A stretch of DNA of 64,000 nt from an uncultured Clostridium sp. Its GTDB lineage: Bacteria; Bacillota; Clostridia; Oscillospirales; CAG-272. The position numbers and the translations under genes were made by a program. Below, in pieces: positions 1-64,000 of the stretch (position 1 is the stretch's first letter; every line of letters begins with the position of its first letter). The notes under the pieces are model-generated. The model did no database searches and was not told the origin of the DNA. It was given only the letters and a program-made list of their open reading frames with translations. The stretch lies in contig CAZGJC010000001.1 in assembly GCA_964526505.1 (NCBI GenBank), positions 16,105 through 80,104 of the forward strand. Direction: 5' to 3'.

Positions 1-1
1 T

Positions 2-283
2 ATGGGTGCTTCAATTGCAACGTTTATAAGTTATTTTGTCGTGTTTATAATAAGAGCGGTTACGATGCGACGGTTTATACCGTTCAAGTTATATCCTTTA
101 CGTTTGACGCTGAATACATTTATGCTTTCCATGGCAGTGATTGTTACCTCACTTTGGGGTACAAACGTTTACGGCATTCTTATATCGATTGCAATTCTGA
201 TGGTATGCTTGGTTTACAACGGTAATGATATAATTAAAAGTTGCAAAACCGTGATTTTATCATTAAAAAAGAGAAAGGCATAA
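2..283 (+). CDS. C-terminal fragment of a polytopic membrane protein, possibly a MOP/MATE-type polysaccharide or lipid-II flippase; 5' end lies outside the window
   Basis: The ORF runs from the window edge. The translation is hydrophobic helices (FISYFVVFIIRAV, LSMAVIVTSLWG, GILISIAILMVCLVY) ending in a basic tail. Family assignment is by general resemblance only. Confidence 0.4.
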   Translation: MGASIATFISYFVVFIIRAVTMRRFIPFKLYPLRLTLNTFMLSMAVIVTSLWGTNVYGILISIAILMVCLVYNGNDIIKSCKTVILSLKKRKA

Positions 284-321
284 ATATTTACAAAATATTC
301 AAAAAAATATTGTGTCACGCC

Positions 322-350
322 TTGACAAAAAATATTATTTGTGGTACAAT
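322..350 (+). promoter_or_regulatory. sigma-A-type promoter for rplS
   Basis: TTGACA (322-327), 17-nt spacer, TACAAT (345-350), preceded by TGG (extended -10). About 75 nt upstream of the rplS ATG. Confidence 0.6.
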
Positions 351-427
351 ATACGGGTGTGAAAAACGCAAATAGGGTGGTCCGCTGCAATGCTCGCATG
401 AACATCCGTAATATTAAGGAGGGCTTT

Positions 428-781
428 ATGGATCTTATTAAGGCTTTTACAAACGAGCAACTCAAAGAGGAAGTACCCCAGTTTAACATTGGTGATACCG
501 TTCGTGTTCACAACAAAATAGTTGAGGGTACAAGAGAAAGAATTCAGATGTATGAAGGTACTGTTATCGCAAAGCACGAAGGCGGTATTTCTTCGACTTT
601 CACAGTTAGACGTATCACATTCGGATGCGGTGTTGAAAAGACATTCCCCATTCATTCTCCTAACGTAGTTAAAGTAGACGTTATCCGCAAGGGTAAGGTT
701 AGACGTGCTAAACTCTACTACCTCCGTGGAAGAGTTGGTAAGGCGTCCAAGGTTAAGGAAGATATTTCTGCAAAGAACTGA
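428..781 (+). CDS. rplS: 50S ribosomal protein L19
   Basis: Translation [53 protein letters not shown] is a typical L19. AGGAGGG lies 6 nt upstream of the ATG at 428. The upstream part of the 341 ORF is non-homologous. Confidence 0.95.
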
Positions 782-797
782 TTTCTTACAAAGAATC

Positions 798-826
798 AAA
801 CCGAGGCTGAAAAGTCTCGGTTTTTT
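798..826 (+). terminator. intrinsic terminator after rplS
   Basis: Hairpin ccgag(801-805)/ctcgg(816-820), extended by A:U pairs and followed by tttttt (821-826). Confidence 0.7.
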
Positions 827-879
827 CAATGAAATTTGTTGAATATAATTTGAAAATTAGTGAATATTTAAAAAATCTA

Positions 880-908
880 TTGACAAAAAGACAATACTGT
901 GATATAAT
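880..908 (+). promoter_or_regulatory. sigma-A-type promoter for the rplU-prp-rpmA operon
   Basis: TTGACA (880-885), 17-nt spacer, TATAAT (903-908) with TGa extended -10. Followed by a leader of about 105 nt before rplU. Confidence 0.65.
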
Positions 909-1020
909 CTTAAATGCCGCTTAAAATTGGCTTTTTTAAGTGCGTAAATTTTTGAAATGAAAATTTCGAGGTTTAGCCGCCATTGTTTAGCGAGACTTAT
1001 ATGAAAGAGAGGTGCTTTTC

Positions 1021-1332
1021 GTGTTTGCAATAATCGAAACCGGCGGAAAGCAGTACAAAGTAACAGAGCAGGACATTATCTTTGTTGAGAAACTTGACTG
1101 TAACGAGGGCGAGGAAATTACGTTTGATAAGGTAATTGCTCTCTCAACAGATGCAGGCTTCAAGGCAGGTACTCCCACAGTTGAAGGTGCTGTTGTTAAA
1201 GGCGTTGTTCAAAAGAACGGCAAGGGCAAGAAGATTTATGTTTTGAAGTACAAGGCTAAGAAGAACGAGAAGAAGAAAATCGGTCACAGACAGCCTTACA
1301 CAAAAATTCAAATCACATCTATTGCAGGTTAA
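1021..1332 (+). CDS. rplU: 50S ribosomal protein L21
   Basis: (V/M)[24 protein letters not shown] is the canonical L21 N-terminus. GTG at 1021 has AGAGAGG upstream. The ORF-track start at 1012 adds 3 non-conserved residues. Confidence 0.92.
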
Positions 1333-1345
1333 TTTCTGAAATTTT

Positions 1346-1711
1346 ATGACACGGCTTGTATTTTACAGGAGCGGTGGAAACTTTTACGGATTTGAGGAGC
1401 AAGGACATACGGGATACGGCGAAGAGGGCGGTGACGTTCTTTGTGCGGCACTTTCCGCTATGACAATGCTTATCATCAATACGGTAGAAGTTGCTTATGC
1501 TTCTCGTGTTGATTTTGAAATTGACGAAAAAACCACAAACATACGAGTAAAGTCACGTGCGGCTCTTCCCGAATTTGAGGATGATGAGCTTAAAAGATAC
1601 GCAGTGTCGGGTTTATTTCTCGCATATTACAAGCAAATTGAAGATATGATGGAGGAGTATTACGAATATCTTGACGTGTCTGTCGTTGACCGAGAGTATG
1701 ACGAAGATTAA
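1346..1711 (+). CDS. prp: ribosomal-processing cysteine protease Prp (YsxB family)
   Basis: Lies between rplU and rpmA. The motif GHTGYGEEGGDVLCAALSAMT carries the His/Cys dyad arrangement of Prp. Confidence 0.85.
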   Translation: MTRLVFYRSGGNFYGFEEQGHTGYGEEGGDVLCAALSAMTMLIINTVEVAYASRVDFEIDEKTTNIRVKSRAALPEFEDDELKRYAVSGLFLAYYKQIEDMMEEYYEYLDVSVVDREYDED

Positions 1712-1765
1712 CAAAACAGAACACATCGGCACACAGTGCAGAATAATTAAATGGAGGAAAAGATA

Positions 1766-2044
1766 ATGGTAAAGCTTAGTTTACAATTTTTTGCTCATAA
1801 AAAGGGTGTTGGTTCTACAAAGAACGGTCGTGACAGCGAATCTAAGCGTCTTGGCGTAAAGAGAGCGGACGGTCAGGCAGTACTTGCCGGCAACATTCTC
1901 GTAAGACAGAGAGGAACCGCTATTCATCCCGGTAACAACGTTGGCATCGGAAGCGACGACACACTCTTTGCTCTTATTGACGGAAGAGTTAAGTTTGAGC
2001 ATAAGGCAGGAGGCAAAAAGCAGGTAAGCGTTTACGCTGACTGA
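1766..2044 (+). CDS. rpmA: 50S ribosomal protein L27, with a Prp-cleavable N-terminal extension
   Basis: [39 protein letters not shown] lies upstream of the ATG at 1766. Confidence 0.95.
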
Positions 2045-2062
2045 TTGCCTTTATAGATAAGG

Positions 2063-2090
2063 GTGCAGTTTTTACTGCACTCTTTTCTTT
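2063..2090 (+). terminator. intrinsic terminator or attenuating hairpin after rpmA
   Basis: gtgcagt(2063-2069)/actgcac(2074-2080) with a tttt loop, then tcttttctttc. Confidence 0.55.
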
Positions 2091-2103
2091 CTTTGGAGGT
2101 TGT

Positions 2104-2814
2104 ATGAAAAACAAAATACTATATGAGGACAAGTATTTGATTTTATGTGAAAAGCGAGTTGGTGAAAATTCGCAATTGTCCGACGGTAAAATTACGGAAA
2201 GTTTGCCTGATAAACTTTCAAAATACAGGCAATCCAAAGGGGAAGACTCATATATTGGGATTGTTCACAGGTTAGACGTGACGACCGGCGGTGTAATGCT
2301 TTTTTCAAAAGATAAAACTCTTACCGGAAAGTTATCAGAGGCAGTGTCGCAAAAGGAATACAAAAAAACATACTTGGCTGTTTCATTGTCACGACCCGAG
2401 CCTTACGTCGGCAGAATGGACGATTTGCTTTATCACGATAAACAAAAGAACAAGACTTACGTTGTGGACAGAGAAAGACGCAGTGTAAAACCTGCATCGC
2501 TTTTATACGAAACACTCGAAAGTTGCAAAACGGCAGACGGGAACACGGTAAGTCTTATGCGGATTGAACTTATAACAGGCAGGACTCATCAGGTAAGGGT
2601 TCAGTTTGCAAGCAGAAAAATGCCACTCGTGGGTGACGGGAAATACGGAAGTCGTGACAACAAGTGCGGTGTTGCACTTTGGTCGCACAAGGCGGAGTTT
2701 ATTCATCCGAAAACCGGTAAGACAATCGAAGTTGTCAGTTTTCCGAATATTGACTGTTATCCGTGGAATTTGTTTGATTGTTTGCGTCAGGGTGACAAGT
2801 TTCCAAAAAGTTAA
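2104..2814 (+). CDS. RluA-family pseudouridine synthase (no S4 domain)
   Basis: HRLDVTTGGVMLFSKD (catalytic Asp motif) and GRTHQVRVQFA. GGAGG RBS present. Confidence 0.85.
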   Translation: MKNKILYEDKYLILCEKRVGENSQLSDGKITESLPDKLSKYRQSKGEDSYIGIVHRLDVTTGGVMLFSKDKTLTGKLSEAVSQKEYKKTYLAVSLSRPEPYVGRMDDLLYHDKQKNKTYVVDRERRSVKPASLLYETLESCKTADGNTVSLMRIELITGRTHQVRVQFASRKMPLVGDGKYGSRDNKCGVALWSHKAEFIHPKTGKTIEVVSFPNIDCYPWNLFDCLRQGDKFPKS

Positions 2815-3511
2815 TAATAGAATCGCAGAGGTTAGAAGTGAGAGACTGTTTATATTGAGCGTCTCGGAAAAGGTCAGCCTCTGCGATATTTGATAAAAAT
2901 CCGCATTCCACGAGAATTGACGGGCAATGGGAGTTTGAGAGCAGATATATATCGTCTCCTGCGGATTTTATTTTGCGATTATTGTCGGGTTGAAGTTCTG
3001 ACTGGATATTCGTTTGAACTAAATTTGCGAGAGTTTGCGAATCGGCGTTATTATCGGAATACCACACTTGGAGTCCCGAGTAGCGTGAGTCTGAAAAAGA
3101 GTTCATATGCAGACTTACGAAAATACAGTTATCCGTGTTTTGAATGATTTTGAGTCGTGCTTCCATATCCAGTTTTTTCTTTTTGCCTTTATAGTCTGCA
3201 CTTCGATCGTATAAAAGCGTGTCTGTATCACGTGTTAGAACGACGTTTATATCCTTTGAAGAAAGCAAATCTCGCAACATCATTGCCAATTCGAGATTTA
3301 TATTTTTTTCTATTAGTCCGTTTTTAGATGAAGCACCGCCATCTTCTCCGCCGTGTCCTGCATCAATTATGACGGTGGAGTATTTTGTTTCATTTGCGGA
3401 AGTTTCGATCGATTGTGGCGGTGATATGGTACCGAGAGAAATTCCGAATGCGATCAGGATTGATGTGGCAAGTAAAATTGATATTATATAAATTATAACC
3501 GGGTTTTTCAT
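2735..3511 (-). CDS. N-acetylmuramoyl-L-alanine amidase (Amidase_3, CwlD-like) with an N-terminal membrane anchor
   Basis: VIIDAGHGGEDGGASS..GLIEKNINLELAMMLRDLL..VSLHMNS..PSILVECGFLSN. Start placed at MKNPVII (ATG 3511, AAAGGA RBS). Confidence 0.8.
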   Translation of the reverse strand: MKNPVIIYIISILLATSILIAFGISLGTISPPQSIETSANETKYSTVIIDAGHGGEDGGASSKNGLIEKNINLELAMMLRDLLSSKDINVVLTRDTDTLLYDRSADYKGKKKKLDMEARLKIIQNTDNCIFVSLHMNSFSDSRYSGLQVWYSDNNADSQTLANLVQTNIQSELQPDNNRKIKSAGDDIYLLSNSHCPSILVECGFLSNIAEADLFRDAQYKQSLTSNLCDSIINFLETCHPDANNQTNSTDNSQYSEN

Positions 3512-3621
3512 TTTGCATATCCTTTTTCGTGTTTTTGATAATAATATGCAAAATATCAAAATTTTATGCATATTCAATAAAAATATATGATTTTATATGA
3601 CATTTTATCCCAAACTCTGCA

Positions 3622-3650
3622 TTGACAACTTAATTTCTTTTTGTTATAAT
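3622..3650 (+). promoter_or_regulatory. sigma-A-type promoter for guaB
   Basis: TTGACA (3622-3627), 17 nt, TATAAT (3645-3650). Confidence 0.65.
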
Positions 3651-3688
3651 ATTAGAAAATTTAAAAATTATGAAAGTGAGGAGAGTAA

Positions 3689-5155
<1,467 letters not shown>

Positions 5156-5163
5156 ATGATAAA

Positions 5164-5200
5164 GAAAAAAGCCTCGGCAATTGCCGAGGCTTAAACTTTT
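5164..5200. terminator. bidirectional intrinsic terminator between guaB and rpsR
   Basis: Perfect 20-nt palindrome gcctcggcaa/ttgccgaggc (5171-5190) flanked by an A-run and a T-rich run. Confidence 0.8.
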
Positions 5201-5202
5201 TA

Positions 5203-5451
5203 TTAGTCTGTTACGTAAGGAAGAAGGGCTGCCTGACGTGCACGCTTAATAGCGGTGTTGAGATCACGCTGGTGAACAGCACAAGTTCCCGAAATTCTTC
5301 TGGGGAGAATTTTTCCACGTTCGCTTATGAATTTGCGAAGTTTTGCGGAATCCTTATAGTCGATATAGGATACCTTATCTGCACAGAAGATACAAACCTT
5401 TTTTCTCTTGCGGACAACAGGTCTCGCAGGACGGTTTTCATTCTTATCCAT
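5203..5451 (-). CDS. rpsR: 30S ribosomal protein S18
   Basis: [50 protein letters not shown] present. Confidence 0.95.
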
Positions 5452-5493
5452 CTTATGAATCCTCCAATTTAAATTTAGGTGACAACGCCCGAC

Positions 5494-5946
5494 TTAGAAC
5501 GGAAGGTCGTCGTCTGTCTTGATTTCCTCAAACTTGGGAGCGATATCCGACGCTGAGGAGAAAGAGGGAGCGGCAGTGAAACTGTCAGCACCGAAAGTTG
5601 ACGGTGATGATTCGGAACGGCTGTCAACAAACATAACTTCGTCGGCAACTATATCCGTTCTGTAATGTTTCGTATTCTGCTGGTCAACCCAAGATCTGTT
5701 CTGAAGTGTTCCCACAATGCAGATTGAAGAACCTTTCTTAAAGTATCTTGATACAAACTCTGCGGTTTGTCTCCAAGCGGTTACGTTAAAAAAGTCTGTT
5801 TCGTTCTGCTGGCTATCCTTATTGTATCTGCGGTTTACCGCAATGGAAAAGGATACGACGGCGATGCCGTTTTGTGTCTGTTTCAGTTCAGGATCGGCGG
5901 TAAGTCTACCACCCAAAATAACCTTGTTGAAATTAAAGTTAGCCAT
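5494..5946 (-). CDS. ssb: single-stranded DNA-binding protein
   Basis: NKVILGGRLTADPELKQTQNGIAVVSFSIAVNRRY, an OB fold, and the acidic tail DDDLPF. Confidence 0.95.
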   Translation of the reverse strand: MANFNFNKVILGGRLTADPELKQTQNGIAVVSFSIAVNRRYNKDSQQNETDFFNVTAWRQTAEFVSRYFKKGSSICIVGTLQNRSWVDQQNTKHYRTDIVADEVMFVDSRSESSPSTFGADSFTAAPSFSSASDIAPKFEEIKTDDDLPF

Positions 5947-5959
5947 TATAGCACCTCAA

Positions 5960-6337
5960 TTATTCAGCGTCTGCTGTCTCAACAACGGTTTCTTCTGCAA
6001 CTTCGATGTTTTCTTCAACAACGGCACTCTTTGCAACAGGCTCGAAATCGAGTTTGATTGTCATAGAACGCATAATTGTTTCATCAATGTTGAACTGACG
6101 TTCAAGTTCTGCAATGAAAGAAGGAGCGGACTTGAACGTAACAACGGTGTAGTAGCCTTCGCTCATATCGTTGATAAGGTATGCAAGACGGCGTTTGCCC
6201 CATGTGTCTACCTCAACGATTTCTCCGTTGGAACCAATCAAACCTGCGAACTTATCAGCAGTTGCTTTTGCAGCCTCCTCGCCGTTTGAAAGATCAACGA
6301 CAAAAAGAGTTTCATAAGAATTGATTACGTTTTCCAT
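5960..6337 (-). CDS. rpsF: 30S ribosomal protein S6
   Basis: YETLFVVD..W.GKRRLAY.I. Sits in rpsF-ssb-rpsR synteny. GGAGG RBS present. Confidence 0.92.
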   Translation of the reverse strand: MENVINSYETLFVVDLSNGEEAAKATADKFAGLIGSNGEIVEVDTWGKRRLAYLINDMSEGYYTVVTFKSAPSFIAELERQFNIDETIMRSMTIKLDFEPVAKSAVVEENIEVAEETVVETADAE

Positions 6338-6424
6338 GTTTTTTACCTCCCTATGGACTTATTTGACCGCACACATATTGTGCGGTAGAGAGTAGGTTCG
6401 CAAAACGAACCATACCAATGATAG

Positions 6425-6453
6425 ATTATATCACAAGTTTATTTTTTTGTCAA
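6425..6453 (-). promoter_or_regulatory. sigma-A-type promoter for rpsF-ssb-rpsR
   Basis: On the minus strand: TTGACA (6453-6448), 17 nt, TATAAT (6430-6425) with a TGa extended -10. Confidence 0.65.
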
Positions 6454-6490
6454 TGGATTTTTGAAAAATATCTAAAAAATTACGTAAATT

Positions 6491-7069
6491 TTATGCTATA
6501 CTTACCAAAAAAATGGATAGAATCATCGAAAAGAGCGGAATTGCGGTACCGATTACAAGTTCGCTTATTTTATGTCGTTTCATTTTGCAAGACGACCAAA
6601 AAACCGGGACGAGCAGTAAAAGTCCGAAAAGAGCAAAAGGCGTATATACGTACGACAGATAAAATACGGGACCTGCAACTCCGCAAGCATGCCCGCTTGA
6701 ACGGATTTTTGCGACCTTATTGAGCAGGAGCATAATTACTCCCGAGAGCAAGTACGTTACGAATATAATTTGAAATTTTTCGGGCATTCCGAGAACGAAC
6801 GCACAAATTGCACCGCCGATGTAGCCTATAACCGACATTATTATCGCAAGCGTGCGTTGACCCTCACGACCTTTATTCTTAAAATGCGGTATAATCGGTT
6901 GAATGGCGTAGGCAAGTGCCGGGAAAATCGTTATAAATAAAATTCCAACCGAGGTATTGAGCCATCCTCCGGTTATTTCGGGAGAGACTATTTGCAGTAT
7001 CAGGAACGTGGCAAGGGCAATTATCGGTGCAACTGTGAGTATGCGTATAAAATATTGAACTTTTTTCAT
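6491..7069 (-). CDS. integral membrane protein, possibly a PAP2-type phosphatase
   Basis: About six predicted TM helices. SSGHACGVAG and KRHKISE loosely resemble the PAP2 C2/C3 motifs (PSGH, SRxxxxxHxxxD). Start at MKKVQ (ATG 7069, GGAG RBS). Confidence 0.45.
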   Translation of the reverse strand: MKKVQYFIRILTVAPIIALATFLILQIVSPEITGGWLNTSVGILFITIFPALAYAIQPIIPHFKNKGREGQRTLAIIMSVIGYIGGAICAFVLGMPEKFQIIFVTYLLSGVIMLLLNKVAKIRSSGHACGVAGPVFYLSYVYTPFALFGLLLLVPVFWSSCKMKRHKISELVIGTAIPLFSMILSIFLVSIA

Positions 7070-7312
7070 TGAAACTCCTATATATTCGTATCCGACATCT
7101 TTAAATGCGGTATTCAAAACCACTTATGCAAATATTATACACCACGAAACGTAATTTTTCAAGTATATTTCTAAAAGTTAAAAAATTGTTTTCAATACAT
7201 ATATTTTTGGCTCGGAACATTGTTTTTAACACTTGAAATTCTTTTGCGTCTTTGATATAATAATATCGGAAGTGTCAGACACTCGAAAAATTAAAGGAGG
7301 CAGAGACGTTTT

Positions 7313-8230
7313 ATGATAATTTGTGTTGGTGAAATTTTGGCGGATATGATCGGAAAAACAAGAGATGAAAACTTTGTTTATGAGCGATTTGCGGGCGGAG
7401 CACCGTTTAACGTTGCCTGCTGTTTGAAAAAACTTAACGTCGAATGCGGATTTTACGGAGTTGTCGGTCACGATACGATTGGAACTTATCTTTGCAACAA
7501 GGCAAATTCTTTAAATTTTGATTATTTGAACATTCGTGTAGATGAAGAGAGAAATACAACCTTGGCATTTGTGGAGGTTGATGCCCACGGTGAGCGTAGT
7601 TTCAGCTTTTACAGAAAGAATACGGCAGATGCTTATTTTGACGAAAATGACATAAATAAGATAGTATCCGAGGCTGACATTATTCACATAGGGTCTCTGG
7701 CAATGTCGGTAAAGTCGGGTAGATCTTTTCTTGATAAATTGATTGAGTGTGCGAAGTCACACGGCAAGAAAATAAGTTTTGACGTAAACTACCGTGATGA
7801 TATTTTTGCGTATGGGGCAGAAGCGATAAGAATTTATAAAGAATATATAGAGAAAGCGGATATTATCAAATTTTCGGACAATGAGTTACCGATGTTTTAC
7901 AGCGGTACGTCTGTGGAAGAGATGCTATGCAAAGCACAAAGCGATACGAAAGTAATTTTACTTACGCTCGGAAAGCGAGGCAGTATGGCTTGTGCCGATG
8001 GAAAAATTTATTATGAACCCACCATTCCGACCGACAAGGTTATAGACACAAACGGTGCGGGAGATTCGTTTATGGCGGGAGCGTTGTCGGGAATATACGA
8101 GGGCAACGAAAATTGGAATCACATATTACGTCGGGCAAACGCATGCGGTTCGCTTGCCGTATCCCAAAGCGGGGCGTTTCCGGAGTGGGGACGAGATGAC
8201 GTTGACGTAAAATTGGCTGAAAGCCGATAA
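7313..8230 (+). CDS. PfkB-family carbohydrate kinase (fructokinase-like)
   Basis: GGAPFNVA and DTNGAGDSFMAGALSG (PfkB signature 2). AGGAGG RBS present. Confidence 0.85.
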   Translation: MIICVGEILADMIGKTRDENFVYERFAGGAPFNVACCLKKLNVECGFYGVVGHDTIGTYLCNKANSLNFDYLNIRVDEERNTTLAFVEVDAHGERSFSFYRKNTADAYFDENDINKIVSEADIIHIGSLAMSVKSGRSFLDKLIECAKSHGKKISFDVNYRDDIFAYGAEAIRIYKEYIEKADIIKFSDNELPMFYSGTSVEEMLCKAQSDTKVILLTLGKRGSMACADGKIYYEPTIPTDKVIDTNGAGDSFMAGALSGIYEGNENWNHILRRANACGSLAVSQSGAFPEWGRDDVDVKLAESR

Positions 8231-8249
8231 ATATCAAACGGAGAAAAAT

Positions 8250-9284
8250 ATGCTGACTTATACTTACACTCACAAGGGGAAATTTGATTTCGTCGAAAAG
8301 GAAAAACCGAAAATACGAGACGATGGAGACGCAGTTGTCAAAGTGACGCTTGCCAGCATTTGTTCGAGTGATTTGCACATCAAGCACGGAAGTGTACCGA
8401 GAGCGGTAGAAGGAACAACCGTGGGACACGAGATGGTTGGAATTGTGGAGGAAGTAGGCAGTGAGGTTAAAAGCATAAAGCCCGGCGACAGGGTGACCGT
8501 AAACGTGGAGACTTTTTGCGGAAAATGCTTTTTTTGCAAGCATGGTTTTGTAAATAACTGCACCGATAAAAATGGCGGTTGGGCATTGGGATGCAGAATT
8601 GATGGGGGACAGGCAGAATATGTCCGTGTTCCGTTTGCTGATACCGGGTTGAATAAAATTCCCGAAAAAGTTACTGACCGTCAGGCATTGTTTGCAGGTG
8701 ATATTCTTGCTACCGGATTTTGGGCAACACGCATTTCGGATATTTCGCAAGACGACACGGTTCTTATAATAGGGGCAGGTCCTACCGGAATATGCACGCT
8801 TTTATGCGTTATGCTGAAAAATCCGAAAAGGGTTATAGTTTGCGAACAAAATGCAGAAAGAATAAAATTTGTAAATGAACATTATCCGAGCGTTTTGACT
8901 GTCACACCCGATCGGTGCGTGGAATTTGTCAGAAAAAACAGTGAGAATGGCGGTGCGGACGTTGTACTTGAAATTGCCGGAGGCGAGGATACTTTTTCAC
9001 TTGCGTGGAAGTCTGCACGTCCAAATGCCTGTGTTACGGTTGTTGCACTGTACGACAAACCGCAAGTATTACCGTTACCTGATATGTACGGAAAGAATTT
9101 GACATTTAAAACAGGCGGTGTTGACGGTTGTGACTGTGAGGAGATACTTACGTTGATAGCTGAGGGAAAGATAGACACGGAGCCTCTTATTACGCATACG
9201 TATCCTTTATCACGCATAAATGAGGCGTATGAACTGTTTGAAAATAAAAAAGACGGCGTAATTAAAGTTGCCGTCGAGTGTTAA
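8250..9284 (+). CDS. zinc-dependent alcohol / polyol dehydrogenase (MDR family)
   Basis: CSSDLH..GHEMVGIVEEVGSEV (catalytic Zn), the CGKCFFCKHGFVNNC structural-Zn loop, and the GAGPTG Rossmann motif. Confidence 0.88.
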   Translation: MLTYTYTHKGKFDFVEKEKPKIRDDGDAVVKVTLASICSSDLHIKHGSVPRAVEGTTVGHEMVGIVEEVGSEVKSIKPGDRVTVNVETFCGKCFFCKHGFVNNCTDKNGGWALGCRIDGGQAEYVRVPFADTGLNKIPEKVTDRQALFAGDILATGFWATRISDISQDDTVLIIGAGPTGICTLLCVMLKNPKRVIVCEQNAERIKFVNEHYPSVLTVTPDRCVEFVRKNSENGGADVVLEIAGGEDTFSLAWKSARPNACVTVVALYDKPQVLPLPDMYGKNLTFKTGGVDGCDCEEILTLIAEGKIDTEPLITHTYPLSRINEAYELFENKKDGVIKVAVEC

Positions 9285-9287
9285 TTA

Positions 9288-9338
9288 AACGACATCTGCA
9301 ATGATTTTTGAGATTATTGCAGATGTCGTTATTTTTTT
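9288..9338. terminator. bidirectional intrinsic terminator
   Basis: 15-bp stem aacgacatctgcaat (9288-9302) / attgcagatgtcgtt (9316-9330), then a T-run (9332-9338). Confidence 0.8.
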
Positions 9339-9344
9339 GTGTTG

Positions 9345-9908
9345 TCAATTATTTATATATTTCCTGCCGTCTGAAAATGCGTTTCCGACACGCTCTCCTA
9401 TCACGTTATATCCGTGAGTTGCGGAATCATATGCGATGGGTTTGAGTTTTGATATATCGATTTTTTCGTTTGTGAGTATGCTGTTCTCCGCACAAACATT
9501 AACTATCTCACCAACAAGGCGACAGGTTTCTTTATCATATGATTTAACTCGGCATTCAAGTGCCAGAGGGAGCTCGCAGATTATCGGTGCATTTACAAAC
9601 TGACTCTTTTGTGTATGAAAACCGCAAACGTCAAGTTTGTTTTCAACTTTATTTCCCGTTGCGATGCCCAAATAGTCACATTCCTTGACATAGTCTGCGG
9701 TTGCCACACTTACGGTAAATGCGTTTGTTGCAATGAGATTTTTTGTGGTTTTGTGATCATCACTGATGCATATTGAAATTTCATCCGACTCGCTTATTCC
9801 GCCCCAAGCGGCGTTCATTGCGTTTGGTGTGCCGTTTTTGTCATAAGTCGCTATGATGAGAACAGGCATTGGATAAAGAATGGCTTTTGAACCGAAATTT
9901 TTTCTCAT
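9345..9908 (-). CDS. flavin reductase-like (FMN-binding split-barrel / flavoredoxin family) protein
   Basis: ILYPMPVLIIATYDKNGTPNAMNAAWGG is typical of the Flavin_Reduct family. Confidence 0.72.
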   Translation of the reverse strand: MRKNFGSKAILYPMPVLIIATYDKNGTPNAMNAAWGGISESDEISICISDDHKTTKNLIATNAFTVSVATADYVKECDYLGIATGNKVENKLDVCGFHTQKSQFVNAPIICELPLALECRVKSYDKETCRLVGEIVNVCAENSILTNEKIDISKLKPIAYDSATHGYNVIGERVGNAFSDGRKYINN

Positions 9909-10021
9909 AGTTAAAATCCTTTCTGATGAAGTTTGTTTTTTCAGTATATCATAACTTGTAAAAAAGTCAAATTAAATTATATTTGGAGAGAGCCGAAAAT
10001 GCGTTTTTATTTTCAAAAAAC

Positions 10022-10050
10022 TTGACATGCGGAAGTTTGTGTGTTAAAAT
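10022..10050 (+). promoter_or_regulatory. sigma-A-type promoter driving the orphan structured RNA
   Basis: TTGACA (10022-10027), 17 nt, TAAAAT (10045-10050) with a TGt extended -10. Confidence 0.6.
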
Positions 10051-10056
10051 GTTTAT

Positions 10057-10212
10057 GCCAAACAATTACATTTGAAAATTACCCTTGGGGAAACCATACC
10101 TTGGTAAAAGGTGTTTCTCTCTTTTTCTGTATACTCTGAGGGTAAGTGGAATTGTTTGGCGACAATGAGAGATACATTTTTTCGGTGCGTCTCTCATCGA
10201 CGCACCTTTTTT
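10057..10212 (+). ncRNA. unclassified structured small RNA or orphan riboswitch-like element, about 155 nt
   Basis: An 11-bp closing helix gccaaacaatt (10057-10067) / aattgtttggc (10150-10160) begins at the predicted transcription start. Inner helix ttaccct (10079-10085) / agggtaa (10139-10145). Two small hairpins lie inside. A terminator follows at 10184-10212. There is no plausible ORF and no same-strand gene downstream. Confidence 0.45.
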
Positions 10213-10216
10213 ATTT
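10184..10216 (+). terminator. intrinsic terminator of the orphan RNA
   Basis: ggtgcgtc (10184-10191) / gacgcacc (10199-10206), 7-nt loop, then tttttt. The upstream atgagaga (10165-10172) can alternatively pair with tctctcat (10190-10197). Confidence 0.75.
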
Positions 10217-10310
10217 TATCACTTCCCGTATCTTGTCCGAAAATAAAGTTCAAGACGAGGGAAGACAGGGAAGTGTCGGATGAACAGTCTAACACAAATT
10301 TATAAATTCC

Positions 10311-10343
10311 ATATAAAAATATCCTCTCCGATAAGGAGAGGAT
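10311..10343 (-). terminator. intrinsic terminator of the DtxR/MntR-family gene
   Basis: atcctctcc (10321-10329) / ggagaggat (10335-10343). On the minus strand it is followed by atttttatat. Confidence 0.7.
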
Positions 10344-10346
10344 ATT

Positions 10347-10709
10347 TCACTTTTTTATATGCTTTTTTATGGCTTCAAAACTTTCAGTACTTAGAACGTG
10401 TTCGAGTTTACACGCATCATCGGAGGCAATATTACTCGGAACGCCCATATCTTCCAACCACTTTGCAATTATTGTGTGTCGTTCCATAATATCTTCTGCA
10501 ATCTTTCGCCCGGATTCAAGCAGAATAATATGACCGTTTGCGTCTGTTTCGATATATCCGTTTTCACGCAAATTTTTCATGGCGACGCTGACGCTCGGCT
10601 TGGAAAAATCAAGTTCGTTGGCAATGTCTATTGCACGAACGTATCCTTTTCTGAGTTGCAGGCGGAGGATTGTTTCAAGATAGTTTTCCGCTGATTCCTG
10701 TATTTTCAT
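10347..10709 (-). CDS. DtxR/MntR-family metal-dependent transcriptional regulator (short, 120 aa)
   Basis: ESAENYLETILRL..GYVRAIDIANELDFSKPSVSVAMKNLRENGYI (winged HTH) followed by a dimerisation helix. GGAGG RBS present. Confidence 0.85.
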   Translation of the reverse strand: MKIQESAENYLETILRLQLRKGYVRAIDIANELDFSKPSVSVAMKNLRENGYIETDANGHIILLESGRKIAEDIMERHTIIAKWLEDMGVPSNIASDDACKLEHVLSTESFEAIKKHIKK

Positions 10710-10775
10710 TTTCCGCCTCCTTTTTGGCTATTATTGTTATTATATCACATTTCACAGTTTAATACAAGTGCCATT

Positions 10776-11483
10776 TTATACAAAAAACATAGTGCCGATA
10801 TCGTACAAAGGGCTATTTGAAAGAGAAACAACCTCTTTTTTATGCAAATGACAAAAATCAATTATACGTTTTGCGTTGGGATGTTCTGAAACGTTACCGC
10901 AAAAATATACTTTGTCTTTATACGTACCGGTAGCACCGCCTATAAAACCGCAGTCATATCCGTTCAATGACACACCGCCCGCTGATATCATCAACACATC
11001 AATATTGTTTTCCGTACAGGCTTTATATATTGAGTTATCCGACGTTATTATTGCGTCTTCGGCAATTTTACAAACCGAACATTTTGTGTATCCCTGGTTG
11101 GTATGAATTATATTAAAGTTGTTGAGGCGTGCTTCTTTGAGTATGAGTTCTGAAACGGTATTTTTATTACATAAAAGATTATTCCCGAGTGTTACGCAGT
11201 TAAACAGAACGTCGGCGGGGTATGTAGATTGTGTGTGTTCATCGGACAGAACAAGTTTATATGATGATAAAGCAAGTATTTTCTCTATATCACCTTTATT
11301 TTCCTCATAATATTTTTTGTGACAGAAAAGTTTACCGAAACCCACAAATATAATCATATCCGGGTGAGATGACACAGGCGGTGCAAGATATTTTGCACTA
11401 TGCAACGGCAAAATTTCAAATCCTGAGTTTTTAAGCGAGGACAGGGCATCGCTTGGTGTTCTGATATCTGTTATTACCGTCAT
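10776..11483 (-). CDS. conserved hypothetical protein (235 aa, cytoplasmic)
   Basis: Good RBS (AAGGAG) and no TM segments. SSHPDM, GYTKCS and CGFIGGATG are faintly reminiscent of guanidino-group-modifying / amidinotransferase-fold enzymes. The family is not recognised with confidence. Confidence 0.5.
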   Translation of the reverse strand: MTVITDIRTPSDALSSLKNSGFEILPLHSAKYLAPPVSSHPDMIIFVGFGKLFCHKKYYEENKGDIEKILALSSYKLVLSDEHTQSTYPADVLFNCVTLGNNLLCNKNTVSELILKEARLNNFNIIHTNQGYTKCSVCKIAEDAIITSDNSIYKACTENNIDVLMISAGGVSLNGYDCGFIGGATGTYKDKVYFCGNVSEHPNAKRIIDFCHLHKKEVVSLSNSPLYDIGTMFFV

Positions 11484-11507
11484 AAAAACTCCTTTTCTGA
11501 TAAAGTT

Positions 11508-11533
11508 AAAGGGCGTTTATAAAAACGCCCTTT
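11508..11533 (-). terminator. hairpin downstream of rpmB (probable terminator)
   Basis: aaagggcgttt (11508-11518) / aaacgcccttt (11523-11533). The U-tract on the minus strand is weak. Confidence 0.5.
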
Positions 11534-11565
11534 AAACTGTAAATATGGAAAGTCCATACATTTAA

Positions 11566-11751
11566 TTATGCACGGTTAATTTTGCCCGAACGAAGACAAC
11601 GGGAGCATACCGCAACGGTCTTGGGTGTACCGTCAACCATAGCCTTTACCTTGCGGATATTGGGCTTCCAAGTTCTATTTGTTTTTCTGTTAGAGTGTGA
11701 AACGTTCTGACCGAAAACAACGCCTTTTCCACAAACACTGCACTTTGCCAT
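11566..11751 (-). CDS. rpmB: 50S ribosomal protein L28
   Basis: MAKCSVCGKGVVFGQNVSHSNRKTNRTWKPNI. GGAGG lies 8 nt upstream of the ATG at 11751. Confidence 0.93.
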   Translation of the reverse strand: MAKCSVCGKGVVFGQNVSHSNRKTNRTWKPNIRKVKAMVDGTPKTVAVCSRCLRSGKINRA

Positions 11752-11824
11752 TATTGATACCTCCTGTTTCATATTTACATAAATCTATAACTGAATTTAT
11801 TGTCAAAGGTTATGCAACTATGAT

Positions 11825-11853
11825 ATTATAGCATACTTCTTTTAAAATTGCAA
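11825..11853 (-). promoter_or_regulatory. sigma-A-type promoter for rpmB
   Basis: On the minus strand: TTGCAA (11853-11848), 17 nt, TATAAT (11830-11825). Confidence 0.5.
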
Positions 11854-11951
11854 GTAGTTTTTTAAATTTTTTTTGTTTTTATTTAAAATATTTTATTTGA
11901 ATGAAAACAACGGTAAATTTTCTTGTGTTGTTACCATTTTTTGGAGAAAAA

Positions 11952-13259
11952 TCAAATAAAAATTCCTTCGCACGTGTCACCGTTATGAGACATTATTTTT
12001 ACCGTACGTATCTGTGCGTGCATATTTTCTTCCGTTTTTACACGCACTTCAACAAATTCGGGCGTGTGACCGTAGGAATAGGCACCGTTTTGTGATTCGA
12101 AAAGCACCTCCGCCGTTGTGCCTACAAGTAAATCCAGTCGCAAGGAACGGGAAATTGAGGCGTCTTTTGACAAAATTGAAACACGGTTGTGCTTTATTTC
12201 TTCCGGAATTTGATTATCCATTTCCGCTGCAGGTGTTCCGCTTCGTTTGGAGTATGGGAATACGTGCGTCATCAAAAATTCCGCATTTTTTACAAGGCGA
12301 CGGCTGTCTTCAAAATCTTCTTCGGATTCTCCGGGAAATCCGACGATTATATCTGTGGTGAGTTGCAGTGTGGGGAACGCATCACGCAAAAGTTTTACCG
12401 CATTCATCGCTTGTGTGGAATTATATTTGCGTTTCATTTTTGCCAGAACACGGTCACTTCCGCTTTGCATTGACAAATGGAAATGAGGCGTTATGGATTT
12501 GAGATTTTTTATTTTATCCACGAAATTCGGTTTAATAATACTCGGGTCGAGTGAACCTAAACGAACTCTGCCTATGCCGTCTATTTTATCGACTCTGCAA
12601 AGCAAATCGGCAAGTGTTGTACCGTCCTCTAAATCTCTTCCGTAGCACCCGGTCTCAATACCGGTAAGGACAACTTCACGGCAACCGTTTTGTACAAGTT
12701 CCGTCACTTCCGCAATTACCGCATCCGCCGATTTTGAACGTATCGGACCACGTGCGGCGGGGATTGTACAATAGGTGCAACGTGACTCACAACCGTCTTG
12801 GATTTTTACGTATGCACGAGTTCTGTCAAATTTTTTTATTGACATTCCCTCAAACTCGGCACCGTCAAGACTCTGTACGGATATTTCGGTCCTGTCATTC
12901 TTTTTGCCGATAGAATATAGTTCTTCCAACTTGTCCGCAACGGAAAGTTTATTTGCACTTCCGCATACGTAATCGACACCGGAAATTGCCGAAATCGCCG
13001 ACGGGTTGGTTTGGGAATAACAACCTGTAACAAGAACATATGCAAAAGGATTTTTACTCATTGTACGGCGTATTGCCTGACGTGCTTTTCTGTCAGACTC
13101 TGCCGTAACCGTACAGGTATTTATAACATATGCGGTACATACGTCGTCCGCACTCCTTATTTCCCAACCTTGTGAGGCAAGCAGTTCGGATATTGCCTCG
13201 GATTCATATTGGTTTACCTTGCAACCCAAGGTAACTATCGCTACTGTTTTCTCCGACAT
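11952..13259 (-). CDS. mtaB: tRNA (t6A37) methylthiotransferase MtaB (radical SAM, MiaB-like)
   Basis: VAIVTLGCKVNQYESE (UPF0004 domain), the CESRCTYCTIP radical-SAM cluster motif, and a C-terminal TRAM-like region. Confidence 0.87.
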   Translation of the reverse strand: MSEKTVAIVTLGCKVNQYESEAISELLASQGWEIRSADDVCTAYVINTCTVTAESDRKARQAIRRTMSKNPFAYVLVTGCYSQTNPSAISAISGVDYVCGSANKLSVADKLEELYSIGKKNDRTEISVQSLDGAEFEGMSIKKFDRTRAYVKIQDGCESRCTYCTIPAARGPIRSKSADAVIAEVTELVQNGCREVVLTGIETGCYGRDLEDGTTLADLLCRVDKIDGIGRVRLGSLDPSIIKPNFVDKIKNLKSITPHFHLSMQSGSDRVLAKMKRKYNSTQAMNAVKLLRDAFPTLQLTTDIIVGFPGESEEDFEDSRRLVKNAEFLMTHVFPYSKRSGTPAAEMDNQIPEEIKHNRVSILSKDASISRSLRLDLLVGTTAEVLFESQNGAYSYGHTPEFVEVRVKTEENMHAQIRTVKIMSHNGDTCEGIFI

Positions 13260-13334
13260 AAACGTTCTCCTATAATAATACGGGTATATTTTATCATTAA
13301 ATTGTGCTTTTGTAAATATATTTTTAAAAAAACC

Positions 13335-13363
13335 TTGAAAAAAGTGTTAAAAGGTAGTATAAT
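13335..13363 (+). promoter_or_regulatory. sigma-A-type promoter for upp
   Basis: TTGAAA (13335-13340), 17 nt, TATAAT (13358-13363). Confidence 0.55.
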
Positions 13364-13396
13364 GTATGTAAAAAAGTCAAGACAAGGAGAATTACA

Positions 13397-14026
13397 ATGA
13401 GTCAACTTCATATAGTAGACCACCCCTTAATTACACACAAACTTTCAATTATGAGAAATAAGAAAACGGGTTCGAAAGATTTCCGTGAACTTCTCAACGA
13501 AATATCAATGCTTATGGGATATGAAATAACCCGTGATCTTCCTCTTGAAGATATTACCATTGAAACTCCCGTTTGTAAAACAAAAGCAAAAATGGTTGCA
13601 GGAAAGAAAATTGCGATAGTTCCGATTTTGCGTGCGGGAATAGGAATGGTTGACGGTATTCTCAGCCTTGTTCCCGTTGCAAAAGTAGGTCACATCGGTT
13701 TGTATCGTGACCCTGAAACGCATGAACCCGTTGAATACTACTGCAAACTTCCCGCTGACGTTCAGGAAAGAATGGTTATTCTTATAGACCCCATGCTCGC
13801 AACGGGCGGTTCGGCGTGTGATGCATTGCAGACACTCAAAAGAAAGGGTTGCAAGCACATCAAATTTATGTGTCTCGTAGCATCTCCCGAGGGTGTTGAA
13901 AGAGTTCGCAAAGAGCATCCGGACGTTGATATTTACACTGCATCCGTTGACGAATGTCTTAACGAACATGCATATATCGTTCCCGGTCTCGGTGACGCAG
14001 GCGACAGAATATTCGGTACGCTCTGA
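13397..14026 (+). CDS. upp: uracil phosphoribosyltransferase
   Basis: [42 protein letters not shown]. Confidence 0.97.
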
Positions 14027-14034
14027 TTGCACAA

Positions 14035-15027
14035 GTGAAAATAATAACTGTCAAAAAAAACGACGCAGGACAACGACTTGACAAATTCCTAACTAAGGCG
14101 GTTTGCGGGCTTCCTGCGTCGCTTATGTATAAGTACATTCGCACAAAAAAGATAAAGGTAAACCGCAAGCGTGCGGAGCAGAATTATTATTTGTGTGAGG
14201 GTGATGAGATCCAACTTTTTATAAGAGATGAATTTTTTGCCTCTCCCGAAAATGACACCGGGGCATTGTCAAGAATTTCTCCGAAGTTGAACATAGTATA
14301 TGAGGATGAGAACATAATACTTTGCAACAAGCGTCCCGGTGTGTTGGTTCACGAAGACGAGGGGGCAGGAGACAATACTCTTATTATGCATATAAAAGCG
14401 TATTTGCATCAAAAAGGGGAATATAATCCCGACGACGAGCAATCTTTCGCCCCGTCTCTTTGCAACCGTATTGACAGAAATACGGGCGGAATTGTTATTG
14501 CCGCAAAAAATGCGGAATCTCTCCGTGCAATGAATCAAAAAATCAAAGACGACGAAATAAGAAAGTTTTATATCTGTGCCGTACACGGAAATATGGAAAA
14601 AGACAGCGGTACGCTTAAAGGTTATCTGAAAAAAGACTCCAAAAGCAAAACCGTTGATATTTCCGACAGACCGAAGGACGGATATAAGAACATAATCACA
14701 AAATACAGGACGCTTGTACGTCACGGTGGTGACAGTCTGTTGCAAGTGGAACTTGTCACAGGCAGAACCCATCAGATAAGAGCTCATATGTCACACATAG
14801 GTCATCCTCTCCTCGGAGATGGAAAATATGGCATTAACAAGGGAGACCGAGAAAGAGGATATAGGTTTCAGGCGTTGTATTCTTACAGACTTATATTCAA
14901 TTTTACAGATAATTCCGGTATTCTCGGGTATTTGAAGGGAAAAGAGGTATCTATCCCATCAAGCGACATTTGGTTTTTGTCGAATTTTCCTTGCGGAAAG
15001 GAAATAGTGGACGGTTTGAAAAAATAA
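14035..15027 (+). CDS. RluA-family pseudouridine synthase with an N-terminal S4 domain (RluD/RluC-like)
   Basis: QRLDKFL (S4 domain), NRIDRNTGGIVIAAK, and GRTHQIRAHMSHIGHPLLGDGKYG. GTG start with a weak RBS. Confidence 0.87.
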   Translation: MKIITVKKNDAGQRLDKFLTKAVCGLPASLMYKYIRTKKIKVNRKRAEQNYYLCEGDEIQLFIRDEFFASPENDTGALSRISPKLNIVYEDENIILCNKRPGVLVHEDEGAGDNTLIMHIKAYLHQKGEYNPDDEQSFAPSLCNRIDRNTGGIVIAAKNAESLRAMNQKIKDDEIRKFYICAVHGNMEKDSGTLKGYLKKDSKSKTVDISDRPKDGYKNIITKYRTLVRHGGDSLLQVELVTGRTHQIRAHMSHIGHPLLGDGKYGINKGDRERGYRFQALYSYRLIFNFTDNSGILGYLKGKEVSIPSSDIWFLSNFPCGKEIVDGLKK

Positions 15028-15036
15028 GGGTAAATT

Positions 15037-16653
15037 ATGTGTCAGATAATAAAAAAATATAAATTTTTGTTTTTGTGCATATCGGGAGTATTAACTGCAT
15101 TCACCGTTGTTTTTCCGAAAGTGGGATTTCTTGAATGGATTTCTCTTGTGCCTGCTTCCATGGTGTTAATACTTATAGCGGATGACAAGCAAAATTCACT
15201 GCGTAAGATATATCTTCACGGTGCCGTATTTTTTATGTCTTTTTATCTTGTGATATGGCATTGGTTTTTATATATGTATCCGCTTGAATTTATGGAAGTT
15301 TCGCATGCGGTGGCTTTATTTATCGTTTTAGTGGCATGGATAGGGCTTTCAATTGTTCAAACGGTGACCGGTTCGCTTATATTTCTTGTATTTGCCGTAA
15401 TTTTTCGATGCAGAATATTTGAAAAAATCAAAATACTTGTTCCGATTTTGGCGGGGGCGTTGTGGGCTTCCATTGAGTGGTCTCAAACAATCGGTTGGTG
15501 GGGCGTGCCGTGGGGCAGATTATGTCTCGGGCAGAGCGAAACAAATCTTTCCATGCTTTCCGCTTCGGTGTTCGGATCATACTTTGTAACGTTTATTATA
15601 GTTGCGGTCAACTTTTGTATAGGATATATTCTCATAAGACAGGATTTTGCGAGAATATTGTCTGTGGTGTGCGTGTGTTTGATTGTCGGAAATCTGCTTA
15701 TCGGATGCATGGTGAGAATTTCATACAGCGATGACGGAAATGAAAAGATTACGGTTTCCGCAGTTCAAGGAAATATTCACTTGAATGAAAAATGGAGCGA
15801 TGGAACACGGCAGGAAATAGAAGAAGCACAGACCAAATATACTATTGAGGCATCAGACAACGGAGCGGATTTGATTATATGGGCGGAGACTGCATTTCCG
15901 TACAGTATGGACGAAGAACTCGCAGAATATTTCTCGGAACTTGCGAAAAGCACGGGAACAACGATTATTGCATCTGCGTTTACGTATCCGGAAACCCCGG
16001 TTTATGCTCAAAGCGGTGCAATGAGAACGTATAATTCACTTATGGAAGTGCGGAGCGACGGAAGTTTCGGAGATGATATATATTCAAAGCAACGGCTTGT
16101 TCCTTTTGCGGAATTTGTTCCGATGTATGACGTGGTAAAGGTATTGCTGCCACCGTTTGCCGAACTCAATATGATATCCGATGACGTTTTGCCCGGTGAT
16201 GAAAGCGTGGTTTTACATACCGAGCAGGGAAACATCGGGTGTATGATTTGTTTCGACTCCGTATACGAAAACATTGCCATGGAAGCGGTCAGAGGCGGAG
16301 CGGAGATGCTTATAGTTTCCACAAACGATGCGTGGTTCGACAAGTCGGCGGAAAATTATATGCATACATCGCAGTCTAAACTTCGTGCCGTAGAAACAGG
16401 ACGGTATTTGGTGCGTGCCGCAAACACCGGCATTTCCGGTATAATCAACCCTATGGGTGAGTTTGAAGAGAGTTTGGGCATACTCGAAGGCGGAACGGTA
16501 ACAGGTGATATTTATTTGAGAGAACAAAGAACGATATACTCGATAATAGGCAACAGTTTTGTTTACGCTTGTGTCGGTGTGTCTGCGATTTTACTTGTGT
16601 CGTCCATTGCGGTTGCTGTTTATGACAGAAAAAAGTCAAAAGAAAACGCATGA
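15037..16653 (+). CDS. lnt: apolipoprotein N-acyltransferase (Lnt-type: polytopic N-terminus plus CN-hydrolase domain)
   Basis: Multiple N-terminal TM helices. CN-hydrolase triad contexts are present: IIWAETAFPY (Glu), SKQRLVPFAEFVP (Lys) and GCMICFDSVYE (Cys). A C-terminal TM helix follows. Confidence 0.8.
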   Translation: MCQIIKKYKFLFLCISGVLTAFTVVFPKVGFLEWISLVPASMVLILIADDKQNSLRKIYLHGAVFFMSFYLVIWHWFLYMYPLEFMEVSHAVALFIVLVAWIGLSIVQTVTGSLIFLVFAVIFRCRIFEKIKILVPILAGALWASIEWSQTIGWWGVPWGRLCLGQSETNLSMLSASVFGSYFVTFIIVAVNFCIGYILIRQDFARILSVVCVCLIVGNLLIGCMVRISYSDDGNEKITVSAVQGNIHLNEKWSDGTRQEIEEAQTKYTIEASDNGADLIIWAETAFPYSMDEELAEYFSELAKSTGTTIIASAFTYPETPVYAQSGAMRTYNSLMEVRSDGSFGDDIYSKQRLVPFAEFVPMYDVVKVLLPPFAELNMISDDVLPGDESVVLHTEQGNIGCMICFDSVYENIAMEAVRGGAEMLIVSTNDAWFDKSAENYMHTSQSKLRAVETGRYLVRAANTGISGIINPMGEFEESLGILEGGTVTGDIYLREQRTIYSIIGNSFVYACVGVSAILLVSSIAVAVYDRKKSKENA

Positions 16654-16999
16654 AGAAGATTATAATTATATCAGTTGCAATTATAGTCGCCGTTGTAGTG
16701 TTATGTATTGTGTTTACGCTTTTGTCCGAAAAGAGTGAGCAACTTTGCGGGAATATTCATCGGTTGATATAGGGACCGGAGGCGTGCTTGATTTTAAAGG
16801 CGAGAGCGTGACGGTGTCATATTTTTCGTCGGGACGTGAGGTGTTTTCCGCACAAGGAACGTATCATATAAGTGACGGAAATATAGATATGAGTTTTGAC
16901 GATACGAACTCAAACAATATATACGATGGATTACACAAAATAGAGATATGTGAAGACTACATTGTTTTTGATGGAATTAAATACAAAAAAGAGAATTGA
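16650..16999 (+). pseudogene. frameshifted paralogue of the 17060-17440 small secreted protein
   Basis: The ATG at 16650 (overlapping the lnt stop as ATGA) encodes a TM/signal segment MKKIIIISVAIIVAVVVLCIVFTLLSEKSEQLCG and then hits a stop at 16770-16772. The homologous body (EYSSVDIGTGG...GTYHISDG...GIKYKKEN) continues in the -1 frame from about 16748. One extra G in the GGG run at 16749-16751 would fuse the two frames. Confidence 0.5.
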
Positions 17000-17059
17000 T
17001 GTTGACAACAATAATTCTTTCGTGTATAATAATATCGATTAAATATTAGGAGAATACAA

Positions 17060-17440
17060 ATGAAAAAGATAATTTCAAGTGCATTGGCACTTCTTTTGCT
17101 TGCCGTTTTGGCGATGACGGCAATGGTTTCCTGCACGGACGATGACAGCAAAACAAACGGCACGGCTATATCCGGAACATATTCAAATCTTGATAGCGGA
17201 ACAGGTGTTACGTTTGAATTTTCAAGTGATATGAACGTGAAAATCACACGTCAGTCCACATACAGAACAGACCTTGAAGCGAGCGGTACGTATTCAATTG
17301 CCGACGGAAAAATAACAATTACATACAATGAACGTACAACCGGAAGTTCGGAAACAGCCGAGAAATATTCCGGAGAACTTACGTATGAGTCCGGTGACGG
17401 ATTTATAAAAATTAACGGTGTGGAATACAAAAAAGCATAA
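17060..17440 (+). CDS. small lipoprotein of unknown function
   Basis: Signal peptide with lipobox AMVSC. AGGAG RBS present. Paralogous to the 16745-16999 body (GTYSNLDSGTG...SGTYSIADGKI...NGVEYKK). Confidence 0.7.
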   Translation: MKKIISSALALLLLAVLAMTAMVSCTDDDSKTNGTAISGTYSNLDSGTGVTFEFSSDMNVKITRQSTYRTDLEASGTYSIADGKITITYNERTTGSSETAEKYSGELTYESGDGFIKINGVEYKKA

Positions 17441-17450
17441 TCGAAAAACA

Positions 17451-17476
17451 AAAAAGGCGTATATCGCCTTTTTTGT
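17451..17476 (+). terminator. intrinsic terminator
   Basis: aaaaaggcg-tatat-cgccttttttg. Confidence 0.65.
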
Positions 17477-17540
17477 TTTATAAACTTTTCCCGTAAAGAC
17501 TGAAAATTGACAAATGTGTCGGCTTTGTGAAAAAAATCTG

Positions 17541-17569
17541 TTGACATTTTTTCACAAATAGTGTATAAT
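17541..17569 (+). promoter_or_regulatory. sigma-A-type promoter for the 17616 lipoprotein gene
   Basis: TTGACA (17541-17546), 17 nt, TATAAT (17564-17569). Confidence 0.65.
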
Positions 17570-17615
17570 GATACCAACTTAGGGATAACTAAGAAATTCA
17601 GGAGGATAGTTTACT

Positions 17616-18026
17616 ATGAAAAAGAACATTCTTAAAGTTGTAGCCCTCGCACTTATCGCAGTTATGACATGTGCCATTCTTGTTGCATGTGCACCTGCAT
17701 CAGACCCTGACAAGGCTTTGGACGCTCTCAAAGATAACGGAATCGATTGGGCGGCACAAGACACGCTTGTAATTCCCACTGCTCTTAAACTTTTGGGTGT
17801 TGACGGTATTGATTCCGTCGTAAGCGGAACGGGTAAAATTGACGATGAGTTTGCTCACGTTACTATCATCTATTTTGAAGACAAAGATGATGCAAATGAT
17901 GCTTGGGAAAAAGTTCAGAAGTATTCCGACGAAAAGAAGGATGATGAGGCTGAGGACTGGGTTTGCAAAAAGTCCGGCAAGATGATTTACTTCGGAACGG
18001 AAAACGCAATTAAAGCGGCAAGATAA
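17616..18026 (+). CDS. small acidic lipoprotein of unknown function
   Basis: Signal peptide MKKNILKVVALALIAVMTCAILVAC with lipobox LVAC. AGGAGG RBS present. Confidence 0.7.
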   Translation: MKKNILKVVALALIAVMTCAILVACAPASDPDKALDALKDNGIDWAAQDTLVIPTALKLLGVDGIDSVVSGTGKIDDEFAHVTIIYFEDKDDANDAWEKVQKYSDEKKDDEAEDWVCKKSGKMIYFGTENAIKAAR

Positions 18027-18032
18027 TTTTTT

Positions 18033-18070
18033 ACAAGAAAAAGGGGTCGATTTTGACCCCTTTTTCTTGT
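18033..18070 (+). terminator. intrinsic terminator for the plus-strand lipoprotein gene
   Basis: 16-bp stem acaagaaaaaggggtc / gacccctttttcttgt. The core ggggtc/gacccc is followed by ttttt. Confidence 0.8.
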
Positions 18071-18109
18071 AAAAACAACCACAAAGGCTATGCCTTTGTG
18101 GTTGTTTTT
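18071..18109 (-). terminator. intrinsic terminator for the minus-strand CNNM gene pair
   Basis: 18-bp stem aaaaacaaccacaaaggc / gcctttgtggttgttttt immediately after the stop codon. A U-run follows on the minus strand. Confidence 0.75.
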
Positions 18110-19409
18110 AATCTTCGTCGTTTACAGGTGTTACGAGAACGGTAAGTTTCATAATTCTGAACTCATCCATTTCGGTAACGATAACACACAGATTTTTATA
18201 TGTAAAACTGTCGCCAACATGTGGGTCGGCATTAAGTTCTTCGACAGCCCATCCGCCGACGGTGGAGTATTCACATTCAAAATCATTATCTTCGAACTCG
18301 ATTTCAGAGAAGAAATCGTCGATATTCATATCTCCCGAAACATCATAGGTGTTTTCTCCGGTGCGTTCAATCATTGACACTATTTCGTCGGATTCGTCCC
18401 ATATATCTCCTACTATTTCTTCGAGTATGTCTTCCATCGTGACCAGTCCCAGCGTACCACCGAACTCGTCGATAACAATTGCAAGGTGGGTTTTTTCTTC
18501 ACGCATAATTGCAAGTGCGTTGGGAAGTTTCATTGTTTTATGTATCATTTTAGGACGAAGAAGCAGAGACCGCAGGTCGATTTTTGAATGATCTCCGTCA
18601 TATTCGGCAAGTTGTTTGTAGTAATGATTTAAATAAAGTATACCGATAACATTGTCAATATCGTCTTCATAGACGGGAATGCGTGAATATCTTGAATTTT
18701 CTATTATTTCGAGAATGTTTTCAGCATCGTCGTCGATATCTATGTCCACCATGTTCATACGTGGAGTCATAACTTCTTCTACGGTCGTATCCTGAAATTC
18801 CAAAGTGGATTGAAGCAATTCGCTTTTATCCTCGTCGATAACCCCTTCCTCTTCGACCGCATCAATTATCGTTGAAAGTTCTTCTTCTGTAACGGTTGGA
18901 GAATTTTCGTCTCTCTCTTTGCCCCATAATTTCGACAAGAGTTTAACTATGAGAAGTACGATAAATACGAGCGGATAAAGAATAATAGTGATTATTTTAA
19001 TCGGAAATGCAACAAACCGAGATACTTTATCGGCGTACTGTTTACATACGATTTTGGGTACAATTTCTCCGAAAATCAATACGATAAGAGTAAGTACTAT
19101 GGTTGCTATGAATGATGCGAGAGATTCGTTGTTGTTATTAAAATCTTTGAATATGTTAATCGCAATAAGTGTTGCCGCAGTGGATGCGGCGATGTTTGCA
19201 AGGTTATTGCCTATAAGAATTGCCGAAAGTGTTGACGTGAAATTTTCAACGGTTTTGTATGCCAATTTTGCGGTTGAAGATCCGTTTTCGGCAGATTTTT
19301 TCAGTCGGGACTTGTTTGCGGAATTGAACGCTATCTCACTTCCGGAAAACAGTGCAGAGAAAGCAAGGCATATAAAAATTACAATCAAAGAGGGAATATA
19401 TTTCGTCAT
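18108..19409 (-). CDS. CNNM/CorC/TlyC-family protein (DUF21 transmembrane domain, CBS pair, CorC_HlyC domain)
   Basis: N-terminal TM region with GSEIAF, a CBS region (VEEVMTPR..), and a C-terminal domain with GGW..E.L...P..GD.F. Confidence 0.88.
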   Translation of the reverse strand: MTKYIPSLIVIFICLAFSALFSGSEIAFNSANKSRLKKSAENGSSTAKLAYKTVENFTSTLSAILIGNNLANIAASTAATLIAINIFKDFNNNNESLASFIATIVLTLIVLIFGEIVPKIVCKQYADKVSRFVAFPIKIITIILYPLVFIVLLIVKLLSKLWGKERDENSPTVTEEELSTIIDAVEEEGVIDEDKSELLQSTLEFQDTTVEEVMTPRMNMVDIDIDDDAENILEIIENSRYSRIPVYEDDIDNVIGILYLNHYYKQLAEYDGDHSKIDLRSLLLRPKMIHKTMKLPNALAIMREEKTHLAIVIDEFGGTLGLVTMEDILEEIVGDIWDESDEIVSMIERTGENTYDVSGDMNIDDFFSEIEFEDNDFECEYSTVGGWAVEELNADPHVGDSFTYKNLCVIVTEMDEFRIMKLTVLVTPVNDED

Positions 19410-20755
19410 AATATATCTTCACCTCCTACGATTACTGAATCGTCCTTTGCAAATACAGAGTTCTCCGCCGCAATTTCGGACTCGTTCATAATACGCATTT
19501 CAATATAGGATACTCTACCGTCTTCAACGGTATCAACTGTGATTTCCACGTTATTATAAGTAAAAGACTCTCCCTCGTCCGGAATTTTTCCGAACGTTTC
19601 AATAACCCAAGAAAGTACAGGGCGATTCGCTATATGCGATTCTTTAATTTCAAGGTGCATTCTCGAGAACGCTTCTTTTACTGTCATCTTTGTATTGACT
19701 CTGAATTTATTACCGCCAAGTTTGGTGAAATTATTATCTACAACGTCGTCCTCGTCCCAAATTTCACCTACAAGCTCTTCAAGAAAATCCTCGATTGTTA
19801 CTATGCCAAGAGTTTCGCCACGCTCACCGCTTACAACGGCAAGATAAAATTTGTGTTGTCTCATATTGGTAAGCAAATCGTCGATTTTTGCATTACTTTT
19901 TACAAAGAACGGTTGGATAAGCAGTGTTCTTATATTTAAAGAAGGGTCTTTATAATATTCTTTTATAAAGTTTCTTATCGGCAACGTGCCGATGATATTG
20001 TCAATATCGCCGTCGTAAACGGGAAGACGGGAATGTTTTGACTGTTTTATCGTGACCATTATCTGGTCGTTTGTCATTGACGCATCGAGAGCAAGAATAT
20101 CATCCCTCATTGTCATAACGTCACGAGCGGTTGTTTCGGAAAACTCTATTGCGGACTTGAACAGTTCGCTTTGGTCCTCGTCTACAACGCCTTCTTCCTC
20201 GGCGGTTTCAATTATGTCGTACAATTCTTCTTCGGTTATAGATGGTTCATCGTTACCTTTGAAAAGTTTCGTTACGCTTGTTGTTATCATACCGAAAAAT
20301 GCGGAGAGAGGCGTGAAAATTTTCATAAAGAACATCATGATGCCTGAAAAGTGAATGGAAGTCCAGAGAGGTTTGTCGTTTGCAAAACTTTTTGGAATCA
20401 TCTCACCGAACAGGAATATAATTGCTGTTGCCCATATGGTAGCTATGATACTTTGAGTGCTTTCGTCAATATTTGTTGATGACAGAACATCAAGCGTTAC
20501 CAACGTTGCAACTGAAGCGGCGGCAATTTTTACAATATTATTGCCGATAAGAAGAGTTGTGAGTGCCTTGTCAAAATTATTTGCGATATACAAAGCACGT
20601 TTTGCCTTTTTGTTACCTTCGTCAGCCATATTTTTAACACGTATTTTGTTTATGAGTGAAAATGCACTCTCCGCACTGGAAAAATATGCAGCGAAAATAA
20701 CGAGAATAATGAATAGAGTTATAAGTAAACTTAAACTTCGACCGTCGTCCGGCAT
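19406..20755 (-). CDS. CNNM/CorC/TlyC-family protein, tandem paralogue
   Basis: Same DUF21-CBS-CorC architecture (SAESAFS, ARDVMTMR, LSWVIETFGKIPDEGESF). Start placed at MPDDGRS (ATG 20755). The ORF-track start at 20857 adds a non-homologous leader. Overlaps the downstream paralogue by 4 nt. Confidence 0.83.
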   Translation of the reverse strand: MPDDGRSLSLLITLFIILVIFAAYFSSAESAFSLINKIRVKNMADEGNKKAKRALYIANNFDKALTTLLIGNNIVKIAAASVATLVTLDVLSSTNIDESTQSIIATIWATAIIFLFGEMIPKSFANDKPLWTSIHFSGIMMFFMKIFTPLSAFFGMITTSVTKLFKGNDEPSITEEELYDIIETAEEEGVVDEDQSELFKSAIEFSETTARDVMTMRDDILALDASMTNDQIMVTIKQSKHSRLPVYDGDIDNIIGTLPIRNFIKEYYKDPSLNIRTLLIQPFFVKSNAKIDDLLTNMRQHKFYLAVVSGERGETLGIVTIEDFLEELVGEIWDEDDVVDNNFTKLGGNKFRVNTKMTVKEAFSRMHLEIKESHIANRPVLSWVIETFGKIPDEGESFTYNNVEITVDTVEDGRVSYIEMRIMNESEIAAENSVFAKDDSVIVGGEDIL

Positions 20756-21004
20756 TGTGGGAAATGTTTCTCCTTTTTTTGTTATTATGCAAAATGCATA
20801 GAAAAAGAGCATTTTACATTTATGATATATTATATAGTTTTTTGCGTACTTTGTCAAGAGATTTGCAAAATATTTGACCCTTTAAAAACAAAAGGGAGTA
20901 ATTTTTATAAATGACTTCACAAAAACAGAAAATTATGTTATAATAAAACGATATAATATATTATGATGTTGAAAACTTAGAGTACAAAGAAGGAGAAGTA
21001 TAAT

Positions 21005-22918
21005 TTGAACGATAAAATAAGTAATTATTCGTACAGATATCTCGGAAAAATAAACTCTCCTGACGAGTTGAAAAAATACAGCGATGCGGAAATGCCTGTG
21101 CTTTGCAGTGAAATTCGTGATTTTCTTGTTAAAAGAGTCAGTGAAAACGGCGGTCACTTGGCATCTAACTTAGGTGTTGTTGAATTGACTGTTGCAATAC
21201 ACCGAAATTTCAATTGTCCGCACGACCACATAATATTTGACGTTGGTCATCAAAGTTACGTACATAAAATTCTTACCGGAAGATACGATAAATTTGACAC
21301 GTTGCGTCAGAGCGGAGGACTTTCGGGATTTACAAAGAGAAGCGAAAGCGAATACGATTGTTTTGGAGCGGGTCACAGTTCAACATCCATCTCGGCGGGA
21401 CTTGGATTTGCCGAGTCTGATAAACTTTCGGGTAGTGACGCATATACTGTGGTCGTATTGGGCGACGGTGCGTTTACCGGTGGTATGATACACGAGGCTT
21501 TGAACAATTGCAGGCGGGGACTTAAATTGATAATTATTCTCAATGAGAATGAAATGTCAATATCCAAAAATATAGGACGATTTGCAAAGAATATCGCACG
21601 GCTCAGAAAGAAGAGCGGTTATTTTAAAGCCAAAAGAGTTACAAGTTCTGTTATAAGACGTATTCCGCTTGTTGGAAAGTACGTATACAGTGGAATCAGA
21701 AAAGTTAAAAAATCCTTTAAAAATTTACTTTACGGAAGTAATTATTTTGAGGATATGGGGCTATACTATCTCGGACCTGTTGACGGTAACAAATATGAAG
21801 ACGTTGATGCACTTATCAAGGAGGCTAAAAAAGCAGGAGAGAGCGTTATTATTCACATTAAAACTCAAAAGGGAAAAGGGTACAAGCCCGCTGAGGAAAA
21901 TCCCGGGGGATATCATGGCATAAGTCCCATATCAAAATCTGAAATGAGCAGTAGTTTTTCAAAGGAATTTGGGAAATGCCTTTCGGAGTTGGCGGAAAAT
22001 GACGAGAAAATTTGTGCCATTACGGCCGCTATGAGTAGTGGAACGGGTCTTGATGCTTTTGAAAAGAAATTCCCCGATAGATTTTTTGACGTGGGAATAG
22101 CAGAGGAGCATGCGGTGACGTTTGCAACGGGTCTCTCCGCAAACGGATATAAACCGGTTTTTGCAGTGTATTCAACGTTCTTGCAACGAAGTTATGACCA
22201 AATTATTCATGACGCCGCATTGCAAAATTTACCACTTGTTTTGGCGATTGACCGTGCGGGTCTTAATCCGTCCGACGGTGCCACGCATCACGGAATATTC
22301 GACGTTGCTTTCCTGTCCCAAATCCCGGGTGTCGAGATATACACCCCGGTAACATACGGCGGATTACGTGAATCGCTAAAACGTGGATTGGAAAGAAATT
22401 GCGTATCTGCGGTGAGATACGTAAACGGTGAAGAAAACAAGGAAATAGCGAATATTTTTTATCCGAAAGGTGATTTTGAAAATATAGGTGTAAGAACAGC
22501 CGATAATAATTTTGCCGACGTTCTTTTTGTGACACATGGCAGGATGTCGCATGAATGTTTGAGGGCAAGAGAGGTATTGAAGTCATGCGGAATATCTTCA
22601 AACGTTGCTCTTTGCGAGTATATAAAACCATATGACAAACTTGCGTACGATATACTGAAAGTTATCGATGTGATTCGCCCACGTGTGATTGTATTTGCGG
22701 AAGAAGAAATTAAAGCGGGCGGATTCGGAATGATGTTATCGGAAAAAATAAGACGTGATTTGGAGCGATTAGATATACGCTATACGATTGTTGCGACTGA
22801 CGACTCGTTTGTTATACAAGATGAAAATGAACCAATATACAAGAGTGCTTGTGTAGACTTTGAAACTTTGGCAGGACGCAGTGCCGAGTTGTTTTACGAA
22901 TGGAGAGATAAAAAGTGA
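21005..22918 (+). CDS. dxs: 1-deoxy-D-xylulose-5-phosphate synthase
   Basis: GGHLASNLGVVELTVA, DVGHQSY.HKILTGR, GDGAFTGGM (TPP binding), and ITAAM..GTGL. TTG start with AAGGAG 9 nt upstream. Confidence 0.95.
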   Translation: MNDKISNYSYRYLGKINSPDELKKYSDAEMPVLCSEIRDFLVKRVSENGGHLASNLGVVELTVAIHRNFNCPHDHIIFDVGHQSYVHKILTGRYDKFDTLRQSGGLSGFTKRSESEYDCFGAGHSSTSISAGLGFAESDKLSGSDAYTVVVLGDGAFTGGMIHEALNNCRRGLKLIIILNENEMSISKNIGRFAKNIARLRKKSGYFKAKRVTSSVIRRIPLVGKYVYSGIRKVKKSFKNLLYGSNYFEDMGLYYLGPVDGNKYEDVDALIKEAKKAGESVIIHIKTQKGKGYKPAEENPGGYHGISPISKSEMSSSFSKEFGKCLSELAENDEKICAITAAMSSGTGLDAFEKKFPDRFFDVGIAEEHAVTFATGLSANGYKPVFAVYSTFLQRSYDQIIHDAALQNLPLVLAIDRAGLNPSDGATHHGIFDVAFLSQIPGVEIYTPVTYGGLRESLKRGLERNCVSAVRYVNGEENKEIANIFYPKGDFENIGVRTADNNFADVLFVTHGRMSHECLRAREVLKSCGISSNVALCEYIKPYDKLAYDILKVIDVIRPRVIVFAEEEIKAGGFGMMLSEKIRRDLERLDIRYTIVATDDSFVIQDENEPIYKSACVDFETLAGRSAELFYEWRDKK

Positions 22919-25302
22919 AATTTTGTGAAAAAACTTTAATATCACTTGAATATGATAAAATACGTGAGATGCTTGCAAATATGGCTCCTACCGAAGGTGC
23001 AAAGCAAATGGTGTTGGAACTTGAACCTTTTGATGATATTGATATTATAGTTCGTCGTCAAAAATTCACAACTGACGCCAAAAGGCTTATCGAAGCCAAA
23101 GGAACGCCGTCATTCGGAATGATTGTCGATATACTCGGAAGTTGTGAGAGAGCCAAAAAGGGTGCAACGCTGTCGCCATCGGAAATACTTGCGATAGGCA
23201 ACGTGCTTAAAACATCAAGAGGACTTAGGGAATATTGCTTTGGAAATCACATTATGGATACTGTGCTTGATGAGGTTTTCGAGAGGCTTTTGCCCAATAA
23301 AACTTTGGAAGACAGAATATACCGTTCAATCATATCGGAAGATATGATTGCCGACGATGCCTCGTCAACTCTTGCGAACATACGCAGACAAATAAGAATA
23401 ACCAACAGCAGAATCAAGGAAGTGTTGCAAAAGTACGTTCAGGGTGGGTCACATTCCAAATATCTTCAAGAAAATATCGTAACAACAAGAAACGGAAGAT
23501 ACGTTGTACCTGTCAGAGCGGAATGCAAAAATGATGTTAAAGGTCTTGTGCATGACACGTCATCGTCAGGGGCAACACTGTTTATAGAGCCGTCGCAGGT
23601 TGTTGAGGCGAATAATGAACTTCGTGTTTTGGAATCAAAAGAGGAGCATGAGATAGAGAGGATTTTATCCGAACTTTCGGCACAGATCGCCGATTATTCC
23701 GACAGAATATTGCTCAATTATTCCAATATAACGGAATTGGCATTCTATTTTACATGTGCCAAGGCGTCGGTCCATATGGATGGAATTTCGCCCATCATAT
23801 CCGATACGGGTATTATTGAACTTAAACGTGCAAGACACCCGCTTATAGATCGTGATCGTGTTGTCCCGATAAACGTCTATCTGGGAGGCGATTTTGACAC
23901 TATGATTATAACGGGTCCCAATACGGGTGGAAAAACCGTTACGCTTAAAACGCTTGGTCTTTTTGTGCTTATGGCACAGTCGGGGTTGCATGTGCCTTGT
24001 GATGAGGGATCCTCGATCTGTGTGTTGTCCGACGTGCTGGTTGATATCGGAGACGAACAGAGTATAGAACAATCTCTTTCCACGTTTTCGTCGCACATGG
24101 TTAACATTGTTTCGTTTCTGCCACGCATAACGAAAAAATCTCTTGTTTTATTTGATGAGCTTGGAGTCGGAACGGACCCGGTGGAGGGTGCGGCACTTGC
24201 TGTATCCATAATAGACTACGTGAGAAAAAAAGGTGCAATTTGTGCGGCAACAACGCACTATGCGGAACTTAAAGCATATGCACTTGACACGCCGGGTATT
24301 TGCAATGCTTCTTGTGAATTCGATGTGGAAACACTTCGTCCGACGTATAAATTGATTATCGGAACGCCGGGTAAATCCAACGCTTTCGCAATTTCCGAAA
24401 AACTCGGCCTTTCCAAGGAAATTATAAACTATGCGGAAAATTACGTAAATTCCGGTAGCAGAAGATTTGAAGATGTAATAGGTCAACTCGAAGCAAGCAG
24501 AGTTGAGATGGATAAGTATCGAGATGAGGCACAAAAGGCAAGAGACGATTATGAAAAATTCAAGACCGAGGCGGAAAAACAGATAAGACAGAGACTGGAA
24601 ACCTCGGAGAAAGAACTTGAACGGGCGAGAGAGCGTGCATCGGCGTTGGTATCTTCCGCAAAAGCGTCAAGTGATTATATACTTGAAGAGATGGATAAAC
24701 TTCGAAAGAAAAAAGAGTCGGAAAATCTCGGAGATGAAATTGCAAAGACAAGAAGAGCGGTCAGAGAACATTTGCGTCAAAATCAAGACAAATTCGACCC
24801 TGTGGAAGAAGTTCGTGAGGATGATGATATGTATTGTCCCGAATTTGTCAAAAAGGGTGATGAAGTATTTGTAATGACACTCGGCAAGGATGCGGAAGCG
24901 TTGTCGGATATGGACAAATCGGGAAACGTACAAATACGTGCCGGGGTTCTCACAACAAGAGTAAATATTAAAAATTTGCGTGTGAGAAAGGGAAAATCGG
25001 AGAAAAAAACTCAAAAGACCGGAACAAGTGGCGGATATACGTTAAAGAGAGACACGACTTTTAAAGACGAAATAGATCTTAGAGGAATGACGGGAGACGA
25101 GGCTTGGCTTGCGGTCGATAAATATTTTGACGAAGCAATGCTTGCGGGTATCGGCAGAGTGAGGCTGATACACGGAAAAGGTACCGGAGCTTTAAAAAAA
25201 GCACTGTGGGGATTTTTAAGAACCGACAGACGCATATCATCATACCGAATAGGACAGTGGGGCGAGGGTGACGGTGGAGTCACTGTTGTGGATTTAAAAT
25301 AA
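22915..25302 (+). CDS. mutS2: endonuclease MutS2 (MutS domain V ATPase plus C-terminal Smr domain)
   Basis: Walker A ITGPNTGGKTV, a coiled-coil region, and the C-terminal Smr motif DLRGM..EA......D.A.....V..IHGKGTGAL. GTGA overlap with the dxs stop. Confidence 0.95.
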   Translation: MKFCEKTLISLEYDKIREMLANMAPTEGAKQMVLELEPFDDIDIIVRRQKFTTDAKRLIEAKGTPSFGMIVDILGSCERAKKGATLSPSEILAIGNVLKTSRGLREYCFGNHIMDTVLDEVFERLLPNKTLEDRIYRSIISEDMIADDASSTLANIRRQIRITNSRIKEVLQKYVQGGSHSKYLQENIVTTRNGRYVVPVRAECKNDVKGLVHDTSSSGATLFIEPSQVVEANNELRVLESKEEHEIERILSELSAQIADYSDRILLNYSNITELAFYFTCAKASVHMDGISPIISDTGIIELKRARHPLIDRDRVVPINVYLGGDFDTMIITGPNTGGKTVTLKTLGLFVLMAQSGLHVPCDEGSSICVLSDVLVDIGDEQSIEQSLSTFSSHMVNIVSFLPRITKKSLVLFDELGVGTDPVEGAALAVSIIDYVRKKGAICAATTHYAELKAYALDTPGICNASCEFDVETLRPTYKLIIGTPGKSNAFAISEKLGLSKEIINYAENYVNSGSRRFEDVIGQLEASRVEMDKYRDEAQKARDDYEKFKTEAEKQIRQRLETSEKELERARERASALVSSAKASSDYILEEMDKLRKKKESENLGDEIAKTRRAVREHLRQNQDKFDPVEEVREDDDMYCPEFVKKGDEVFVMTLGKDAEALSDMDKSGNVQIRAGVLTTRVNIKNLRVRKGKSEKKTQKTGTSGGYTLKRDTTFKDEIDLRGMTGDEAWLAVDKYFDEAMLAGIGRVRLIHGKGTGALKKALWGFLRTDRRISSYRIGQWGEGDGGVTVVDLK

Positions 25303-25383
25303 AATTTGGTGCGAGAGCCATAAATGCTTTCGCACCTTTTTTTGTACATTTCAGTATAATATATTGAGACAAGTATTTTTTTA

Positions 25384-25412
25384 TTGACATTATTCGCTAT
25401 TTGTGGTATAAT
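25384..25412 (+). promoter_or_regulatory. sigma-A-type promoter for the LbH-glmM-glmS(-DUF2974) gene string
   Basis: TTGACA (25384-25389), 17 nt, TATAAT (25407-25412) with a TGG extended -10. Confidence 0.65.
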
Positions 25413-25460
25413 GAAAGCCACGGCGACTACCTATATAATAGTATAATGAAAGGCTTGAAT

Positions 25461-26132
25461 ATGCTTGATATAAAAATATGCGACTTGTATGATTTGTCGC
25501 ATACGTTGGCAAAAGATTTTCTTGACGGCTTTGAGTATCCGTGGGAGGCACTGGACGGAATCGGTGATTTTGTTATCAAACTCGGAGAATCACTTGATTT
25601 ATCACAATATGATTATAAAGGAAATGGTGTTTGGGTCTCCAAAAGTGCTAAAATTTATGAGACCGCTTGTATATGCGGTCCTTGTATTATAGGGCATAAT
25701 ACGGAAGTTCGTCCGAGTGCGTTTATTCGAGGCAACGTCTTGGTTGGCGATGGTTGCGTAGTGGGGAATTCAACGGAGTTGAAAAACGTTATACTTTTCG
25801 ACGGGGTTCAGGTTCCGCATTACAACTACGTGGGCGACAGCATCTTGGGATATAAATCGCATATGGGTGCAGGTTCTATAACAAGTAACGTAAAGTCCGA
25901 CAAAACGCTTGTGTGTGTAAAAGATACAAATACAGGCACAAAAATAGAAACAAATCGAAAAAAAGTGGGTGCAATGCTCGGCGATTTTGCGGAGATCGGT
26001 TGCAATTCAGTTTTAAACCCGGGGACTGTTATCGGAAGAGGAACGTCTGTTTATCCACTTTCATCCGTGCGAGGTGTGGTCCACGAAAATTCAATATACA
26101 AATCGGGTGACGAAATAGTCACAAAAAAATAA
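25461..26132 (+). CDS. stand-alone left-handed beta-helix (hexapeptide-repeat) acyltransferase resembling the GlmU C-terminal domain
   Basis: HYNYVGDSILGYKSHMGAGSITSN...KVGAMLGDFAEIGCNSVLNPGTVIGRGTSVY parallels the GlmU acetyltransferase core. There is no nucleotidyltransferase domain. Start is ATG 25461 (AAAGG RBS); the ATG at 25446 is an alternative. Confidence 0.68.
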   Translation: MLDIKICDLYDLSHTLAKDFLDGFEYPWEALDGIGDFVIKLGESLDLSQYDYKGNGVWVSKSAKIYETACICGPCIIGHNTEVRPSAFIRGNVLVGDGCVVGNSTELKNVILFDGVQVPHYNYVGDSILGYKSHMGAGSITSNVKSDKTLVCVKDTNTGTKIETNRKKVGAMLGDFAEIGCNSVLNPGTVIGRGTSVYPLSSVRGVVHENSIYKSGDEIVTKK

Positions 26133-26151
26133 TTTAAACAGGAGAAAACTC

Positions 26152-27513
26152 ATGGGAAAATATTTTGGGACTGACGGTTTCAGAGGAGAGGCAAACGTCA
26201 CTCTGACGGCAGTACACGCTTATAAAGTGGGCAAATTTCTCGGTTGGTACTTCGGGCGAAAAGCAAAAATAAGGGGTGAACATGCACGCATTGTAATAGG
26301 AAAAGATACAAGACGCTCTTCGTATATGTTTGAAGACGCTTTGTCGTCCGGTATAACGGCGGCAGGTGCAGATGCGTATCTTCTTCACGTGACAACGACA
26401 CCTTCGGTTGCGTACATTGCAAAAAATGAAAATTTCGACTGTGGTATAATGATATCCGCAAGTCATAATCCGTACTATGATAACGGAATAAAACTTATGA
26501 ATTCAAACGGCGAGAAAATGGATGACGAAACCATCTCGCAAATTGAGGAATATTTGGACGGCATAAGAGGAGAAGTGCCTTATGCCAAAAGAGAGGATAT
26601 AGGTCGTACGGTTGACTATATTTCAGGAAGAAACAAGTACATCGGTCACCTTATTTCTTTGTCTGAACATTCATTTGAGGGCAAGCGTGTCGGTCTTGAC
26701 TGTGCAAACGGCAGTTCGTGGTATATTGCAAAGGTTATATACGAGGCACTTGGTGCTAAGACTTTTGTTATGAACGCAGAACCCGACGGTACAAATATAA
26801 ATGCAAATGCGGGAAGCACGCACATTGAGGGGCTTTGCGAATTTGTTCGTGAAAACCAACTTGACGTCGGATTTGCGTTCGACGGAGATGCAGACAGATG
26901 CTTGTGCGTAGATGAAAACGGTCAGGTGGTTGACGGTGATAAAATTCTCTACATTTATGCGAGTTATCTCAAAGAACGTGGAGAATTGACGAATAACACG
27001 GTTGTAGCAACGGTTATGTCAAACTGCGGATTATTCAAAGCACTTGACGAATTGGGAATTGATTATGCCAAAACGGCGGTGGGTGACAAAAACGTTCACG
27101 ATTATATGGTTGCCAATGATAATTGCATTGGAGGCGAGCAATCGGGACACATTATTTTCAGAAAATTCGCTTCTACGGGAGACGGAATTTTAACATCTCT
27201 GAAAATTATGGAGGCAATGCTTGAAAAGGATTTGCCCCTGTCTAAACTTTCGGAACCCGTGACTATATTTCCGCAAGTTCTGGTAAATGTCAAAGTCAAG
27301 GATAAGACAGCCGTCATGTCGGCTCCGCTTGTTCTTGAAGGAATAAGACGTGCGGAGGAACTTATAGGAAGTAACGGAAGAATGCTTGTAAGAGAATCCG
27401 GAACAGAACCGTTGGTACGTGTTATGGCTGAAGCGTCAGACACGGATACTTGCAAAAAATGCATTAAAATCGTTACCGATGCGATTGCCGCATGCGGGTT
27501 TCTCTTGAAATAA
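26152..27513 (+). CDS. glmM: phosphoglucosamine mutase
   Basis: YFGTDGFRG, active-site SASHNPYYDNGIK, FDGDADR, and GGEQSGH. Confidence 0.96.
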   Translation: MGKYFGTDGFRGEANVTLTAVHAYKVGKFLGWYFGRKAKIRGEHARIVIGKDTRRSSYMFEDALSSGITAAGADAYLLHVTTTPSVAYIAKNENFDCGIMISASHNPYYDNGIKLMNSNGEKMDDETISQIEEYLDGIRGEVPYAKREDIGRTVDYISGRNKYIGHLISLSEHSFEGKRVGLDCANGSSWYIAKVIYEALGAKTFVMNAEPDGTNINANAGSTHIEGLCEFVRENQLDVGFAFDGDADRCLCVDENGQVVDGDKILYIYASYLKERGELTNNTVVATVMSNCGLFKALDELGIDYAKTAVGDKNVHDYMVANDNCIGGEQSGHIIFRKFASTGDGILTSLKIMEAMLEKDLPLSKLSEPVTIFPQVLVNVKVKDKTAVMSAPLVLEGIRRAEELIGSNGRMLVRESGTEPLVRVMAEASDTDTCKKCIKIVTDAIAACGFLLK

Positions 27514-27552
27514 ATCTGATTGTCGCTTGTGCGACGGAATGGAGAACATTAT

Positions 27553-29391
27553 ATGTGTGGAATAATCGGATATATAGGTGATGAGCAAGCGGCACCTATT
27601 CTTATAGACGGGCTTAGCAAACTCGAATATCGAGGATACGATTCGGCAGGAATTGCCGTTAGAAATAAAGATAATGATATAGAAGTTGTAAAGGCTTGCG
27701 GAAAACTTGTTGTTCTTTCAAAGAAGATAGAGGATGACGAGAAAGTTAACGGTTGCTCGGGGATAGGTCACACGAGATGGGCAACGCACGGCGTGCCGTC
27801 TGAAATAAACTCACATCCCCACGTGAGTTCCGATGGAGAAGTTGCACTTGTTCATAACGGAATCATTGAAAATTATATTGAATATAAAGAAAAACTTATC
27901 GCAGAAGGATATTCGTTTAAATCGGAAACGGACAGCGAAGTCGTTGCAAATATGCTTTCGTATTATTACAAAGAGTGCAACAAAAATCCCGAGGTGACTA
28001 TTTCGAAGGTAATGCATCTGATAGACGGTTCGTATGCTTTCGGAATAATGTTTAAAGACTACCCGGACGCAGTGTACGTTGCGAAAAACAAAAGTCCTCT
28101 TGTGATAGGTAAGGCATCCGATGGATTTTATGCGGCGTCTGACGTATCGGCACTTATATCTCATACGAGAAGCATTTATTATCTCGAAGATAAAGAAATG
28201 GCTGTATTGAAACGAGACGAAGCGAAGTTTTTGGACATTGACCTCACACCTTTAAACAAGGCGTGTGAAGAGATTTTGTGGGACGTTGAAACCGCAGAAA
28301 AAGGTGGATACGACTTTTTTATGCTCAAAGAAATAGAAGAGCAACCGAAAGCAGTGAACGATACTTTGGGCAGATATATACAGAACGGCGAAATATCTCT
28401 TGAATCTGTCGGAATTACAGATGAACAGATAAGATCTCTTGAAAGAATTTATATTATTGCATGCGGTTCCGCTTATCACGTTGCGGAAATAGCAAAATAT
28501 GAAATAGAAAGAGTTGCGAAAATTCCCGTTGAAACAGAGGTTGCATCTGAGTTCAGATACAGAAACAGGGTTTTGGCGAAAAACTCCGCTGTGATAATCG
28601 TATCGCAATCCGGTGAAACGGCAGATAGTATTGCGGCACTCAATTTTGCAAAAGACGCAGGTGTACCCGTATACGGCATTGTAAACGTTGTCGGTTCGGC
28701 TATTGCACGTGCATCCGATGGTGTTATGTATACCGTTGCGGGACCTGAAAAATCCGTGGCAACAACAAAAGCATACAGTGCCCAACTTATATGTGTATAT
28801 TTGCTTGCCATAAAGTTTGCGTTTGTCAGAGGAGAAATATCGAAATCCGAATACAAAGAATATATAACCGAGATTGCAACTCTTCCTGAAAAAATCAAAA
28901 CTTGTTTTGAAGATAAAGAAAAAATCCAAACATTTGCAAACAGCATTTCAGATATTAAAGAAGCTTTCTTTATAGGCAGAGGCGTAGATTATGCTTTGGC
29001 TCTTGAAGGCAGTTTGAAGTTAAAGGAAATAAGTTACGTTCATTCCGATGCATATGCCGCAGGTGAATTAAAACACGGCACAATAAGTCTTATAGAAGAC
29101 GGAACGCCGGTTATAGGAATAATGACGCAACAGGATTTACTTTCAAAGACCGCAAGTAATTTAAAAGAAGTTAAGAGTCGTGGTGCGTATGTTGTTGGAC
29201 TTTCGCTTTGCGACAAGACGGAGATTGACGAAATTGCTGATTTTAAACTCTATGTTCCGCAGACGCTCCCTATGTTTACGTCAAGTCTCGCTGTTGTGCC
29301 ACTTCAACTTTTGGCATACTACGTTGCAATTGCCAAAGGCAAAGACGTTGATAAACCCAGAAACCTTGCAAAGAGTGTTACTGTTGAGTAA
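27553..29391 (+). CDS. glmS: glutamine--fructose-6-phosphate aminotransferase (isomerising)
   Basis: MCGIIGYIG (N-terminal nucleophile Cys), two SIS domains, and the C-terminal KSVTVE. GGAGAA RBS present. The ORF-track start at 27520 is upstream of the true Met-Cys start. Confidence 0.97.
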   Translation: MCGIIGYIGDEQAAPILIDGLSKLEYRGYDSAGIAVRNKDNDIEVVKACGKLVVLSKKIEDDEKVNGCSGIGHTRWATHGVPSEINSHPHVSSDGEVALVHNGIIENYIEYKEKLIAEGYSFKSETDSEVVANMLSYYYKECNKNPEVTISKVMHLIDGSYAFGIMFKDYPDAVYVAKNKSPLVIGKASDGFYAASDVSALISHTRSIYYLEDKEMAVLKRDEAKFLDIDLTPLNKACEEILWDVETAEKGGYDFFMLKEIEEQPKAVNDTLGRYIQNGEISLESVGITDEQIRSLERIYIIACGSAYHVAEIAKYEIERVAKIPVETEVASEFRYRNRVLAKNSAVIIVSQSGETADSIAALNFAKDAGVPVYGIVNVVGSAIARASDGVMYTVAGPEKSVATTKAYSAQLICVYLLAIKFAFVRGEISKSEYKEYITEIATLPEKIKTCFEDKEKIQTFANSISDIKEAFFIGRGVDYALALEGSLKLKEISYVHSDAYAAGELKHGTISLIEDGTPVIGIMTQQDLLSKTASNLKEVKSRGAYVVGLSLCDKTEIDEIADFKLYVPQTLPMFTSSLAVVPLQLLAYYVAIAKGKDVDKPRNLAKSVTVE

Positions 29392-29416
29392 TTTTAATAT
29401 TTGAGGAAAATAATAT

Positions 29417-30511
29417 ATGTCGAACTTGCTGGACTATATTTCTTGGAGAGGCGATCTTGAATTTACCGCCGACCCTTGCAACGAGGTTGACAATTTTATA
29501 TTCTGCATGGCGTCGTATGTTGATTTTAACAGAACATACGAGAGTTACAATCCATCTGTTAAGATAAGCGTAAAAGAAGCGGCGAAATCGTATTGCAATT
29601 CTTTTGATATACAAGCGATTAAATTGTTCGGCGGTTCAATAATTCCATGGGAAAAAATTAAAGATTTGCTTTGCAAAATGGGAAATAGCCGAAGATTTGC
29701 AAACGTGGGAATTTCGGATTTTGTAAATGAAGTCGATTATAACGGCGAAATGCAATTTTCAGCAGTGACATATCATTTGAGCAAAGATGAAATGTTTATT
29801 GCGTTCCGTGGCACTGACGGTACACTTGTAGGGTGGAAAGAGGATTTTCGTCTTGCATATTTGGAGACTGTGCCTGCTCAAAAGCGAGCGGTGAGATATC
29901 TTGAATACGTAGCAAATAAATATCCCGAAAAAAATTTTTACGTGGGTGGTCACTCAAAGGGCGGCAATCTTGCAAAATATTCGGCAATATATGCCACGCC
30001 GTCCGTATCCGAGCGTATACTGGAAGTCTTTAATAATGATGGTCCCGGGTTTTTAAGAAATTCGGTCAATCCCGAACAGGTTTCTAAAATAGAAAAGCGA
30101 ATAAAAAATTTTATTCCTCAATCGTCTCTTGTCGGTCAAATGCTTGAACACAACGGTCGGGAAATTATAGTCAAGAGCAATTATATCGGTGTATATCAAC
30201 ATGATATATTCGGATGGGAAATTATGGGTAACCACGCTGTGAAATTAAAGAAATTCACACGTACGGGAGAGATTAACCGAGAAATATTCGGTATACGCAT
30301 AAATGCGATGAGCATCGATGAACGAAAAGAGTTTATCGACACTTTCTGTCGAATTATAGATGCACTTGATGCAAAAACCATCGGAGATTTATCTGAGGCG
30401 AAAATAAAAAATACGGCACTTATGATTAAAGGTTTCAGCGGTTTGGAAAAAGAAAAAAAGCAACTTATGCTTGACGTTCTTTCACGATTGCTCCACGGAG
30501 AAAAAAGTTGA
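29417..30511 (+). CDS. alpha/beta-hydrolase-like protein of the DUF2974 / Mbeg1-like type (putative lipase/esterase)
   Basis: FRGTDGTLVGWKEDF and GHSKGGNLAKY (GxSxG nucleophile elbow). Confidence 0.62.
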   Translation: MSNLLDYISWRGDLEFTADPCNEVDNFIFCMASYVDFNRTYESYNPSVKISVKEAAKSYCNSFDIQAIKLFGGSIIPWEKIKDLLCKMGNSRRFANVGISDFVNEVDYNGEMQFSAVTYHLSKDEMFIAFRGTDGTLVGWKEDFRLAYLETVPAQKRAVRYLEYVANKYPEKNFYVGGHSKGGNLAKYSAIYATPSVSERILEVFNNDGPGFLRNSVNPEQVSKIEKRIKNFIPQSSLVGQMLEHNGREIIVKSNYIGVYQHDIFGWEIMGNHAVKLKKFTRTGEINREIFGIRINAMSIDERKEFIDTFCRIIDALDAKTIGDLSEAKIKNTALMIKGFSGLEKEKKQLMLDVLSRLLHGEKS

Positions 30512-30520
30512 TATGTTATA

Positions 30521-30555
30521 AAAAAGGAAGCACGACGAAATCGTGCTTCCTTTTT
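30521..30555. terminator. bidirectional intrinsic terminator
   Basis: aaaaaggaagcacga (30521-30535) / tcgtgcttccttttt (30541-30555). Confidence 0.8.
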
Positions 30556-30570
30556 GCAATATTGTAAAAG

Positions 30571-30807
30571 TTATCTGATGTCAACGTTAACTCTTTTTCC
30601 GCAATTGGATGATGCGGCTTTTATGACAGTACGTATTGCTTTTGCAATGCGACCGTGCTTTCCGATAACCATACCCATATCATCAGGTGCTACGCTAAGC
30701 ACGAGATTTATAGACGTTTCGGTTTCACTTGACGTTACCGTAACTTCATCCGGGTTATCAACAATAGCGGTTGCAATATTGCGTAACGTTTCTTTTAAGT
30801 CTACCAT
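30571..30807 (-). CDS. KH-domain RNA-binding protein (YlqC family)
   Basis: MGMVIGKHGRIAKAIRTV (GxxG KH motif). Lies directly downstream of rpsP. Confidence 0.85.
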   Translation of the reverse strand: MVDLKETLRNIATAIVDNPDEVTVTSSETETSINLVLSVAPDDMGMVIGKHGRIAKAIRTVIKAASSNCGKRVNVDIR

Positions 30808-30885
30808 AAAATTCTCCTGCCGTATATACGGTTTTTAGTGTGGATTTCAAAGAAATTCCGCTTGATTTTTGCTCAATAGCCTATA

Positions 30886-31128
30886 TTAGTCAATAATACC
30901 GGACTTTTTGAGAAGTGCTTTAACTGTTTCCGTGGGCTGTGCACCGTTTTTGATCCAGTTGTTTGCCTTGTCAGCGTCAATCTTGATTTCCACGGGAGTG
31001 GAAGTGGGATTGTAGTAGCCGATTTCTTCGATGAAACGACCGTCTCTGGGGTAACGGCTATCTGCAACAACTACTCTGTAAAAGGGGGCTTTCTTTGCAC
31101 CCATTCTTCTTAATCTGATCTTTACCAT
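30886..31128 (-). CDS. rpsP: 30S ribosomal protein S16
   Basis: [40 protein letters not shown]. Confidence 0.95.
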
Positions 31129-31218
31129 TTTTTTTGTCCTCCAAAATATAAATGAAAAATATTTTTATCTATTACGCTTGTGCGTTAACAGCAAATTGAT
31201 ATGATCCGGAAGGTCATA

Positions 31219-32568
31219 TTAAAAAGGGAATTTCATTTTTCCCAAAGCCTTTTTTCCTTGACGGGATTTACCCATATCGGAAAATTGCTTCATCATTTTT
31301 TTGATCTGGTCATATTGCTTTAAAAGTTTATTGACTTCTTCGACGCTTGTTCCGCTGCCGTTTGCCACTCTGACCTTGCGTGATGCATTCAGCAATTCCG
31401 GATGTTCACGCTCTTTTTTTGTCATGGATTTTATAATCGCTTCTTGATGAATCAATGTTTTCTCGTCGACTTTTGCACCCTTTAATGCACCCGGCTTGAT
31501 TCCGGGTATCATGCCTGCGAGTTGTTCAAGACTTCCCATTCCTCGAAGTTGTTGCATTTGATCCATATAGTCATCAAGAGTGAATATGGACTGACGAAGT
31601 TTTTCTTCGAGTTCTGCGGCTTTTTTTTCGTCGTATTGAGCCTGTGCTTTATCAATAAGAGTAAGTACGTCGCCCATGCCGAGAATTCTTCTCGCCATGC
31701 GGTCGGGATGAAAGGGTTCTATTGCATCGAGTTTTTCACCCATACCAACATATTTTATGGGTTTGCCCGTAACGTATCTTATCGAAAGTGCCGCACCGCC
31801 ACGAGTGTCGCCGTCAAGTTTTGTGAGAATGACGCCCGTGATATCAAGTAGATTGTTAAACGTTTCTGCAACATTGACGGACTCTTGACCGATCATCGAA
31901 TCTACTGTTAGTAATATTTCGGTGGGATTTACAGCACTTTTAATATCGGTGAGTTCTTTCATTAAGAGTTCATCGATTTGAAGACGTCCGGCGGTATCTA
32001 TAAATACCATATCAAAGCTCTTTTGATTTGCGTATTTTATACCTTCTGTGGCAATTTTAACGGGAGAAATTTTATCACCCATTGAGAAAACGGGGATTGA
32101 AAGTTTTTCGCCCACAACTTCCAACTGCTTAATTGCCGCAGGACGATAAACGTCACATGCCACGAGCAGGGGATTTTTTCCTTGCTTTTTATAAAGTCCC
32201 GCAAGTTTCCCGGCATGTGTTGTTTTGCCCGCACCTTGTAAGCCGACCATCATAATTATTGTAGGGGGCTTGGAAGCGATTTCAAGTTTTGCATTTGTGC
32301 CACCCATAAGAGAAGTGAGTTCTTCACAAACAATCTTGATTACCTGTTGTCCGGGGTTGAGAGATTCCAAAACCTCAGAGCCTACCGCACGTTCGGAAAC
32401 TGTTTTTATAAAATCACGAACAACTTTAAAGTTGACATCCGCTTCAAGCAAGGCGAGTTTGATTTCACGCATTCCTGCTTTAACGTCTGATTCGGTAAGT
32501 TTTCCTTTGTTTTTAAATTTTCTGAAGGCGTTTTCAAGTTTTTCACTCAAACTTTCAAACATTGACAT
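31219..32568 (-). CDS. ffh: signal recognition particle protein Ffh
   Basis: MFESLSEKL, GLQGAGKTT, DTAGR, TKLDGD, and a Met-rich M domain. GGAGG lies 9 nt upstream of the ATG at 32568. Confidence 0.96.
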   Translation of the reverse strand: MSMFESLSEKLENAFRKFKNKGKLTESDVKAGMREIKLALLEADVNFKVVRDFIKTVSERAVGSEVLESLNPGQQVIKIVCEELTSLMGGTNAKLEIASKPPTIIMMVGLQGAGKTTHAGKLAGLYKKQGKNPLLVACDVYRPAAIKQLEVVGEKLSIPVFSMGDKISPVKIATEGIKYANQKSFDMVFIDTAGRLQIDELLMKELTDIKSAVNPTEILLTVDSMIGQESVNVAETFNNLLDITGVILTKLDGDTRGGAALSIRYVTGKPIKYVGMGEKLDAIEPFHPDRMARRILGMGDVLTLIDKAQAQYDEKKAAELEEKLRQSIFTLDDYMDQMQQLRGMGSLEQLAGMIPGIKPGALKGAKVDEKTLIHQEAIIKSMTKKEREHPELLNASRKVRVANGSGTSVEEVNKLLKQYDQIKKMMKQFSDMGKSRQGKKALGKMKFPF

Positions 32569-32597
32569 GGCGTATTCCTCCTTCAAAATTTGTGTGA

Positions 32598-32930
32598 TTA
32601 TTCTATACTTTCGATTATTTTCTTTATTTCGGTTTTAAGAGCTTCGGACGCATTCTGCTTTTCACAAATTTCCAATGCACTTGACGCATGGCACTGTGCA
32701 TTGTGGAATTTCCTTGCAAGACCAAGTTTTTCTTCGTAAAAAAACAGTTCATCTTCCGCTTTCTTTATAATATCCCGAACTCCCTGACGGGAAATCTGCA
32801 TTTCGTTGGCTATTTCGGACAATGACATATCATTATTATAATAGTAATCAAGAACTGTTCTTTTTCGTTCTGTCAATACGTCCCCGTAAAAATCAAGGAG
32901 AAATGACACATTAAGATTTTTTTCAAACAC
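32598..32930 (-). CDS. ylxM: YlxM/p13-family putative DNA-binding protein (sigma-70 region-4-like HTH)
   Basis: LLDFYGDVLTERKRTVLDYYYNNDMSLSEIANEMQISRQGVRD. Lies upstream of ffh. GTG start at 32930. Confidence 0.8.
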   Translation of the reverse strand: MFEKNLNVSFLLDFYGDVLTERKRTVLDYYYNNDMSLSEIANEMQISRQGVRDIIKKAEDELFFYEEKLGLARKFHNAQCHASSALEICEKQNASEALKTEIKKIIESIE

Positions 32931-33106
32931 GAAAATATACCTCGATTTTGATGTAAAGCAAATCACTTTACAGATTATATCACACATTGCGGTAGATGTC
33001 AATAGTTTTATGGCAATTTTTAAAATTTTTCGTACGGATTATTATAATTATTCAAAATAATGGAAATAATCATTTTGCGGTTATCTTTGTGCGTTCCGGG
33101 GGCGTT

Positions 33107-33988
33107 ATGTGTCGGAAATTTTTAAATGGAATTTTTGTGTTTGCGGTTATATGTGTATGCACTATTATATTTTCATCGAGCGTATTAGAAAGAGATGATA
33201 TAACACCTCCGTGTATACGTCTGAAAAACGGTGACTGCATAAAATCATTGATTGGAGAAGGCATTTCTTTTTTGCCATTTCTTGATATTATCGATAACGT
33301 AACACCGTATGAAAAAATAAAAGTGAAAGTGGATTCGTCGGATGTTGATATATATAAAGTCGGCGTATATTATGCAACCGTTACGGCAATGGACAATTCC
33401 GGTAATTTATCAAGCGAAGTGATAAAAGTATTTATTTACAGTGAAGATATTACAAATGAAGAACTTATTGAACTGATACGCCATGACGTTTTGGAAATTT
33501 TAGACGAGTGTGCGACAAAAGAAGAAATATGTCGCAAAATATACTCATTTGTAAAGGAGAAGATACGTTATGGAAAATCGATTAATACCGATGATTATCT
33601 GCAATCTGCTTATTATGGAATGATTTACGGCATCGGAGACTGTTTTACGTCTTGTTCGCTTGCAAGATCGTTTTTGGATTGTTTTAACATAGAATATAAA
33701 ACCGTAAAGAGAAGTGATGGATACACATCGGATACTCACTATTGGTTGCTTGTAAACGTGGGAGATGAGGGAAGTGATGCGTGGTATCATCTTGACTGTA
33801 CACGTCTGAAATACCAGCCTTATCTTATGGGATGTCTTATGACGGATGCACAACTTGAACGTTACTGTAATTACAGATATTCGTATACGGGACAAAATAG
33901 TGATTTGTATTTTTATCGATACGAAAAAGAGTTGTTTCCTAATACGGAAACGAAAGTCATAACTGCGGTATATATGGAGGAACAATGA
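33107..33988 (+). CDS. membrane-anchored transglutaminase-like (Cys-His-Asp) ectoprotein with an Ig-like domain
   Basis: N-terminal TM helix. Ig-like segment YKVGVYYATVTAMDNSGNLSSEVIKVFIY. Transglutaminase core GIGDCFTSCSLA ... THYWLLV ... WYHLD. Confidence 0.75.
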   Translation: MCRKFLNGIFVFAVICVCTIIFSSSVLERDDITPPCIRLKNGDCIKSLIGEGISFLPFLDIIDNVTPYEKIKVKVDSSDVDIYKVGVYYATVTAMDNSGNLSSEVIKVFIYSEDITNEELIELIRHDVLEILDECATKEEICRKIYSFVKEKIRYGKSINTDDYLQSAYYGMIYGIGDCFTSCSLARSFLDCFNIEYKTVKRSDGYTSDTHYWLLVNVGDEGSDAWYHLDCTRLKYQPYLMGCLMTDAQLERYCNYRYSYTGQNSDLYFYRYEKELFPNTETKVITAVYMEEQ

Positions 33989-35508
33989 ATTTTTTAAGAA
34001 AAAACATTCTCGAATATCTTGAAGATGCCGTAAAGACTCATCCATACAAGATTGCGTTTTCTGATGAAAATCACGGTTATAATTTTTTTGAAGTATATGA
34101 TATGGCACGTCACATCGGAAGTTATATTTCATCTGTTGTCGGCACGGGAGAGTGTGTTGCAATTTTTATGGACAGAAGTGCCGAGGCGATAATTGCGTTT
34201 TTGGGAGCGGTTTATGCCGGTTGTTTTTATGTTTGCATCGACGTAAATGCACCGATTTTTCAAATTAAGTCGATCTTTGATACGACTACGCCGAAAATTG
34301 TAATTTACGACGAGAAATTTGAAGACATTTTGGAAAGCTTATGCCGTGATGTTTGCAAGGCAAAATTCTGCGACACTCGAATATACACGATAAATGAGGT
34401 AGAACTTGACAAAATACGCCGAGAGCAAACAGATGCGGATATTATGTATATTGTGTTTACGTCGGGTTCTACCGGTGTACCAAAAGGAGTCTGTGTCTCA
34501 CATGCATCTGTGATAGACTACACAGAAGCACTTTGCGAAACACTTGGATTTGATGAGAACTGCGTATTCGCTTGTCAGTCAGCTTTGTTTTCGGATGCAC
34601 CGTTAAAAGAGATTATGACAACGCTTAAATGTGGTTGTACTACGTATCTTGTGCCGAGTGAGATTTTTAAAACGCCGTATATTTTATGTGATTTTTTGAA
34701 TAGCCATAAAATAAATGCAGTTTGCTGGGTTCCGACGGCATTAAGTTTGATATCATCACTGGGATTGCTTGAAAAAAATAAGCCGATGTATCTTGATAAA
34801 ATTTGTTTTATGGGAGAGGAATTTTCAAGAGGAGAATATTTGAAATGGCGAGCGGCGTATCCGAAAGCATTTTTTTGCAATTTATACGGTCCTACCGAGG
34901 CTACCGGTACGTCTTGCTTCTGGGTGGCGAACAGAGAAATTGCCTGCGGTGAATCTATACCCATCGGAAAACCTTTTCCCAACACTCAAATATTGCTGAT
35001 AGGTCAAGACGGAAACATAGTGTCAAAAGAAGATACTTGTAAATTTGGCGAAATATATATCAAAGGCAGGTGTTTGAGCAACGGATATTACAATGATTCT
35101 GTAAGATCGAACAACGTGTTTGTTCAAAACCCGTTAAATGAACTTTACCGTGACATAGTGTATAAGACCGGGGATATTGCCAAGTACAACAAGTTTGGAG
35201 AACTTGTTTTTGTTTGTCGTTCCGATTTGCAAGTTAAACGAGGAGGACGTCGTATTGAACTGACGAGTATAGAATCCGTTGCCAAAAACTGTGGTGAGGT
35301 AACTTCTGCCTGCTGTATTTATTTTAAAGAGAATGATAAAATAGTTTTGTTTTATACGGGAGATGTTGATAATGCATCTTTGTATGTTGGTTTAAAAACT
35401 TATTTGCCCAAATATCATTTGCCTGACAGAATAGTCCAAATTAAGGAAATGCCGACTACGCCCACGGGGAAAACGGACAGAAACAAACTATTCGAAATGT
35501 ATAACTGA
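33985..35508 (+). CDS. DltA-like carrier-protein ligase (ANL adenylation enzyme)
   Basis: IVFTSGSTGVPKG (A3), NLYGPTEAT (A5), YKTGD (A8), RSDLQVKRGGRRIEL, and PTTPTGKTDR (A10). 507 aa with no condensation or thioesterase domains. ATGA overlap with the upstream gene. Confidence 0.85.
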   Translation: MNFLRKNILEYLEDAVKTHPYKIAFSDENHGYNFFEVYDMARHIGSYISSVVGTGECVAIFMDRSAEAIIAFLGAVYAGCFYVCIDVNAPIFQIKSIFDTTTPKIVIYDEKFEDILESLCRDVCKAKFCDTRIYTINEVELDKIRREQTDADIMYIVFTSGSTGVPKGVCVSHASVIDYTEALCETLGFDENCVFACQSALFSDAPLKEIMTTLKCGCTTYLVPSEIFKTPYILCDFLNSHKINAVCWVPTALSLISSLGLLEKNKPMYLDKICFMGEEFSRGEYLKWRAAYPKAFFCNLYGPTEATGTSCFWVANREIACGESIPIGKPFPNTQILLIGQDGNIVSKEDTCKFGEIYIKGRCLSNGYYNDSVRSNNVFVQNPLNELYRDIVYKTGDIAKYNKFGELVFVCRSDLQVKRGGRRIELTSIESVAKNCGEVTSACCIYFKENDKIVLFYTGDVDNASLYVGLKTYLPKYHLPDRIVQIKEMPTTPTGKTDRNKLFEMYN

Positions 35509-35521
35509 GGAGCGATGCAAG

Positions 35522-35749
35522 ATGAACGAACTTGTTGATTTATTGTCGGATATACGACCGGATGTGGATTTTATAAATGAAACAAGACTTATGGATGACT
35601 GTATACTTGATTCTCTTGATGTTGTAACGATTATTACCGAAATAGTCGAAAGGTTCGACGTTTCTATATCTCCTGAGAATATAACGTCTGAAAATTTTAA
35701 TTCGGCGAATCGTTTGTACAAACTTATATTGAGTCTTGGGAATAGATAA
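35522..35749 (+). CDS. DltC-like aminoacyl/acyl carrier protein
   Basis: 75 aa. ILDSLDVVTIITEI carries the phosphopantetheinyl Ser in a DltC-like context (compare B. subtilis DltC LLDSFGTVELL). Confidence 0.8.
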   Translation: MNELVDLLSDIRPDVDFINETRLMDDCILDSLDVVTIITEIVERFDVSISPENITSENFNSANRLYKLILSLGNR

Positions 35750-35750
35750 A

Positions 35751-37244
35751 ATGGAATTTACGTCGTGGATATTTGTGGCGTTCTTTATTTGTACATTGTT
35801 TTTGTACTACCGTATAAAGTATAAATTCCAATGGAGTGTCCTGCTTATTGCAAGTGTTTTTTTCTATTGGTCGACCGATTTCAGATTTTGTTTGTTTATT
35901 TTATTTACATCTTTTTCTGTTTGGATTGGCGGAATTGCAATGGAACGCTTAAAGCGGAGAAAAAAGACAATTCTTTGCATTGTCATTTTGTTGAACGTTT
36001 TTATTTTAATTGCCTTGAAATTTCGCAATTTGATGTTAACAGGTGTGCTTGATATAACGCAAACTCAAAAAATATTTCTTCCTCTCGGAATATCATATTA
36101 TACTCTCCAAAGTATAGGTTACATCATAGACCTATACCGTGGCAATACTGAATGTGAAAAAAGTTATGCTAAGTTTTTCCTGTTTGTCGCTTTCTTTCCA
36201 CAACTTGTGCAGGGACCCATATCAAGATATGGGCAGCTTGCAGAACAATTTTACGAGCCTCACTACTTTCGGTGGAACGTTATATCTTCGTCCTTTTTGC
36301 GTATTTCATTCGGTTACTTTAAAAAGATAGTTATTGCCGATGCTGTTTTTGGCGTTGTTAAAACAATCTCATCATTGCCGGATGTTTACAATGGCGGTTA
36401 CATGCTTGTACTTATAATTGCCTATTCTGTGACAATATACGCAGATTTTACTGGTGGAATGGATATAGCGATTGGCGTAGGGGAAGCGTTTGATTTAAAA
36501 ATGGCGGAAAATTTCAACCGACCGTTTGCGTCTGAAAATTTTGCGGAATACTGGAAAAGATGGCATATATCCCTGGGTGCGTGGTTTCAGGACTACATAT
36601 TCTATCCGCTTTCGGTTAGCAAACCAATGCAAAAGATTTTCAAATTGTGCAGAAATAAATTCGGCAAAAAAATCGGAAGACGAATACCTGTTTATATTTC
36701 TACATTGATTGTTTGGTTTGTGACGGGGATGTGGCACGGGTTGAGTTTTAATTTCATTACATGGGGAATTATCTGTGGCATAATTCTTATTATTTCACAA
36801 GAATTAAAGCCGGCATATGCTAAATTTCACGGCAAATACCCGCATCTTTCAAAGACGAAATATTATAAAATGTTTTGCAGGGTAAGAACATTTTTCATAG
36901 TCGGCTCTGTTCGTTTGTTGGATTTATACCAAGACGTGTGCCGTGCGTTCGCAAATTTTGCAAGTATATTTTATTGCTCGGATGGATGGATTGATATATT
37001 TTACAATGGCGGTCTGTTGCACCTTATTAGTCTTGATAAGTGCGTGACGGTAACGGTTGGGGTATTGCTCATATATATTGTGAGCAAACAGAGAAGCGAT
37101 ACGAAAACGTACTTGCAACGTAAGATATGCAATAGCCCGATGTTGACATGTTTATGCTTATCGTTTATAACGATTGCAATAGTGCTTTTCGGTTCGTATG
37201 GATTAGAATACGATGTATCGGCATTTATATACAACAAATTCTAA
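35751..37244 (+). CDS. MBOAT-family membrane O-acyltransferase (DltB/AlgI-like)
   Basis: Polytopic. NFAEYWKRWHISLGAWFQDYIFYP and WFVTGMWHG (the conserved MBOAT His). Confidence 0.88.
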   Translation: MEFTSWIFVAFFICTLFLYYRIKYKFQWSVLLIASVFFYWSTDFRFCLFILFTSFSVWIGGIAMERLKRRKKTILCIVILLNVFILIALKFRNLMLTGVLDITQTQKIFLPLGISYYTLQSIGYIIDLYRGNTECEKSYAKFFLFVAFFPQLVQGPISRYGQLAEQFYEPHYFRWNVISSSFLRISFGYFKKIVIADAVFGVVKTISSLPDVYNGGYMLVLIIAYSVTIYADFTGGMDIAIGVGEAFDLKMAENFNRPFASENFAEYWKRWHISLGAWFQDYIFYPLSVSKPMQKIFKLCRNKFGKKIGRRIPVYISTLIVWFVTGMWHGLSFNFITWGIICGIILIISQELKPAYAKFHGKYPHLSKTKYYKMFCRVRTFFIVGSVRLLDLYQDVCRAFANFASIFYCSDGWIDIFYNGGLLHLISLDKCVTVTVGVLLIYIVSKQRSDTKTYLQRKICNSPMLTCLCLSFITIAIVLFGSYGLEYDVSAFIYNKF

Positions 37245-37268
37245 ACAATGAGTTGAAAAATAAAGTGT

Positions 37269-38321
37269 ATGTTTATAAAAACAAGTGTGAAATGGATAAC
37301 GACAATTATTCTGTTCATTTTTGTGACGTGTGTGTTTCTGTATTTATTTGGGAAAATAACGTCTCCGAAATATACAGATATCCCCGAAGGCAATTTGATA
37401 TCTGAATATTATGACGATGTAGAAGCGAACGTTTACCATCAGGTTGTTTTTATTGGTGATTGCGAAGTGTACGAATCTTTTTCTCCTCCTGTTCTTTGGG
37501 AAAAATATGGGATAAGTTCTTACGTTCGTGGCAGTGCAAGCCAAACGATATGGCAATCGTATTACCTTTTGGAGGAGACGCTGAAATATGAATGTCCGAA
37601 CGTAGTTGTGGTAAACGTTTTGTCAATGAAATACGACAAGACAAAACGTGAAGAGTACAATCGTATGACTATTGACGGGATGAAAATGTCAAGTTCGAAG
37701 GTAAAATCCATTATTGCGTCAATGAGTTACGAGGAAAGTTTTTTGTCTTATTTGTTTCCGATATTCAGATATCATTCACGGATCCCGGAACTTAATGTCT
37801 ACGATTTTAAATATGCCTTTGAGCGTCCCGGCGTTTCTTTCAACGGATATCTTATGCAGAAAAGCATCTGTGGAAGAGTGGAAACTTATGAAGAGATGAC
37901 AGAGGAGGCAGAGAATATAATCCACACAGAGAAATTGCCGGATATTTGTTTTGAGTATCTTGAAAAAATAAAAGATTTATGTTTTGACAACGGTATAGAA
38001 CTTATACTTGTAAAATCGCCGACGAATTCTCCCGGTTATTGGTGGTATGATGAGTGGGATGTGCAAATTAAAGAATTTGCACAATTGCATGAGTTGGACT
38101 ATTATAATTTTATAAACGACGATGAATTATCAATTGACTGGGAAACGGATACTTATGACGGTGGTGTCCATTTGAATCTTTACGGTGCGGAAAAATTAAG
38201 TATTTATTTCGGCAAGATACTAAGTGAAAAGTATGGCATAAAAAACTTGGGCGATGATAGGGAGATGTCGGGGGTATGGGAGAAAAAGACGAAAAAATAC
38301 GAGGCGGAAAAATATTCGTAG
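37269..38321 (+). CDS. membrane-anchored DltD/SGNH-like protein (putative acyl-transfer partner of the MBOAT)
   Basis: N-terminal TM helix. VVFIGDCEVYESF aligns with SGNH block I / the DltD GSSE motif but has Cys at the nucleophile position. DGGVHLNLYGAEKLS resembles block V (DxxH). Sits in the position that dltD-type genes occupy. Confidence 0.5.
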   Translation: MFIKTSVKWITTIILFIFVTCVFLYLFGKITSPKYTDIPEGNLISEYYDDVEANVYHQVVFIGDCEVYESFSPPVLWEKYGISSYVRGSASQTIWQSYYLLEETLKYECPNVVVVNVLSMKYDKTKREEYNRMTIDGMKMSSSKVKSIIASMSYEESFLSYLFPIFRYHSRIPELNVYDFKYAFERPGVSFNGYLMQKSICGRVETYEEMTEEAENIIHTEKLPDICFEYLEKIKDLCFDNGIELILVKSPTNSPGYWWYDEWDVQIKEFAQLHELDYYNFINDDELSIDWETDTYDGGVHLNLYGAEKLSIYFGKILSEKYGIKNLGDDREMSGVWEKKTKKYEAEKYS

Positions 38322-38803
38322 TATTGTGTGTTGCTGTTTTAATTGTCAGTGTTGCGACGTTGTGTGCGAACCTTTCGGCGTGTATGCAAGTAAATTCGGA
38401 GGAAGGATATGTATTTGAGTATAATTCGGTTGCATTCGCCGTGGGAGATGATGCGGAGACGGTTTTAAGCCGACTCGGAGAGGCGAAATCTTGCAAAGAA
38501 AACAGCGACGGTTGCGGTGGTGGCGACATTATAAAAACTTTCGAATACGATGGTTTCTCTTTGGAGGTTAAATGTGTAAGTGACAAGGAAATAATCTCAA
38601 AAATCATGCTGAAAAACGATTCTGTTAAAACATCGGAGGGGATTTTTATCGGCTCGTTGCAATCTGATGTCATAGAAACGTATGGCGAAGAATATGAGGA
38701 GAATTATAACGGAATTATTTACACAAAACAAAATACAAGATTGAATTTTGTAATAAAAAACGGAGTGGTTAAGTCGTTGTACTATGATTGCACGACGGAT
38801 TAA
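38276..38803 (+). CDS. lipoprotein of unknown function
   Basis: Signal peptide with lipobox LSAC. Overlaps the upstream gene by 46 nt if the ATG at 38276 is used; the TTG at 38324 is an alternative start. Confidence 0.55.
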   Translation: MGEKDEKIRGGKIFVVLCVAVLIVSVATLCANLSACMQVNSEEGYVFEYNSVAFAVGDDAETVLSRLGEAKSCKENSDGCGGGDIIKTFEYDGFSLEVKCVSDKEIISKIMLKNDSVKTSEGIFIGSLQSDVIETYGEEYEENYNGIIYTKQNTRLNFVIKNGVVKSLYYDCTTD

Positions 38804-38830
38804 ATTTTGAAAATTTGTCTCTTTTTTCCA

Positions 38831-38859
38831 TTGACAAAGTATAATAAAAATTATATAAT
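38831..38859 (+). promoter_or_regulatory. sigma-A-type promoter for the RpiR-family gene
   Basis: TTGACA (38831-38836), 17 nt, TATAAT (38854-38859). Confidence 0.6.
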
Positions 38860-38901
38860 AAGAGGAATAGATATTATACATTCAAAAAATGGACGGATTT
38901 T

Positions 38902-39759
38902 ATGAAAAGAGACATATTGAGACTCATAGACGAGGGTGAAAGACACTTTTCCAAGGGTCAAAAACATATAGCAAATTATATCAAGGAACATTATGACAAG
39001 GCCGCTTTTATGACTGCGGCAAAACTCGGAACGGAAGTGAACGTGTCGGAGTCAACGGTGGTGAGATTTGTTACCGAACTCGGATTTAGCGGATATCCGG
39101 ATTTTCAGCGATCACTTCAAGAACTTATCAGAAGTAAACTTACTGCGGTTCAACGAGTAGAAGTGACAAATAGTCTTATCGGCAGCGGCGACGTTATAGA
39201 CAGCGTTCTATCGATGGATATAGAGAGAATACGTCACACGTGTGAAAAAATAGATAAAAATTCTTTTTCCGAGGCAGTCAACCGCATTTCATCTGCGAAA
39301 AATATCTATATTATCGGAAGACGTGCATCATCTTTTCTTGCGGGATTTTTAAATTACAGCATGCGTATGATATTTGATAACGTGAGGCTTATACAAACCG
39401 CATCGGGTAATGAGATATTCGAACAACTCATGAACGTAGGAGACGGTGATGTAGTCATTGCGATAAGTTTTCCAAGATATTCCAAGAGTATGATTAGATG
39501 CACCGATTTTGCACGTAAGGCGGGTGCGTACGTTGTTGCACTGACTGACAGTGAGGAATCTCCGATTGCGGAAAACTCATCTTGTACACTTGTTGCAAAA
39601 AGTGATATGGCATCTTTTACCGATTCACTTGTTGCACCGATGTCGGTAATAAATGCCTTGATAGTTGCATTGTCAAGACAAAACGAAGAACAACTTTCAC
39701 AGCGTCTCGGTCGTCTCGAAGATATTTGGGATGAATACGGCGTTTACGAAAAAAAGTGA
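38902..39759 (+). CDS. MurR/RpiR-family transcriptional regulator (HTH_6 plus SIS domain)
   Basis: FSKGQKHIANYI...AAKLGTEVNVSESTVVRFVTELGFSGYPDFQ, followed by a SIS domain (IYIIGRRASS). Confidence 0.88.
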   Translation: MKRDILRLIDEGERHFSKGQKHIANYIKEHYDKAAFMTAAKLGTEVNVSESTVVRFVTELGFSGYPDFQRSLQELIRSKLTAVQRVEVTNSLIGSGDVIDSVLSMDIERIRHTCEKIDKNSFSEAVNRISSAKNIYIIGRRASSFLAGFLNYSMRMIFDNVRLIQTASGNEIFEQLMNVGDGDVVIAISFPRYSKSMIRCTDFARKAGAYVVALTDSEESPIAENSSCTLVAKSDMASFTDSLVAPMSVINALIVALSRQNEEQLSQRLGRLEDIWDEYGVYEKK

Positions 39760-39763
39760 TTTT

Positions 39764-41026
39764 ATGAGTTCGGGTACATTTAAATGCGACGGTCGCAAAC
39801 GTGTGGCGGTTATCGGTGGAGGTGCGTCCGGAATGATGGCATCAATTTCTGCGGCACAATGTGGTGCGGATGTGGTGCTGTTCGAAAAAAATAATAATCT
39901 CGGAAAAAAACTTCGCATAACGGGCAAGGGAAGATGCAATGTAACAAATCAATGTGATGTTAACGAATTCTTACAGAACGTAACGTCAAACCCCAGATTT
40001 TTATATGCGTCATTGAACAGATTTTCTCCATCGGACACTATGATGTTTTTCGAAGACTGCGGAGTTAAACTTAAAGTGGAACGTGGCAGACGTGTTTTCC
40101 CTGTATCAGATAAGGCACAGGATATAGTAAACGCTCTTTTGAACAAATGCAGAGAAGTCGGAGTTGAAATCGTTAACAAAAAAATATCTTCCGTGGAATA
40201 TGCGGATGGTGCTGTTATCGGTGTAAGGGACGGCAAGATGTTGCATCAATGCGATGCGGTAATTATCTGTACGGGCGGAAAATCCTATCCTCAAACCGGC
40301 TCGGACGGCGATGGATACAAATTCGCACGTGATGCGGGACATACGGTAACACATTTGTCACCGTCGCTTGTCCCCATTGTTGCAGATACACCGATATGTG
40401 CGAGAATGCAGGGATTGTCTCTGAAAAACGTCACTCTTAAAATAATCAACAACCAAAGCGGAAAAAATGTGTTTGAAGAATTCGGTGAAATGATGTTTAC
40501 GCATTTTGGTATAACAGGCCCTCTTGTACTTTCCGCTTCGGCACATATATCCGATATTCAAAAGGGCAAATATACTGCACTTGTGGATTTTAAGCCCGCT
40601 TTGGACGAAAATACACTTGACGCAAGAATTATTTCGGATTTTACGAAATATCAAAATAAGGATTTTATCAATGCACTTGGCGACTTATTGCCTTTGAAAG
40701 CAATAGAACCGATGATTGAAAAATCCGAGATAGACAAAAGAAAAAAAGTAAATTCCATAACAAGAGAAGAACGAAAAAAACTCGTCAATGCAATCAAAGG
40801 TTTTGATATTCCGCTTCTGCGTTTTCGACCCATAGATGAGGCGATTGTAACACGAGGCGGTGTAGCCGTAAATGAAATTGTCCCCAAGACCATGGAGTCA
40901 AGACTTGTATCCGGACTGTATTTTGCCGGAGAAGTGCTTGATCTTGATGCATACACGGGTGGATTTAATCTTCAAATTGCATTTTCCACAGCGGTTATTG
41001 CCGGAGAAAGTGCATCGGAATGGTAA
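39764..41026 (+). CDS. HI0933/YhiN-family NAD(P)/FAD-dependent oxidoreductase
   Basis: VAVIGGGASGMMAS...FEKNNNLGKKLRITGKGRCNVTN and a C-terminal GGFNLQ.A..TG. The start is 5 nt after the rpiR stop. Confidence 0.85.
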   Translation: MSSGTFKCDGRKRVAVIGGGASGMMASISAAQCGADVVLFEKNNNLGKKLRITGKGRCNVTNQCDVNEFLQNVTSNPRFLYASLNRFSPSDTMMFFEDCGVKLKVERGRRVFPVSDKAQDIVNALLNKCREVGVEIVNKKISSVEYADGAVIGVRDGKMLHQCDAVIICTGGKSYPQTGSDGDGYKFARDAGHTVTHLSPSLVPIVADTPICARMQGLSLKNVTLKIINNQSGKNVFEEFGEMMFTHFGITGPLVLSASAHISDIQKGKYTALVDFKPALDENTLDARIISDFTKYQNKDFINALGDLLPLKAIEPMIEKSEIDKRKKVNSITREERKKLVNAIKGFDIPLLRFRPIDEAIVTRGGVAVNEIVPKTMESRLVSGLYFAGEVLDLDAYTGGFNLQIAFSTAVIAGESASEW

Positions 41027-41054
41027 ACAAAGAAAGAAAAAGGAACATCAGGGA

Positions 41055-41732
41055 ATGATATCAATAGCAATAGACGGCCCCGGAGGGGCGGGAAAATCGA
41101 CCATATCAAAGGAAGTGGCAAGAAGAGCGGGTATAGTATACGTAGACACAGGTGCTTTATATCGGACAATCGGTTACTATGCACATCAAAGCGGTCTTTC
41201 CGTGGACGAGGCGAAAAACTCGGATAAACTGACACCGCTTCTCGATGGTGTTAACGTTGAGTTGATATATGAAAACGGCACACAACATGTTTATCTTAAC
41301 GGTACGGATTTGGGAGACAAAATAAGACAGCCTGAAATTTCAATGTATGCGTCGGCGGTTTCATCAGTCCCATCTGTAAGAGCGTTTTTACTCGATACGC
41401 AAAAAGAAATTGCACGTAAGCAGAGTGTAATTATGGACGGTAGGGATATCGGAACGGTTATTTTGCCTAATGCGGATTTGAAAATTTTCTTAACCGCATC
41501 AAATGAAGCAAGAGCGAAAAGACGCTTTGATGAACTGACTGCGAAGGGATTGAGTGTGACGTTCGATGACGTACTCAGCGAACTCACGGAACGTGATAAT
41601 GCTGATAGCGGTCGTAAAATCGCACCTGCCGTAGCCGCTGATGATGCAATTATATTTGATAATTCAAACTATACTTTTGATGAATCGGTAGAGTACATAA
41701 TGCAACTTATAAATCAAAAAATCGGAGGTTGA
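41055..41732 (+). CDS. cmk: cytidylate kinase
   Basis: ISIAIDGPGGAGKSTISKEVA..VDTGALYR, MDGRDIGT, and RAKRR. Confidence 0.95.
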   Translation: MISIAIDGPGGAGKSTISKEVARRAGIVYVDTGALYRTIGYYAHQSGLSVDEAKNSDKLTPLLDGVNVELIYENGTQHVYLNGTDLGDKIRQPEISMYASAVSSVPSVRAFLLDTQKEIARKQSVIMDGRDIGTVILPNADLKIFLTASNEARAKRRFDELTAKGLSVTFDDVLSELTERDNADSGRKIAPAVAADDAIIFDNSNYTFDESVEYIMQLINQKIGG

Positions 41733-41736
41733 CGGT

Positions 41737-42351
41737 TTGAAGAGCAAAGCCTATATAACTCTGAAAAAAATTCTCGGAGGATTTGTTAGATTTGTTTTCA
41801 GAGTTCACGTGCATGGATCGGAGAATGAGCCGAAAGATGAGTCATACCTCATTGTTTCAAATCATATCTCGAATGCGGACCCCGTTTTTCTGTGTCTTGC
41901 GGTCGATGAACAACAGCCACATTTTATGGCAAAAAAAGAACTGTTCAAAGTTCCTGTGGTAAATTGTATTGTGAAGGTCCTCGGTGCATTTTCCGTTGAC
42001 CGTGGCGGTAATGATGTCGGTGCAATAAAAAAAGCGATACAGATGCTCAAAAACGGTGAATGTGTAGGTATTTTTCCACAGGGACATAGACAGAAACGAG
42101 TAAATCCGAGAAATACAGAAGTGAAAAACGGAGTGGCAATGTTGGCTGTAAGAGCGGAGGTATGTGTGCTTCCGTGCTACATAAAGATTAAAAATAACAA
42201 ATGGGCACCGTTCAGACGTGTGGATGTTTATGTCGGAGAAGCAATAAGTTTTGAAGAACTTAACTACGACGAAAACGGAAAAGGCGAGTATTTGCGTATA
42301 ACATCGTATATTTTTGATAAAATATGTACGCTCGGTGAGAAAAATGCATAA
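41737..42351 (+). CDS. plsC: 1-acyl-sn-glycerol-3-phosphate acyltransferase
   Basis: NHISNADP (HX4D), FPQGHR, and cmk-plsC synteny. TTG start with GGAGG 8 nt upstream. Confidence 0.87.
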   Translation: MKSKAYITLKKILGGFVRFVFRVHVHGSENEPKDESYLIVSNHISNADPVFLCLAVDEQQPHFMAKKELFKVPVVNCIVKVLGAFSVDRGGNDVGAIKKAIQMLKNGECVGIFPQGHRQKRVNPRNTEVKNGVAMLAVRAEVCVLPCYIKIKNNKWAPFRRVDVYVGEAISFEELNYDENGKGEYLRITSYIFDKICTLGEKNA

Positions 42352-44365
42352 GCAGATAAAAATAGCAGAAAATTCGGGGTTTTGTTTTGGCGTGTCCGCC
42401 GCATCTTCTGCGGTAGAACGTGAAGCCGAAAACAGAATTTCGGGAGAAAAGATTTATACGCTCGGAAAACTTATTCATAATGACGTTTATAATGCTCGCT
42501 TATCGAAAATGGGCGTCAACGTTATATCCGAGTTTGATTTGAAAAAAATTGCAGAAAGTTCTTCATCTGCAAATCCAGTCAAGGTTTTTGTGCGAGCCCA
42601 CGGAATATCCGTTCAAACAGAACGAACGCTCAAACGTTTGAAAGAAGAAAACGAATTTTTCGATTTTGTTGATTGCACCTGTCCGTTTGTAAAGAAGATA
42701 CATAAAATTGTTTCCGAAAATTCAAGCGAGGATGGATTGCTTTTTGTACTCGGCAATCCGAATCACCCGGAAGTGCTTGGTTTTTGCAGTGAATTTGAAG
42801 GCGAAAAAATTGTTTTTTCGAATTTTTTCGAACTTCAAGAAAAATTGACTGACGAATGGCTGAAAAATCATTGTGCAAAACAACCAATCGCAGTTGCACA
42901 AACCACTCAAAATTTGGGTGAATGGGAAAAAACAAAAAAACTTTTAAAAAAGGTATATGCAAAACCTTTAATTTATGATACAATATGTAATGTTACTGAC
43001 AAAAGGCAAACCGAGGCAAAGGAACTCGCAAAGCAGAGCGATTTCATGATAGTAATAGGCAGTCAGGGAAGCTCAAATTCCCTTAAACTGTATGAGGTTT
43101 GCAGGGCAGAGTGTAGAGACACGGTTATGGTTGAGACCGCCGAGGAATTTAGAAAATATTTTCCTATCAACCAATCTAAAATAGGAATCGCCGCAGGTGC
43201 ATCGACGCCGAGCGACATAATACAGGAGGTACAAAACACCATGAGCGAAGCAGTTGAAAACTTTGCAGAATTACTTGAGGATTCACTCAAAACTTTAAAT
43301 ACAGGAGATACTGTCACAGGTTACGTAACCGCAGTCAACGACGGCGAAATTCAGTTAGACGTTGGTGCAAAAGTTACAGGTATTATCAAAGCAGACCAGA
43401 TAACAGATGATCCCAGTGCTAAGTTGAGCGAAATGTTCAAGATTGGCGACGCTGTTGAAGCGTTCGTTATTCGTGTCAGCGATGTTGACGGATTTGCAAC
43501 ACTCTCCAAAAAGAGAATTGATTCCGACAGATGCTGGTCAAAAATCGTAAGTGCAAAAGAGAATGATGAAGTTCTCGAAGGCACTGTTATTGAAGTCGTT
43601 AAGGGCGGAATTATCGTTCTTCACGATGCAACTCGTATCTTTATCCACGAATCACAGACGGGTCTTCCCAAGGATACGGATCTTCACACAATGCTCGGAC
43701 AGACGGTTAGATTTAAACTTACCGAAGTTCGTGACTATGGCAAGAAGGCTAAGGGATCCATTCGTGCAATTCTCCGTGAAGAAAGAAAGGTTGCAACAGC
43801 GGCATTCTGGTCTTCCATTGAAGAAGGCAAACAGTACACCGGTAAGGTAAAGAGCCTTACATCCTACGGTGCATTCGTTGATCTCGGCGGAGTTGACGGT
43901 ATGGTTCACGCTTCCGAACTTTCTTGGAAGAGAGTAAAACCCTCTGACGTCGTATCTGTTGGTGATGAAATCACAGTATACGTTAAATCTTTTGACGCAG
44001 AGAAAAAGAGAATTTCTCTCGGATATAAGACGGCTGAAACAAATCCCTGGTACATATTCACAACTAACTTTGCAGTAGGCGACATCGCACAGGTAAAGAT
44101 TGTTAGTATGATGCCTTTCGGTGCTTTTGCTGAAATCGTTGACGGAGTAGACGGACTTATCCATATTTCGCAGATTGCTCTTACAAAGATTGCAAAACCC
44201 GCAGACGTACTTGAAATCGGTCAGATCGTTGATGCGAAGATTGTTGACATTGACAATGAAAAGCAGAAGGTTAGCCTTTCTATCAGAGCTCTTCTTGAAG
44301 AAGCAAGAGCGGCGGCAGAGGCAATGCCCGAGGAAGTTTCCGAAGAAGCAAACGACGCTGAATAA
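42344..44365 (+). CDS. ispH: bifunctional 4-hydroxy-3-methylbut-2-enyl diphosphate reductase (IspH) / ribosomal protein S1-like fusion
   Basis: The N-terminal ~290 aa carry IspH motifs (GFCFGV, VRAHG, TCPFV, QTT, NSSN-like GSSNS). The C-terminus has four S1 repeats (e.g. GKVKSLTSYGAFVDLGGVDGMVHASE). Confidence 0.93.
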   Translation: MHKQIKIAENSGFCFGVSAASSAVEREAENRISGEKIYTLGKLIHNDVYNARLSKMGVNVISEFDLKKIAESSSSANPVKVFVRAHGISVQTERTLKRLKEENEFFDFVDCTCPFVKKIHKIVSENSSEDGLLFVLGNPNHPEVLGFCSEFEGEKIVFSNFFELQEKLTDEWLKNHCAKQPIAVAQTTQNLGEWEKTKKLLKKVYAKPLIYDTICNVTDKRQTEAKELAKQSDFMIVIGSQGSSNSLKLYEVCRAECRDTVMVETAEEFRKYFPINQSKIGIAAGASTPSDIIQEVQNTMSEAVENFAELLEDSLKTLNTGDTVTGYVTAVNDGEIQLDVGAKVTGIIKADQITDDPSAKLSEMFKIGDAVEAFVIRVSDVDGFATLSKKRIDSDRCWSKIVSAKENDEVLEGTVIEVVKGGIIVLHDATRIFIHESQTGLPKDTDLHTMLGQTVRFKLTEVRDYGKKAKGSIRAILREERKVATAAFWSSIEEGKQYTGKVKSLTSYGAFVDLGGVDGMVHASELSWKRVKPSDVVSVGDEITVYVKSFDAEKKRISLGYKTAETNPWYIFTTNFAVGDIAQVKIVSMMPFGAFAEIVDGVDGLIHISQIALTKIAKPADVLEIGQIVDAKIVDIDNEKQKVSLSIRALLEEARAAAEAMPEEVSEEANDAE

Positions 44366-44369
44366 TATA

Positions 44370-44400
44370 AAAAAGCAATCCTTCAAGGATTGCTTTTTTT
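44370..44400. terminator. bidirectional intrinsic terminator
   Basis: gcaatcc (44375-44381) / ggattgc (44387-44393) flanked by an A-run and a T-run. Overlaps the last codons of the Rrf2 gene. Confidence 0.75.
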
Positions 44401-44802
44401 GTTGCTTATAATGTCTTGTAGCGTTATGCTGTCAAAATATTCGTTAGTTATGCGATAAAATTCTTTCCACATAGGCAGTGTTATGCAGTCTGCCGAGCGT
44501 TTACAGGCATCGGAATCACATCCGACACAAGCAACGGGTGCAAGATCGCCTTCGGTTAACCGCAGTATATCGCCTATACGGTATTCGTTCAATTTTTTCG
44601 TCAATTTATAACCGCCGTTTTTGCCGTGAACGCCTTCAAGCATACCGTTTTTTACAAGAACCGGAAGGATTTGTTCAAGATATTTCAACGATATGTCTTG
44701 CTTTGATGCAATTTCCTTCATTGGAATATAATTTCCGCTCTCGTTTTTTGAAAGTTCAATCATTACACGCAGTGCGTATCTTCCTCTTGTCGATATCATC
44801 AT
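44383..44802 (-). CDS. Rrf2-family transcriptional regulator (IscR/CymR-like, with a Cys cluster)
   Basis: MISTRGRYALRVMIEL..IPMKEIASKQDISLKYLEQIL..L. Candidate cluster ligands lie in the C-terminal Cys residues (CVGCDSDACKRSADC). Confidence 0.88.
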   Translation of the reverse strand: MMISTRGRYALRVMIELSKNESGNYIPMKEIASKQDISLKYLEQILPVLVKNGMLEGVHGKNGGYKLTKKLNEYRIGDILRLTEGDLAPVACVGCDSDACKRSADCITLPMWKEFYRITNEYFDSITLQDIISNKKSNP

Positions 44803-44819
44803 AATTTACAGCCCTCGCT

Positions 44820-45251
44820 TTAAATATGACAGCAACTTTCGTGGTTGTCCGATTGAAATTGTGAGTTATCATATTTTATTCCGTTTTTCGTATAGTAATC
44901 TTTCAGTGCATTTTTTATTGCTTCTTCCGCAAGAACAGAACAGTGTATTTTGTGTGCCGGAAGACCGTCAAGGGCTTCAACTACTGCTTTATTGGTAAGT
45001 GTAAGTGCATCGGATATAGGCTTTCCTTTTATAAGTTCTGTTGCCATTGAACTGGATGCAATCGCAGAACCGCAACCGAACGTTTCAAATTTGGCGTCTG
45101 TTATAATATCGTTGTCTATTTTTAAATAAATTTTCATAATGTCACCGCATTTTGCGTTTCCGACTTCGCCTATGCCGTCGGCGTTTTCAATTATACCCAC
45201 GTTGCGTGGATTGCGGAAATGATCCATAACTTTATCGCTGTATAATGCCAT
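44820..45251 (-). CDS. nifU: Fe-S cluster assembly scaffold NifU/IscU
   Basis: HFRNPRNVG..GEVGNAKCGD, FGCGSAIASSS, and HCSVLAEEAI. Confidence 0.92.
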   Translation of the reverse strand: MALYSDKVMDHFRNPRNVGIIENADGIGEVGNAKCGDIMKIYLKIDNDIITDAKFETFGCGSAIASSSMATELIKGKPISDALTLTNKAVVEALDGLPAHKIHCSVLAEEAIKNALKDYYTKNGIKYDNSQFQSDNHESCCHI

Positions 45252-45261
45252 AGTTAACTCC

Positions 45262-46452
45262 TTATTTTATAACAAATTCTCTTTTTCTATTTTGCAAATC
45301 ACGCCATACGGGTGATATGCTACGCAAATATTCAACAACTTCTTTGACCGATGATATGATATATTCCGCTTCTTCTTCGGTGTTTTCTTCGGAAAGAGAA
45401 ATACGCAGGGAACCGTGTGCTATATCGTGTATTCTGCCTATTGCAAGCAGTACGTGACTCGGATCGAGTGATCCTGATGTGCATGCGGAACCCGATGATG
45501 CGGAAATTCCCTTGTCGTCGAGTAAAAGTAAGAGCGATTCTCCCTCTATGCCCTCAAAGCAAAAATTGATATTTCCCGGTAATCTTGATTGTAAATCACC
45601 GTTAAGGACTGAGTGGGGAATTGATGATAGACCGTCAATGATTTTGTTGCGTAACTTTATAAGTTTTTCGCTGTTTTGGTTTATATTTTTACAGCATAAT
45701 TCAAGAGCGGTTGCCATACCTACAATTGAGGGAAGATTCTCTGTTCCGGCACGTCTTCCTTTTTCTTGGGCTCCACCCTCAATTATGCTTGCCGTTGCAA
45801 TGCCCCTTCTTACGTATAATGCACCGACACCCTTGGGACCGTGAAATTTGTGTGCGGAAAGTGAAAGCATATCTATATGGTCATTTTGAACGTCAATTCT
45901 GATATGTCCTACTGCTTGAACAGCATCTGTATGGAATATTATGCCACGCTCGGCACATAATTCACCTATTTGCTTTATCGGCTGAATTGTTCCTATCTCG
46001 TTGTTGGCATACATAACCGATACAAGGCAAGTGTCGTCTCTGATTGCTTGCTTGATATCATCTGCTTTTACAATTCCGTTTTCCGGAACTTCTACAAGTG
46101 TTACGTCAAAGCCGTTTTTTTGAAGTTTTTTCAGGGTGTGAAGCACTGCGTGATGTTCGATTGCAGTTGAAACAATATGTTTCTTTCCTTTTTTTTCTCC
46201 TAATTTTGCCACTGAAATTATGGCTTGATTATCCGATTCACTTCCACCCGAAGTGAATATTATTTCTGCCGGGTTACATCCAATGCAAGACGATATTGTT
46301 TTTCTTGCTTTATCTAATGCTTCGGATGCAATTTGACCTTCGCTGTGCAGGCTTGATGGATTTCCGTATATTTGGTCAAAATACGGAAGCATTGAGTTTA
46401 TTACTTCTTGACTCATTTTTGTCGTTGCGGCATTGTCAACGTATATTCTCAT
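45262..46452 (-). CDS. nifS: cysteine desulfurase NifS
   Basis: IYVDNAATT, SGGSESDN, SLSAHKFHGPKGVG (PLP Lys), and the SSGSACTSG active-site Cys loop. Confidence 0.93.
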   Translation of the reverse strand: MRIYVDNAATTKMSQEVINSMLPYFDQIYGNPSSLHSEGQIASEALDKARKTISSCIGCNPAEIIFTSGGSESDNQAIISVAKLGEKKGKKHIVSTAIEHHAVLHTLKKLQKNGFDVTLVEVPENGIVKADDIKQAIRDDTCLVSVMYANNEIGTIQPIKQIGELCAERGIIFHTDAVQAVGHIRIDVQNDHIDMLSLSAHKFHGPKGVGALYVRRGIATASIIEGGAQEKGRRAGTENLPSIVGMATALELCCKNINQNSEKLIKLRNKIIDGLSSIPHSVLNGDLQSRLPGNINFCFEGIEGESLLLLLDDKGISASSGSACTSGSLDPSHVLLAIGRIHDIAHGSLRISLSEENTEEEAEYIISSVKEVVEYLRSISPVWRDLQNRKREFVIK

Positions 46453-46462
46453 AAATACTCCT

Positions 46463-47758
46463 TTATTTGCAAAGTTTTTCTACCGCTTCAAATCCGTGAC
46501 TTAAATCGTCTATGATATCGTCTATATGCTCTGTGCCTATCGAAAGACGAATTGTGTTGGGATATATTCCCTGATCAAACAGTTCGTCAGGGCTTAATTG
46601 GCTGTGTGTGGTTGTTGCCGGGTGAATCACAAGGCTCTTTACGTCTGCAACGTTTGCAAGAAGCGAGAATATTTTAAGGTTGTCGATAAACGTATGTGCT
46701 TCTTTTACACCGCCTTTTATTTCAAACGTGAATATTGATGCCCCGCCGTTTGGAAAATATTTTTTATATAAATCGTGTTGTTCGTGATCGGGAAGAGATG
46801 GATGATTAACTTTTTCCACGAGAGGGTGATTTGACAGAAATTCAACAACTTTTTTTGTGTTCTCGGCGTGCCTTTCAAGGCGTAGAGACAGCGTTTCGAC
46901 GCCTTGCAAAAGCAGGAATGCCGATATGGGTGCAATGCACGCTCCCATATCACGAAGTAATACAGCACGCACGTACGTTACAAAAGCCGAACGCCCTGCG
47001 GCTTTTGTAAACGCAATTCCGTGATATGACGGATTCGGCTCTGATATTGCCGAGTATTTTTTTGATGCGGACCAATCAAAGTTACCTGAATCTACAATTA
47101 TGCCTCCGAGGGTTGTTCCGTGACCTCCGATAAATTTTGTTGCGGAGTGAATAACAATGTCGGCTCCGTGCTCAATCGGACGAATGAAAAAAGGTGTTCC
47201 GAATGTGTTATCAACAATAAGCGGTAAATTATATTTGTGTGCGATAACGCTCAGGGCATCTATATCAGGGATGTCACTGTTTGGATTTCCGAGAGTTTCG
47301 ATATAAATTCCTCTTGTATTGTCTTTTATAGCGTTTTCAACTTCCGATAAGTCGTGAATATTGACAAAAGTTGCAGTGATTCCGAGAGTGGGGAGGGTGT
47401 GAGCGAGCAGATTGTAACTTCCACCGTAAATTGTTTTTTGTGCAACAAAATGTCCGCCACTTTGTCCGAGTGCTTGCAGTGTATAAGAAATTGCGGCCGC
47501 ACCCGATGAAAGTGCAAGTGAATCGACACCACCTTCAAGTGCGGCAATTCTTTTTTCTAAAACTTCTTGTGTGGAATTTGTAAGTCTGCCGTAAATGTTA
47601 CCCGAATTTGTTAAACCGAATCGAGCGGATGCGTGTTCGCAGTTGTCGAAAACATAGGAGGTTGTTTGGTAAATCGGCACAGCACGTGATCCTGTCGTCG
47701 GATCTGCGTTTTCTTGACCTACGTGGAGTTGAAGTGTTTCAAATTTATAGTTTGACAT
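46463..47758 (-). CDS. metY: O-acetylhomoserine sulfhydrylase (aminocarboxypropyltransferase), PLP-dependent
   Basis: FETLQLHVGQ..DPTTGSRAVPIYQTTSY, HSATKFIGGHG (PLP Lys), and RLSIGTEHIDDI. Confidence 0.92.
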   Translation of the reverse strand: MSNYKFETLQLHVGQENADPTTGSRAVPIYQTTSYVFDNCEHASARFGLTNSGNIYGRLTNSTQEVLEKRIAALEGGVDSLALSSGAAAISYTLQALGQSGGHFVAQKTIYGGSYNLLAHTLPTLGITATFVNIHDLSEVENAIKDNTRGIYIETLGNPNSDIPDIDALSVIAHKYNLPLIVDNTFGTPFFIRPIEHGADIVIHSATKFIGGHGTTLGGIIVDSGNFDWSASKKYSAISEPNPSYHGIAFTKAAGRSAFVTYVRAVLLRDMGACIAPISAFLLLQGVETLSLRLERHAENTKKVVEFLSNHPLVEKVNHPSLPDHEQHDLYKKYFPNGGASIFTFEIKGGVKEAHTFIDNLKIFSLLANVADVKSLVIHPATTTHSQLSPDELFDQGIYPNTIRLSIGTEHIDDIIDDLSHGFEAVEKLCK

Positions 47759-47934
47759 ATGTAAAATTTCCTTTTCTTTTATTAAATGTGTTTTAATTGC
47801 TCGACAGAGCGTTTATGCGTTTTATTTGGTAAAATCACATTCGACCGAAACGGAAATTTTCTCGCACAAGTTTTTCAAAATAGTTCTTCATAAAGGTATC
47901 CTCACTTTTACCTACCATCTCGGTAAGCAAAAGG

Positions 47935-47963
47935 ATTATACCACGCATTACCTACCTTGTCAA
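47935..47963 (-). promoter_or_regulatory. sigma-A-type promoter for metY-nifS-nifU-rrf2, embedded in a TTACCTA/TAGGTAA inverted repeat
   Basis: On the minus strand: TTGACA (47963-47958), 17 nt, TATAAT (47940-47935) with a TGG extended -10. Confidence 0.65.
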
Positions 47964-48053
47964 TAGGTAATACAAAAAATGCTAAATTAAAAATTGGTTG
48001 TTGACAAAGAATGTTTTATGCGTTATGATATATAAGTAAAAAGGAGGGGTAAA

Positions 48054-48776
48054 ATGAGTAGAAAAATATTTTGTTTTATGATTGTGGTGGCGTTGTTTCT
48101 TGCTTGTTTGGTGTCTTGTTCACCTGCGTCGGACAATGACAGTGAAAACGGTAATCAAGATTCCAATAAAATCGGTACATTCGGATATAAATTATCCGAC
48201 GACGAAAAATCGTATGTGGTTACAAGCATTGGAACGTATAAAAGTCCAGACGTTTTGATACCTGCTGAATATAACGGAAAACCGGTAGTGGCAATTGACG
48301 ACTCGGCATTTTTTAAATGTACCGGCATAGAAACCGTTGACTTTGAAAGCGATAGCAACGTAACGAAAATAGGAGAGTATGCGTTTAGCGGTTGTGTGAA
48401 TTTAAAAAGCATTAAAATACCGAACAGCATAACGCATATAGGAAAAAGTGCATTCGGAAACGGTGCCGTGATTGTCGGAGGAAACAGTATAATTGCCGAT
48501 GCTTGTACGAGTCTTGAAAGTGTATTGTTTGGTGAATCTTGCAGAGTTTCTTCGTTTGAATATGCGTTGTTTAGCGGCTGCACTGCACTCAAAGAAATCG
48601 AAATCCCACGAAGTGTCGGTCAAATCAACGAAAAAGTTTTTCTCGGATGTGACAATTTGCAAACTGTTATTTACCGAGGCACACTTGAAGAATGGAATAA
48701 TATTCCAAAGGGAAGACAGTGGATTTTAAATACGGACAGTTGCACGATACGTTGCACAGACGGAGATGCACAGTAA
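48054..48776 (+). CDS. leucine-rich-repeat (BspA-type LRR) lipoprotein
   Basis: Lipobox LVSC. Repeats such as AFSGCVNLKSIKIPNSITHIGKSAF and FSGCTALKEIEIPRSV. AGGAGG RBS present. Confidence 0.75.
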   Translation: MSRKIFCFMIVVALFLACLVSCSPASDNDSENGNQDSNKIGTFGYKLSDDEKSYVVTSIGTYKSPDVLIPAEYNGKPVVAIDDSAFFKCTGIETVDFESDSNVTKIGEYAFSGCVNLKSIKIPNSITHIGKSAFGNGAVIVGGNSIIADACTSLESVLFGESCRVSSFEYALFSGCTALKEIEIPRSVGQINEKVFLGCDNLQTVIYRGTLEEWNNIPKGRQWILNTDSCTIRCTDGDAQ

Positions 48777-48867
48777 TATAAACAAAACCCCCGAGAGAGT
48801 TTTTAAAGCCGTTTTGCGGAACTTTAATCAACTGTCTCGGGGTATTTATTTACATCACATTGTAAAA

Positions 48868-50061
48868 TTATTCTGTTGTATAGTTGTCGAAATATCCTTG
48901 TATATAAACGATGGGCGTACCCTTATCTCCGGAGCCTGACGTGAGGTCGCAAAGCGAACCTATAAGGTCCGTGAGGCGACGAGGAGTTGTACCCTCCGAT
49001 GCCATTTGACCGACAAGGTTTTCATCTTTTTGGTGGATCTTTTCCTTGATTGCGTCTTTGAGTTCATCTCCGGTAAGAGATGCGAAATCGTTATCTGCGA
49101 GATATTTAAGTTTGAGTTCGTTGGGGGTTCCGACAAGTCCCGATGTGTATGCGGGAGAAACTACCGGGTCCGCAAGTTCCCATATCTTTCCAACAGGGTC
49201 TTTGAATGCACCGTCACCGTAAACCATAACTTCAACATGCTTACCTGTTGCTTCGAAAATGTTTTTCTGAATTTGGTCTACGACGGGTTGACATTCACGG
49301 GGGAAGAGTTTAACGGTGTCTTCCGTTGCCTTGTTGGAACCGAGAAGACCGTAATTTTCATTATATCCGCTTCCGTTTATTGAAGAATTTAAAATTTCGT
49401 CAAGTCCGTAAACTATTTCCGCACCTGCGGATTTGAGAAGTCTCTTTGTGCGTACACGTGTGTGGATATCGCAGTTGAGAACATTCTTTGTATAGTCAAG
49501 AATCGCACGGCAATTGTTTGCAAAGATTATTTCGCATTCCGCACCGGCTTCTTTTATAATTGATTCGTAATATTCAACGTAATCTACACCGGTGAATCTG
49601 TGCTTTTCGTATCCGAAAAGTTCACGGTATTTCGAAAGACTGAGAACGTCTCTGTACGGGTCAATACCTTTTTCGTCAAGTGCGTCGATACTGATGAGAT
49701 GGTTTCCGACTTCGTCGGACGGATAAGAGAGCATAAGAACGATTCTCTTTGCACCCATAGCAATTCCACGGAGACATATAGCAAATCTGTTACGGCTGAG
49801 GATAGGGAATATAACGCCTACTGTTTCACCACCGAATTTCGCTCTTACGTCATCGGCAATATTTTCAACCGACGCATAGTTCCCTTGGGCACGTGCGACA
49901 ATTGCTTCTGTCATAGCAACGACATCTCTGTCTCTGATTTCAAAGCCTTCTTCTTTGGCAGCGTCAAGTACAGATGACGTGACTATCTGTGCGATATCGT
50001 CACCGCTACGGATAATGGGGGCACGAACACCTCGTGATACTGTTCCAACCATACGACTCAT
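48868..50061 (-). CDS. F420-0:gamma-glutamyl ligase (CofE)-like family protein, long form
   Basis: RAPIIRSGDDIAQIV, GLLGSNKA, and LADP...LIGSLCDLTSGSGDKGTPIVYIQG resemble the CofE-family fold motifs. Start at MSRMVG (ATG 50061, GGAG RBS). Confidence 0.65.
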   Translation of the reverse strand: MSRMVGTVSRGVRAPIIRSGDDIAQIVTSSVLDAAKEEGFEIRDRDVVAMTEAIVARAQGNYASVENIADDVRAKFGGETVGVIFPILSRNRFAICLRGIAMGAKRIVLMLSYPSDEVGNHLISIDALDEKGIDPYRDVLSLSKYRELFGYEKHRFTGVDYVEYYESIIKEAGAECEIIFANNCRAILDYTKNVLNCDIHTRVRTKRLLKSAGAEIVYGLDEILNSSINGSGYNENYGLLGSNKATEDTVKLFPRECQPVVDQIQKNIFEATGKHVEVMVYGDGAFKDPVGKIWELADPVVSPAYTSGLVGTPNELKLKYLADNDFASLTGDELKDAIKEKIHQKDENLVGQMASEGTTPRRLTDLIGSLCDLTSGSGDKGTPIVYIQGYFDNYTTE

Positions 50062-50289
50062 AATTTTCACTCCTTTGACCGACATGTCTATATCGGTACA
50101 CTAAAATTTTAACACCGATATTATATCAAAAAATATCCTGTTTGTAAATAGAATTATAAAAAAAATTTTGTCCTCGGAAAAATTTTTTATGCCTCAAACA
50201 AAAACAAATATAATATTTGTTTTTTGTGTTGAAAAAAAATCGAAAATGTGATATGATAATAAAGAGAATAAAAATAAGGAGAAATAAAA

Positions 50290-51111
50290 ATGTATAACAA
50301 ACTTTTGACTTGCCTTAAAAGCATAAAGGAAAAAACTGATTTTAAACCGTACGTCGGAATAATTCTCGGTTCCGGACTCGGTGCTTATGCGGAAGAAATT
50401 GAAGTTGAAGCGGTTATAAATTATGATGAAATCGACGGATTCCCCACCTCAACCGTCGCCGGACACAAAGGTCGTTTTGTTTTCGGATACGTTCGTGGCG
50501 TTCCCGTTGTTATTATGCAGGGAAGAGTTCACTATTATGAAGGGTATGCCATGTCCGATGTTGTTTTGCCAACAAGAATAATGGGTATGCTCGGTATAAA
50601 GAAACTTCTCTTGACAAATGCGGCGGGTGGAGTGAATACAAGTTTTTCCGCAGGTGACCTTATGATGATCACCGACCAAATAGCAACTTTTGTACCCAAT
50701 CCCTTGCTTGGAAGAAATATTGATGATTTCGGAGCAAGATTTCCGGATATGAGTGAAATTTACAGCAAAAAACTCAGAGAATGCATACTATCTGCCGCAA
50801 GCAAATGTAATATCAATTTAAAACAGGGCGTTTACATGCAATTGACAGGTCCGAGTTATGAGTCTCCTGCCGAAGTAAGAATGTGCAGAATTCTCGGAGG
50901 AGATGCCGTTGGTATGAGTACGGCTTGCGAGGCGATTGCTGCAAGACATATGGGTATCGAAGTTTGCGGTGTTTCCTGCATTACAAATATGGCGGCGGGA
51001 GTTCTTGATCAAAAACTCAGCCACAGTGAAGTTCAGGAAACCGCTGACAGAGTGGCGGTGCAATTTAAAGCCCTTGTTACCGAAATTATAGACGAAATCG
51101 GTCATATTTAA
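50290..51111 (+). CDS. punA: purine nucleoside phosphorylase (trimeric PNP/PunA type)
   Basis: GIILGSGLG, GHKGRFVFG, MQGRVHYYEG, and GADAVGMSTACEAIAARHMG. Confidence 0.92.
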   Translation: MYNKLLTCLKSIKEKTDFKPYVGIILGSGLGAYAEEIEVEAVINYDEIDGFPTSTVAGHKGRFVFGYVRGVPVVIMQGRVHYYEGYAMSDVVLPTRIMGMLGIKKLLLTNAAGGVNTSFSAGDLMMITDQIATFVPNPLLGRNIDDFGARFPDMSEIYSKKLRECILSAASKCNINLKQGVYMQLTGPSYESPAEVRMCRILGGDAVGMSTACEAIAARHMGIEVCGVSCITNMAAGVLDQKLSHSEVQETADRVAVQFKALVTEIIDEIGHI

Positions 51112-51118
51112 CTTATAT

Positions 51119-51159
51119 ACAAGCAAAAAAGTCCGCAAAATGCGGACTTTTTTGCTTGT
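51119..51159. terminator. bidirectional intrinsic terminator
   Basis: acaagcaaaaaagtccgca / tgcggacttttttgcttgt, a 19-bp stem. Confidence 0.85.
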
Positions 51160-51162
51160 ACT

Positions 51163-51783
51163 TTATGTTTTCTTAAAAACAAATTTGGATTCACTGTGTG
51201 AAAAAAGTCGTTTGATATTTGCACGGTGACGGTATATCATAAATAACACGTCAATTACATAAAGCACTACGGAGAAAACAGAATCTGCACCGAATAGGAC
51301 TAATAAAAGCGGACATACAAGCATGGCGACCATTGTTGCCAGTGACATATACTTTGTCGTCAAAAGTAATATGACCATTATTGTGGTCGATAACAGTCCT
51401 ATACGCCAATCGAGAACCCACGTTGACGACAGACACACCAAAAATCCCTTTCCTCCCTTGAATTGATACCATATCGGATATGCGTGACCGAGCATTGCAA
51501 ATAGGCAAGTGAAAGTTATCCCCACCTGGCGTAAATCGTACAATTGTCCGAATATAGTTCCGAAAAGTATTGACGGGAGTGCCGATTTCAATAGGTCGAA
51601 AATCATAACAGGAATTGCCCATTTCAGTCCAAAACATCTTTTGAAGTTTGTAAAACCGGGGTTTTTGCTGCCACATTCACGTATGTCTTTTTTGTAAACG
51701 CATTTTGATATTATAATTGCGGGATTTATTCCGGCAATTAAATATGAAGAAATTGCCACACAAACAAATAATAAAATTTTCAT
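51163..51783 (-). CDS. plsY: glycerol-3-phosphate acyltransferase PlsY (acyl-phosphate dependent)
   Basis: GSKNPGFTNFKR, GH.YPIWY.FKGGKG, polytopic. Confidence 0.92.
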   Translation of the reverse strand: MKILLFVCVAISSYLIAGINPAIIISKCVYKKDIRECGSKNPGFTNFKRCFGLKWAIPVMIFDLLKSALPSILFGTIFGQLYDLRQVGITFTCLFAMLGHAYPIWYQFKGGKGFLVCLSSTWVLDWRIGLLSTTIMVILLLTTKYMSLATMVAMLVCPLLLVLFGADSVFSVVLYVIDVLFMIYRHRANIKRLFSHSESKFVFKKT

Positions 51784-51792
51784 ATGCGTACT

Positions 51793-53445
51793 TTATTCCA
51801 ATATGAGAATGTAATCGTATATTTCCTGCATTCCGTTTATGACAAAAAATTCTTTTCCGGGATATTTTTCAGAAAGATTCTTTTGAATTTTCGCAAAATC
51901 TTCATCATTGGAATCAATTCCACGTATGATAAAGCAAATGTCATAGCGACTTAGATTTAGATTATCGGCGGTTCTGCAAACCGCTTCGACACAGTTGCTT
52001 CCTTTTGCTATAAGTTCTTTGCCGACAAAACCTATGTAATCTCCGATACTCAAATTCATATCCGCAGTCTCCACGTTTCTTACACAACGTGATATTTCCG
52101 CTGTAACGACACCGCACATTGCATCTTCAAGTTCACGAACAATATCGTCGGTATTCCCAATATCCGTGTCAAGCATAGACAGTGCGGAATATCCGTCTCC
52201 TATTGTTTTACTTTCGATTACACGAACGTCTGCATCTTTGTACATACTCGACGCTTGCTTTGCCGCAAGAATGACGTTGCTGTTATTGGGAAAAACAAAT
52301 ATTGTTTTTGCACACACTGCATCAAATGCACGTAAGAAATCCTCCGCAGAGGGGTTGTTGCTTTGACCGCCATCTACAATAAAGTCGGCACCGATGTTCA
52401 AAAAAAGTTGCTTTATGCCTTCTCCTGATACAACGGCAACCACACCGTAATCCTTTTTTTCTTTTTGAACGGCAGGTTTTATATCTTCTTTTTCCGATAT
52501 AATATTGTTGTGTTGGAGAGACATATTCTCGATTTTAACTTTCAGAAATTCTCCGAATTTTTGACATAATGCCAAAACAACGTCCGGGGTTTTCGTGTGA
52601 ACGTGTATTTTCAAAATACTGCCGTTTTTTACGGCGACTATGGAATCGCCTATTTTGGTGAGTTCATCTGTTACAATCGATATGTCAAAATTGTCAACGT
52701 TTGTTTTTGCGTTTTGAAGCCTTACCAAAAGTTCGGTGCAATATCCGAATTCCAGAACGCTGTCCTCATCGAATGCATCAAGGTCAATATCATTAGATTT
52801 TTGATTGTGTGTTGAAACGGAATAAGTTGCATCTCCGTTCAATACACGTCTCATTCCGTCGATTATATATATAAGACCGGCACCTCCTGAATCTACCACG
52901 CCCGCCTTTTGCAACACGGGGAGCAAAGACGGAGTATTTTTCAGAGATTTTTCCGCCTCGCATATAAATGCATCGAGAAAATCAGAAGGTGTGGTTGGGT
53001 TTTGCGTGCAAGCGTAATCGGTTGCCTCACGGATTACGGTTAAAATCGTACCCTCTGTTGGCGTCATAACCGCATCATATGCTTTTTTTACACCTAATTT
53101 GAATGCCTCGCACATTGCGTCTGCATCAGCCTCAACTTTTTCCGAGAATCCACGTGTTATTCCGTCGAAAAATTGCGAGAGAATGACTCCCGAATTCCCC
53201 CGTGCCGCAAGTAGCATACCATTTGATATACGTTGTGCCGCATCTGACAGACTTTCTGTTTTGGATATCTCGATTTCCGCCCCACCGAGCATGGTAAGGA
53301 GCATATTTTCTCCTGTATCTCCGTCGGGGATAGGGAAGACGTTTAAATCGTTTACTTCATTGACGTGTTCTTTCAGATTTGCGGCACCTGCCGAGATCAT
53401 ATGAGCGTAACAAGCCCCGTTGACTTTATCATAATTTGTCATCAT
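51793..53445 (-). CDS. fakA: DAK2-domain fusion protein YloV / fatty acid kinase subunit FakA-like
   Basis: DGDTGENM and ARGNSGVILSQ (Dak2 domain), plus a C-terminal DegV-like region. 550 aa. Confidence 0.87.
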   Translation of the reverse strand: MMTNYDKVNGACYAHMISAGAANLKEHVNEVNDLNVFPIPDGDTGENMLLTMLGGAEIEISKTESLSDAAQRISNGMLLAARGNSGVILSQFFDGITRGFSEKVEADADAMCEAFKLGVKKAYDAVMTPTEGTILTVIREATDYACTQNPTTPSDFLDAFICEAEKSLKNTPSLLPVLQKAGVVDSGGAGLIYIIDGMRRVLNGDATYSVSTHNQKSNDIDLDAFDEDSVLEFGYCTELLVRLQNAKTNVDNFDISIVTDELTKIGDSIVAVKNGSILKIHVHTKTPDVVLALCQKFGEFLKVKIENMSLQHNNIISEKEDIKPAVQKEKKDYGVVAVVSGEGIKQLFLNIGADFIVDGGQSNNPSAEDFLRAFDAVCAKTIFVFPNNSNVILAAKQASSMYKDADVRVIESKTIGDGYSALSMLDTDIGNTDDIVRELEDAMCGVVTAEISRCVRNVETADMNLSIGDYIGFVGKELIAKGSNCVEAVCRTADNLNLSRYDICFIIRGIDSNDEDFAKIQKNLSEKYPGKEFFVINGMQEIYDYILILE

Positions 53446-54341
53446 TTAATTTCTCCGACTTTATAAGTGATTTCTTGACCAAATCCCCAAACGCCTATTG
53501 CGTCCGGTCCTATTGACGCACCGATAATGGGACCGACGTATACTGTGTGAATATTTTTACAATTTATTTCATTTTTTACGGTGTTTGTGACGAAATCAAT
53601 TTCTTCTTGTGAGCAATCTCCGTGAGCAATATATATTGTCTGAGTTTCCGGATTGATTATGGAACTTTTTAGTTGAGAAACTATTTCACATAATGAATTT
53701 TGACGCCCCTTAACTTTCTTGCAGGGAGTTTGCGTTCCGTCTGCATCGGAAATCAAAATCGGTTTTACACCCATTATATTACCAAAAAACGCCGCAGATG
53801 CTTTAACTCTTCCGGCACGTCGCAAGGCGTCAAGCGAATGTACGGTAACGTATTGATTTACATGGTTTCTCATACCCATTATCTTGACGTATATCTCATC
53901 TGACGAAAGTCCGTCTTGTGCCATTTTCGATGCTTCTATTGCAAGCATTCCTTCTCCGATAGATGCGTTTAGTGAATCTATGCAGTAAATTTTGGAGTTA
54001 GGATAGTCGGAAAGCATTTTGTTTGCAACAACGTAACCGGTATTCACGGAACCCGATTGCTTGGTTGAACATCCTATGTAAACAATATCGTATCCATCCG
54101 ACAGATACTTTTTGAATATTTTCTGAAATTCATCTACCGATACTTGCGACGTAGTTATACGATTTCCGCATCTCATAATCTCATAGAAATCATGTGCCTC
54201 ATTGTCAGTCCACGTCGTTATGGCAGGGGATTGATACCCGTTGTAAACCGTAGACATTTTTGCATAATCAACGTCATATTGTGTAAGAAGTTCCTCGTCA
54301 AGGTCGGCACAGGAATCGGTGATTACTTTAACTTTGTTCAT
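53442..54341 (-). CDS. DegV-family fatty-acid-binding protein (FakB-like)
   Basis: VKVITDSCADL, TSQVS, and SGS.N. Overlaps the fakA start by 4 nt. Confidence 0.9.
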   Translation of the reverse strand: MNKVKVITDSCADLDEELLTQYDVDYAKMSTVYNGYQSPAITTWTDNEAHDFYEIMRCGNRITTSQVSVDEFQKIFKKYLSDGYDIVYIGCSTKQSGSVNTGYVVANKMLSDYPNSKIYCIDSLNASIGEGMLAIEASKMAQDGLSSDEIYVKIMGMRNHVNQYVTVHSLDALRRAGRVKASAAFFGNIMGVKPILISDADGTQTPCKKVKGRQNSLCEIVSQLKSSIINPETQTIYIAHGDCSQEEIDFVTNTVKNEINCKNIHTVYVGPIIGASIGPDAIGVWGFGQEITYKVGEIK

Positions 54342-54488
54342 AATATTATCTACCTTTCTTTTTCAAGAAATATTGTGGTTGGATTATATAGCTGTTATTT
54401 TAAACGAATGTTAACTGAATGCCCGTTCACATATTATTTACAATTGCCCTGATTTTTGCATTTACATGTTATTGATGATTTGTATAAA

Positions 54489-54517
54489 CAAAAAAGAGGT
54501 CTGATGACCTCTTTTTT
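54489..54517. terminator. bidirectional intrinsic terminator (ends the tRNA transcript)
   Basis: agaggtc (54495-54501) / gacctct (54506-54512), 4-nt loop, flanked by an A-run and a T-run. Confidence 0.8.
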
Positions 54518-54613
54518 GTTTAAACGTTTGGAGTGAAATCCGAATTGCACCCCGTGGTATGAAGCTAGGCAGATCGCTACATGCCATAGATAATGTGTGC
54601 AGATACTGCGTGC

Positions 54614-54690
54614 TGGTGGAGACAGCAGAACTCGAATCTGCGACCCCTTGCATGTCAAGCAAGTACTCTAACCAACTGAGCTATGCCTCC
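54614..54690 (-). tRNA. tRNA-Val (anticodon GAC), CCA encoded
   Basis: The minus strand reads GGAGGCATAGCTCAGTTGGTTAGAGTACTTGCTTGACATGCAAGGGGTCGCAGATTCGAGTTCTGCTGTCTCCACCA. It folds by hand into a cloverleaf: a 7-bp acceptor, a GCTC/GAGT D stem, anticodon stem CTTGC/GCAAG with loop TTGACAT, and T stem GCAGA/TCTGC with a TTCGAGT loop. Confidence 0.93.
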
Positions 54691-54710
54691 GTATTTAATT
54701 ACCGTAACAC

Positions 54711-54739
54711 AGTATATCACAGATTGTGCTAAAATGCAA
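54711..54739 (-). promoter_or_regulatory. sigma-A-type promoter for tRNA-Val
   Basis: On the minus strand: TTGCAT (54739-54734), 17 nt, TATACT (54716-54711) with a TGa extended -10. About 14 nt of leader precede the mature 5' end. Confidence 0.6.
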
Positions 54740-54762
54740 TACCATTTTTTCAAATATTTGCG

Positions 54763-54792
54763 AAAAAAAGAGGGAATAACCCTCTTTTTTTT
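54763..54792 (-). terminator. intrinsic terminator after deoC
   Basis: gaggg (54770-54774) / ccctc (54780-54784) flanked by an A-run and a T-run. Confidence 0.75.
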
Positions 54793-54805
54793 GCAAAAAA
54801 TCAAA

Positions 54806-55474
54806 TCAGTATCCCGAACCCTGAATGCCTTTTACTGCTTTTACGACTCTACTCGTTCCGAGTCGTGATGCACCTGCGTCGATAAATGCCTGTGCGTCGT
54901 CAAGACCGGAAATTCCTCCTGCCGCTTTTACGAGAACGCCATCGCCTACGTTATCGTGCATAAGTTTAACGTCCTGTAATGTTGCACCGGCACTTGAAAA
55001 TCCCGTGGACGTTTTAATGTAGTCGGCACCCGCTTTTGTAACAATTTTGCACATTCGGATTTTTTCTTCGTCCGAAAGTAAACATGTTTCGATTATAACT
55101 TTGAGGATTTTGTTTCCGCAAGCCTTTTTGATTTGATGTATTTCTTCACAAATGTCGTCGTCTTTGCCTTCACGCAAAAGACCGACGTTGATAACCATAT
55201 CGATTTCGTCCGCACCGTTGTTTATTGCGTCCGAAGTTTCAAAAACTTTTACTGCGGTTGTGTTGTATCCGTTGGGAAAGCCTATTACCGTACAAACAGC
55301 AAGTTTGTCTCCTACGTATTCTTTTGCTTGCTTTACAAAACTCGGGGGGATACAAACCGATGCGGTAGAATACTTCATTCCGTCGTCGCATATTGCTTTA
55401 ATATCTTCCCACGTCGCAGTTTGCGAAAGAAGCGTATGATCACATTTTGATAAGATATTTTGAATGTCTGCCAT
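54806..55474 (-). CDS. deoC: deoxyribose-phosphate aldolase
   Basis: [32 protein letters not shown] (Schiff-base Lys), and VKAAGGI. Confidence 0.95.
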
Positions 55475-55699
55475 TTTAAAATTCCTTCCTTTATTTATAG
55501 TTTAATTTTCCGCTTTGATTATACAAAAAAAAACTTTATCTGTCAACCGATATTTGAAAAATATTTGTAAAATCACGGTAGCGACATATGCTTAAAGTGC
55601 AATCATAAAATCAACAAAAATTATGCAAAAAATAGTCACAAAAAAAGCACCTGACAATATTGCATTTTGTACGAAAAATTTCCCGAGTACAAAAAACTG

Positions 55700-55728
55700 T
55701 TGCGTTCTGTCGATAAATGTGATATAAT
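55700..55728 (+). promoter_or_regulatory. sigma-A-type promoter for the RDD-family gene
   Basis: TTGCGT (55700-55705), 17 nt, TATAAT (55723-55728) with a TGa extended -10. Confidence 0.55.
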
Positions 55729-55858
55729 ACTTTGTGATAGATTTAGAATGTGCTTTTGCGGTCAGGCGAAAGTGCCAACATTATTCGAGTTTTTTACACG
55801 TAAAATGACGTTTTACGTGCTTTTGGATTTGCTCGAATCATTCGGAAGGAATCGGCGT

Positions 55859-56623
55859 ATGATTTGTGATTTGCAGAAAGCAAGCCTTTGGAAAAGAATA
55901 TCGTCACTTTTATTTGATTTTATTATTTTGGCGGTCGTTGCCATCGGAATAGGAGTCCTTATGTCGGCACTTGTGGGGGTCGATAACGATATTGAGGCTT
56001 TTGAAAAACTCCAGGCGGCATACGAAGAAAAATACGGTATTAAATTTGATGATTATTCCGAGAACTACGATAATCTGACCGAAGAAGAATTGAAAAAATA
56101 CGAAGAGGCGGACAGGGAATTGAACGCCGATAAAGAGATACGTGGTCTCTATGAAAAAATATTCAACAAATCCATTATAATTGCCGTTGTCGGTATTTTA
56201 TGGGCGTATATGATTTTGGAATTCATGATTCCGCTTATATTCGGTAACGGTCAAACGCTCGGAAAGAAAATATTCGGATTGGCGGTTATGCGAACAAATT
56301 CGGTAAAAGCCAAAACGATAGTACAATTTATAAGAATGTTGCTCGGCAAATTTACAATAGAAACTATGGTTCCCGTATTTATGGTGATCATGGTTTGGTT
56401 TGGTGTACTTAATCTCGGAACCGGATTGATTATTGTCGCCGGCATACTTATTCTCGAAATAATAGCTATGGCAACTACGAGAACCAATTCCGCAATACAC
56501 GATCTTCTTGCGGATACGGTCGTGGTTGATGTAAACACGCAGATGATATTTGAAAATGAACAGGAAATGATTGCTTATATGCAAAAGATACACGAAGAAA
56601 AGGTATCTAAAACAACGTATTGA
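55859..56623 (+). CDS. RDD-family membrane protein
   Basis: ASLWKRISSLLFDFIILAVV (RDD-type N-terminus), three or four TM helices, and GQTLGKKIFGL.V. Start at the ATG at 55859 (GGAAGGA RBS). The upstream part of the 55667 ORF contains the promoter. Confidence 0.7.
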   Translation: MICDLQKASLWKRISSLLFDFIILAVVAIGIGVLMSALVGVDNDIEAFEKLQAAYEEKYGIKFDDYSENYDNLTEEELKKYEEADRELNADKEIRGLYEKIFNKSIIIAVVGILWAYMILEFMIPLIFGNGQTLGKKIFGLAVMRTNSVKAKTIVQFIRMLLGKFTIETMVPVFMVIMVWFGVLNLGTGLIIVAGILILEIIAMATTRTNSAIHDLLADTVVVDVNTQMIFENEQEMIAYMQKIHEEKVSKTTY

Positions 56624-56685
56624 TTGTCGATAAATTACTTCGATAAAAAATAAATAAGTATATACACTCATGGAGGTTAGATGAA

Positions 56686-57780
56686 ATGAAAGTTGAATTA
56701 CGAAATCTAACAAAAATCTTCCCGAGCCGTAACAAAAAGTCTAATGATACGGTAACAGCAGTAAACGATTTTACCTTTACCGTCCCGGACGGAACTCTCG
56801 TAGGTCTTCTCGGACCTTCCGGTTGCGGTAAAAGTACAACGCTTTATATGATAAGCGGTTTGCAGAAACCCTCTTCGGGACAGATATTTTTTGGTGATGA
56901 AGATGTAACAACGCTTTCCCCCGAAAACAGAGGAGTAGGTCTTGTGTTCCAGAACTATGCTCTTTATCCGCATATGACTGTAAAGCAGAACATTATGTTT
57001 CCGCTCCAAAACCTTAAAGGTAAAGACAAACTTCCCAAAGAAGAAATGCTTGAACGTGCATATCAGGTGGCGAAACTTGTTCAGATTGATGAACTTATGG
57101 ATCGTAAGCCCAGTGAACTCTCGGGTGGTCAGCAACAGAGAGTTGCTATTGCGAGAGCATTGGTAAAAATGCCTCGTGTACTTCTTTTGGACGAGCCTCT
57201 GTCAAACCTTGACGCACGTCTCCGTCTCCAAACGAGAGAAGAAATTCGCCGTATCCAAAAAGAAACGGGAATTACAACTTTGTTTGTAACTCACGACCAG
57301 GAAGAGGCGATGAGTATATCCGACCTTATCGTTGTTATGAAACTCGGTGTTATCCAGCAGGTTGGAAAGCCTCAGGAAATTTACGATAACCCCACAAACC
57401 TTTTCGTTGCGAAATTCCTCGGAACGCCCCCTATTAACGTGTTCCGTGGCAGAGTTGAAAACGAAATGCTCTATATCGGTGCCGAGGCGGTTCTTCCCAC
57501 ACCCGGTGTGTGCGACAGAGACGTAACCGTTGGCATTCGTCCCGAGGCATTTGTTCCCAACGCCGACGGTGAATTTTCTTGTAACCTTTCCAACGTTGAA
57601 GTTATGGGACGTGATATGAGTGTTGTATGTACTAACGACGCATCTCTTAACCCCATTGTAAGAGCGATTGTTAACTCGGATATTAAGATTGACGTTACAA
57701 ATGAAACAATCAAGTATTCTTTGAAGCCTCATAAGGTATTTATCTTCGACGCTGAAACAGAAGAGAGAATATATTTCTGA
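56686..57780 (+). CDS. ABC transporter ATP-binding protein (MalK/MsmK/UgpC type with a C-terminal TOBE-like domain)
   Basis: GPSGCGKST, LSGGQQQRVAIARAL, LLLDEPLSNLD, and VTHDQ. Confidence 0.93.
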   Translation: MKVELRNLTKIFPSRNKKSNDTVTAVNDFTFTVPDGTLVGLLGPSGCGKSTTLYMISGLQKPSSGQIFFGDEDVTTLSPENRGVGLVFQNYALYPHMTVKQNIMFPLQNLKGKDKLPKEEMLERAYQVAKLVQIDELMDRKPSELSGGQQQRVAIARALVKMPRVLLLDEPLSNLDARLRLQTREEIRRIQKETGITTLFVTHDQEEAMSISDLIVVMKLGVIQQVGKPQEIYDNPTNLFVAKFLGTPPINVFRGRVENEMLYIGAEAVLPTPGVCDRDVTVGIRPEAFVPNADGEFSCNLSNVEVMGRDMSVVCTNDASLNPIVRAIVNSDIKIDVTNETIKYSLKPHKVFIFDAETEERIYF

Positions 57781-57791
57781 GGAGGTAAAAT

Positions 57792-58730
57792 ATGGTTGAC
57801 AGTAAACACCAATGGAAAGCGTGGCTCTATTTGGCACCTGCAATAATATTGCTTCTTATATTTACGGTTTGGCCAATTATCAATACCATCCGTATGGCTT
57901 TCCTCGAAGATTACAGTATGCTTGCTTCTTTGGGAGGCAAGAAGTTTGATTTCGGATTCGGCAACTTCAAAAAGGTCGTTGAATATTCGCAGTTCAAGAC
58001 TTGTTTGAAAAACACTCTTTTGCTTTGTGTACTCACAGTTCCGATTTCTACCATTCTTGCACTCGTAATAGCGGTATGCCTTAATTCTATTAAGTTTTTG
58101 CAGAAATTCTTGCAAACGATATTCTTCTTGCCTTACGTTACAAACTCAATTGCAATAGGAATGGTATTTGCCGCAATGTTTAACATTGTCGGTAATACGG
58201 CTGCGGAAAACGGAGTAATAACCACGGCGGGCGTAATAAACAATATACTCGGCGTGTTCGGTATAAGTCCCATCAACTGGATAAATGCAGGCTCGTCTTA
58301 TTGGGCTAACATATGGGTAATGGTAATTTACATCGTATGGAATGCACTTCCGTTTAAGATACTTATACTTCTCGGCGGATTGCAGAGTGTAAACAAGCAG
58401 TACTACGAAGCGGCTAAAATCGACAGTACGCCGAAACTTCGTGTGTTCACAAAGATAACTGTTCCGCTTCTTTCTCCTATGATTGCATACGTTGTAATTA
58501 CCGGATTTATCGGCGGATTTAAGGAATATACGAGTATTGTCGGTGTATTCGGAGACAATATGGGTCCTGCCGGAGATAAAGGACGACTTAATACCATGGT
58601 CGGATACATTTACGATGCTTTGACCAATCATCAAGGACGTGCATCTGCCGCCGCTCTTATCTTGTTCGGCATAATTTTCATAGTTACTATGATAAACCTT
58701 TACGTCAGCAAGAAGAAGACGCATTATTGA
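57792..58730 (+). CDS. carbohydrate-type ABC transporter permease (MalF/UgpA-like)
   Basis: Six TM helices. EAAKIDSTPKLRVFTKITVPLLSP matches the EAA loop. Confidence 0.9.
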   Translation: MVDSKHQWKAWLYLAPAIILLLIFTVWPIINTIRMAFLEDYSMLASLGGKKFDFGFGNFKKVVEYSQFKTCLKNTLLLCVLTVPISTILALVIAVCLNSIKFLQKFLQTIFFLPYVTNSIAIGMVFAAMFNIVGNTAAENGVITTAGVINNILGVFGISPINWINAGSSYWANIWVMVIYIVWNALPFKILILLGGLQSVNKQYYEAAKIDSTPKLRVFTKITVPLLSPMIAYVVITGFIGGFKEYTSIVGVFGDNMGPAGDKGRLNTMVGYIYDALTNHQGRASAAALILFGIIFIVTMINLYVSKKKTHY

Positions 58731-58747
58731 TTGAGGAGGCTTAAAGT

Positions 58748-59635
58748 ATGTCAGAAATAAAGATTATGCAAGAGCGTGACATTCAAAAAGTTTCCACGGC
58801 TCAAAAAGTAAAGGGCGTACTTTCCCAGGTGGGTCTTTACGTATTCTTGCTTATTATGGCGTTTATAGTTCTTTTCCCGTTTTATTGGATGATTATCTCG
58901 TCTCTTAAATCAATGGACGAATATTATTTGACGGTTCCTACGATTATACCAAAAACCGTTGTTTGGAAAAACTATATCGACGCATTTTCAACCGCAAATA
59001 TCGGAACGCTTTTCAAAAACACTGTTTTTGTAGGTGTGGTTTCGACAATTCTTTCACTTGTTGTAACCGTTCTTTCCGCATTTGCGTTTGCACGCCTTGA
59101 ATTTAAAGGCAAAAACGCACTCTTTGCCGCACTTCTTGCGACGATGATGATTCCCGGTGAACTTTTCACCATTACAAACTATTCAACCGTCAATACGTTC
59201 GGTTGGATGAATACGTATACGGTTCTTATAGTACCGTTCCTTGTAAGCGTGTTCTACATTTATTTGTTAAGACAAAACTTTATGCAAATACCAAATGAAC
59301 TTTACCTTGCCGCAAAGGTTGACGGTACAAGCGATTTCAAATATTTGCTTAAAGTTATGATTCCGCTTTCTCTCCCTACTCTCATCTCTATTACGATTTT
59401 GAAGATGATGGGTTCGTGGAACTCGTACGTATGGCCTAATCTTGTTGCCAACGACGACGCACACCTTCTTATCACCAACGGTCTCAGAGGTGCAGACTTC
59501 ACGGTAGACGAACTTGTAAACTATCCCGTACAGATGGCGGCGGTTGCAATAGTATCGTTCCCTCTGTTCCTCGTATTCCTCTTCCTCAGAAAGTATATTA
59601 TGAAGGGCGTATCGAGAAGCGGTATAAAAGGTTAA
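58748..59635 (+). CDS. carbohydrate-type ABC transporter permease (MalG/UgpE-like)
   Basis: LAAKVDGTSDFKYLLKVMIPLSLP matches the EAA loop. Confidence 0.9.
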   Translation: MSEIKIMQERDIQKVSTAQKVKGVLSQVGLYVFLLIMAFIVLFPFYWMIISSLKSMDEYYLTVPTIIPKTVVWKNYIDAFSTANIGTLFKNTVFVGVVSTILSLVVTVLSAFAFARLEFKGKNALFAALLATMMIPGELFTITNYSTVNTFGWMNTYTVLIVPFLVSVFYIYLLRQNFMQIPNELYLAAKVDGTSDFKYLLKVMIPLSLPTLISITILKMMGSWNSYVWPNLVANDDAHLLITNGLRGADFTVDELVNYPVQMAAVAIVSFPLFLVFLFLRKYIMKGVSRSGIKG

Positions 59636-59704
59636 TCGCTTTTGCTCCCGCTTGTGCGGGATATGGGCTTTAACAATAAAAAATAAAAAAGGACGGAAAA
59701 CAAA

Positions 59705-61144
59705 ATGAAAAAGGTACTCGTAGCATTACTTTTGCTTGCAACGATTGTCTTTAACAGTATCGCACTTGCCTCTTGCAGTAACAAGAAGTCAAACAACGGT
59801 AAGTTCGTATACGAAGCTGGTATGACCTATGACGGCAGTGAAGTAACAATTACTTTCTCTCACACAATGGGTCAGAACCTCAGAGACGTTTTGGACAAGT
59901 ACATTGCAAAATTTAACGATATGTACCCGAATATCCACATTGAACACACTCAGGACGGTGGATATGACGATGTTCGTGACAAGATAAGCACCGAACTTAC
60001 GGTTGGCAACCAGCCTAACATTGCTTATTGCTATCCTGACCACGTTGCTCTTTACAATCTTGCAGGTGCGGTAGTTACTCTTGACGACCTTATCAATAGT
60101 ACAGCAACTGTAACACGTAAAGACGGAACAACTGAAACGCTCGGCTTCACGCAGGCACAACTCGATGATTTCATCGACGCTTACTACGAAGAGGGAAGAG
60201 CATTCGGCGACGGTAAAATGTACACACTTCCTATGGTTAAGTCCACAGAAGTTCTCTACTACAACGTAGACTTCTTCAAAGAGCATAACCTCACAGTTCC
60301 CACAACTTGGGACGAAATGGAAACACTTTGCCAGAAAATTCTCGAAATCGACCCTAACTGTGTTCCTCTCGGTTACGACTCAGAACCTAACTGGTTCATC
60401 ACAATGTGTGAACAGTACGGCTCGGATTATACAACCGCTGACGATACCGCAGATAGCCACTTCCTCTTTAATAACGAGAAAAACAGAGAGTTTGTTGAAA
60501 GATTCTCCGAATGGCACTCCAAAGGTTACGTAACAACTCAGGAAATTTACGGCTCGTACACGTCCGGTCTTTTCACAACAACCGATTCCGGTAAGACAAA
60601 ATCTTATATGTCCATCGGTTCTTCCGCAGGTGCAACTCACCAGAGACCTACTGCCGATGAAGAGGGTAACTATCCTTTCGAAGTTGGTATAGCAACAATT
60701 CCTCAGGTTGACGCATCTAACCCCAAGGTTATTTCTCAGGGTCCGTCCCTCTGTATATTCAACGGTCACTCTGACCAGGAAACAATCGCTTCTTGGCTCT
60801 TCGTGAAGTACCTCACTTCTTGTGTAGACTTCCAGGCAGAGTTCGGTATGGCTTCCGGTTACGTTCCCGTAATTGAATCTGTATCTCAGAATGAAAAGTA
60901 TGCTTCCTTTATGGAAGGTGCAGACGGCTATGATAACGTAGCGGCACTCTCCGCAAAGGTTTGTCTTGAACAGAAAGACGCTTACTACGTATCTCCTGCA
61001 TTCAATGGCTCTTCCGACGCTCGTGACGAAGTAGGTGCATTGCTCCAAAAATGTATGGTTGAATACGCAAAAGCAACCGATAAGAAAAAGATGATTGCCG
61101 ATAACTTTGCTACGGCAGTTGCAAACTGCGAATATAAGCAGTAA
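59705..61144 (+). CDS. ABC transporter extracellular solute-binding lipoprotein (family 1 / CUT1-like)
   Basis: Lipobox LASC. 479 aa with typical SBP_bac_1-like composition. The ligand is unknown. Confidence 0.85.
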   Translation: MKKVLVALLLLATIVFNSIALASCSNKKSNNGKFVYEAGMTYDGSEVTITFSHTMGQNLRDVLDKYIAKFNDMYPNIHIEHTQDGGYDDVRDKISTELTVGNQPNIAYCYPDHVALYNLAGAVVTLDDLINSTATVTRKDGTTETLGFTQAQLDDFIDAYYEEGRAFGDGKMYTLPMVKSTEVLYYNVDFFKEHNLTVPTTWDEMETLCQKILEIDPNCVPLGYDSEPNWFITMCEQYGSDYTTADDTADSHFLFNNEKNREFVERFSEWHSKGYVTTQEIYGSYTSGLFTTTDSGKTKSYMSIGSSAGATHQRPTADEEGNYPFEVGIATIPQVDASNPKVISQGPSLCIFNGHSDQETIASWLFVKYLTSCVDFQAEFGMASGYVPVIESVSQNEKYASFMEGADGYDNVAALSAKVCLEQKDAYYVSPAFNGSSDARDEVGALLQKCMVEYAKATDKKKMIADNFATAVANCEYKQ

Positions 61145-61158
61145 TTCAGAGTTTTGAA

Positions 61159-62490
61159 ATGAAGCATATTTCAAGAATTTTATTGATATGTCTTCTCATC
61201 GGTGTTATCGCAGGATGCTTTGTGTCCTGCGACACCGGGAAGGATGACCAAAATGGTGACGACAAACTCGAATTTGTCGATTACGTTTCACAACTCAAAC
61301 TTGATATGACGTCGAATACCAATAAAATCGAAGTTACGGTAAAGCAGTATATCGACGGTGATACGACGCACTTCAACGTTCCCACTTCCGTTTCCGCAAA
61401 CGGTATCCTTAAAGCAAGATACCTTGCCGTAAATACACCCGAATCCACGGGTAAAATCGAGGAATGGGGAAAGAAAGCGTCTAATTATACCAAAGAAAAA
61501 CTCAAAAGTGCAACTTCGATATACATAGAGAGCGACGATGACAATTGGAACGTTGACTCTACGGGAAGCAGATACCTCGTTTGGATTTGGTATAAGACAG
61601 CAGAAGATGAAGATTATAGAAATCTCAATCTCGAACTTTTGCAAGAGGGACTTGCAATTGCATCTAACTCTGCAAACAATCGCTACGGCGAATACTGTAT
61701 GAACGCAATAAACCAGGCAAAAGCACACCTTTTGTACGTTTACTCCGATGAGAAAGACCCTGATTTCTACTACGGTGAATATCAGGAAGTTACGATAAAA
61801 GAACTTCGTACAAATCCCGAAGCATACGTTGGAACAAAGGTTGCATTTGAAGGCATTGTTTCCAAAAACACAGGCGATAACGGTGTGTTCATCGAAGCCT
61901 TTGATGAAGAAACGGGCGTTTATAACGGTATACAGGTTTACTACGGATTCAGTTTCTCGGGACTTTCAATCTTGAAACCCGGAAATAAGGTGCGTATGAT
62001 TGGCTCAATGCAATATTATGAGGCAGGCGGAACGTACCAAATATCCGACGTAAAATACAGTGCATTTGAAGATGTTACCATTAAGAAACTTGAAAGCGGT
62101 ATTGATGTGGCATTCACCGAAATAGACGCAGAAACGTTCCTTAACGGTAAGGTAAGTGTTACGGTTATGGTTGACGGCGAAGAAACCATTAAGGATTTCA
62201 AATACGCCGAACTTACTCTTAACACTTCCGTGTCTATGAAAAACCTTAAAGTTGAAGAAGTTTACACCACAAATAACGGCGGTTCATCCGACGGAGCAAT
62301 GACTCTTACTTGCAGCGTAAACGGCGAAAGAATTTCCGTTCGTACAACGGTTCTTACAGATGACAATAAAAACGTTATCACCGCAAGTGCCTTTGAGGGT
62401 AAAACCATAGACGTAAAGGGAATTATCGACTATTATGACGGTAGTTACCAGATAAAAGTATTGTCCATTAAGGACATAAACATCCAGTGA
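61159..62490 (+). CDS. lipoprotein with a staphylococcal-nuclease (SNase/thermonuclease)-like domain followed by OB-fold-like and beta-rich domains
   Basis: Lipobox FVSC. YIDGDTTHFNV...ARYLAVNTPES...GSRYLVWIW...LLQEGLA parallels SNase IDGDT / RLLLVDTPE / GRGLAYIY / LVRQGLA. The downstream segment GTKVAFEGIVSK..GVFIEAFDEE..IQVYY resembles the OB folds found in secreted nucleases. Confidence 0.72.
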   Translation: MKHISRILLICLLIGVIAGCFVSCDTGKDDQNGDDKLEFVDYVSQLKLDMTSNTNKIEVTVKQYIDGDTTHFNVPTSVSANGILKARYLAVNTPESTGKIEEWGKKASNYTKEKLKSATSIYIESDDDNWNVDSTGSRYLVWIWYKTAEDEDYRNLNLELLQEGLAIASNSANNRYGEYCMNAINQAKAHLLYVYSDEKDPDFYYGEYQEVTIKELRTNPEAYVGTKVAFEGIVSKNTGDNGVFIEAFDEETGVYNGIQVYYGFSFSGLSILKPGNKVRMIGSMQYYEAGGTYQISDVKYSAFEDVTIKKLESGIDVAFTEIDAETFLNGKVSVTVMVDGEETIKDFKYAELTLNTSVSMKNLKVEEVYTTNNGGSSDGAMTLTCSVNGERISVRTTVLTDDNKNVITASAFEGKTIDVKGIIDYYDGSYQIKVLSIKDINIQ

Positions 62491-62516
62491 TTTTTTTCAA
62501 AAATTAAGGAGTTATT

Positions 62517-64000
62517 ATGAAAAAAGTATTAGTGCTTATACTCGCTCTTGTGCTTTGCATTTCTGCTTTTGCAGTTGTGGGATGTAGCAAGAAAGATGAA
62601 GAATACGACCTTGACAGTGCAACAGCATACGTAAAGAATTTGTATAAGAAATACCTCGACGCCGAAACCCCCTCTGACTTCACTCTCGTTTCTCAGTTCG
62701 TAAGCGACGGCGTAACGTACACCATCACTTGGACAACCAATTCCGATAAGGTAAAAGTTGTTGAAGGTGACAAAGAAGTAACAATCGACGTTGATGAAAA
62801 ATCCGAAGAGGATGTAAGTTATACACTTACGGCAACAATTAAAGCCCCCGACGGAACAACAAAAACTCTTGAATTTAAGTGTAAAGTTCCTAAGTTTGAA
62901 TTGAACTCTCATGATGAATACATTGCCGCCGCATCGGGCGATACTGTTATAGTTCAGGGCGTTGTAGTGGCTATTCACTCTAAGACTGTAAACAGCGAAG
63001 GTAAGAACCAACTTTATCTTGCTGATTTGAGCGGTGAGGGCGGTTATTACGTATATTATCTCACTTCACAGGATCCTTTGGAACTTGGCATCAAACTCGG
63101 TATGACAGTTCAGATTACAGGTCAAAAAGATATTTATAACGGTGTTCACGAAATCAAAGAGGCTTCTGCCGAAATCATTGATTCCACAATTAAGGAAGTA
63201 ACTCCCGTAGATATCACCGAAACGTTCAAGAACGCAGAAGACGCTAAAGCTGACGCACTCCTTAATAAGGTTGGTATGCTCGTAACCATTAAGGGCGTAG
63301 AAATCACAACACAGGATTTCTCCTCTGACGCTTACCTTAAATTCAGACTTGGTAATATAGAGTCCTACGTTCGTGCAAAGAATGTTCCTACGAGTGTTTC
63401 CGATGATGATCTTGCAAGCATTAAGAAAGGTCACTCCGAACATAAGGCATGGCTCGCAAACGTAACAGGTGTTGTAACCGCTTATAACGGTGCTATTTAC
63501 CTTGAACCCGTTTCCGCAAACGCTTTCGAATATATCTCCGAAATTACAAGAACAGACGCTGAAAAGGTAGAAGTTGAAAAGAATGATCTTACAATTTCTT
63601 CCACGACAATTAAGTCCAACAGCACGATTACACTTCCCACAGCCGGAACTACTTACACAGACGTTAAGATTACATGGGCTTCCGATAACGATGCGGTTGC
63701 TATTACCGATAAGGGTGCAGTTGTAACTCTCGGAAGTGAACAGATAAAAGTAACTCTTACCGCTACACTTACACTTGGTGAAACAACAGTAACTAAGACA
63801 ATAGAACTTACGCTTGAACCCGCTCCCACACTTGTTCCCACAATCGTTGAGAACCCTGTTGCAGGTACGGCGTATAAGTTGCATATCTATCAAGGAACCA
63901 ATAATTCCGACATTTACTTCGCAGGCAAGATGAGCGAATTCTATGGTGCCGTTACTACAAACCATGAAGATGCAGTTGACGTGTATCTCGAAGAAATCGA
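62517..64000 (+). CDS. large surface lipoprotein with OB-fold-like and Ig-like repeat segments; 3' end lies outside the window
   Basis: Not in the ORF track because no stop is reached. My manual translation from the ATG at 62517 (AAGGAG RBS) stays open to position 64000. It reads MKKVLVLILALVLCISAFAVVGCSKK (lipobox VVGC), then TYTITWTTNSDKVKV...VSYTLTATI and VKITWASDNDAVAI...IKVTLTATLTLGETTVTKTIELTL (Ig-like repeats), and DTVIVQGVVVAIHS...LYLADLSGEGGYYVYY (OB-like). Confidence 0.65.
   Translation, partial: MKKVLVLILALVLCISAFAVVGCSKKDEEYDLDSATAYVKNLYKKYLDAETPSDFTLVSQFVSDGVTYTITWTTNSDKVKVVEGDKEVTIDVDEKSEEDVSYTLTATIKAPDGTTKTLEFKCKVPKFELNSHDEYIAAASGDTVIVQGVVVAIHSKTVNSEGKNQLYLADLSGEGGYYVYYLTSQDPLELGIKLGMTVQITGQKDIYNGVHEIKEASAEIIDSTIKEVTPVDITETFKNAEDAKADALLNKVGMLVTIKGVEITTQDFSSDAYLKFRLGNIESYVRAKNVPTSVSDDDLASIKKGHSEHKAWLANVTGVVTAYNGAIYLEPVSANAFEYISEITRTDAEKVEVEKNDLTISSTTIKSNSTITLPTAGTTYTDVKITWASDNDAVAITDKGAVVTLGSEQIKVTLTATLTLGETTVTKTIELTLEPAPTLVPTIVENPVAGTAYKLHIYQGTNNSDIYFAGKMSEFYGAVTTNHEDAVDVYLEEI

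Follow-up and report, generated by a model that had tools for sequence, protein, structure and literature searches.

A probable uncatalogued family of transcription-attenuation leader RNAs in gut Clostridia, with a strain-specific orphan copy

In Firmicutes transcriptional riboswitches such as c-di-GMP-I/II, the order starts with a promoter-proximal sensor whose stems covary and whose loops or junctions contain invariant nucleotides; an antiterminator/terminator pair follows, and then the ribosome binding site (RBS) of the controlled gene. Second-messenger riboswitches typically have heterogeneous targets that encode secreted or surface proteins, and in Clostridia the genes behind c-di-GMP riboswitches are of this mixed kind and belong to no single pathway. 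A terminator/antiterminator switch in the 5' leader is also found in the PyrR, TRAP, LicT/SacY RAT and ANTAR leaders. Terminated riboswitch leaders can act in trans, as SreA/SreB do in Listeria; these RNAs, and EutX/Rli55 of Enterococcus and Listeria, have known aptamers (SAM-I and AdoCbl) and demonstrated targets. The RNA described here has the order of parts seen in the transcriptional riboswitches and, in its homologues, a similar variety of downstream genes. It lies in a stretch of 64,000 nucleotides from an uncultured Clostridium sp., here called the window, which probably carries one copy of a family of riboswitch-like cis-regulators in gut Clostridia, so far uncatalogued, that act as promoter-proximal transcription-attenuation leaders.

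The leader RNA and its homologues

The RNA is preceded by a sigma-70-type promoter at 10022-10050 on the plus strand, with the -35 hexamer TTGACA at 10022-10027, a 17 nt spacer, and an extended -10 element (TGtTAAAAT) for which a consensus scan puts TG at 10042-10043 and TAAAAT at 10045-10050. It matches 11 of the 12 consensus positions and is the top promoter-like site within 9300-11600, bearing out the near-consensus promoter of an earlier note made from the sequence. Transcription presumably starts at about 10056-10058, and the terminated RNA would be ~155 nt long. The minimum free energy (MFE) of 10050-10220 is -55.9 kcal/mol, compared with -33.2 +/- 3.6 kcal/mol for dinucleotide shuffles (z = -6.3), and none of the 200 shuffles folds as well. 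BLASTN, nhmmer and two covariance models (CMs), one of them run with filters off, found no further copy of the RNA in the 64-kb window. A small-protein gene on either strand was considered and rejected; the ORFs in question (43 aa on the minus strand, 64 aa on the plus strand) have frames that are not conserved among members of the family, they are without promoters, and they are accounted for by the RNA.

Comparison with Rfam 15 (4227 families) did not place the RNA in any known family. When the whole window was searched by cmscan at gathering thresholds, no family was found at the RNA, and the sole match in the 64 kb was a tRNA gene at 54617-54690 (minus strand, 67.3 bits). In a sensitive cmscan of 9900-10360 the scores were 14-23.5 bits, where the gathering thresholds are 44-100, and the top score, 23.5 bits for a family with a threshold of 100, came from an alignment to the terminator alone. 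No threshold was reached by yybP-ykoY (Mn2+), czcD (NiCo), M-box (Mg2+) or c-di-GMP-I/II, nor by ydaO, 6S, SRP or T-box. The weak matches to manA-II, ncS025, TarB and L10_leader were rejected as family assignments, since they cover only a generic terminator-like hairpin and U-run. The earlier note had likewise recognised no riboswitch class, and neither search mode contradicts it. In the literature, neither the sequence strings nor the gene context led to anything relevant to the RNA. The family appears to be sequence-distinct and previously uncatalogued.

The search for homologues used a degenerate pattern (~48 bits) that covered the P2-P4 core of the RNA, with purine/pyrimidine codes in the stems and N in the loops. 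A scan of GTDB genomes, one per GTDB species, gave five loci, in a Lachnospiraceae MAG (L021), a Clostridia MAG from roe-deer colon (L022), a Candidatus Scatosoma (L023), a Eubacteriales MAG (L024) and an Oscillospiraceae MAG (L025), where the taxon labels are those deposited. A sixth and more diverged member (L043, 114 bits) was reached by way of proteins. The open forward frame of the RNA translates into a conserved pseudo-peptide, MFLSFS...KLCDNNE..., and a protein database search with this spurious translation led to a spurious 80-aa "protein", P0236, on contig L043. An exhaustive phmmer search added a few further spurious ORFs, among them the still more diverged P0243 on 11 ENA contigs, which probably marks a more diverged member of the RNA family. 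Together with the window copy, the six homologues put the family at no fewer than seven members. The "hypothetical proteins" P0236-P0245, of 32-84 aa (e.g. L043 3001-3243), correspond to translated leader RNA and promoter region; judged from their sequences they are annotation artefacts, and public protein collections hold them as spurious ORFs derived from a leader RNA.

All six homologues align with the window from the -35 hexamer through the terminator. CM scores range from 114 to 198 bits across members, with the window copy at 173-177 bits. The -35 and extended -10 elements are kept in all seven, with variation in the spacer between them. The promoter spacer, the 5' end (first 6 nt) and the junction J1/2 have diverged while the core is near-invariant, and this combination of diverged segments with conserved core and hexamers argues against a recent transfer and for selection acting on the RNA. 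Searches of other collections gave no further members: blastn against phage and plasmid collections found no match to the RNA, pattern scans of IMG/VR returned nothing real (L012 is a chance match within a coding region), and an exact 23-mer had 0 matches in the JGI metagenomes. The single JGI match to a relaxed 19-base pattern (L026) was dropped as a chance match within coding sequence.

In each of the six homologues an RBS and an ATG follow on the same strand 0-45 nt past the U-run, a gap that leaves no space for a separate promoter of the downstream ORF. The earlier note had stated that there is no same-strand gene downstream; this holds for the window copy, whose terminator is followed by no credible same-strand ORF, but not for the family. 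The RNA has a 5'-leader location, as is generally expected of a riboswitch, in the homologues and not in the window. The downstream ORFs encode a 295-aa secreted Cu_amine_oxidN1 protein (L021), a 122-aa Cys-rich lipoprotein (L022), a lipoprotein whose sequence is cut at the locus end (L023), a DUF4429-SHOCT protein (L024) and a 657-aa secreted protein with collagen-like repeats (L043). For L025 a 12-codon ORF comes first, followed by the gene of a polytopic membrane protein (247 aa). This short ORF (MKAINKTFASCF, L025 318-356) lies between the terminator and the membrane-protein gene, has its own RBS, and may be a leader peptide or spurious. The downstream genes each look monocistronic, and they have no common function that would indicate a ligand. 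The DUF4429-SHOCT homologues in other genomes (L027-L042) are without the RNA, which shows that it is not bound to one gene family. Among these homologues, those in L027-L036 adjoin a second SHOCT protein, and those in L037-L042 (e.g. L037 1-3462) lie amid phage integrase, HTH regulators, DUF6809 and DDE transposase, in contexts that appear prophage- or mobile-element-like. Beside the RNA itself, L023 has a 348-aa ORF on the minus strand (6196-7242) whose N-terminal FIAYHGS... is TIR-like by eye, and L043 has an HTH_3 regulator and a Y-family (IMS) polymerase at 1062-2850. Such neighbours hint at variable genomic islands as the setting of the leader-gene units.

Sensor domain and terminator/antiterminator alternative

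The sensor domain (10057-10160, plus strand) is a long irregular hairpin according to folds, RNAalifold and pair counts in the CM alignment. It is closed by P1, a perfect 11-bp helix of GCCAAACAATT (10057-10067) with AATTGTTTGGC (10150-10160), located exactly where the earlier note had drawn a closing helix. The inner helix of that note (10079-10085 with 10139-10145) is also present, with 8 bp instead of the proposed 7 bp, and is here called P2 (10079-10086 with 10138-10145). Two small hairpins had been described inside it. One is clear at 10096-10114, and forms P4 (10096-10102 with 10108-10114); the other is better described as alternative pairings of a GGGG tract. This tract (10087-10090) has two partners, either CUCU at 10134-10137, which extends P2, or the P3 strand, in which case GGGGAAAC (10087-10094) pairs with GUUUCUCU (10113-10120). 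Six of the seven members favour the P2 extension, and the GUUUCUCU pairing is the MFE state of the window copy. The exact fold of the sensor is ambiguous in this part, as low-complexity purine/pyrimidine tracts permit alternatives (P3 or the P2 extension, and AAAAG/CUUUU). A near-invariant core at 10087-10127 on the plus strand, read from the invariant alignment columns as GGGGAAAC-nAUAyCUUGryAAAAGrUG-UUyCUCUCUUUUUC, is retained even by L043, the most diverged of the members aligned. Its conservation suggests that it is likely to be the effector-binding or switching region.

The helices can be followed through the family. In the CM alignment of the seven members 96.3% of paired cells hold a pair, compared with 37-52% when the partners are slid, in an alignment that is CM-fitted and hence biased towards the model. 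Compensatory changes are seen at five sensor pairs, of which three are in P1 (C-G/U-A and A-U/C-G), one is in P2 (C-G to G-C in L043) and one is in P4 (C-G/U-A); the seven sequences fall into about three lineages, meaning that the independent compensatory events are few. P1, P2 and P4 are kept with such changes in the six homologues, the conservation that the earlier note had proposed to look for in relatives. A conserved, structured sensor with covarying helices and conserved unpaired nucleotides, as in riboswitches generally, is present.

Between the sensor and the terminator lies a linker (10161-10177, plus strand) with an invariant ACAAU at 10162-10166 and the 5' arm of an antiterminator, AUGAGAGAUACAU, at 10165-10177. 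The intrinsic terminator at 10184-10212 (plus strand, GGTGCGTC/GACGCACC) has a stem of 10184-10191 with 10199-10206 and a T6/U-run at 10207-10212, in agreement with the strong terminator reported in the earlier note. That note had also seen that the segment atgagaga could pair with tctctcat in the terminator 5' arm. The pairing exists and extends further, joining 10165-10177 with 10185-10197 at 12 of 13 positions and covering nearly all of the terminator 5' arm. The 5' arm and loop of the terminator (10185-10197) double as the 3' arm of the antiterminator, so that the two hairpins are mutually exclusive, again a general feature of riboswitches, and this is the case in all seven members. Their predicted stabilities are similar throughout (-13 to -17 kcal/mol for the terminator and -13 to -19 kcal/mol for the antiterminator in 7/7 members), and the MFE structure of L022 and of L023 is the antiterminator one. 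The terminator stem shows compensatory changes across members, and changes are coordinated in linker, terminator 5' arm and terminator 3' arm: the window has GAGAGAU/GUCUCUC, L024 has GAGAGCG/CGCUCUC and L043 has GAGGGAC/GUUCCUU, with the terminator 3' arm tracking each change. Coordinated substitutions in three strands are a signature of regulated termination. The aptamer-plus-expression-platform layout suggested in the earlier note is retained here, with sensor helices, a terminator/antiterminator pair and, in the homologues, a position upstream of an ORF.

How the sensor would act on this platform is less direct. P1 ends 3-4 nt upstream of the antiterminator and does not overlap it, so both may coexist, and in this the coupling of sensor to platform departs from the textbook type. 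A candidate for the coupling is the sensor strand UGUUUCUCUC (10112-10121), which is complementary to the antiterminator 5' arm at 10167-10176; for each of the seven members its duplex with the linker is computed at -8.3 to -12.4 kcal/mol. As the bases involved are invariant, this capture of the linker is beyond the reach of co-variation. A different connection, co-variation of the antiterminator 5' arm with the variable distal bulge, was seen in the window and L022, fails in L025, and was dropped.

The proposed mechanism is as follows. Transcription from the strong constitutive promoter would begin at P1 of the ~105-nt sensor hairpin. If the linker (ACAAUGAGAG...) then pairs with the terminator 5' arm, the antiterminator would form and the polymerase would read through into the next gene. 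Alternatively, the sensor strand UGUUUCUCUC may capture the linker, in which case the terminator would form and the ~155-nt RNA would be released. A putative effector (a small molecule, an ion or an RNA-binding protein) could bias the choice of partner by the sensor strand. In the working model, UGUUUCUCUC would be free when P2 is extended, and would capture the linker and lead to termination; with P3 formed or the effector bound it would be sequestered, leading to the antiterminator and read-through. In each homologue the switch would act on one ORF, whose product is a lipoprotein, a membrane protein, a protein that is secreted or adhesin-like, or the DUF4429-SHOCT protein.

It is possible to read the same features in another way, as a stand-alone trans-acting sRNA in which the pyrimidine-rich loop (UUUCUCUCUUUUUC) seeds purine-rich RBSs and the neighbouring genes are expressed by leaky read-through. 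The core is conserved in sequence beyond its structure, as in sRNA seeds. The window copy has no ORF and regulates nothing in cis, keeps its near-consensus promoter, its structure (still 173-177 bits) and its strong terminator, and fits a trans-acting RNA equally well. But in the other six members an RBS and an ORF follow the U-run too closely for a promoter, and a co-varying antiterminator that competes with the terminator would serve no purpose if the gene encoded a simple sRNA. One RNA could also play both roles. As the sole explanation of the family, an sRNA is unlikely, and a leader that controls the next gene is the reading preferred.

The strain-specific locus beside mntR

The window copy is part of a strain-specific cassette of 220 bp (9997-10216, plus strand), made up of an AT-rich upstream stretch, the promoter, the leader RNA and the terminator. 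The cassette is present in a same-strain contig (L013, 99.9% identical). In the same-species contigs L001-L003 the whole of 9997-10216 is replaced by 32 unrelated nt, with BLASTN break points at L001 2993 (window 10217) and L001 3026 (window 9996), while the flanks are 96.3-96.7% identical to the window and MntR is 99% identical. That the 32 nt might be a decayed cassette was rejected, as the local alignment score was 7 and the shuffle mean 7.5.

The neighbouring genes are all on the minus strand, and comprise a flavin-reductase-like gene (9345-9908), a DtxR/MntR-family gene (10347-10709), DUF6873 (10776-11483), rpmB and a MiaB-like gene. Contigs with MntR homologues (74-99% identity) retain the order miaB-like/rpmB/DUF6873/mntR, and the RNA is absent from all of these outside the same strain, that is from six relatives and one same-species strain. 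Synteny breaks just downstream of mntR (window 9909-10346; L005 2864-3414; L009 2867-3025; L015 1464-1585; L018 2870-2968), and the gene after mntR differs by lineage, being a flavin reductase, a 122-aa ORF, DUF5722, an acetyltransferase or others. On the minus strand, 9943-9970 has the form of a good promoter for the flavin-reductase gene (TTGACT, 16 nt, TATACT with TG). This site and the leader promoter are divergent, with only ~50 nt between the -35 boxes; the strain-specific cassette does not include it, and L001 has it too.

A cassette that comes and goes between strains could be a MITE-like miniature mobile element with the 11-bp P1 arms as its terminal inverted repeats, which would explain the strain-specific presence. 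The indel between strains and the perfect 11-bp inverted repeat agree with this, as does the location of members in accessory or variable regions (the Y-family polymerase and HTH of L043, and the TIR-like-by-eye ORF of L023). However, the indel ends at 9997 and 10216 lie ~60 nt beyond the inverted repeat and enclose the promoter and terminator, no target-site duplication is seen, the 64 kb contain just one copy, and phage, plasmid and viral collections gave no matches. The spacer has also diverged with the hexamers kept, which points to expression under selection for a long time and away from recent copying. None of the usual marks of a MITE (terminal inverted repeats at the ends, target-site duplication, multiple copies) is found, and such an element is very unlikely.

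The position of the cassette had led the earlier note to suggest a link with metal regulation, as read-through antisense to the metal regulator, and to ask whether related copies are always found beside DtxR-family genes. The mntR gene (10347-10709, minus strand) is indeed of the DtxR family, with the Pfam domains Fe_dep_repress and Fe_dep_repr_C, and a ligand-controlled (metal-controlled) antisense RNA whose read-through enters the 3' end of mntR and regulates it would fit the convergent orientation and the distance of ~135 nt from the leader terminator to the mntR stop codon. Between the two, however, is a second terminator that is not in the cassette. At 10317-10356 there is a 13-bp hairpin (AAATATCCTCTCC...GGAGAGGATATTT) flanked by T-runs on both strands; the plus-strand site at 10317-10347, with the tail CACTTTTTTA, would stop read-through no more than a few bases from the stop codon of mntR, and the region is also present in L001. 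This hairpin is predicted to be a bidirectional terminator, which ends mntR on the minus strand and on the plus strand would stop read-through from the leader at the edge of mntR, before the coding region. Furthermore, the cassette is missing in a strain with a 99% identical MntR and in every syntenic relative at greater distance, no DtxR-family or metal-homeostasis gene adjoins any of the six homologues, and the RNA does not resemble the metal riboswitch families of Rfam. The absence in a strain and in relatives, together with the second terminator, leaves the antisense and metal link without comparative or structural support. Control of mntR by this RNA is extremely unlikely, and the proximity of the leader to mntR is best taken as coincidence.

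Returning to the leader reading, the window copy is evidently an orphan, the gene to be controlled having apparently been lost or never present, and to all appearances it is intact. Its products would be the ~155-nt terminated RNA, or a read-through RNA of ~300 nt ending at the mntR terminator. It may have been orphaned recently and have no role, or it may be a leader-derived small RNA or effector sponge. In the first case it would be a non-functional recent remnant, left when the gene was deleted or when the leader alone was gained by recombination, with the RNA made and inert. The locus downstream of mntR does turn over, with a different gene in each of L005, L009, L015 and L018; the cassette is missing in a same-species strain; and some blemishes are seen only in the window copy, namely two mismatches, A-G where P1 would be extended and A-C within the antiterminator, and a P2 extension that is shorter than in the other members. 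On the other hand, promoter, helices and terminator are intact, the CM score is within the range of the gene-linked copies and no decay is visible. An inert remnant is possible for this copy but not probable. It concerns the local copy only, and is compatible with the leader explanation for the family.

Likeness to known leader RNAs

The closest likeness is to the transcriptional riboswitches of the Firmicutes. With its covarying sensor, its terminator/antiterminator alternative and its leader position in the homologues, the family has in silico what is generally expected of a riboswitch or attenuator, with a putative ligand. The differences are that no Rfam family matches, including those for c-di-NMP, ppGpp, ions and metals, that P1 and the antiterminator occupy separate segments, and that the window copy is without a gene. 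The likeness could be taken further, to a new class of riboswitch that senses a signalling molecule (an alarmone, for instance, or a cyclic dinucleotide or oligonucleotide) and gates accessory genes for surface, secreted and lipoproteins, where orphans would be ligand-responsive sRNAs or sponges; in this specific form the proposal is tentative and rather unlikely.

The other leaders with such a switch suggest a different kind of effector. By analogy with the PyrR, TRAP, LicT/SacY RAT and ANTAR systems, a protein could bind to the long pyrimidine tract, which is conserved and single-stranded, and on the features seen here a protein effector would be equally possible as a ligand. The family nevertheless matches neither the PyrR, RAT nor other leader models, its sensor is far larger than the RAT or ANTAR hairpins, and no gene for a cognate RNA-binding regulator is linked to it at any of the seven loci. 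One PyrR match of 17.9 bits, located on the mntR terminator, was set aside as chance.

If confirmed, the family would be a new and sequence-distinct attenuator or riboswitch candidate in largely uncultured gut Clostridia. The near-invariant core, together with targets that are lipoproteins, adhesin-like or secreted, suggests control of the cell surface by a putative signal. The covariance model and the pattern produced here are applicable to all genomes.

For the window copy the nearest parallels are SreA/SreB of Listeria and EutX/Rli55 of Enterococcus and Listeria, since it would likewise yield a terminated leader on its own. The present case differs in that the orphan state is strain-specific and that ligand and target are putative. 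A strain-variable orphan of this kind offers a natural case in which to ask whether leaders can persist, or act as the terminated leaders of Listeria do, when there is no gene to regulate.

Follow-up and report, generated by a model that had tools for sequence, protein, structure and literature searches.

A conserved gene cluster of uncultured Clostridia joins a Ugp-like ABC importer to surface lipoproteins and is a candidate nucleic-acid scavenging system

A 64,000-nucleotide stretch of DNA from an uncultured Clostridium sp. (hereafter the window) carries a gene cluster that probably encodes a cell-surface nucleic-acid scavenging system built around a Ugp-like ABC importer. The cluster is a likely route by which uncultured gut Clostridia feed on extracellular nucleic acid. 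A preliminary description of this DNA had proposed a surface capture and degradation module tied to import of the product, and this idea is strengthened by a gene order kept in 80 loci, fusions involving the solute-binding protein (SBP) and recurrent nucleotide-catabolic neighbours.

Organization of the cluster

Six tightly spaced plus-strand genes encode a UgpC-like ATPase, two permeases, an SBP lipoprotein, a lipoprotein combining a staphylococcal nuclease (SNase) domain with OB-like domains, and a large OB/Ig lipoprotein whose gene runs off the end of the window (Table 1). The intergenic gaps from the ATPase gene to the last gene measure 11, 17, 69, 14 and 26 nt. All six were found where the preliminary description had placed them, with the start of the last gene corrected from 62518 to 62517. 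Its operon extent held for these genes but not for the beginning of the unit, as a gene for an RDD-family membrane protein lies one position further upstream, preceded by a conserved putative promoter. The longest open reading frame of this gene opens at 55667; the probable start is the ATG at 55859, giving a protein of 254 aa, and alignments to homologues begin at residues ~60–68 of the long frame. It lies directly upstream of the ATPase gene, and collinear with it, in every related locus with enough flank; we regard the predicted membrane protein as a conserved accessory component.

Table 1. Positions of the cluster genes, the promoter-like site and the divergent deoC gene in the window
Feature	Position	Strand	Supporting match or motif
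deoC (deoxyribose-phosphate aldolase), divergent neighbour	54806..55474	-	PF01791, E=1e-20
Promoter-like site	55700..55728	+	A-tract, -35 TTGCGT (55700-55705), 17-nt spacer, extended -10 TGaTATAAT (55720-55728)
RDD-family membrane protein, first cluster gene	55859..56623	+	PF06271, E=4e-10
ABC ATPase, UgpC/MalK-like	56686..57780	+	PF00005 (ABC_tran), E=3e-37
ABC permease 1, UgpA/MalF-like	57792..58730	+	BPD_transp_1, E=6e-18; top NCBIfam UgpA
ABC permease 2, UgpE/MalG-like	58748..59635	+	BPD_transp_1, E=2e-17; top NCBIfam UgpE, 8e-30
SBP lipoprotein, family 1 / CUT1 type, UgpB/U3GBP-like	59705..61144	+	SBP_bac_8, E=4e-35
Lipoprotein nuclease (predicted)	61159..62490	+	PF00565, 38 bits vs cut-off 21
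Large modular surface lipoprotein	62517..64000 (cut by window end)	+	aBig_2, E=3e-13

Alignment of the deoC–RDD spacer from the 11 closest loci revealed conserved A-tract/GTTG and TGTGnTAnnAT blocks, and the site at 55700..55728 is a putative promoter. Its -35 element agrees with the consensus at 3/6 positions, so that a consensus scan missed it. A sequence scan found no terminator-like site in any gap between the genes; together with the spacing and the conserved upstream promoter, this suggests that the cluster is co-transcribed. The top NCBIfam match of the ATPase is UgpC (5.7e-105, under the equivalog cut-off), with weak, sub-threshold matches to the MalK/CysA C-terminal domain.

Lipoproteins and the predicted ligand

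The SBP comprises 479 aa and carries the lipobox LASC with Cys24. Its best PDB relatives belong to the 7C0F/7C0X family (E=6e-18 with a single sequence and 3e-20 with a profile; only ~25% identity to 7C0F), followed by G3P-binding UgpB proteins. Oligosaccharide binders, which the preliminary description had named as the relatives that would speak against its proposal, rank lower. 7C0F is described as the U3G (uridylyl-3'-5'-phosphoguanosine, UpG)-binding protein of Thermus thermophilus (Chandravanshi et al. 2021, cited in PMC12718374). The phosphate tetrad of Escherichia coli UgpB (Y65/S144/S270/Y346) aligns with Y87/S180/S306/Y386 of the SBP, invariant in the SBP family, and Gly346 and Arg440, equivalents of the UgpB ligands of the glycerol hydroxyls, are conserved as well. 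The tryptophan clamp that holds glycerol in UgpB is missing from both the SBP and the Thermus protein, W192 and W195 being replaced in the SBP by Pro/Ala and Phe, respectively. By sequence, the SBP looks better suited to phosphate-bearing nucleotides than to sugars; since the tetrad is common to G3P and glycerophosphocholine binders, its ligand could be another phosphoester.

The SNase lipoprotein, whose family assignment the preliminary description had left to a profile search, scored well above the PF00565 cut-off. It consists of the SNase domain (aa ~50–200) and two all-beta, OB-like domains (aa ~205–443, weak match to PF13742), with a lipoprotein Cys24 invariant in the family. OB folds are thus not confined to the last gene, as had been supposed, because this protein carries an OB-like C-terminal half of its own. 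Its AlphaFold model (pLDDT 83) matched staphylococcal nuclease in Foldseek with TM scores of 0.82–0.86. All 31 homologues compared share the motifs DGDTTHF, RYL..NTPEST and DSTGxR, and the equivalents of the SNase residues R35, E43, R87, D19/D21 and T41 are likewise invariant; the Ca2+ ligand D40 is replaced by an invariant Asn, which could alter the use of metal or make the enzyme less active. With its predicted SNase fold and invariant catalytic residues, the nuclease looks active.

The large lipoprotein (lipobox VVGC) comprises a family-conserved N-terminal domain, tandem OB-like domains (aa ~140–345) and an aBig_2 Ig-like domain (aa 355–433). Its AlphaFold model (pLDDT 89) retrieved HIN-200 tandem-OB DNA binders in Foldseek with probability 1.0 and a TM of only ~0.4. 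Homologues bear PF01336 OB folds (up to E=6e-20) and DUF5689; for the window's own protein, the OB assignment comes from weak matches (NCBIfam, 20 bits, and the Foldseek hits). The ortholog in a contig with 95% identity to the window measures 907 aa, and across the fast-evolving family lengths range from 435 to 1700 aa.

Conservation and genomic neighbourhood

The order RDD–ATPase–permease 1–permease 2–SBP–SNase–large lipoprotein is collinear in 80 genomes, counted at species level, of uncultured Clostridia from gut and rumen (L004–L083), as far as the fetched DNA reached. These loci are the best 80 of at least 510 species carrying the SBP; missing genes coincide with contig ends, and no order-breaking locus occurs among the 80. 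This seven-gene arrangement is far beyond chance, and across the 80 species identities range over 45–63% for the SNase protein and 26–56% for the large lipoprotein. The co-occurrence of this SBP clade with nuclease genes, raised in the preliminary description, was seen in every one of these loci whose contig extends to the SNase gene.

Several homologues join these parts in one polypeptide. One lipoprotein (P0367) combines SBP and SNase domains (SNase-domain match E=9e-44), and in another (P0330) an OB module N-terminal to the SBP is 59% identical to a module of a large-lipoprotein homologue (E=5e-22). In four more (P0341, P0350, P0353 and P0335), the N-terminal domain of the large lipoprotein precedes the SBP; read-through of adjacent genes was ruled out as their origin because the domain order reverses the gene order.

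Downstream of the cluster, the 55 loci whose flank spans 2.5 kb or more contain genes for an NrnA-like protein (36/55), SurE (32/55) and a dGTPase-like HD protein (15/55). The SurE 5'/3'-nucleotidase and NrnA-like oligonucleotidase, both cytoplasmic and devoid of signal peptides, are neighbours of the cluster in roughly two thirds of the loci; 19 of the 55 have neither gene inside the flank. Their adjacency is kept after rearrangement to the other side or strand (L040, L019, L050 and L063). Upstream, a same-strand gene resembling PHP 3',5'-bisphosphate phosphatase/RNase RNM is present in 12 of 57 loci, DeoB and Pdp in 11, DeoD in 9 and Tdk in 8. Genes for SurE, two DHH/DHHA1 proteins and Tdk come after the large lipoprotein in a contig with 95.4% identity to the window. 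An SBP with 34% identity adjoins an NT5C–guanylate kinase fusion and DeoC. The deoC and punA (50290-51111) genes reported near the cluster are both real. However, deoC lies on the minus strand with its own conserved promoter (TTGACA-17-TATAAT, 55546-55518) and adjoins the cluster, divergently, only in the 11 closest loci; its linkage is lineage-specific, deoC is not core to the cluster, and punA is unconserved.

Proposed function and comparison with known systems

In the proposed system, the large lipoprotein would tether extracellular DNA or RNA via its OB folds, and the SNase–OB lipoprotein would cut it into 3'-phosphorylated mono- and dinucleotides, a product type that follows from the established behaviour of staphylococcal nuclease, whose products carry a 3'-phosphate. 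Given its relatives and conserved phosphate ligands, the SBP would take a phosphate-bearing nucleotide or dinucleotide, which the ATPase and two permeases would bring in. As the recurrent neighbourhood suggests, SurE, NrnA-like DHH phosphoesterases and the PHP bisphosphate phosphatase of some lineages would then yield nucleosides in the cytoplasm, for salvage or catabolism by nucleoside phosphorylases, DeoB, DeoC, Tdk and Apt.

Nucleic acid might instead be degraded at the surface to nucleosides or free (deoxy)ribose, with the transporter importing the sugar or nucleoside, the cargo favoured in the preliminary description. The importer's parts do belong to sugar-type (CUT1) families, deoC is adjacent and punA 5.5 kb off in the window, and the closest relatives have DeoB, Pdp and DeoD beside the cluster. 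We nevertheless consider this unlikely, as neither the cluster nor the large-lipoprotein homologues examined encode a surface phosphatase, nucleotidase or nucleosidase domain, SNase products bear a 3'-phosphate, and the known ABC systems for ribose and nucleosides rely on another type of binding protein (RbsB or Bmp/PnrA). The commonest neighbours, SurE and the NrnA-like enzymes, act on nucleotides and oligonucleotides and lack signal peptides, so their substrates would have to be intracellular. Together with the kinship of the SBP to UgpB and the dinucleotide binder 7C0F and its retained Tyr/Ser/Ser/Tyr, these neighbours indicate that the cargo is likely not (deoxy)ribose.

The top NCBIfam matches of the four ABC components (UgpC, UgpA, UgpE and UgpB) and the conserved tetrad and Gly/Arg glycerol-hydroxyl ligands would also suit a genuine Ugp-type importer that takes up glycerophosphodiesters or glycerol phosphate, with the SNase-like lipoprotein acting as a general surface phosphodiesterase (on teichoic acids or the head groups of lipids, for instance) or having nothing to do with the cargo; in a 2021 FEBS J study, the 7C0F protein reportedly also bound GPC and G3P. 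Such an importer is decidedly improbable, given that every Ugp match falls far under its equivalog cut-off (UgpB 56 bits vs 411), the glycerol-holding clamp is missing, nucleotide enzymes and no GlpQ/UgpQ-type diesterase are among the recurrent neighbours, and the partner proteins carry SNase/OB nucleic-acid modules, at times fused to the SBP. That the nuclease and large lipoprotein have another purpose (adhesion, the remodelling of biofilms or defence against foreign DNA) and only happen to sit in the operon of an unrelated sugar importer seems scarcely credible: secreted SNase-type nucleases play such parts in staphylococci and mycoplasmas (PMC9740415), and the large lipoprotein is adhesin-like in its fast evolution and variable length, but collinearity persists over 80 species despite the divergence of both proteins, SBP fusions recur and nucleotide-catabolic genes co-localise.

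Among known systems, the cluster resembles the extracellular endonucleases ExeM/NucH in its large lipoprotein, whose tandem OB-like region weakly matches the N-terminal part of that NCBIfam model (E=3e-4; 20 bits, cut-off 300); a search of the 907-aa ortholog yielded no endonuclease/exonuclease/phosphatase domain. Bacillus subtilis YhcR is a wall-anchored endonuclease with OB, SNase and 5'-nucleotidase domains. The suggested likeness to a split YhcR holds for domain content, a surface-attached nuclease combining SNase and OB folds, but ends there: the window proteins are lipid-anchored, lack an LPXTG sortase signal and a Metallophos/5'-nucleotidase domain, place SNase before OB, and split the function over two proteins tied to a transporter. 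E. coli UgpBAEC, an sn-glycerol-3-phosphate/glycerophosphodiester importer, is the top NCBIfam match for four components and shares the phosphate and Gly/Arg ligands, whereas the window scores are far under the cut-offs, W192/W195 are replaced, and the SBP gene, first in E. coli, comes last after a leading ATPase gene, with no UgpQ. The Thermus 7C0F protein shares the phosphate residues and the lack of a Trp clamp, and its segment PTMAQAFENNIALY resembles PNIAYCYPDHVALY of the window SBP, which differs in being a lipoprotein with a ~40-residue insertion; to our knowledge, the 7C0F gene has no nuclease linkage.

By gene content, the cluster parallels the Mycoplasma 'putative nucleotide transporter' operon, which encodes an MslA/P80/P81 lipoprotein, an SNase lipoprotein (MAG_5040, mhp379, MBOVPG45_0310, MPN133, MHO_0730), an ABC ATPase and two permeases (PMC3585158, PMC4045577, PMC9740415). 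The unit, co-transcribed in M. agalactiae, is interpreted as serving nucleotide uptake; its SBP-like lipoprotein binds ss and ds DNA, and in M. bovis the genes deoC and pdp are close by (PMC3585158, PMC4045577, PMC9740415). Both systems pair a surface SNase lipoprotein and an SBP-type lipoprotein with a sugar-type ATPase and two permeases, and for the Mycoplasma unit, too, a model of capture, cutting and import has been put forward. The SBP–SNase and ATPase–permease–permease blocks are both kept, the Mycoplasma order SBP–SNase–ATPase–permease–permease (PMC3585158) being a circular permutation of that in Clostridia. Unlike the ~700-aa P80/MslA, which binds DNA itself, the Clostridia SBP is of canonical size, and a separate, hypervariable OB/Ig lipoprotein seems to bind nucleic acid in its place. 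The Clostridia cluster has, in addition, a conserved RDD membrane gene, and its hosts are free-living gut bacteria rather than parasites with minimal genomes.

Organization, conservation and neighborhood of the cluster

The six plus-strand genes listed by the preliminary description were all found where it had placed them, and the predicted unit is larger than it had proposed, beginning with a gene for an RDD-family membrane protein, a putative accessory of the system. The ABC_tran domain, two BPD_transp_1 permeases and family-1 solute-binding lipoprotein (SBP) define a predicted binding-protein-dependent ABC importer of the CUT1/Ugp type, with OB_MalK (25.2 bits, cut-off 27) and CysA_C (26.7 bits, cut-off 29.7) matching the ATPase C-terminus just below threshold. 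Lipoboxes are present on all three extracytoplasmic proteins, their lipid-anchor cysteine being invariant or nearly so in homologues, and the base composition of the region equals that of the rest of the window.

Features of the cluster, in window coordinates
Feature	Position	Strand	Evidence
Promoter-like site of the cluster	55700–55728	+	A-tract, TTGCGT, 17-nt spacer, extended −10 TGaTATAAT
RDD-family membrane protein	probable ATG 55859; long ORF from 55667	+	62 nt before the ATPase
ABC ATPase	56686–57780	+	ABC_tran PF00005 3e-37; top NCBIfam match UgpC 5.7e-105
Permease 1	57792–58730	+	BPD_transp_1 PF00528 6e-18; top NCBIfam match UgpA
Permease 2	58748–59635	+	BPD_transp_1 PF00528 2e-17; top NCBIfam match UgpE
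SBP lipoprotein	59705–61144	+	SBP_bac_8 PF13416 4e-35, SBP_bac_1 PF01547 6e-23
SNase lipoprotein	61159–62490	+	PF00565, 38.1 bits, cut-off 21
Large lipoprotein	62517 to window end	+	aBig_2; weak match to the ExeM/NucH N-terminal region

The nuclease is probably co-transcribed with the transporter, as suggested by the short intergenic gaps (11, 17, 69, 14 and 26 nt from the ATPase to the large lipoprotein), by the lack of terminator-like sites in any gap between cluster genes, and by the promoter-like site before the RDD gene, whose sequence blocks are kept in the 11 closest relatives together with the divergent deoC promoter. The 5′ leader between promoter and RDD start codon carries a terminator-like hairpin (55797–55819, a 10-bp stem followed by CTTTTGG). 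A riboswitch or attenuator was rejected here as a conserved element, as Rfam returned no match at E ≤ 1 over 55475–55860 and none of the 11 closest relatives has the hairpin. Within the window, the exact 11-mer TGTCGATAAAT has only two copies, one before the RDD gene (55708–55718) and one in the RDD–ATPase spacer (56625–56635); it was discarded as an operator, being missing from the relatives' spacers and, at one such repeat per 1.6 kb, close to chance expectation. A small GC-rich hairpin without a T-run (59647–59660, CCCGC-TTGT-GCGGG), within the 69 nt that separate permease 2 from the SBP gene, could affect relative SBP expression.

Scanning one genome per GTDB species with the SBP alignment revealed relatives in at least 510 species. 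The best 80 of these are all uncultured gut or rumen Clostridia, a few apparently mis-binned, with labels such as Oscillospiraceae, Acutalibacteraceae, Faecousia, Christensenellaceae and similar. Across these 80 species, the order RDD–ATPase–permease 1–permease 2–SBP–SNase–large lipoprotein is unvaried as far as the fetched DNA extends. Towards the end of the operon the proteins become less similar to those of the window, from mostly 61–87% identity for the ABC components to 44–63% for the SNase protein and 26–56% for the large lipoprotein, which is generally alignable over its first ~125 residues only. Where complete, the latter is between 435 and over 1,500 aa long; one copy runs for 1,701 aa up to a contig end, and nearly all copies start with a lipoprotein signal.

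We clustered the flanking ORFs and named recurrent clusters by NCBIfam. Among the 55 loci whose downstream flank spans 2.5 kb or more, an NrnA-like DHH/DHHA1 phosphoesterase follows in 36, a SurE 5′/3′-nucleotidase in 32 and a dGTPase-like HD protein in 15. Most often these neighbors are convergent and begin 60–140 nt past the large lipoprotein; three loci (L019, L050 and L063) have them on the same strand, and another (L040) has them upstream instead. Upstream, where the flank spans 2.5 kb or more in 57 loci, a gene resembling PHP 3′,5′-bisphosphate phosphatase/RNase RNM precedes the RDD gene by 51–206 nt on the same strand in 12 loci, and further neighbors include DeoB and Pdp (11), DeoD (9) and Tdk (8). 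A Logan contig 95.4% identical to the window (L085), used to see past coordinate 64000, completes the large lipoprotein (907 aa) and continues with another lipoprotein, followed by SurE, two DHH/DHHA1 genes and Tdk. In L089 (6783–9332), a distant SBP homologue of 34% identity directly follows a gene fusing NT5C 5′(3′)-deoxyribonucleotidase to guanylate kinase, and DeoC lies 3.5 kb upstream; this homologue is without both phosphate-binding tyrosines discussed below.

The preliminary description had also pointed to deoC and punA nearby. Both genes lie at the positions given, deoC on the minus strand. Only the 11 closest loci have deoC next to the cluster, and punA, which no related locus has within 10 kb, was dropped as a part of the system. 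A tRNA gene (54617–54690, minus strand; Rfam, 67 bits) separates DegV/FakA/PlsY lipid genes from deoC. A Bmp/CUT2 nucleoside transporter elsewhere in the window, which might have entered a redundancy argument, was also rejected, the candidate ORFs (32996–38321) being dlt-like AMP-binding and MBOAT genes. The AMP-binding enzyme and subsequent MBOAT membrane acyltransferase (33985–37244) resemble the DltA/DltB D-alanylation pair and are unrelated to the cluster.

Surface lipoproteins and their fusions

The AlphaFold model of the SNase lipoprotein (pLDDT 83) comprises an N-terminal SNase fold followed by two all-β domains, and Foldseek aligned the former to staphylococcal nuclease structures with TM scores of 0.82–0.86. 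Three motifs, DGDTTHF, RYL..NTPEST and DSTGxR, recur unchanged in 31 homologues, and so do the equivalents of catalytic Arg35, Glu43 and Arg87 (R87, E95 and R138 in the window protein); those of D19/D21 and T41 are likewise kept. The Ca²⁺ ligand Asp40 is replaced by an invariant asparagine (NTPEST; Asn92, 61432–61434) in all 31 aligned family members (P0002–P0118), and a protein that fuses SBP and SNase domains (P0367) has the canonical aspartate (DAPEST). Motifs kept this strictly suggest that the enzyme is active, perhaps using metal in a different way.

The 494-residue window fragment of the large lipoprotein was modeled with a pLDDT of 89 as an N-terminal β domain, two OB-like barrels (~140–345) and an Ig-like aBig_2 domain. 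Foldseek matched it to the tandem-OB HIN-200 DNA-binding domains, with a probability of 1.0 but a TM of only ~0.4, and to Ig arrays. OB-fold repeats of PF01336 are clear in homologues (E = 6e-20 and 4e-12), which also have DUF5689 and additional repeat modules. Since OB-like barrels occur in the model and PF01336 repeats in the homologues, nucleic-acid binding by this lipoprotein is plausible. Just past the window end, the next gene in L085 (5081–6154) encodes a 357-aa lipoprotein with barnase-like motifs by eye (E..RxSxRI.Y..HY), which may be a second surface RNase. Its identification as barnase-like is retained as a lead only: Pfam and PDB sequence searches gave no match, and BLASTP with a barnase query reached only E = 0.004.

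A search of 1.84 billion cluster representatives yielded 455 clusters at E ≤ 1e-30, and 53 of the best 150 of these are at least 560 aa long. P0367 unites SBP and SNase domains in a single lipoprotein. A second fusion (P0330) carries, ahead of its SBP domain, an OB module that shares 59% identity with one found in a homologue of the large lipoprotein, and four further fusion proteins have the N-terminal domain of the large lipoprotein in this position. Read-through between adjacent genes cannot explain the fusions with large-lipoprotein modules ahead of the SBP, because the gene order is reversed. The fusions thus link all three surface proteins in function. In another family member (P0355, 1535 aa), the SBP domain is set between BspA-type LRR repeats; a BspA-type leucine-rich-repeat lipoprotein is also encoded in the window, 8 kb upstream of the cluster (48054–48776).

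Ligand of the binding protein

Searched as a single sequence, the SBP matched the solved structures 7C0X/7C0F (6e-18), 9LFF (1e-11) and 4AQ4 (4e-9), with other chains at 6e-8 or weaker; with the family profile, 7C0F/7C0X scored 3e-20, followed by 2.5e-14 and 2e-13, and other chains 3e-11 or weaker. By sequence, the 7C0F/7C0X series thus ranks ahead of G3P-binding UgpB proteins, with oligosaccharide binders below. SI Table S5 of PMC12718374 lists 7C0F as the Thermus thermophilus uridylyl-3′-5′-phosphoguanosine (U3G) binding protein. The closest solved relatives of the SBP accordingly belong, by sequence, to the UgpB/GPC-binding/U3G-binding subcluster, whose ligands bear phosphate. Two tyrosines and two serines that hold the phosphate are strictly conserved in the UgpB, GPC-binding and U3G-binding proteins and are not conserved in glucose binders (PMC12718374). 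Mapped through E. coli UgpB by alignment rather than by structure, these residues (Y65/S144/S270/Y346; Y64/S143/S266/Y342 in PMC12718374) correspond to Y87/S180/S306/Y386, which are invariant in 12 of 12 SBP family members and present in 7C0X.

We do not regard the SBP as a UgpB equivalog. It scores 56.3 bits against the NF008211 cut-off of 411, and the tryptophan clamp of UgpB on glycerol (E. coli W192/W195; W188/W191 in PMC12718374) is replaced by Pro228 (Ala/Ser in relatives) and Phe231, as it is also replaced in the Thermus U3G-binding protein. With the phosphate tetrad kept and the clamp replaced, the SBP points to a larger phosphate-bearing ligand, whose identity is not proven by this pattern. 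The preliminary description had proposed a surface nuclease module coupled to import of a degradation product such as (deoxy)ribose or a nucleoside-derived sugar. Its coupling of nuclease and importer is supported by the conserved order, the fusions and the nucleotide-gene neighbors; a sugar as cargo is disfavored by the SBP relatives and the phosphate ligands. On balance we lean towards a phosphorylated nucleotide or dinucleotide as the probable cargo.

Proposed pathway and comparison with known systems

In the pathway we propose, extracellular DNA or RNA would be held by the OB-fold lipoprotein and cut by the SNase lipoprotein. Staphylococcal nuclease products are 3′-phosphomono- and dinucleotides. 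Such 3′-phosphorylated products would be bound by the SBP and imported through the Ugp-like ABC core. In the cytoplasm, SurE (a 3′/5′-nucleotidase), NrnA-like enzymes (acting on short oligonucleotides and pAp) and PHP phosphatases would yield nucleosides, which could enter phosphorolysis, DeoB/DeoC catabolism or Tdk/Apt salvage.

Bacterial uptake of intact nucleotides is poorly resolved, and the cluster turns the gene question into a direct binding and transport experiment. Three new, testable arguments bear on the cargo: a nearest solved relative that binds a dinucleotide, conserved phosphate ligands, and linked 3′-nucleotidase/oligonucleotidase genes. To our knowledge, the Thermus U3G-binding protein is the only solved dinucleotide-binding SBP. 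If confirmed, the cluster would define a family of nucleotide or oligonucleotide ABC importers and show one way in which nucleic acid from host, diet and microbes nourishes Oscillospirales-type bacteria, abundant and uncultured, in the gut. With less confidence than we attach to the cargo, and at somewhat below even chances, we put the cluster forward as a bacterial importer dedicated to intact phosphorylated nucleotides or dinucleotides, for which it would be the first candidate at gene level outside Mollicutes: a Ugp-derived ABC system whose SBP would be fed 3′-phosphorylated SNase products by a surface complex of OB receptor and nuclease, with NrnA-like enzymes and SurE finishing the process inside and eDNA/RNA serving as a major nutrient in hundreds of species of uncultured gut and rumen Clostridia.

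Two known nuclease types were considered and rejected. Pfam found neither a 5′-nucleotidase/Metallophos domain nor LPXTG when applied to the SNase protein, to the large lipoprotein (as window fragment and as 907-aa ortholog) and to six homologues, which speaks against YhcR; unlike that wall-anchored type, the SNase protein, the large lipoprotein and their homologues are all lipoproteins. An ExeM/NucH identity of the large lipoprotein fails at 20 bits against an NCBIfam cut-off of 300, and the EEP domain was not found in the full-length ortholog.

Literature searches for an SNase–ABC module outside Mollicutes found no description, which is not proof of absence; the window cluster indicates that this design is widespread in free-living gut anaerobes. 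In Mycoplasma, an SBP-like lipoprotein, an SNase lipoprotein, an ABC ATPase and two permeases are co-transcribed from one operon, interpreted as nucleotide uptake machinery for which transport was never shown (PMC3585158, PMC4045577, PMC9740415, PMC12115388). Its P80/P81/MslA protein is described in PMC4045577 as binding ss and ds DNA, and Mycoplasma mycoides was reported decades ago to take up deoxynucleotides, an activity that still has no assigned gene (PMC6609329). SBP residues 1–189 (59705–60271) weakly match NCBIfam lipo_P68, the Mycoplasma 'P68 family surface lipoprotein' (51 bits, cut-off 200). Compared by description, the two systems share an SNase surface lipoprotein adjoining an SBP-type lipoprotein, an ABC ATPase and two permeases (PMC3585158, PMC4045577). 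The window cluster differs in its permuted block order, an SBP of canonical size, a separate hypervariable OB/Ig lipoprotein, an added RDD gene and linkage to SurE and NrnA-like genes, and its hosts are free-living gut anaerobes.
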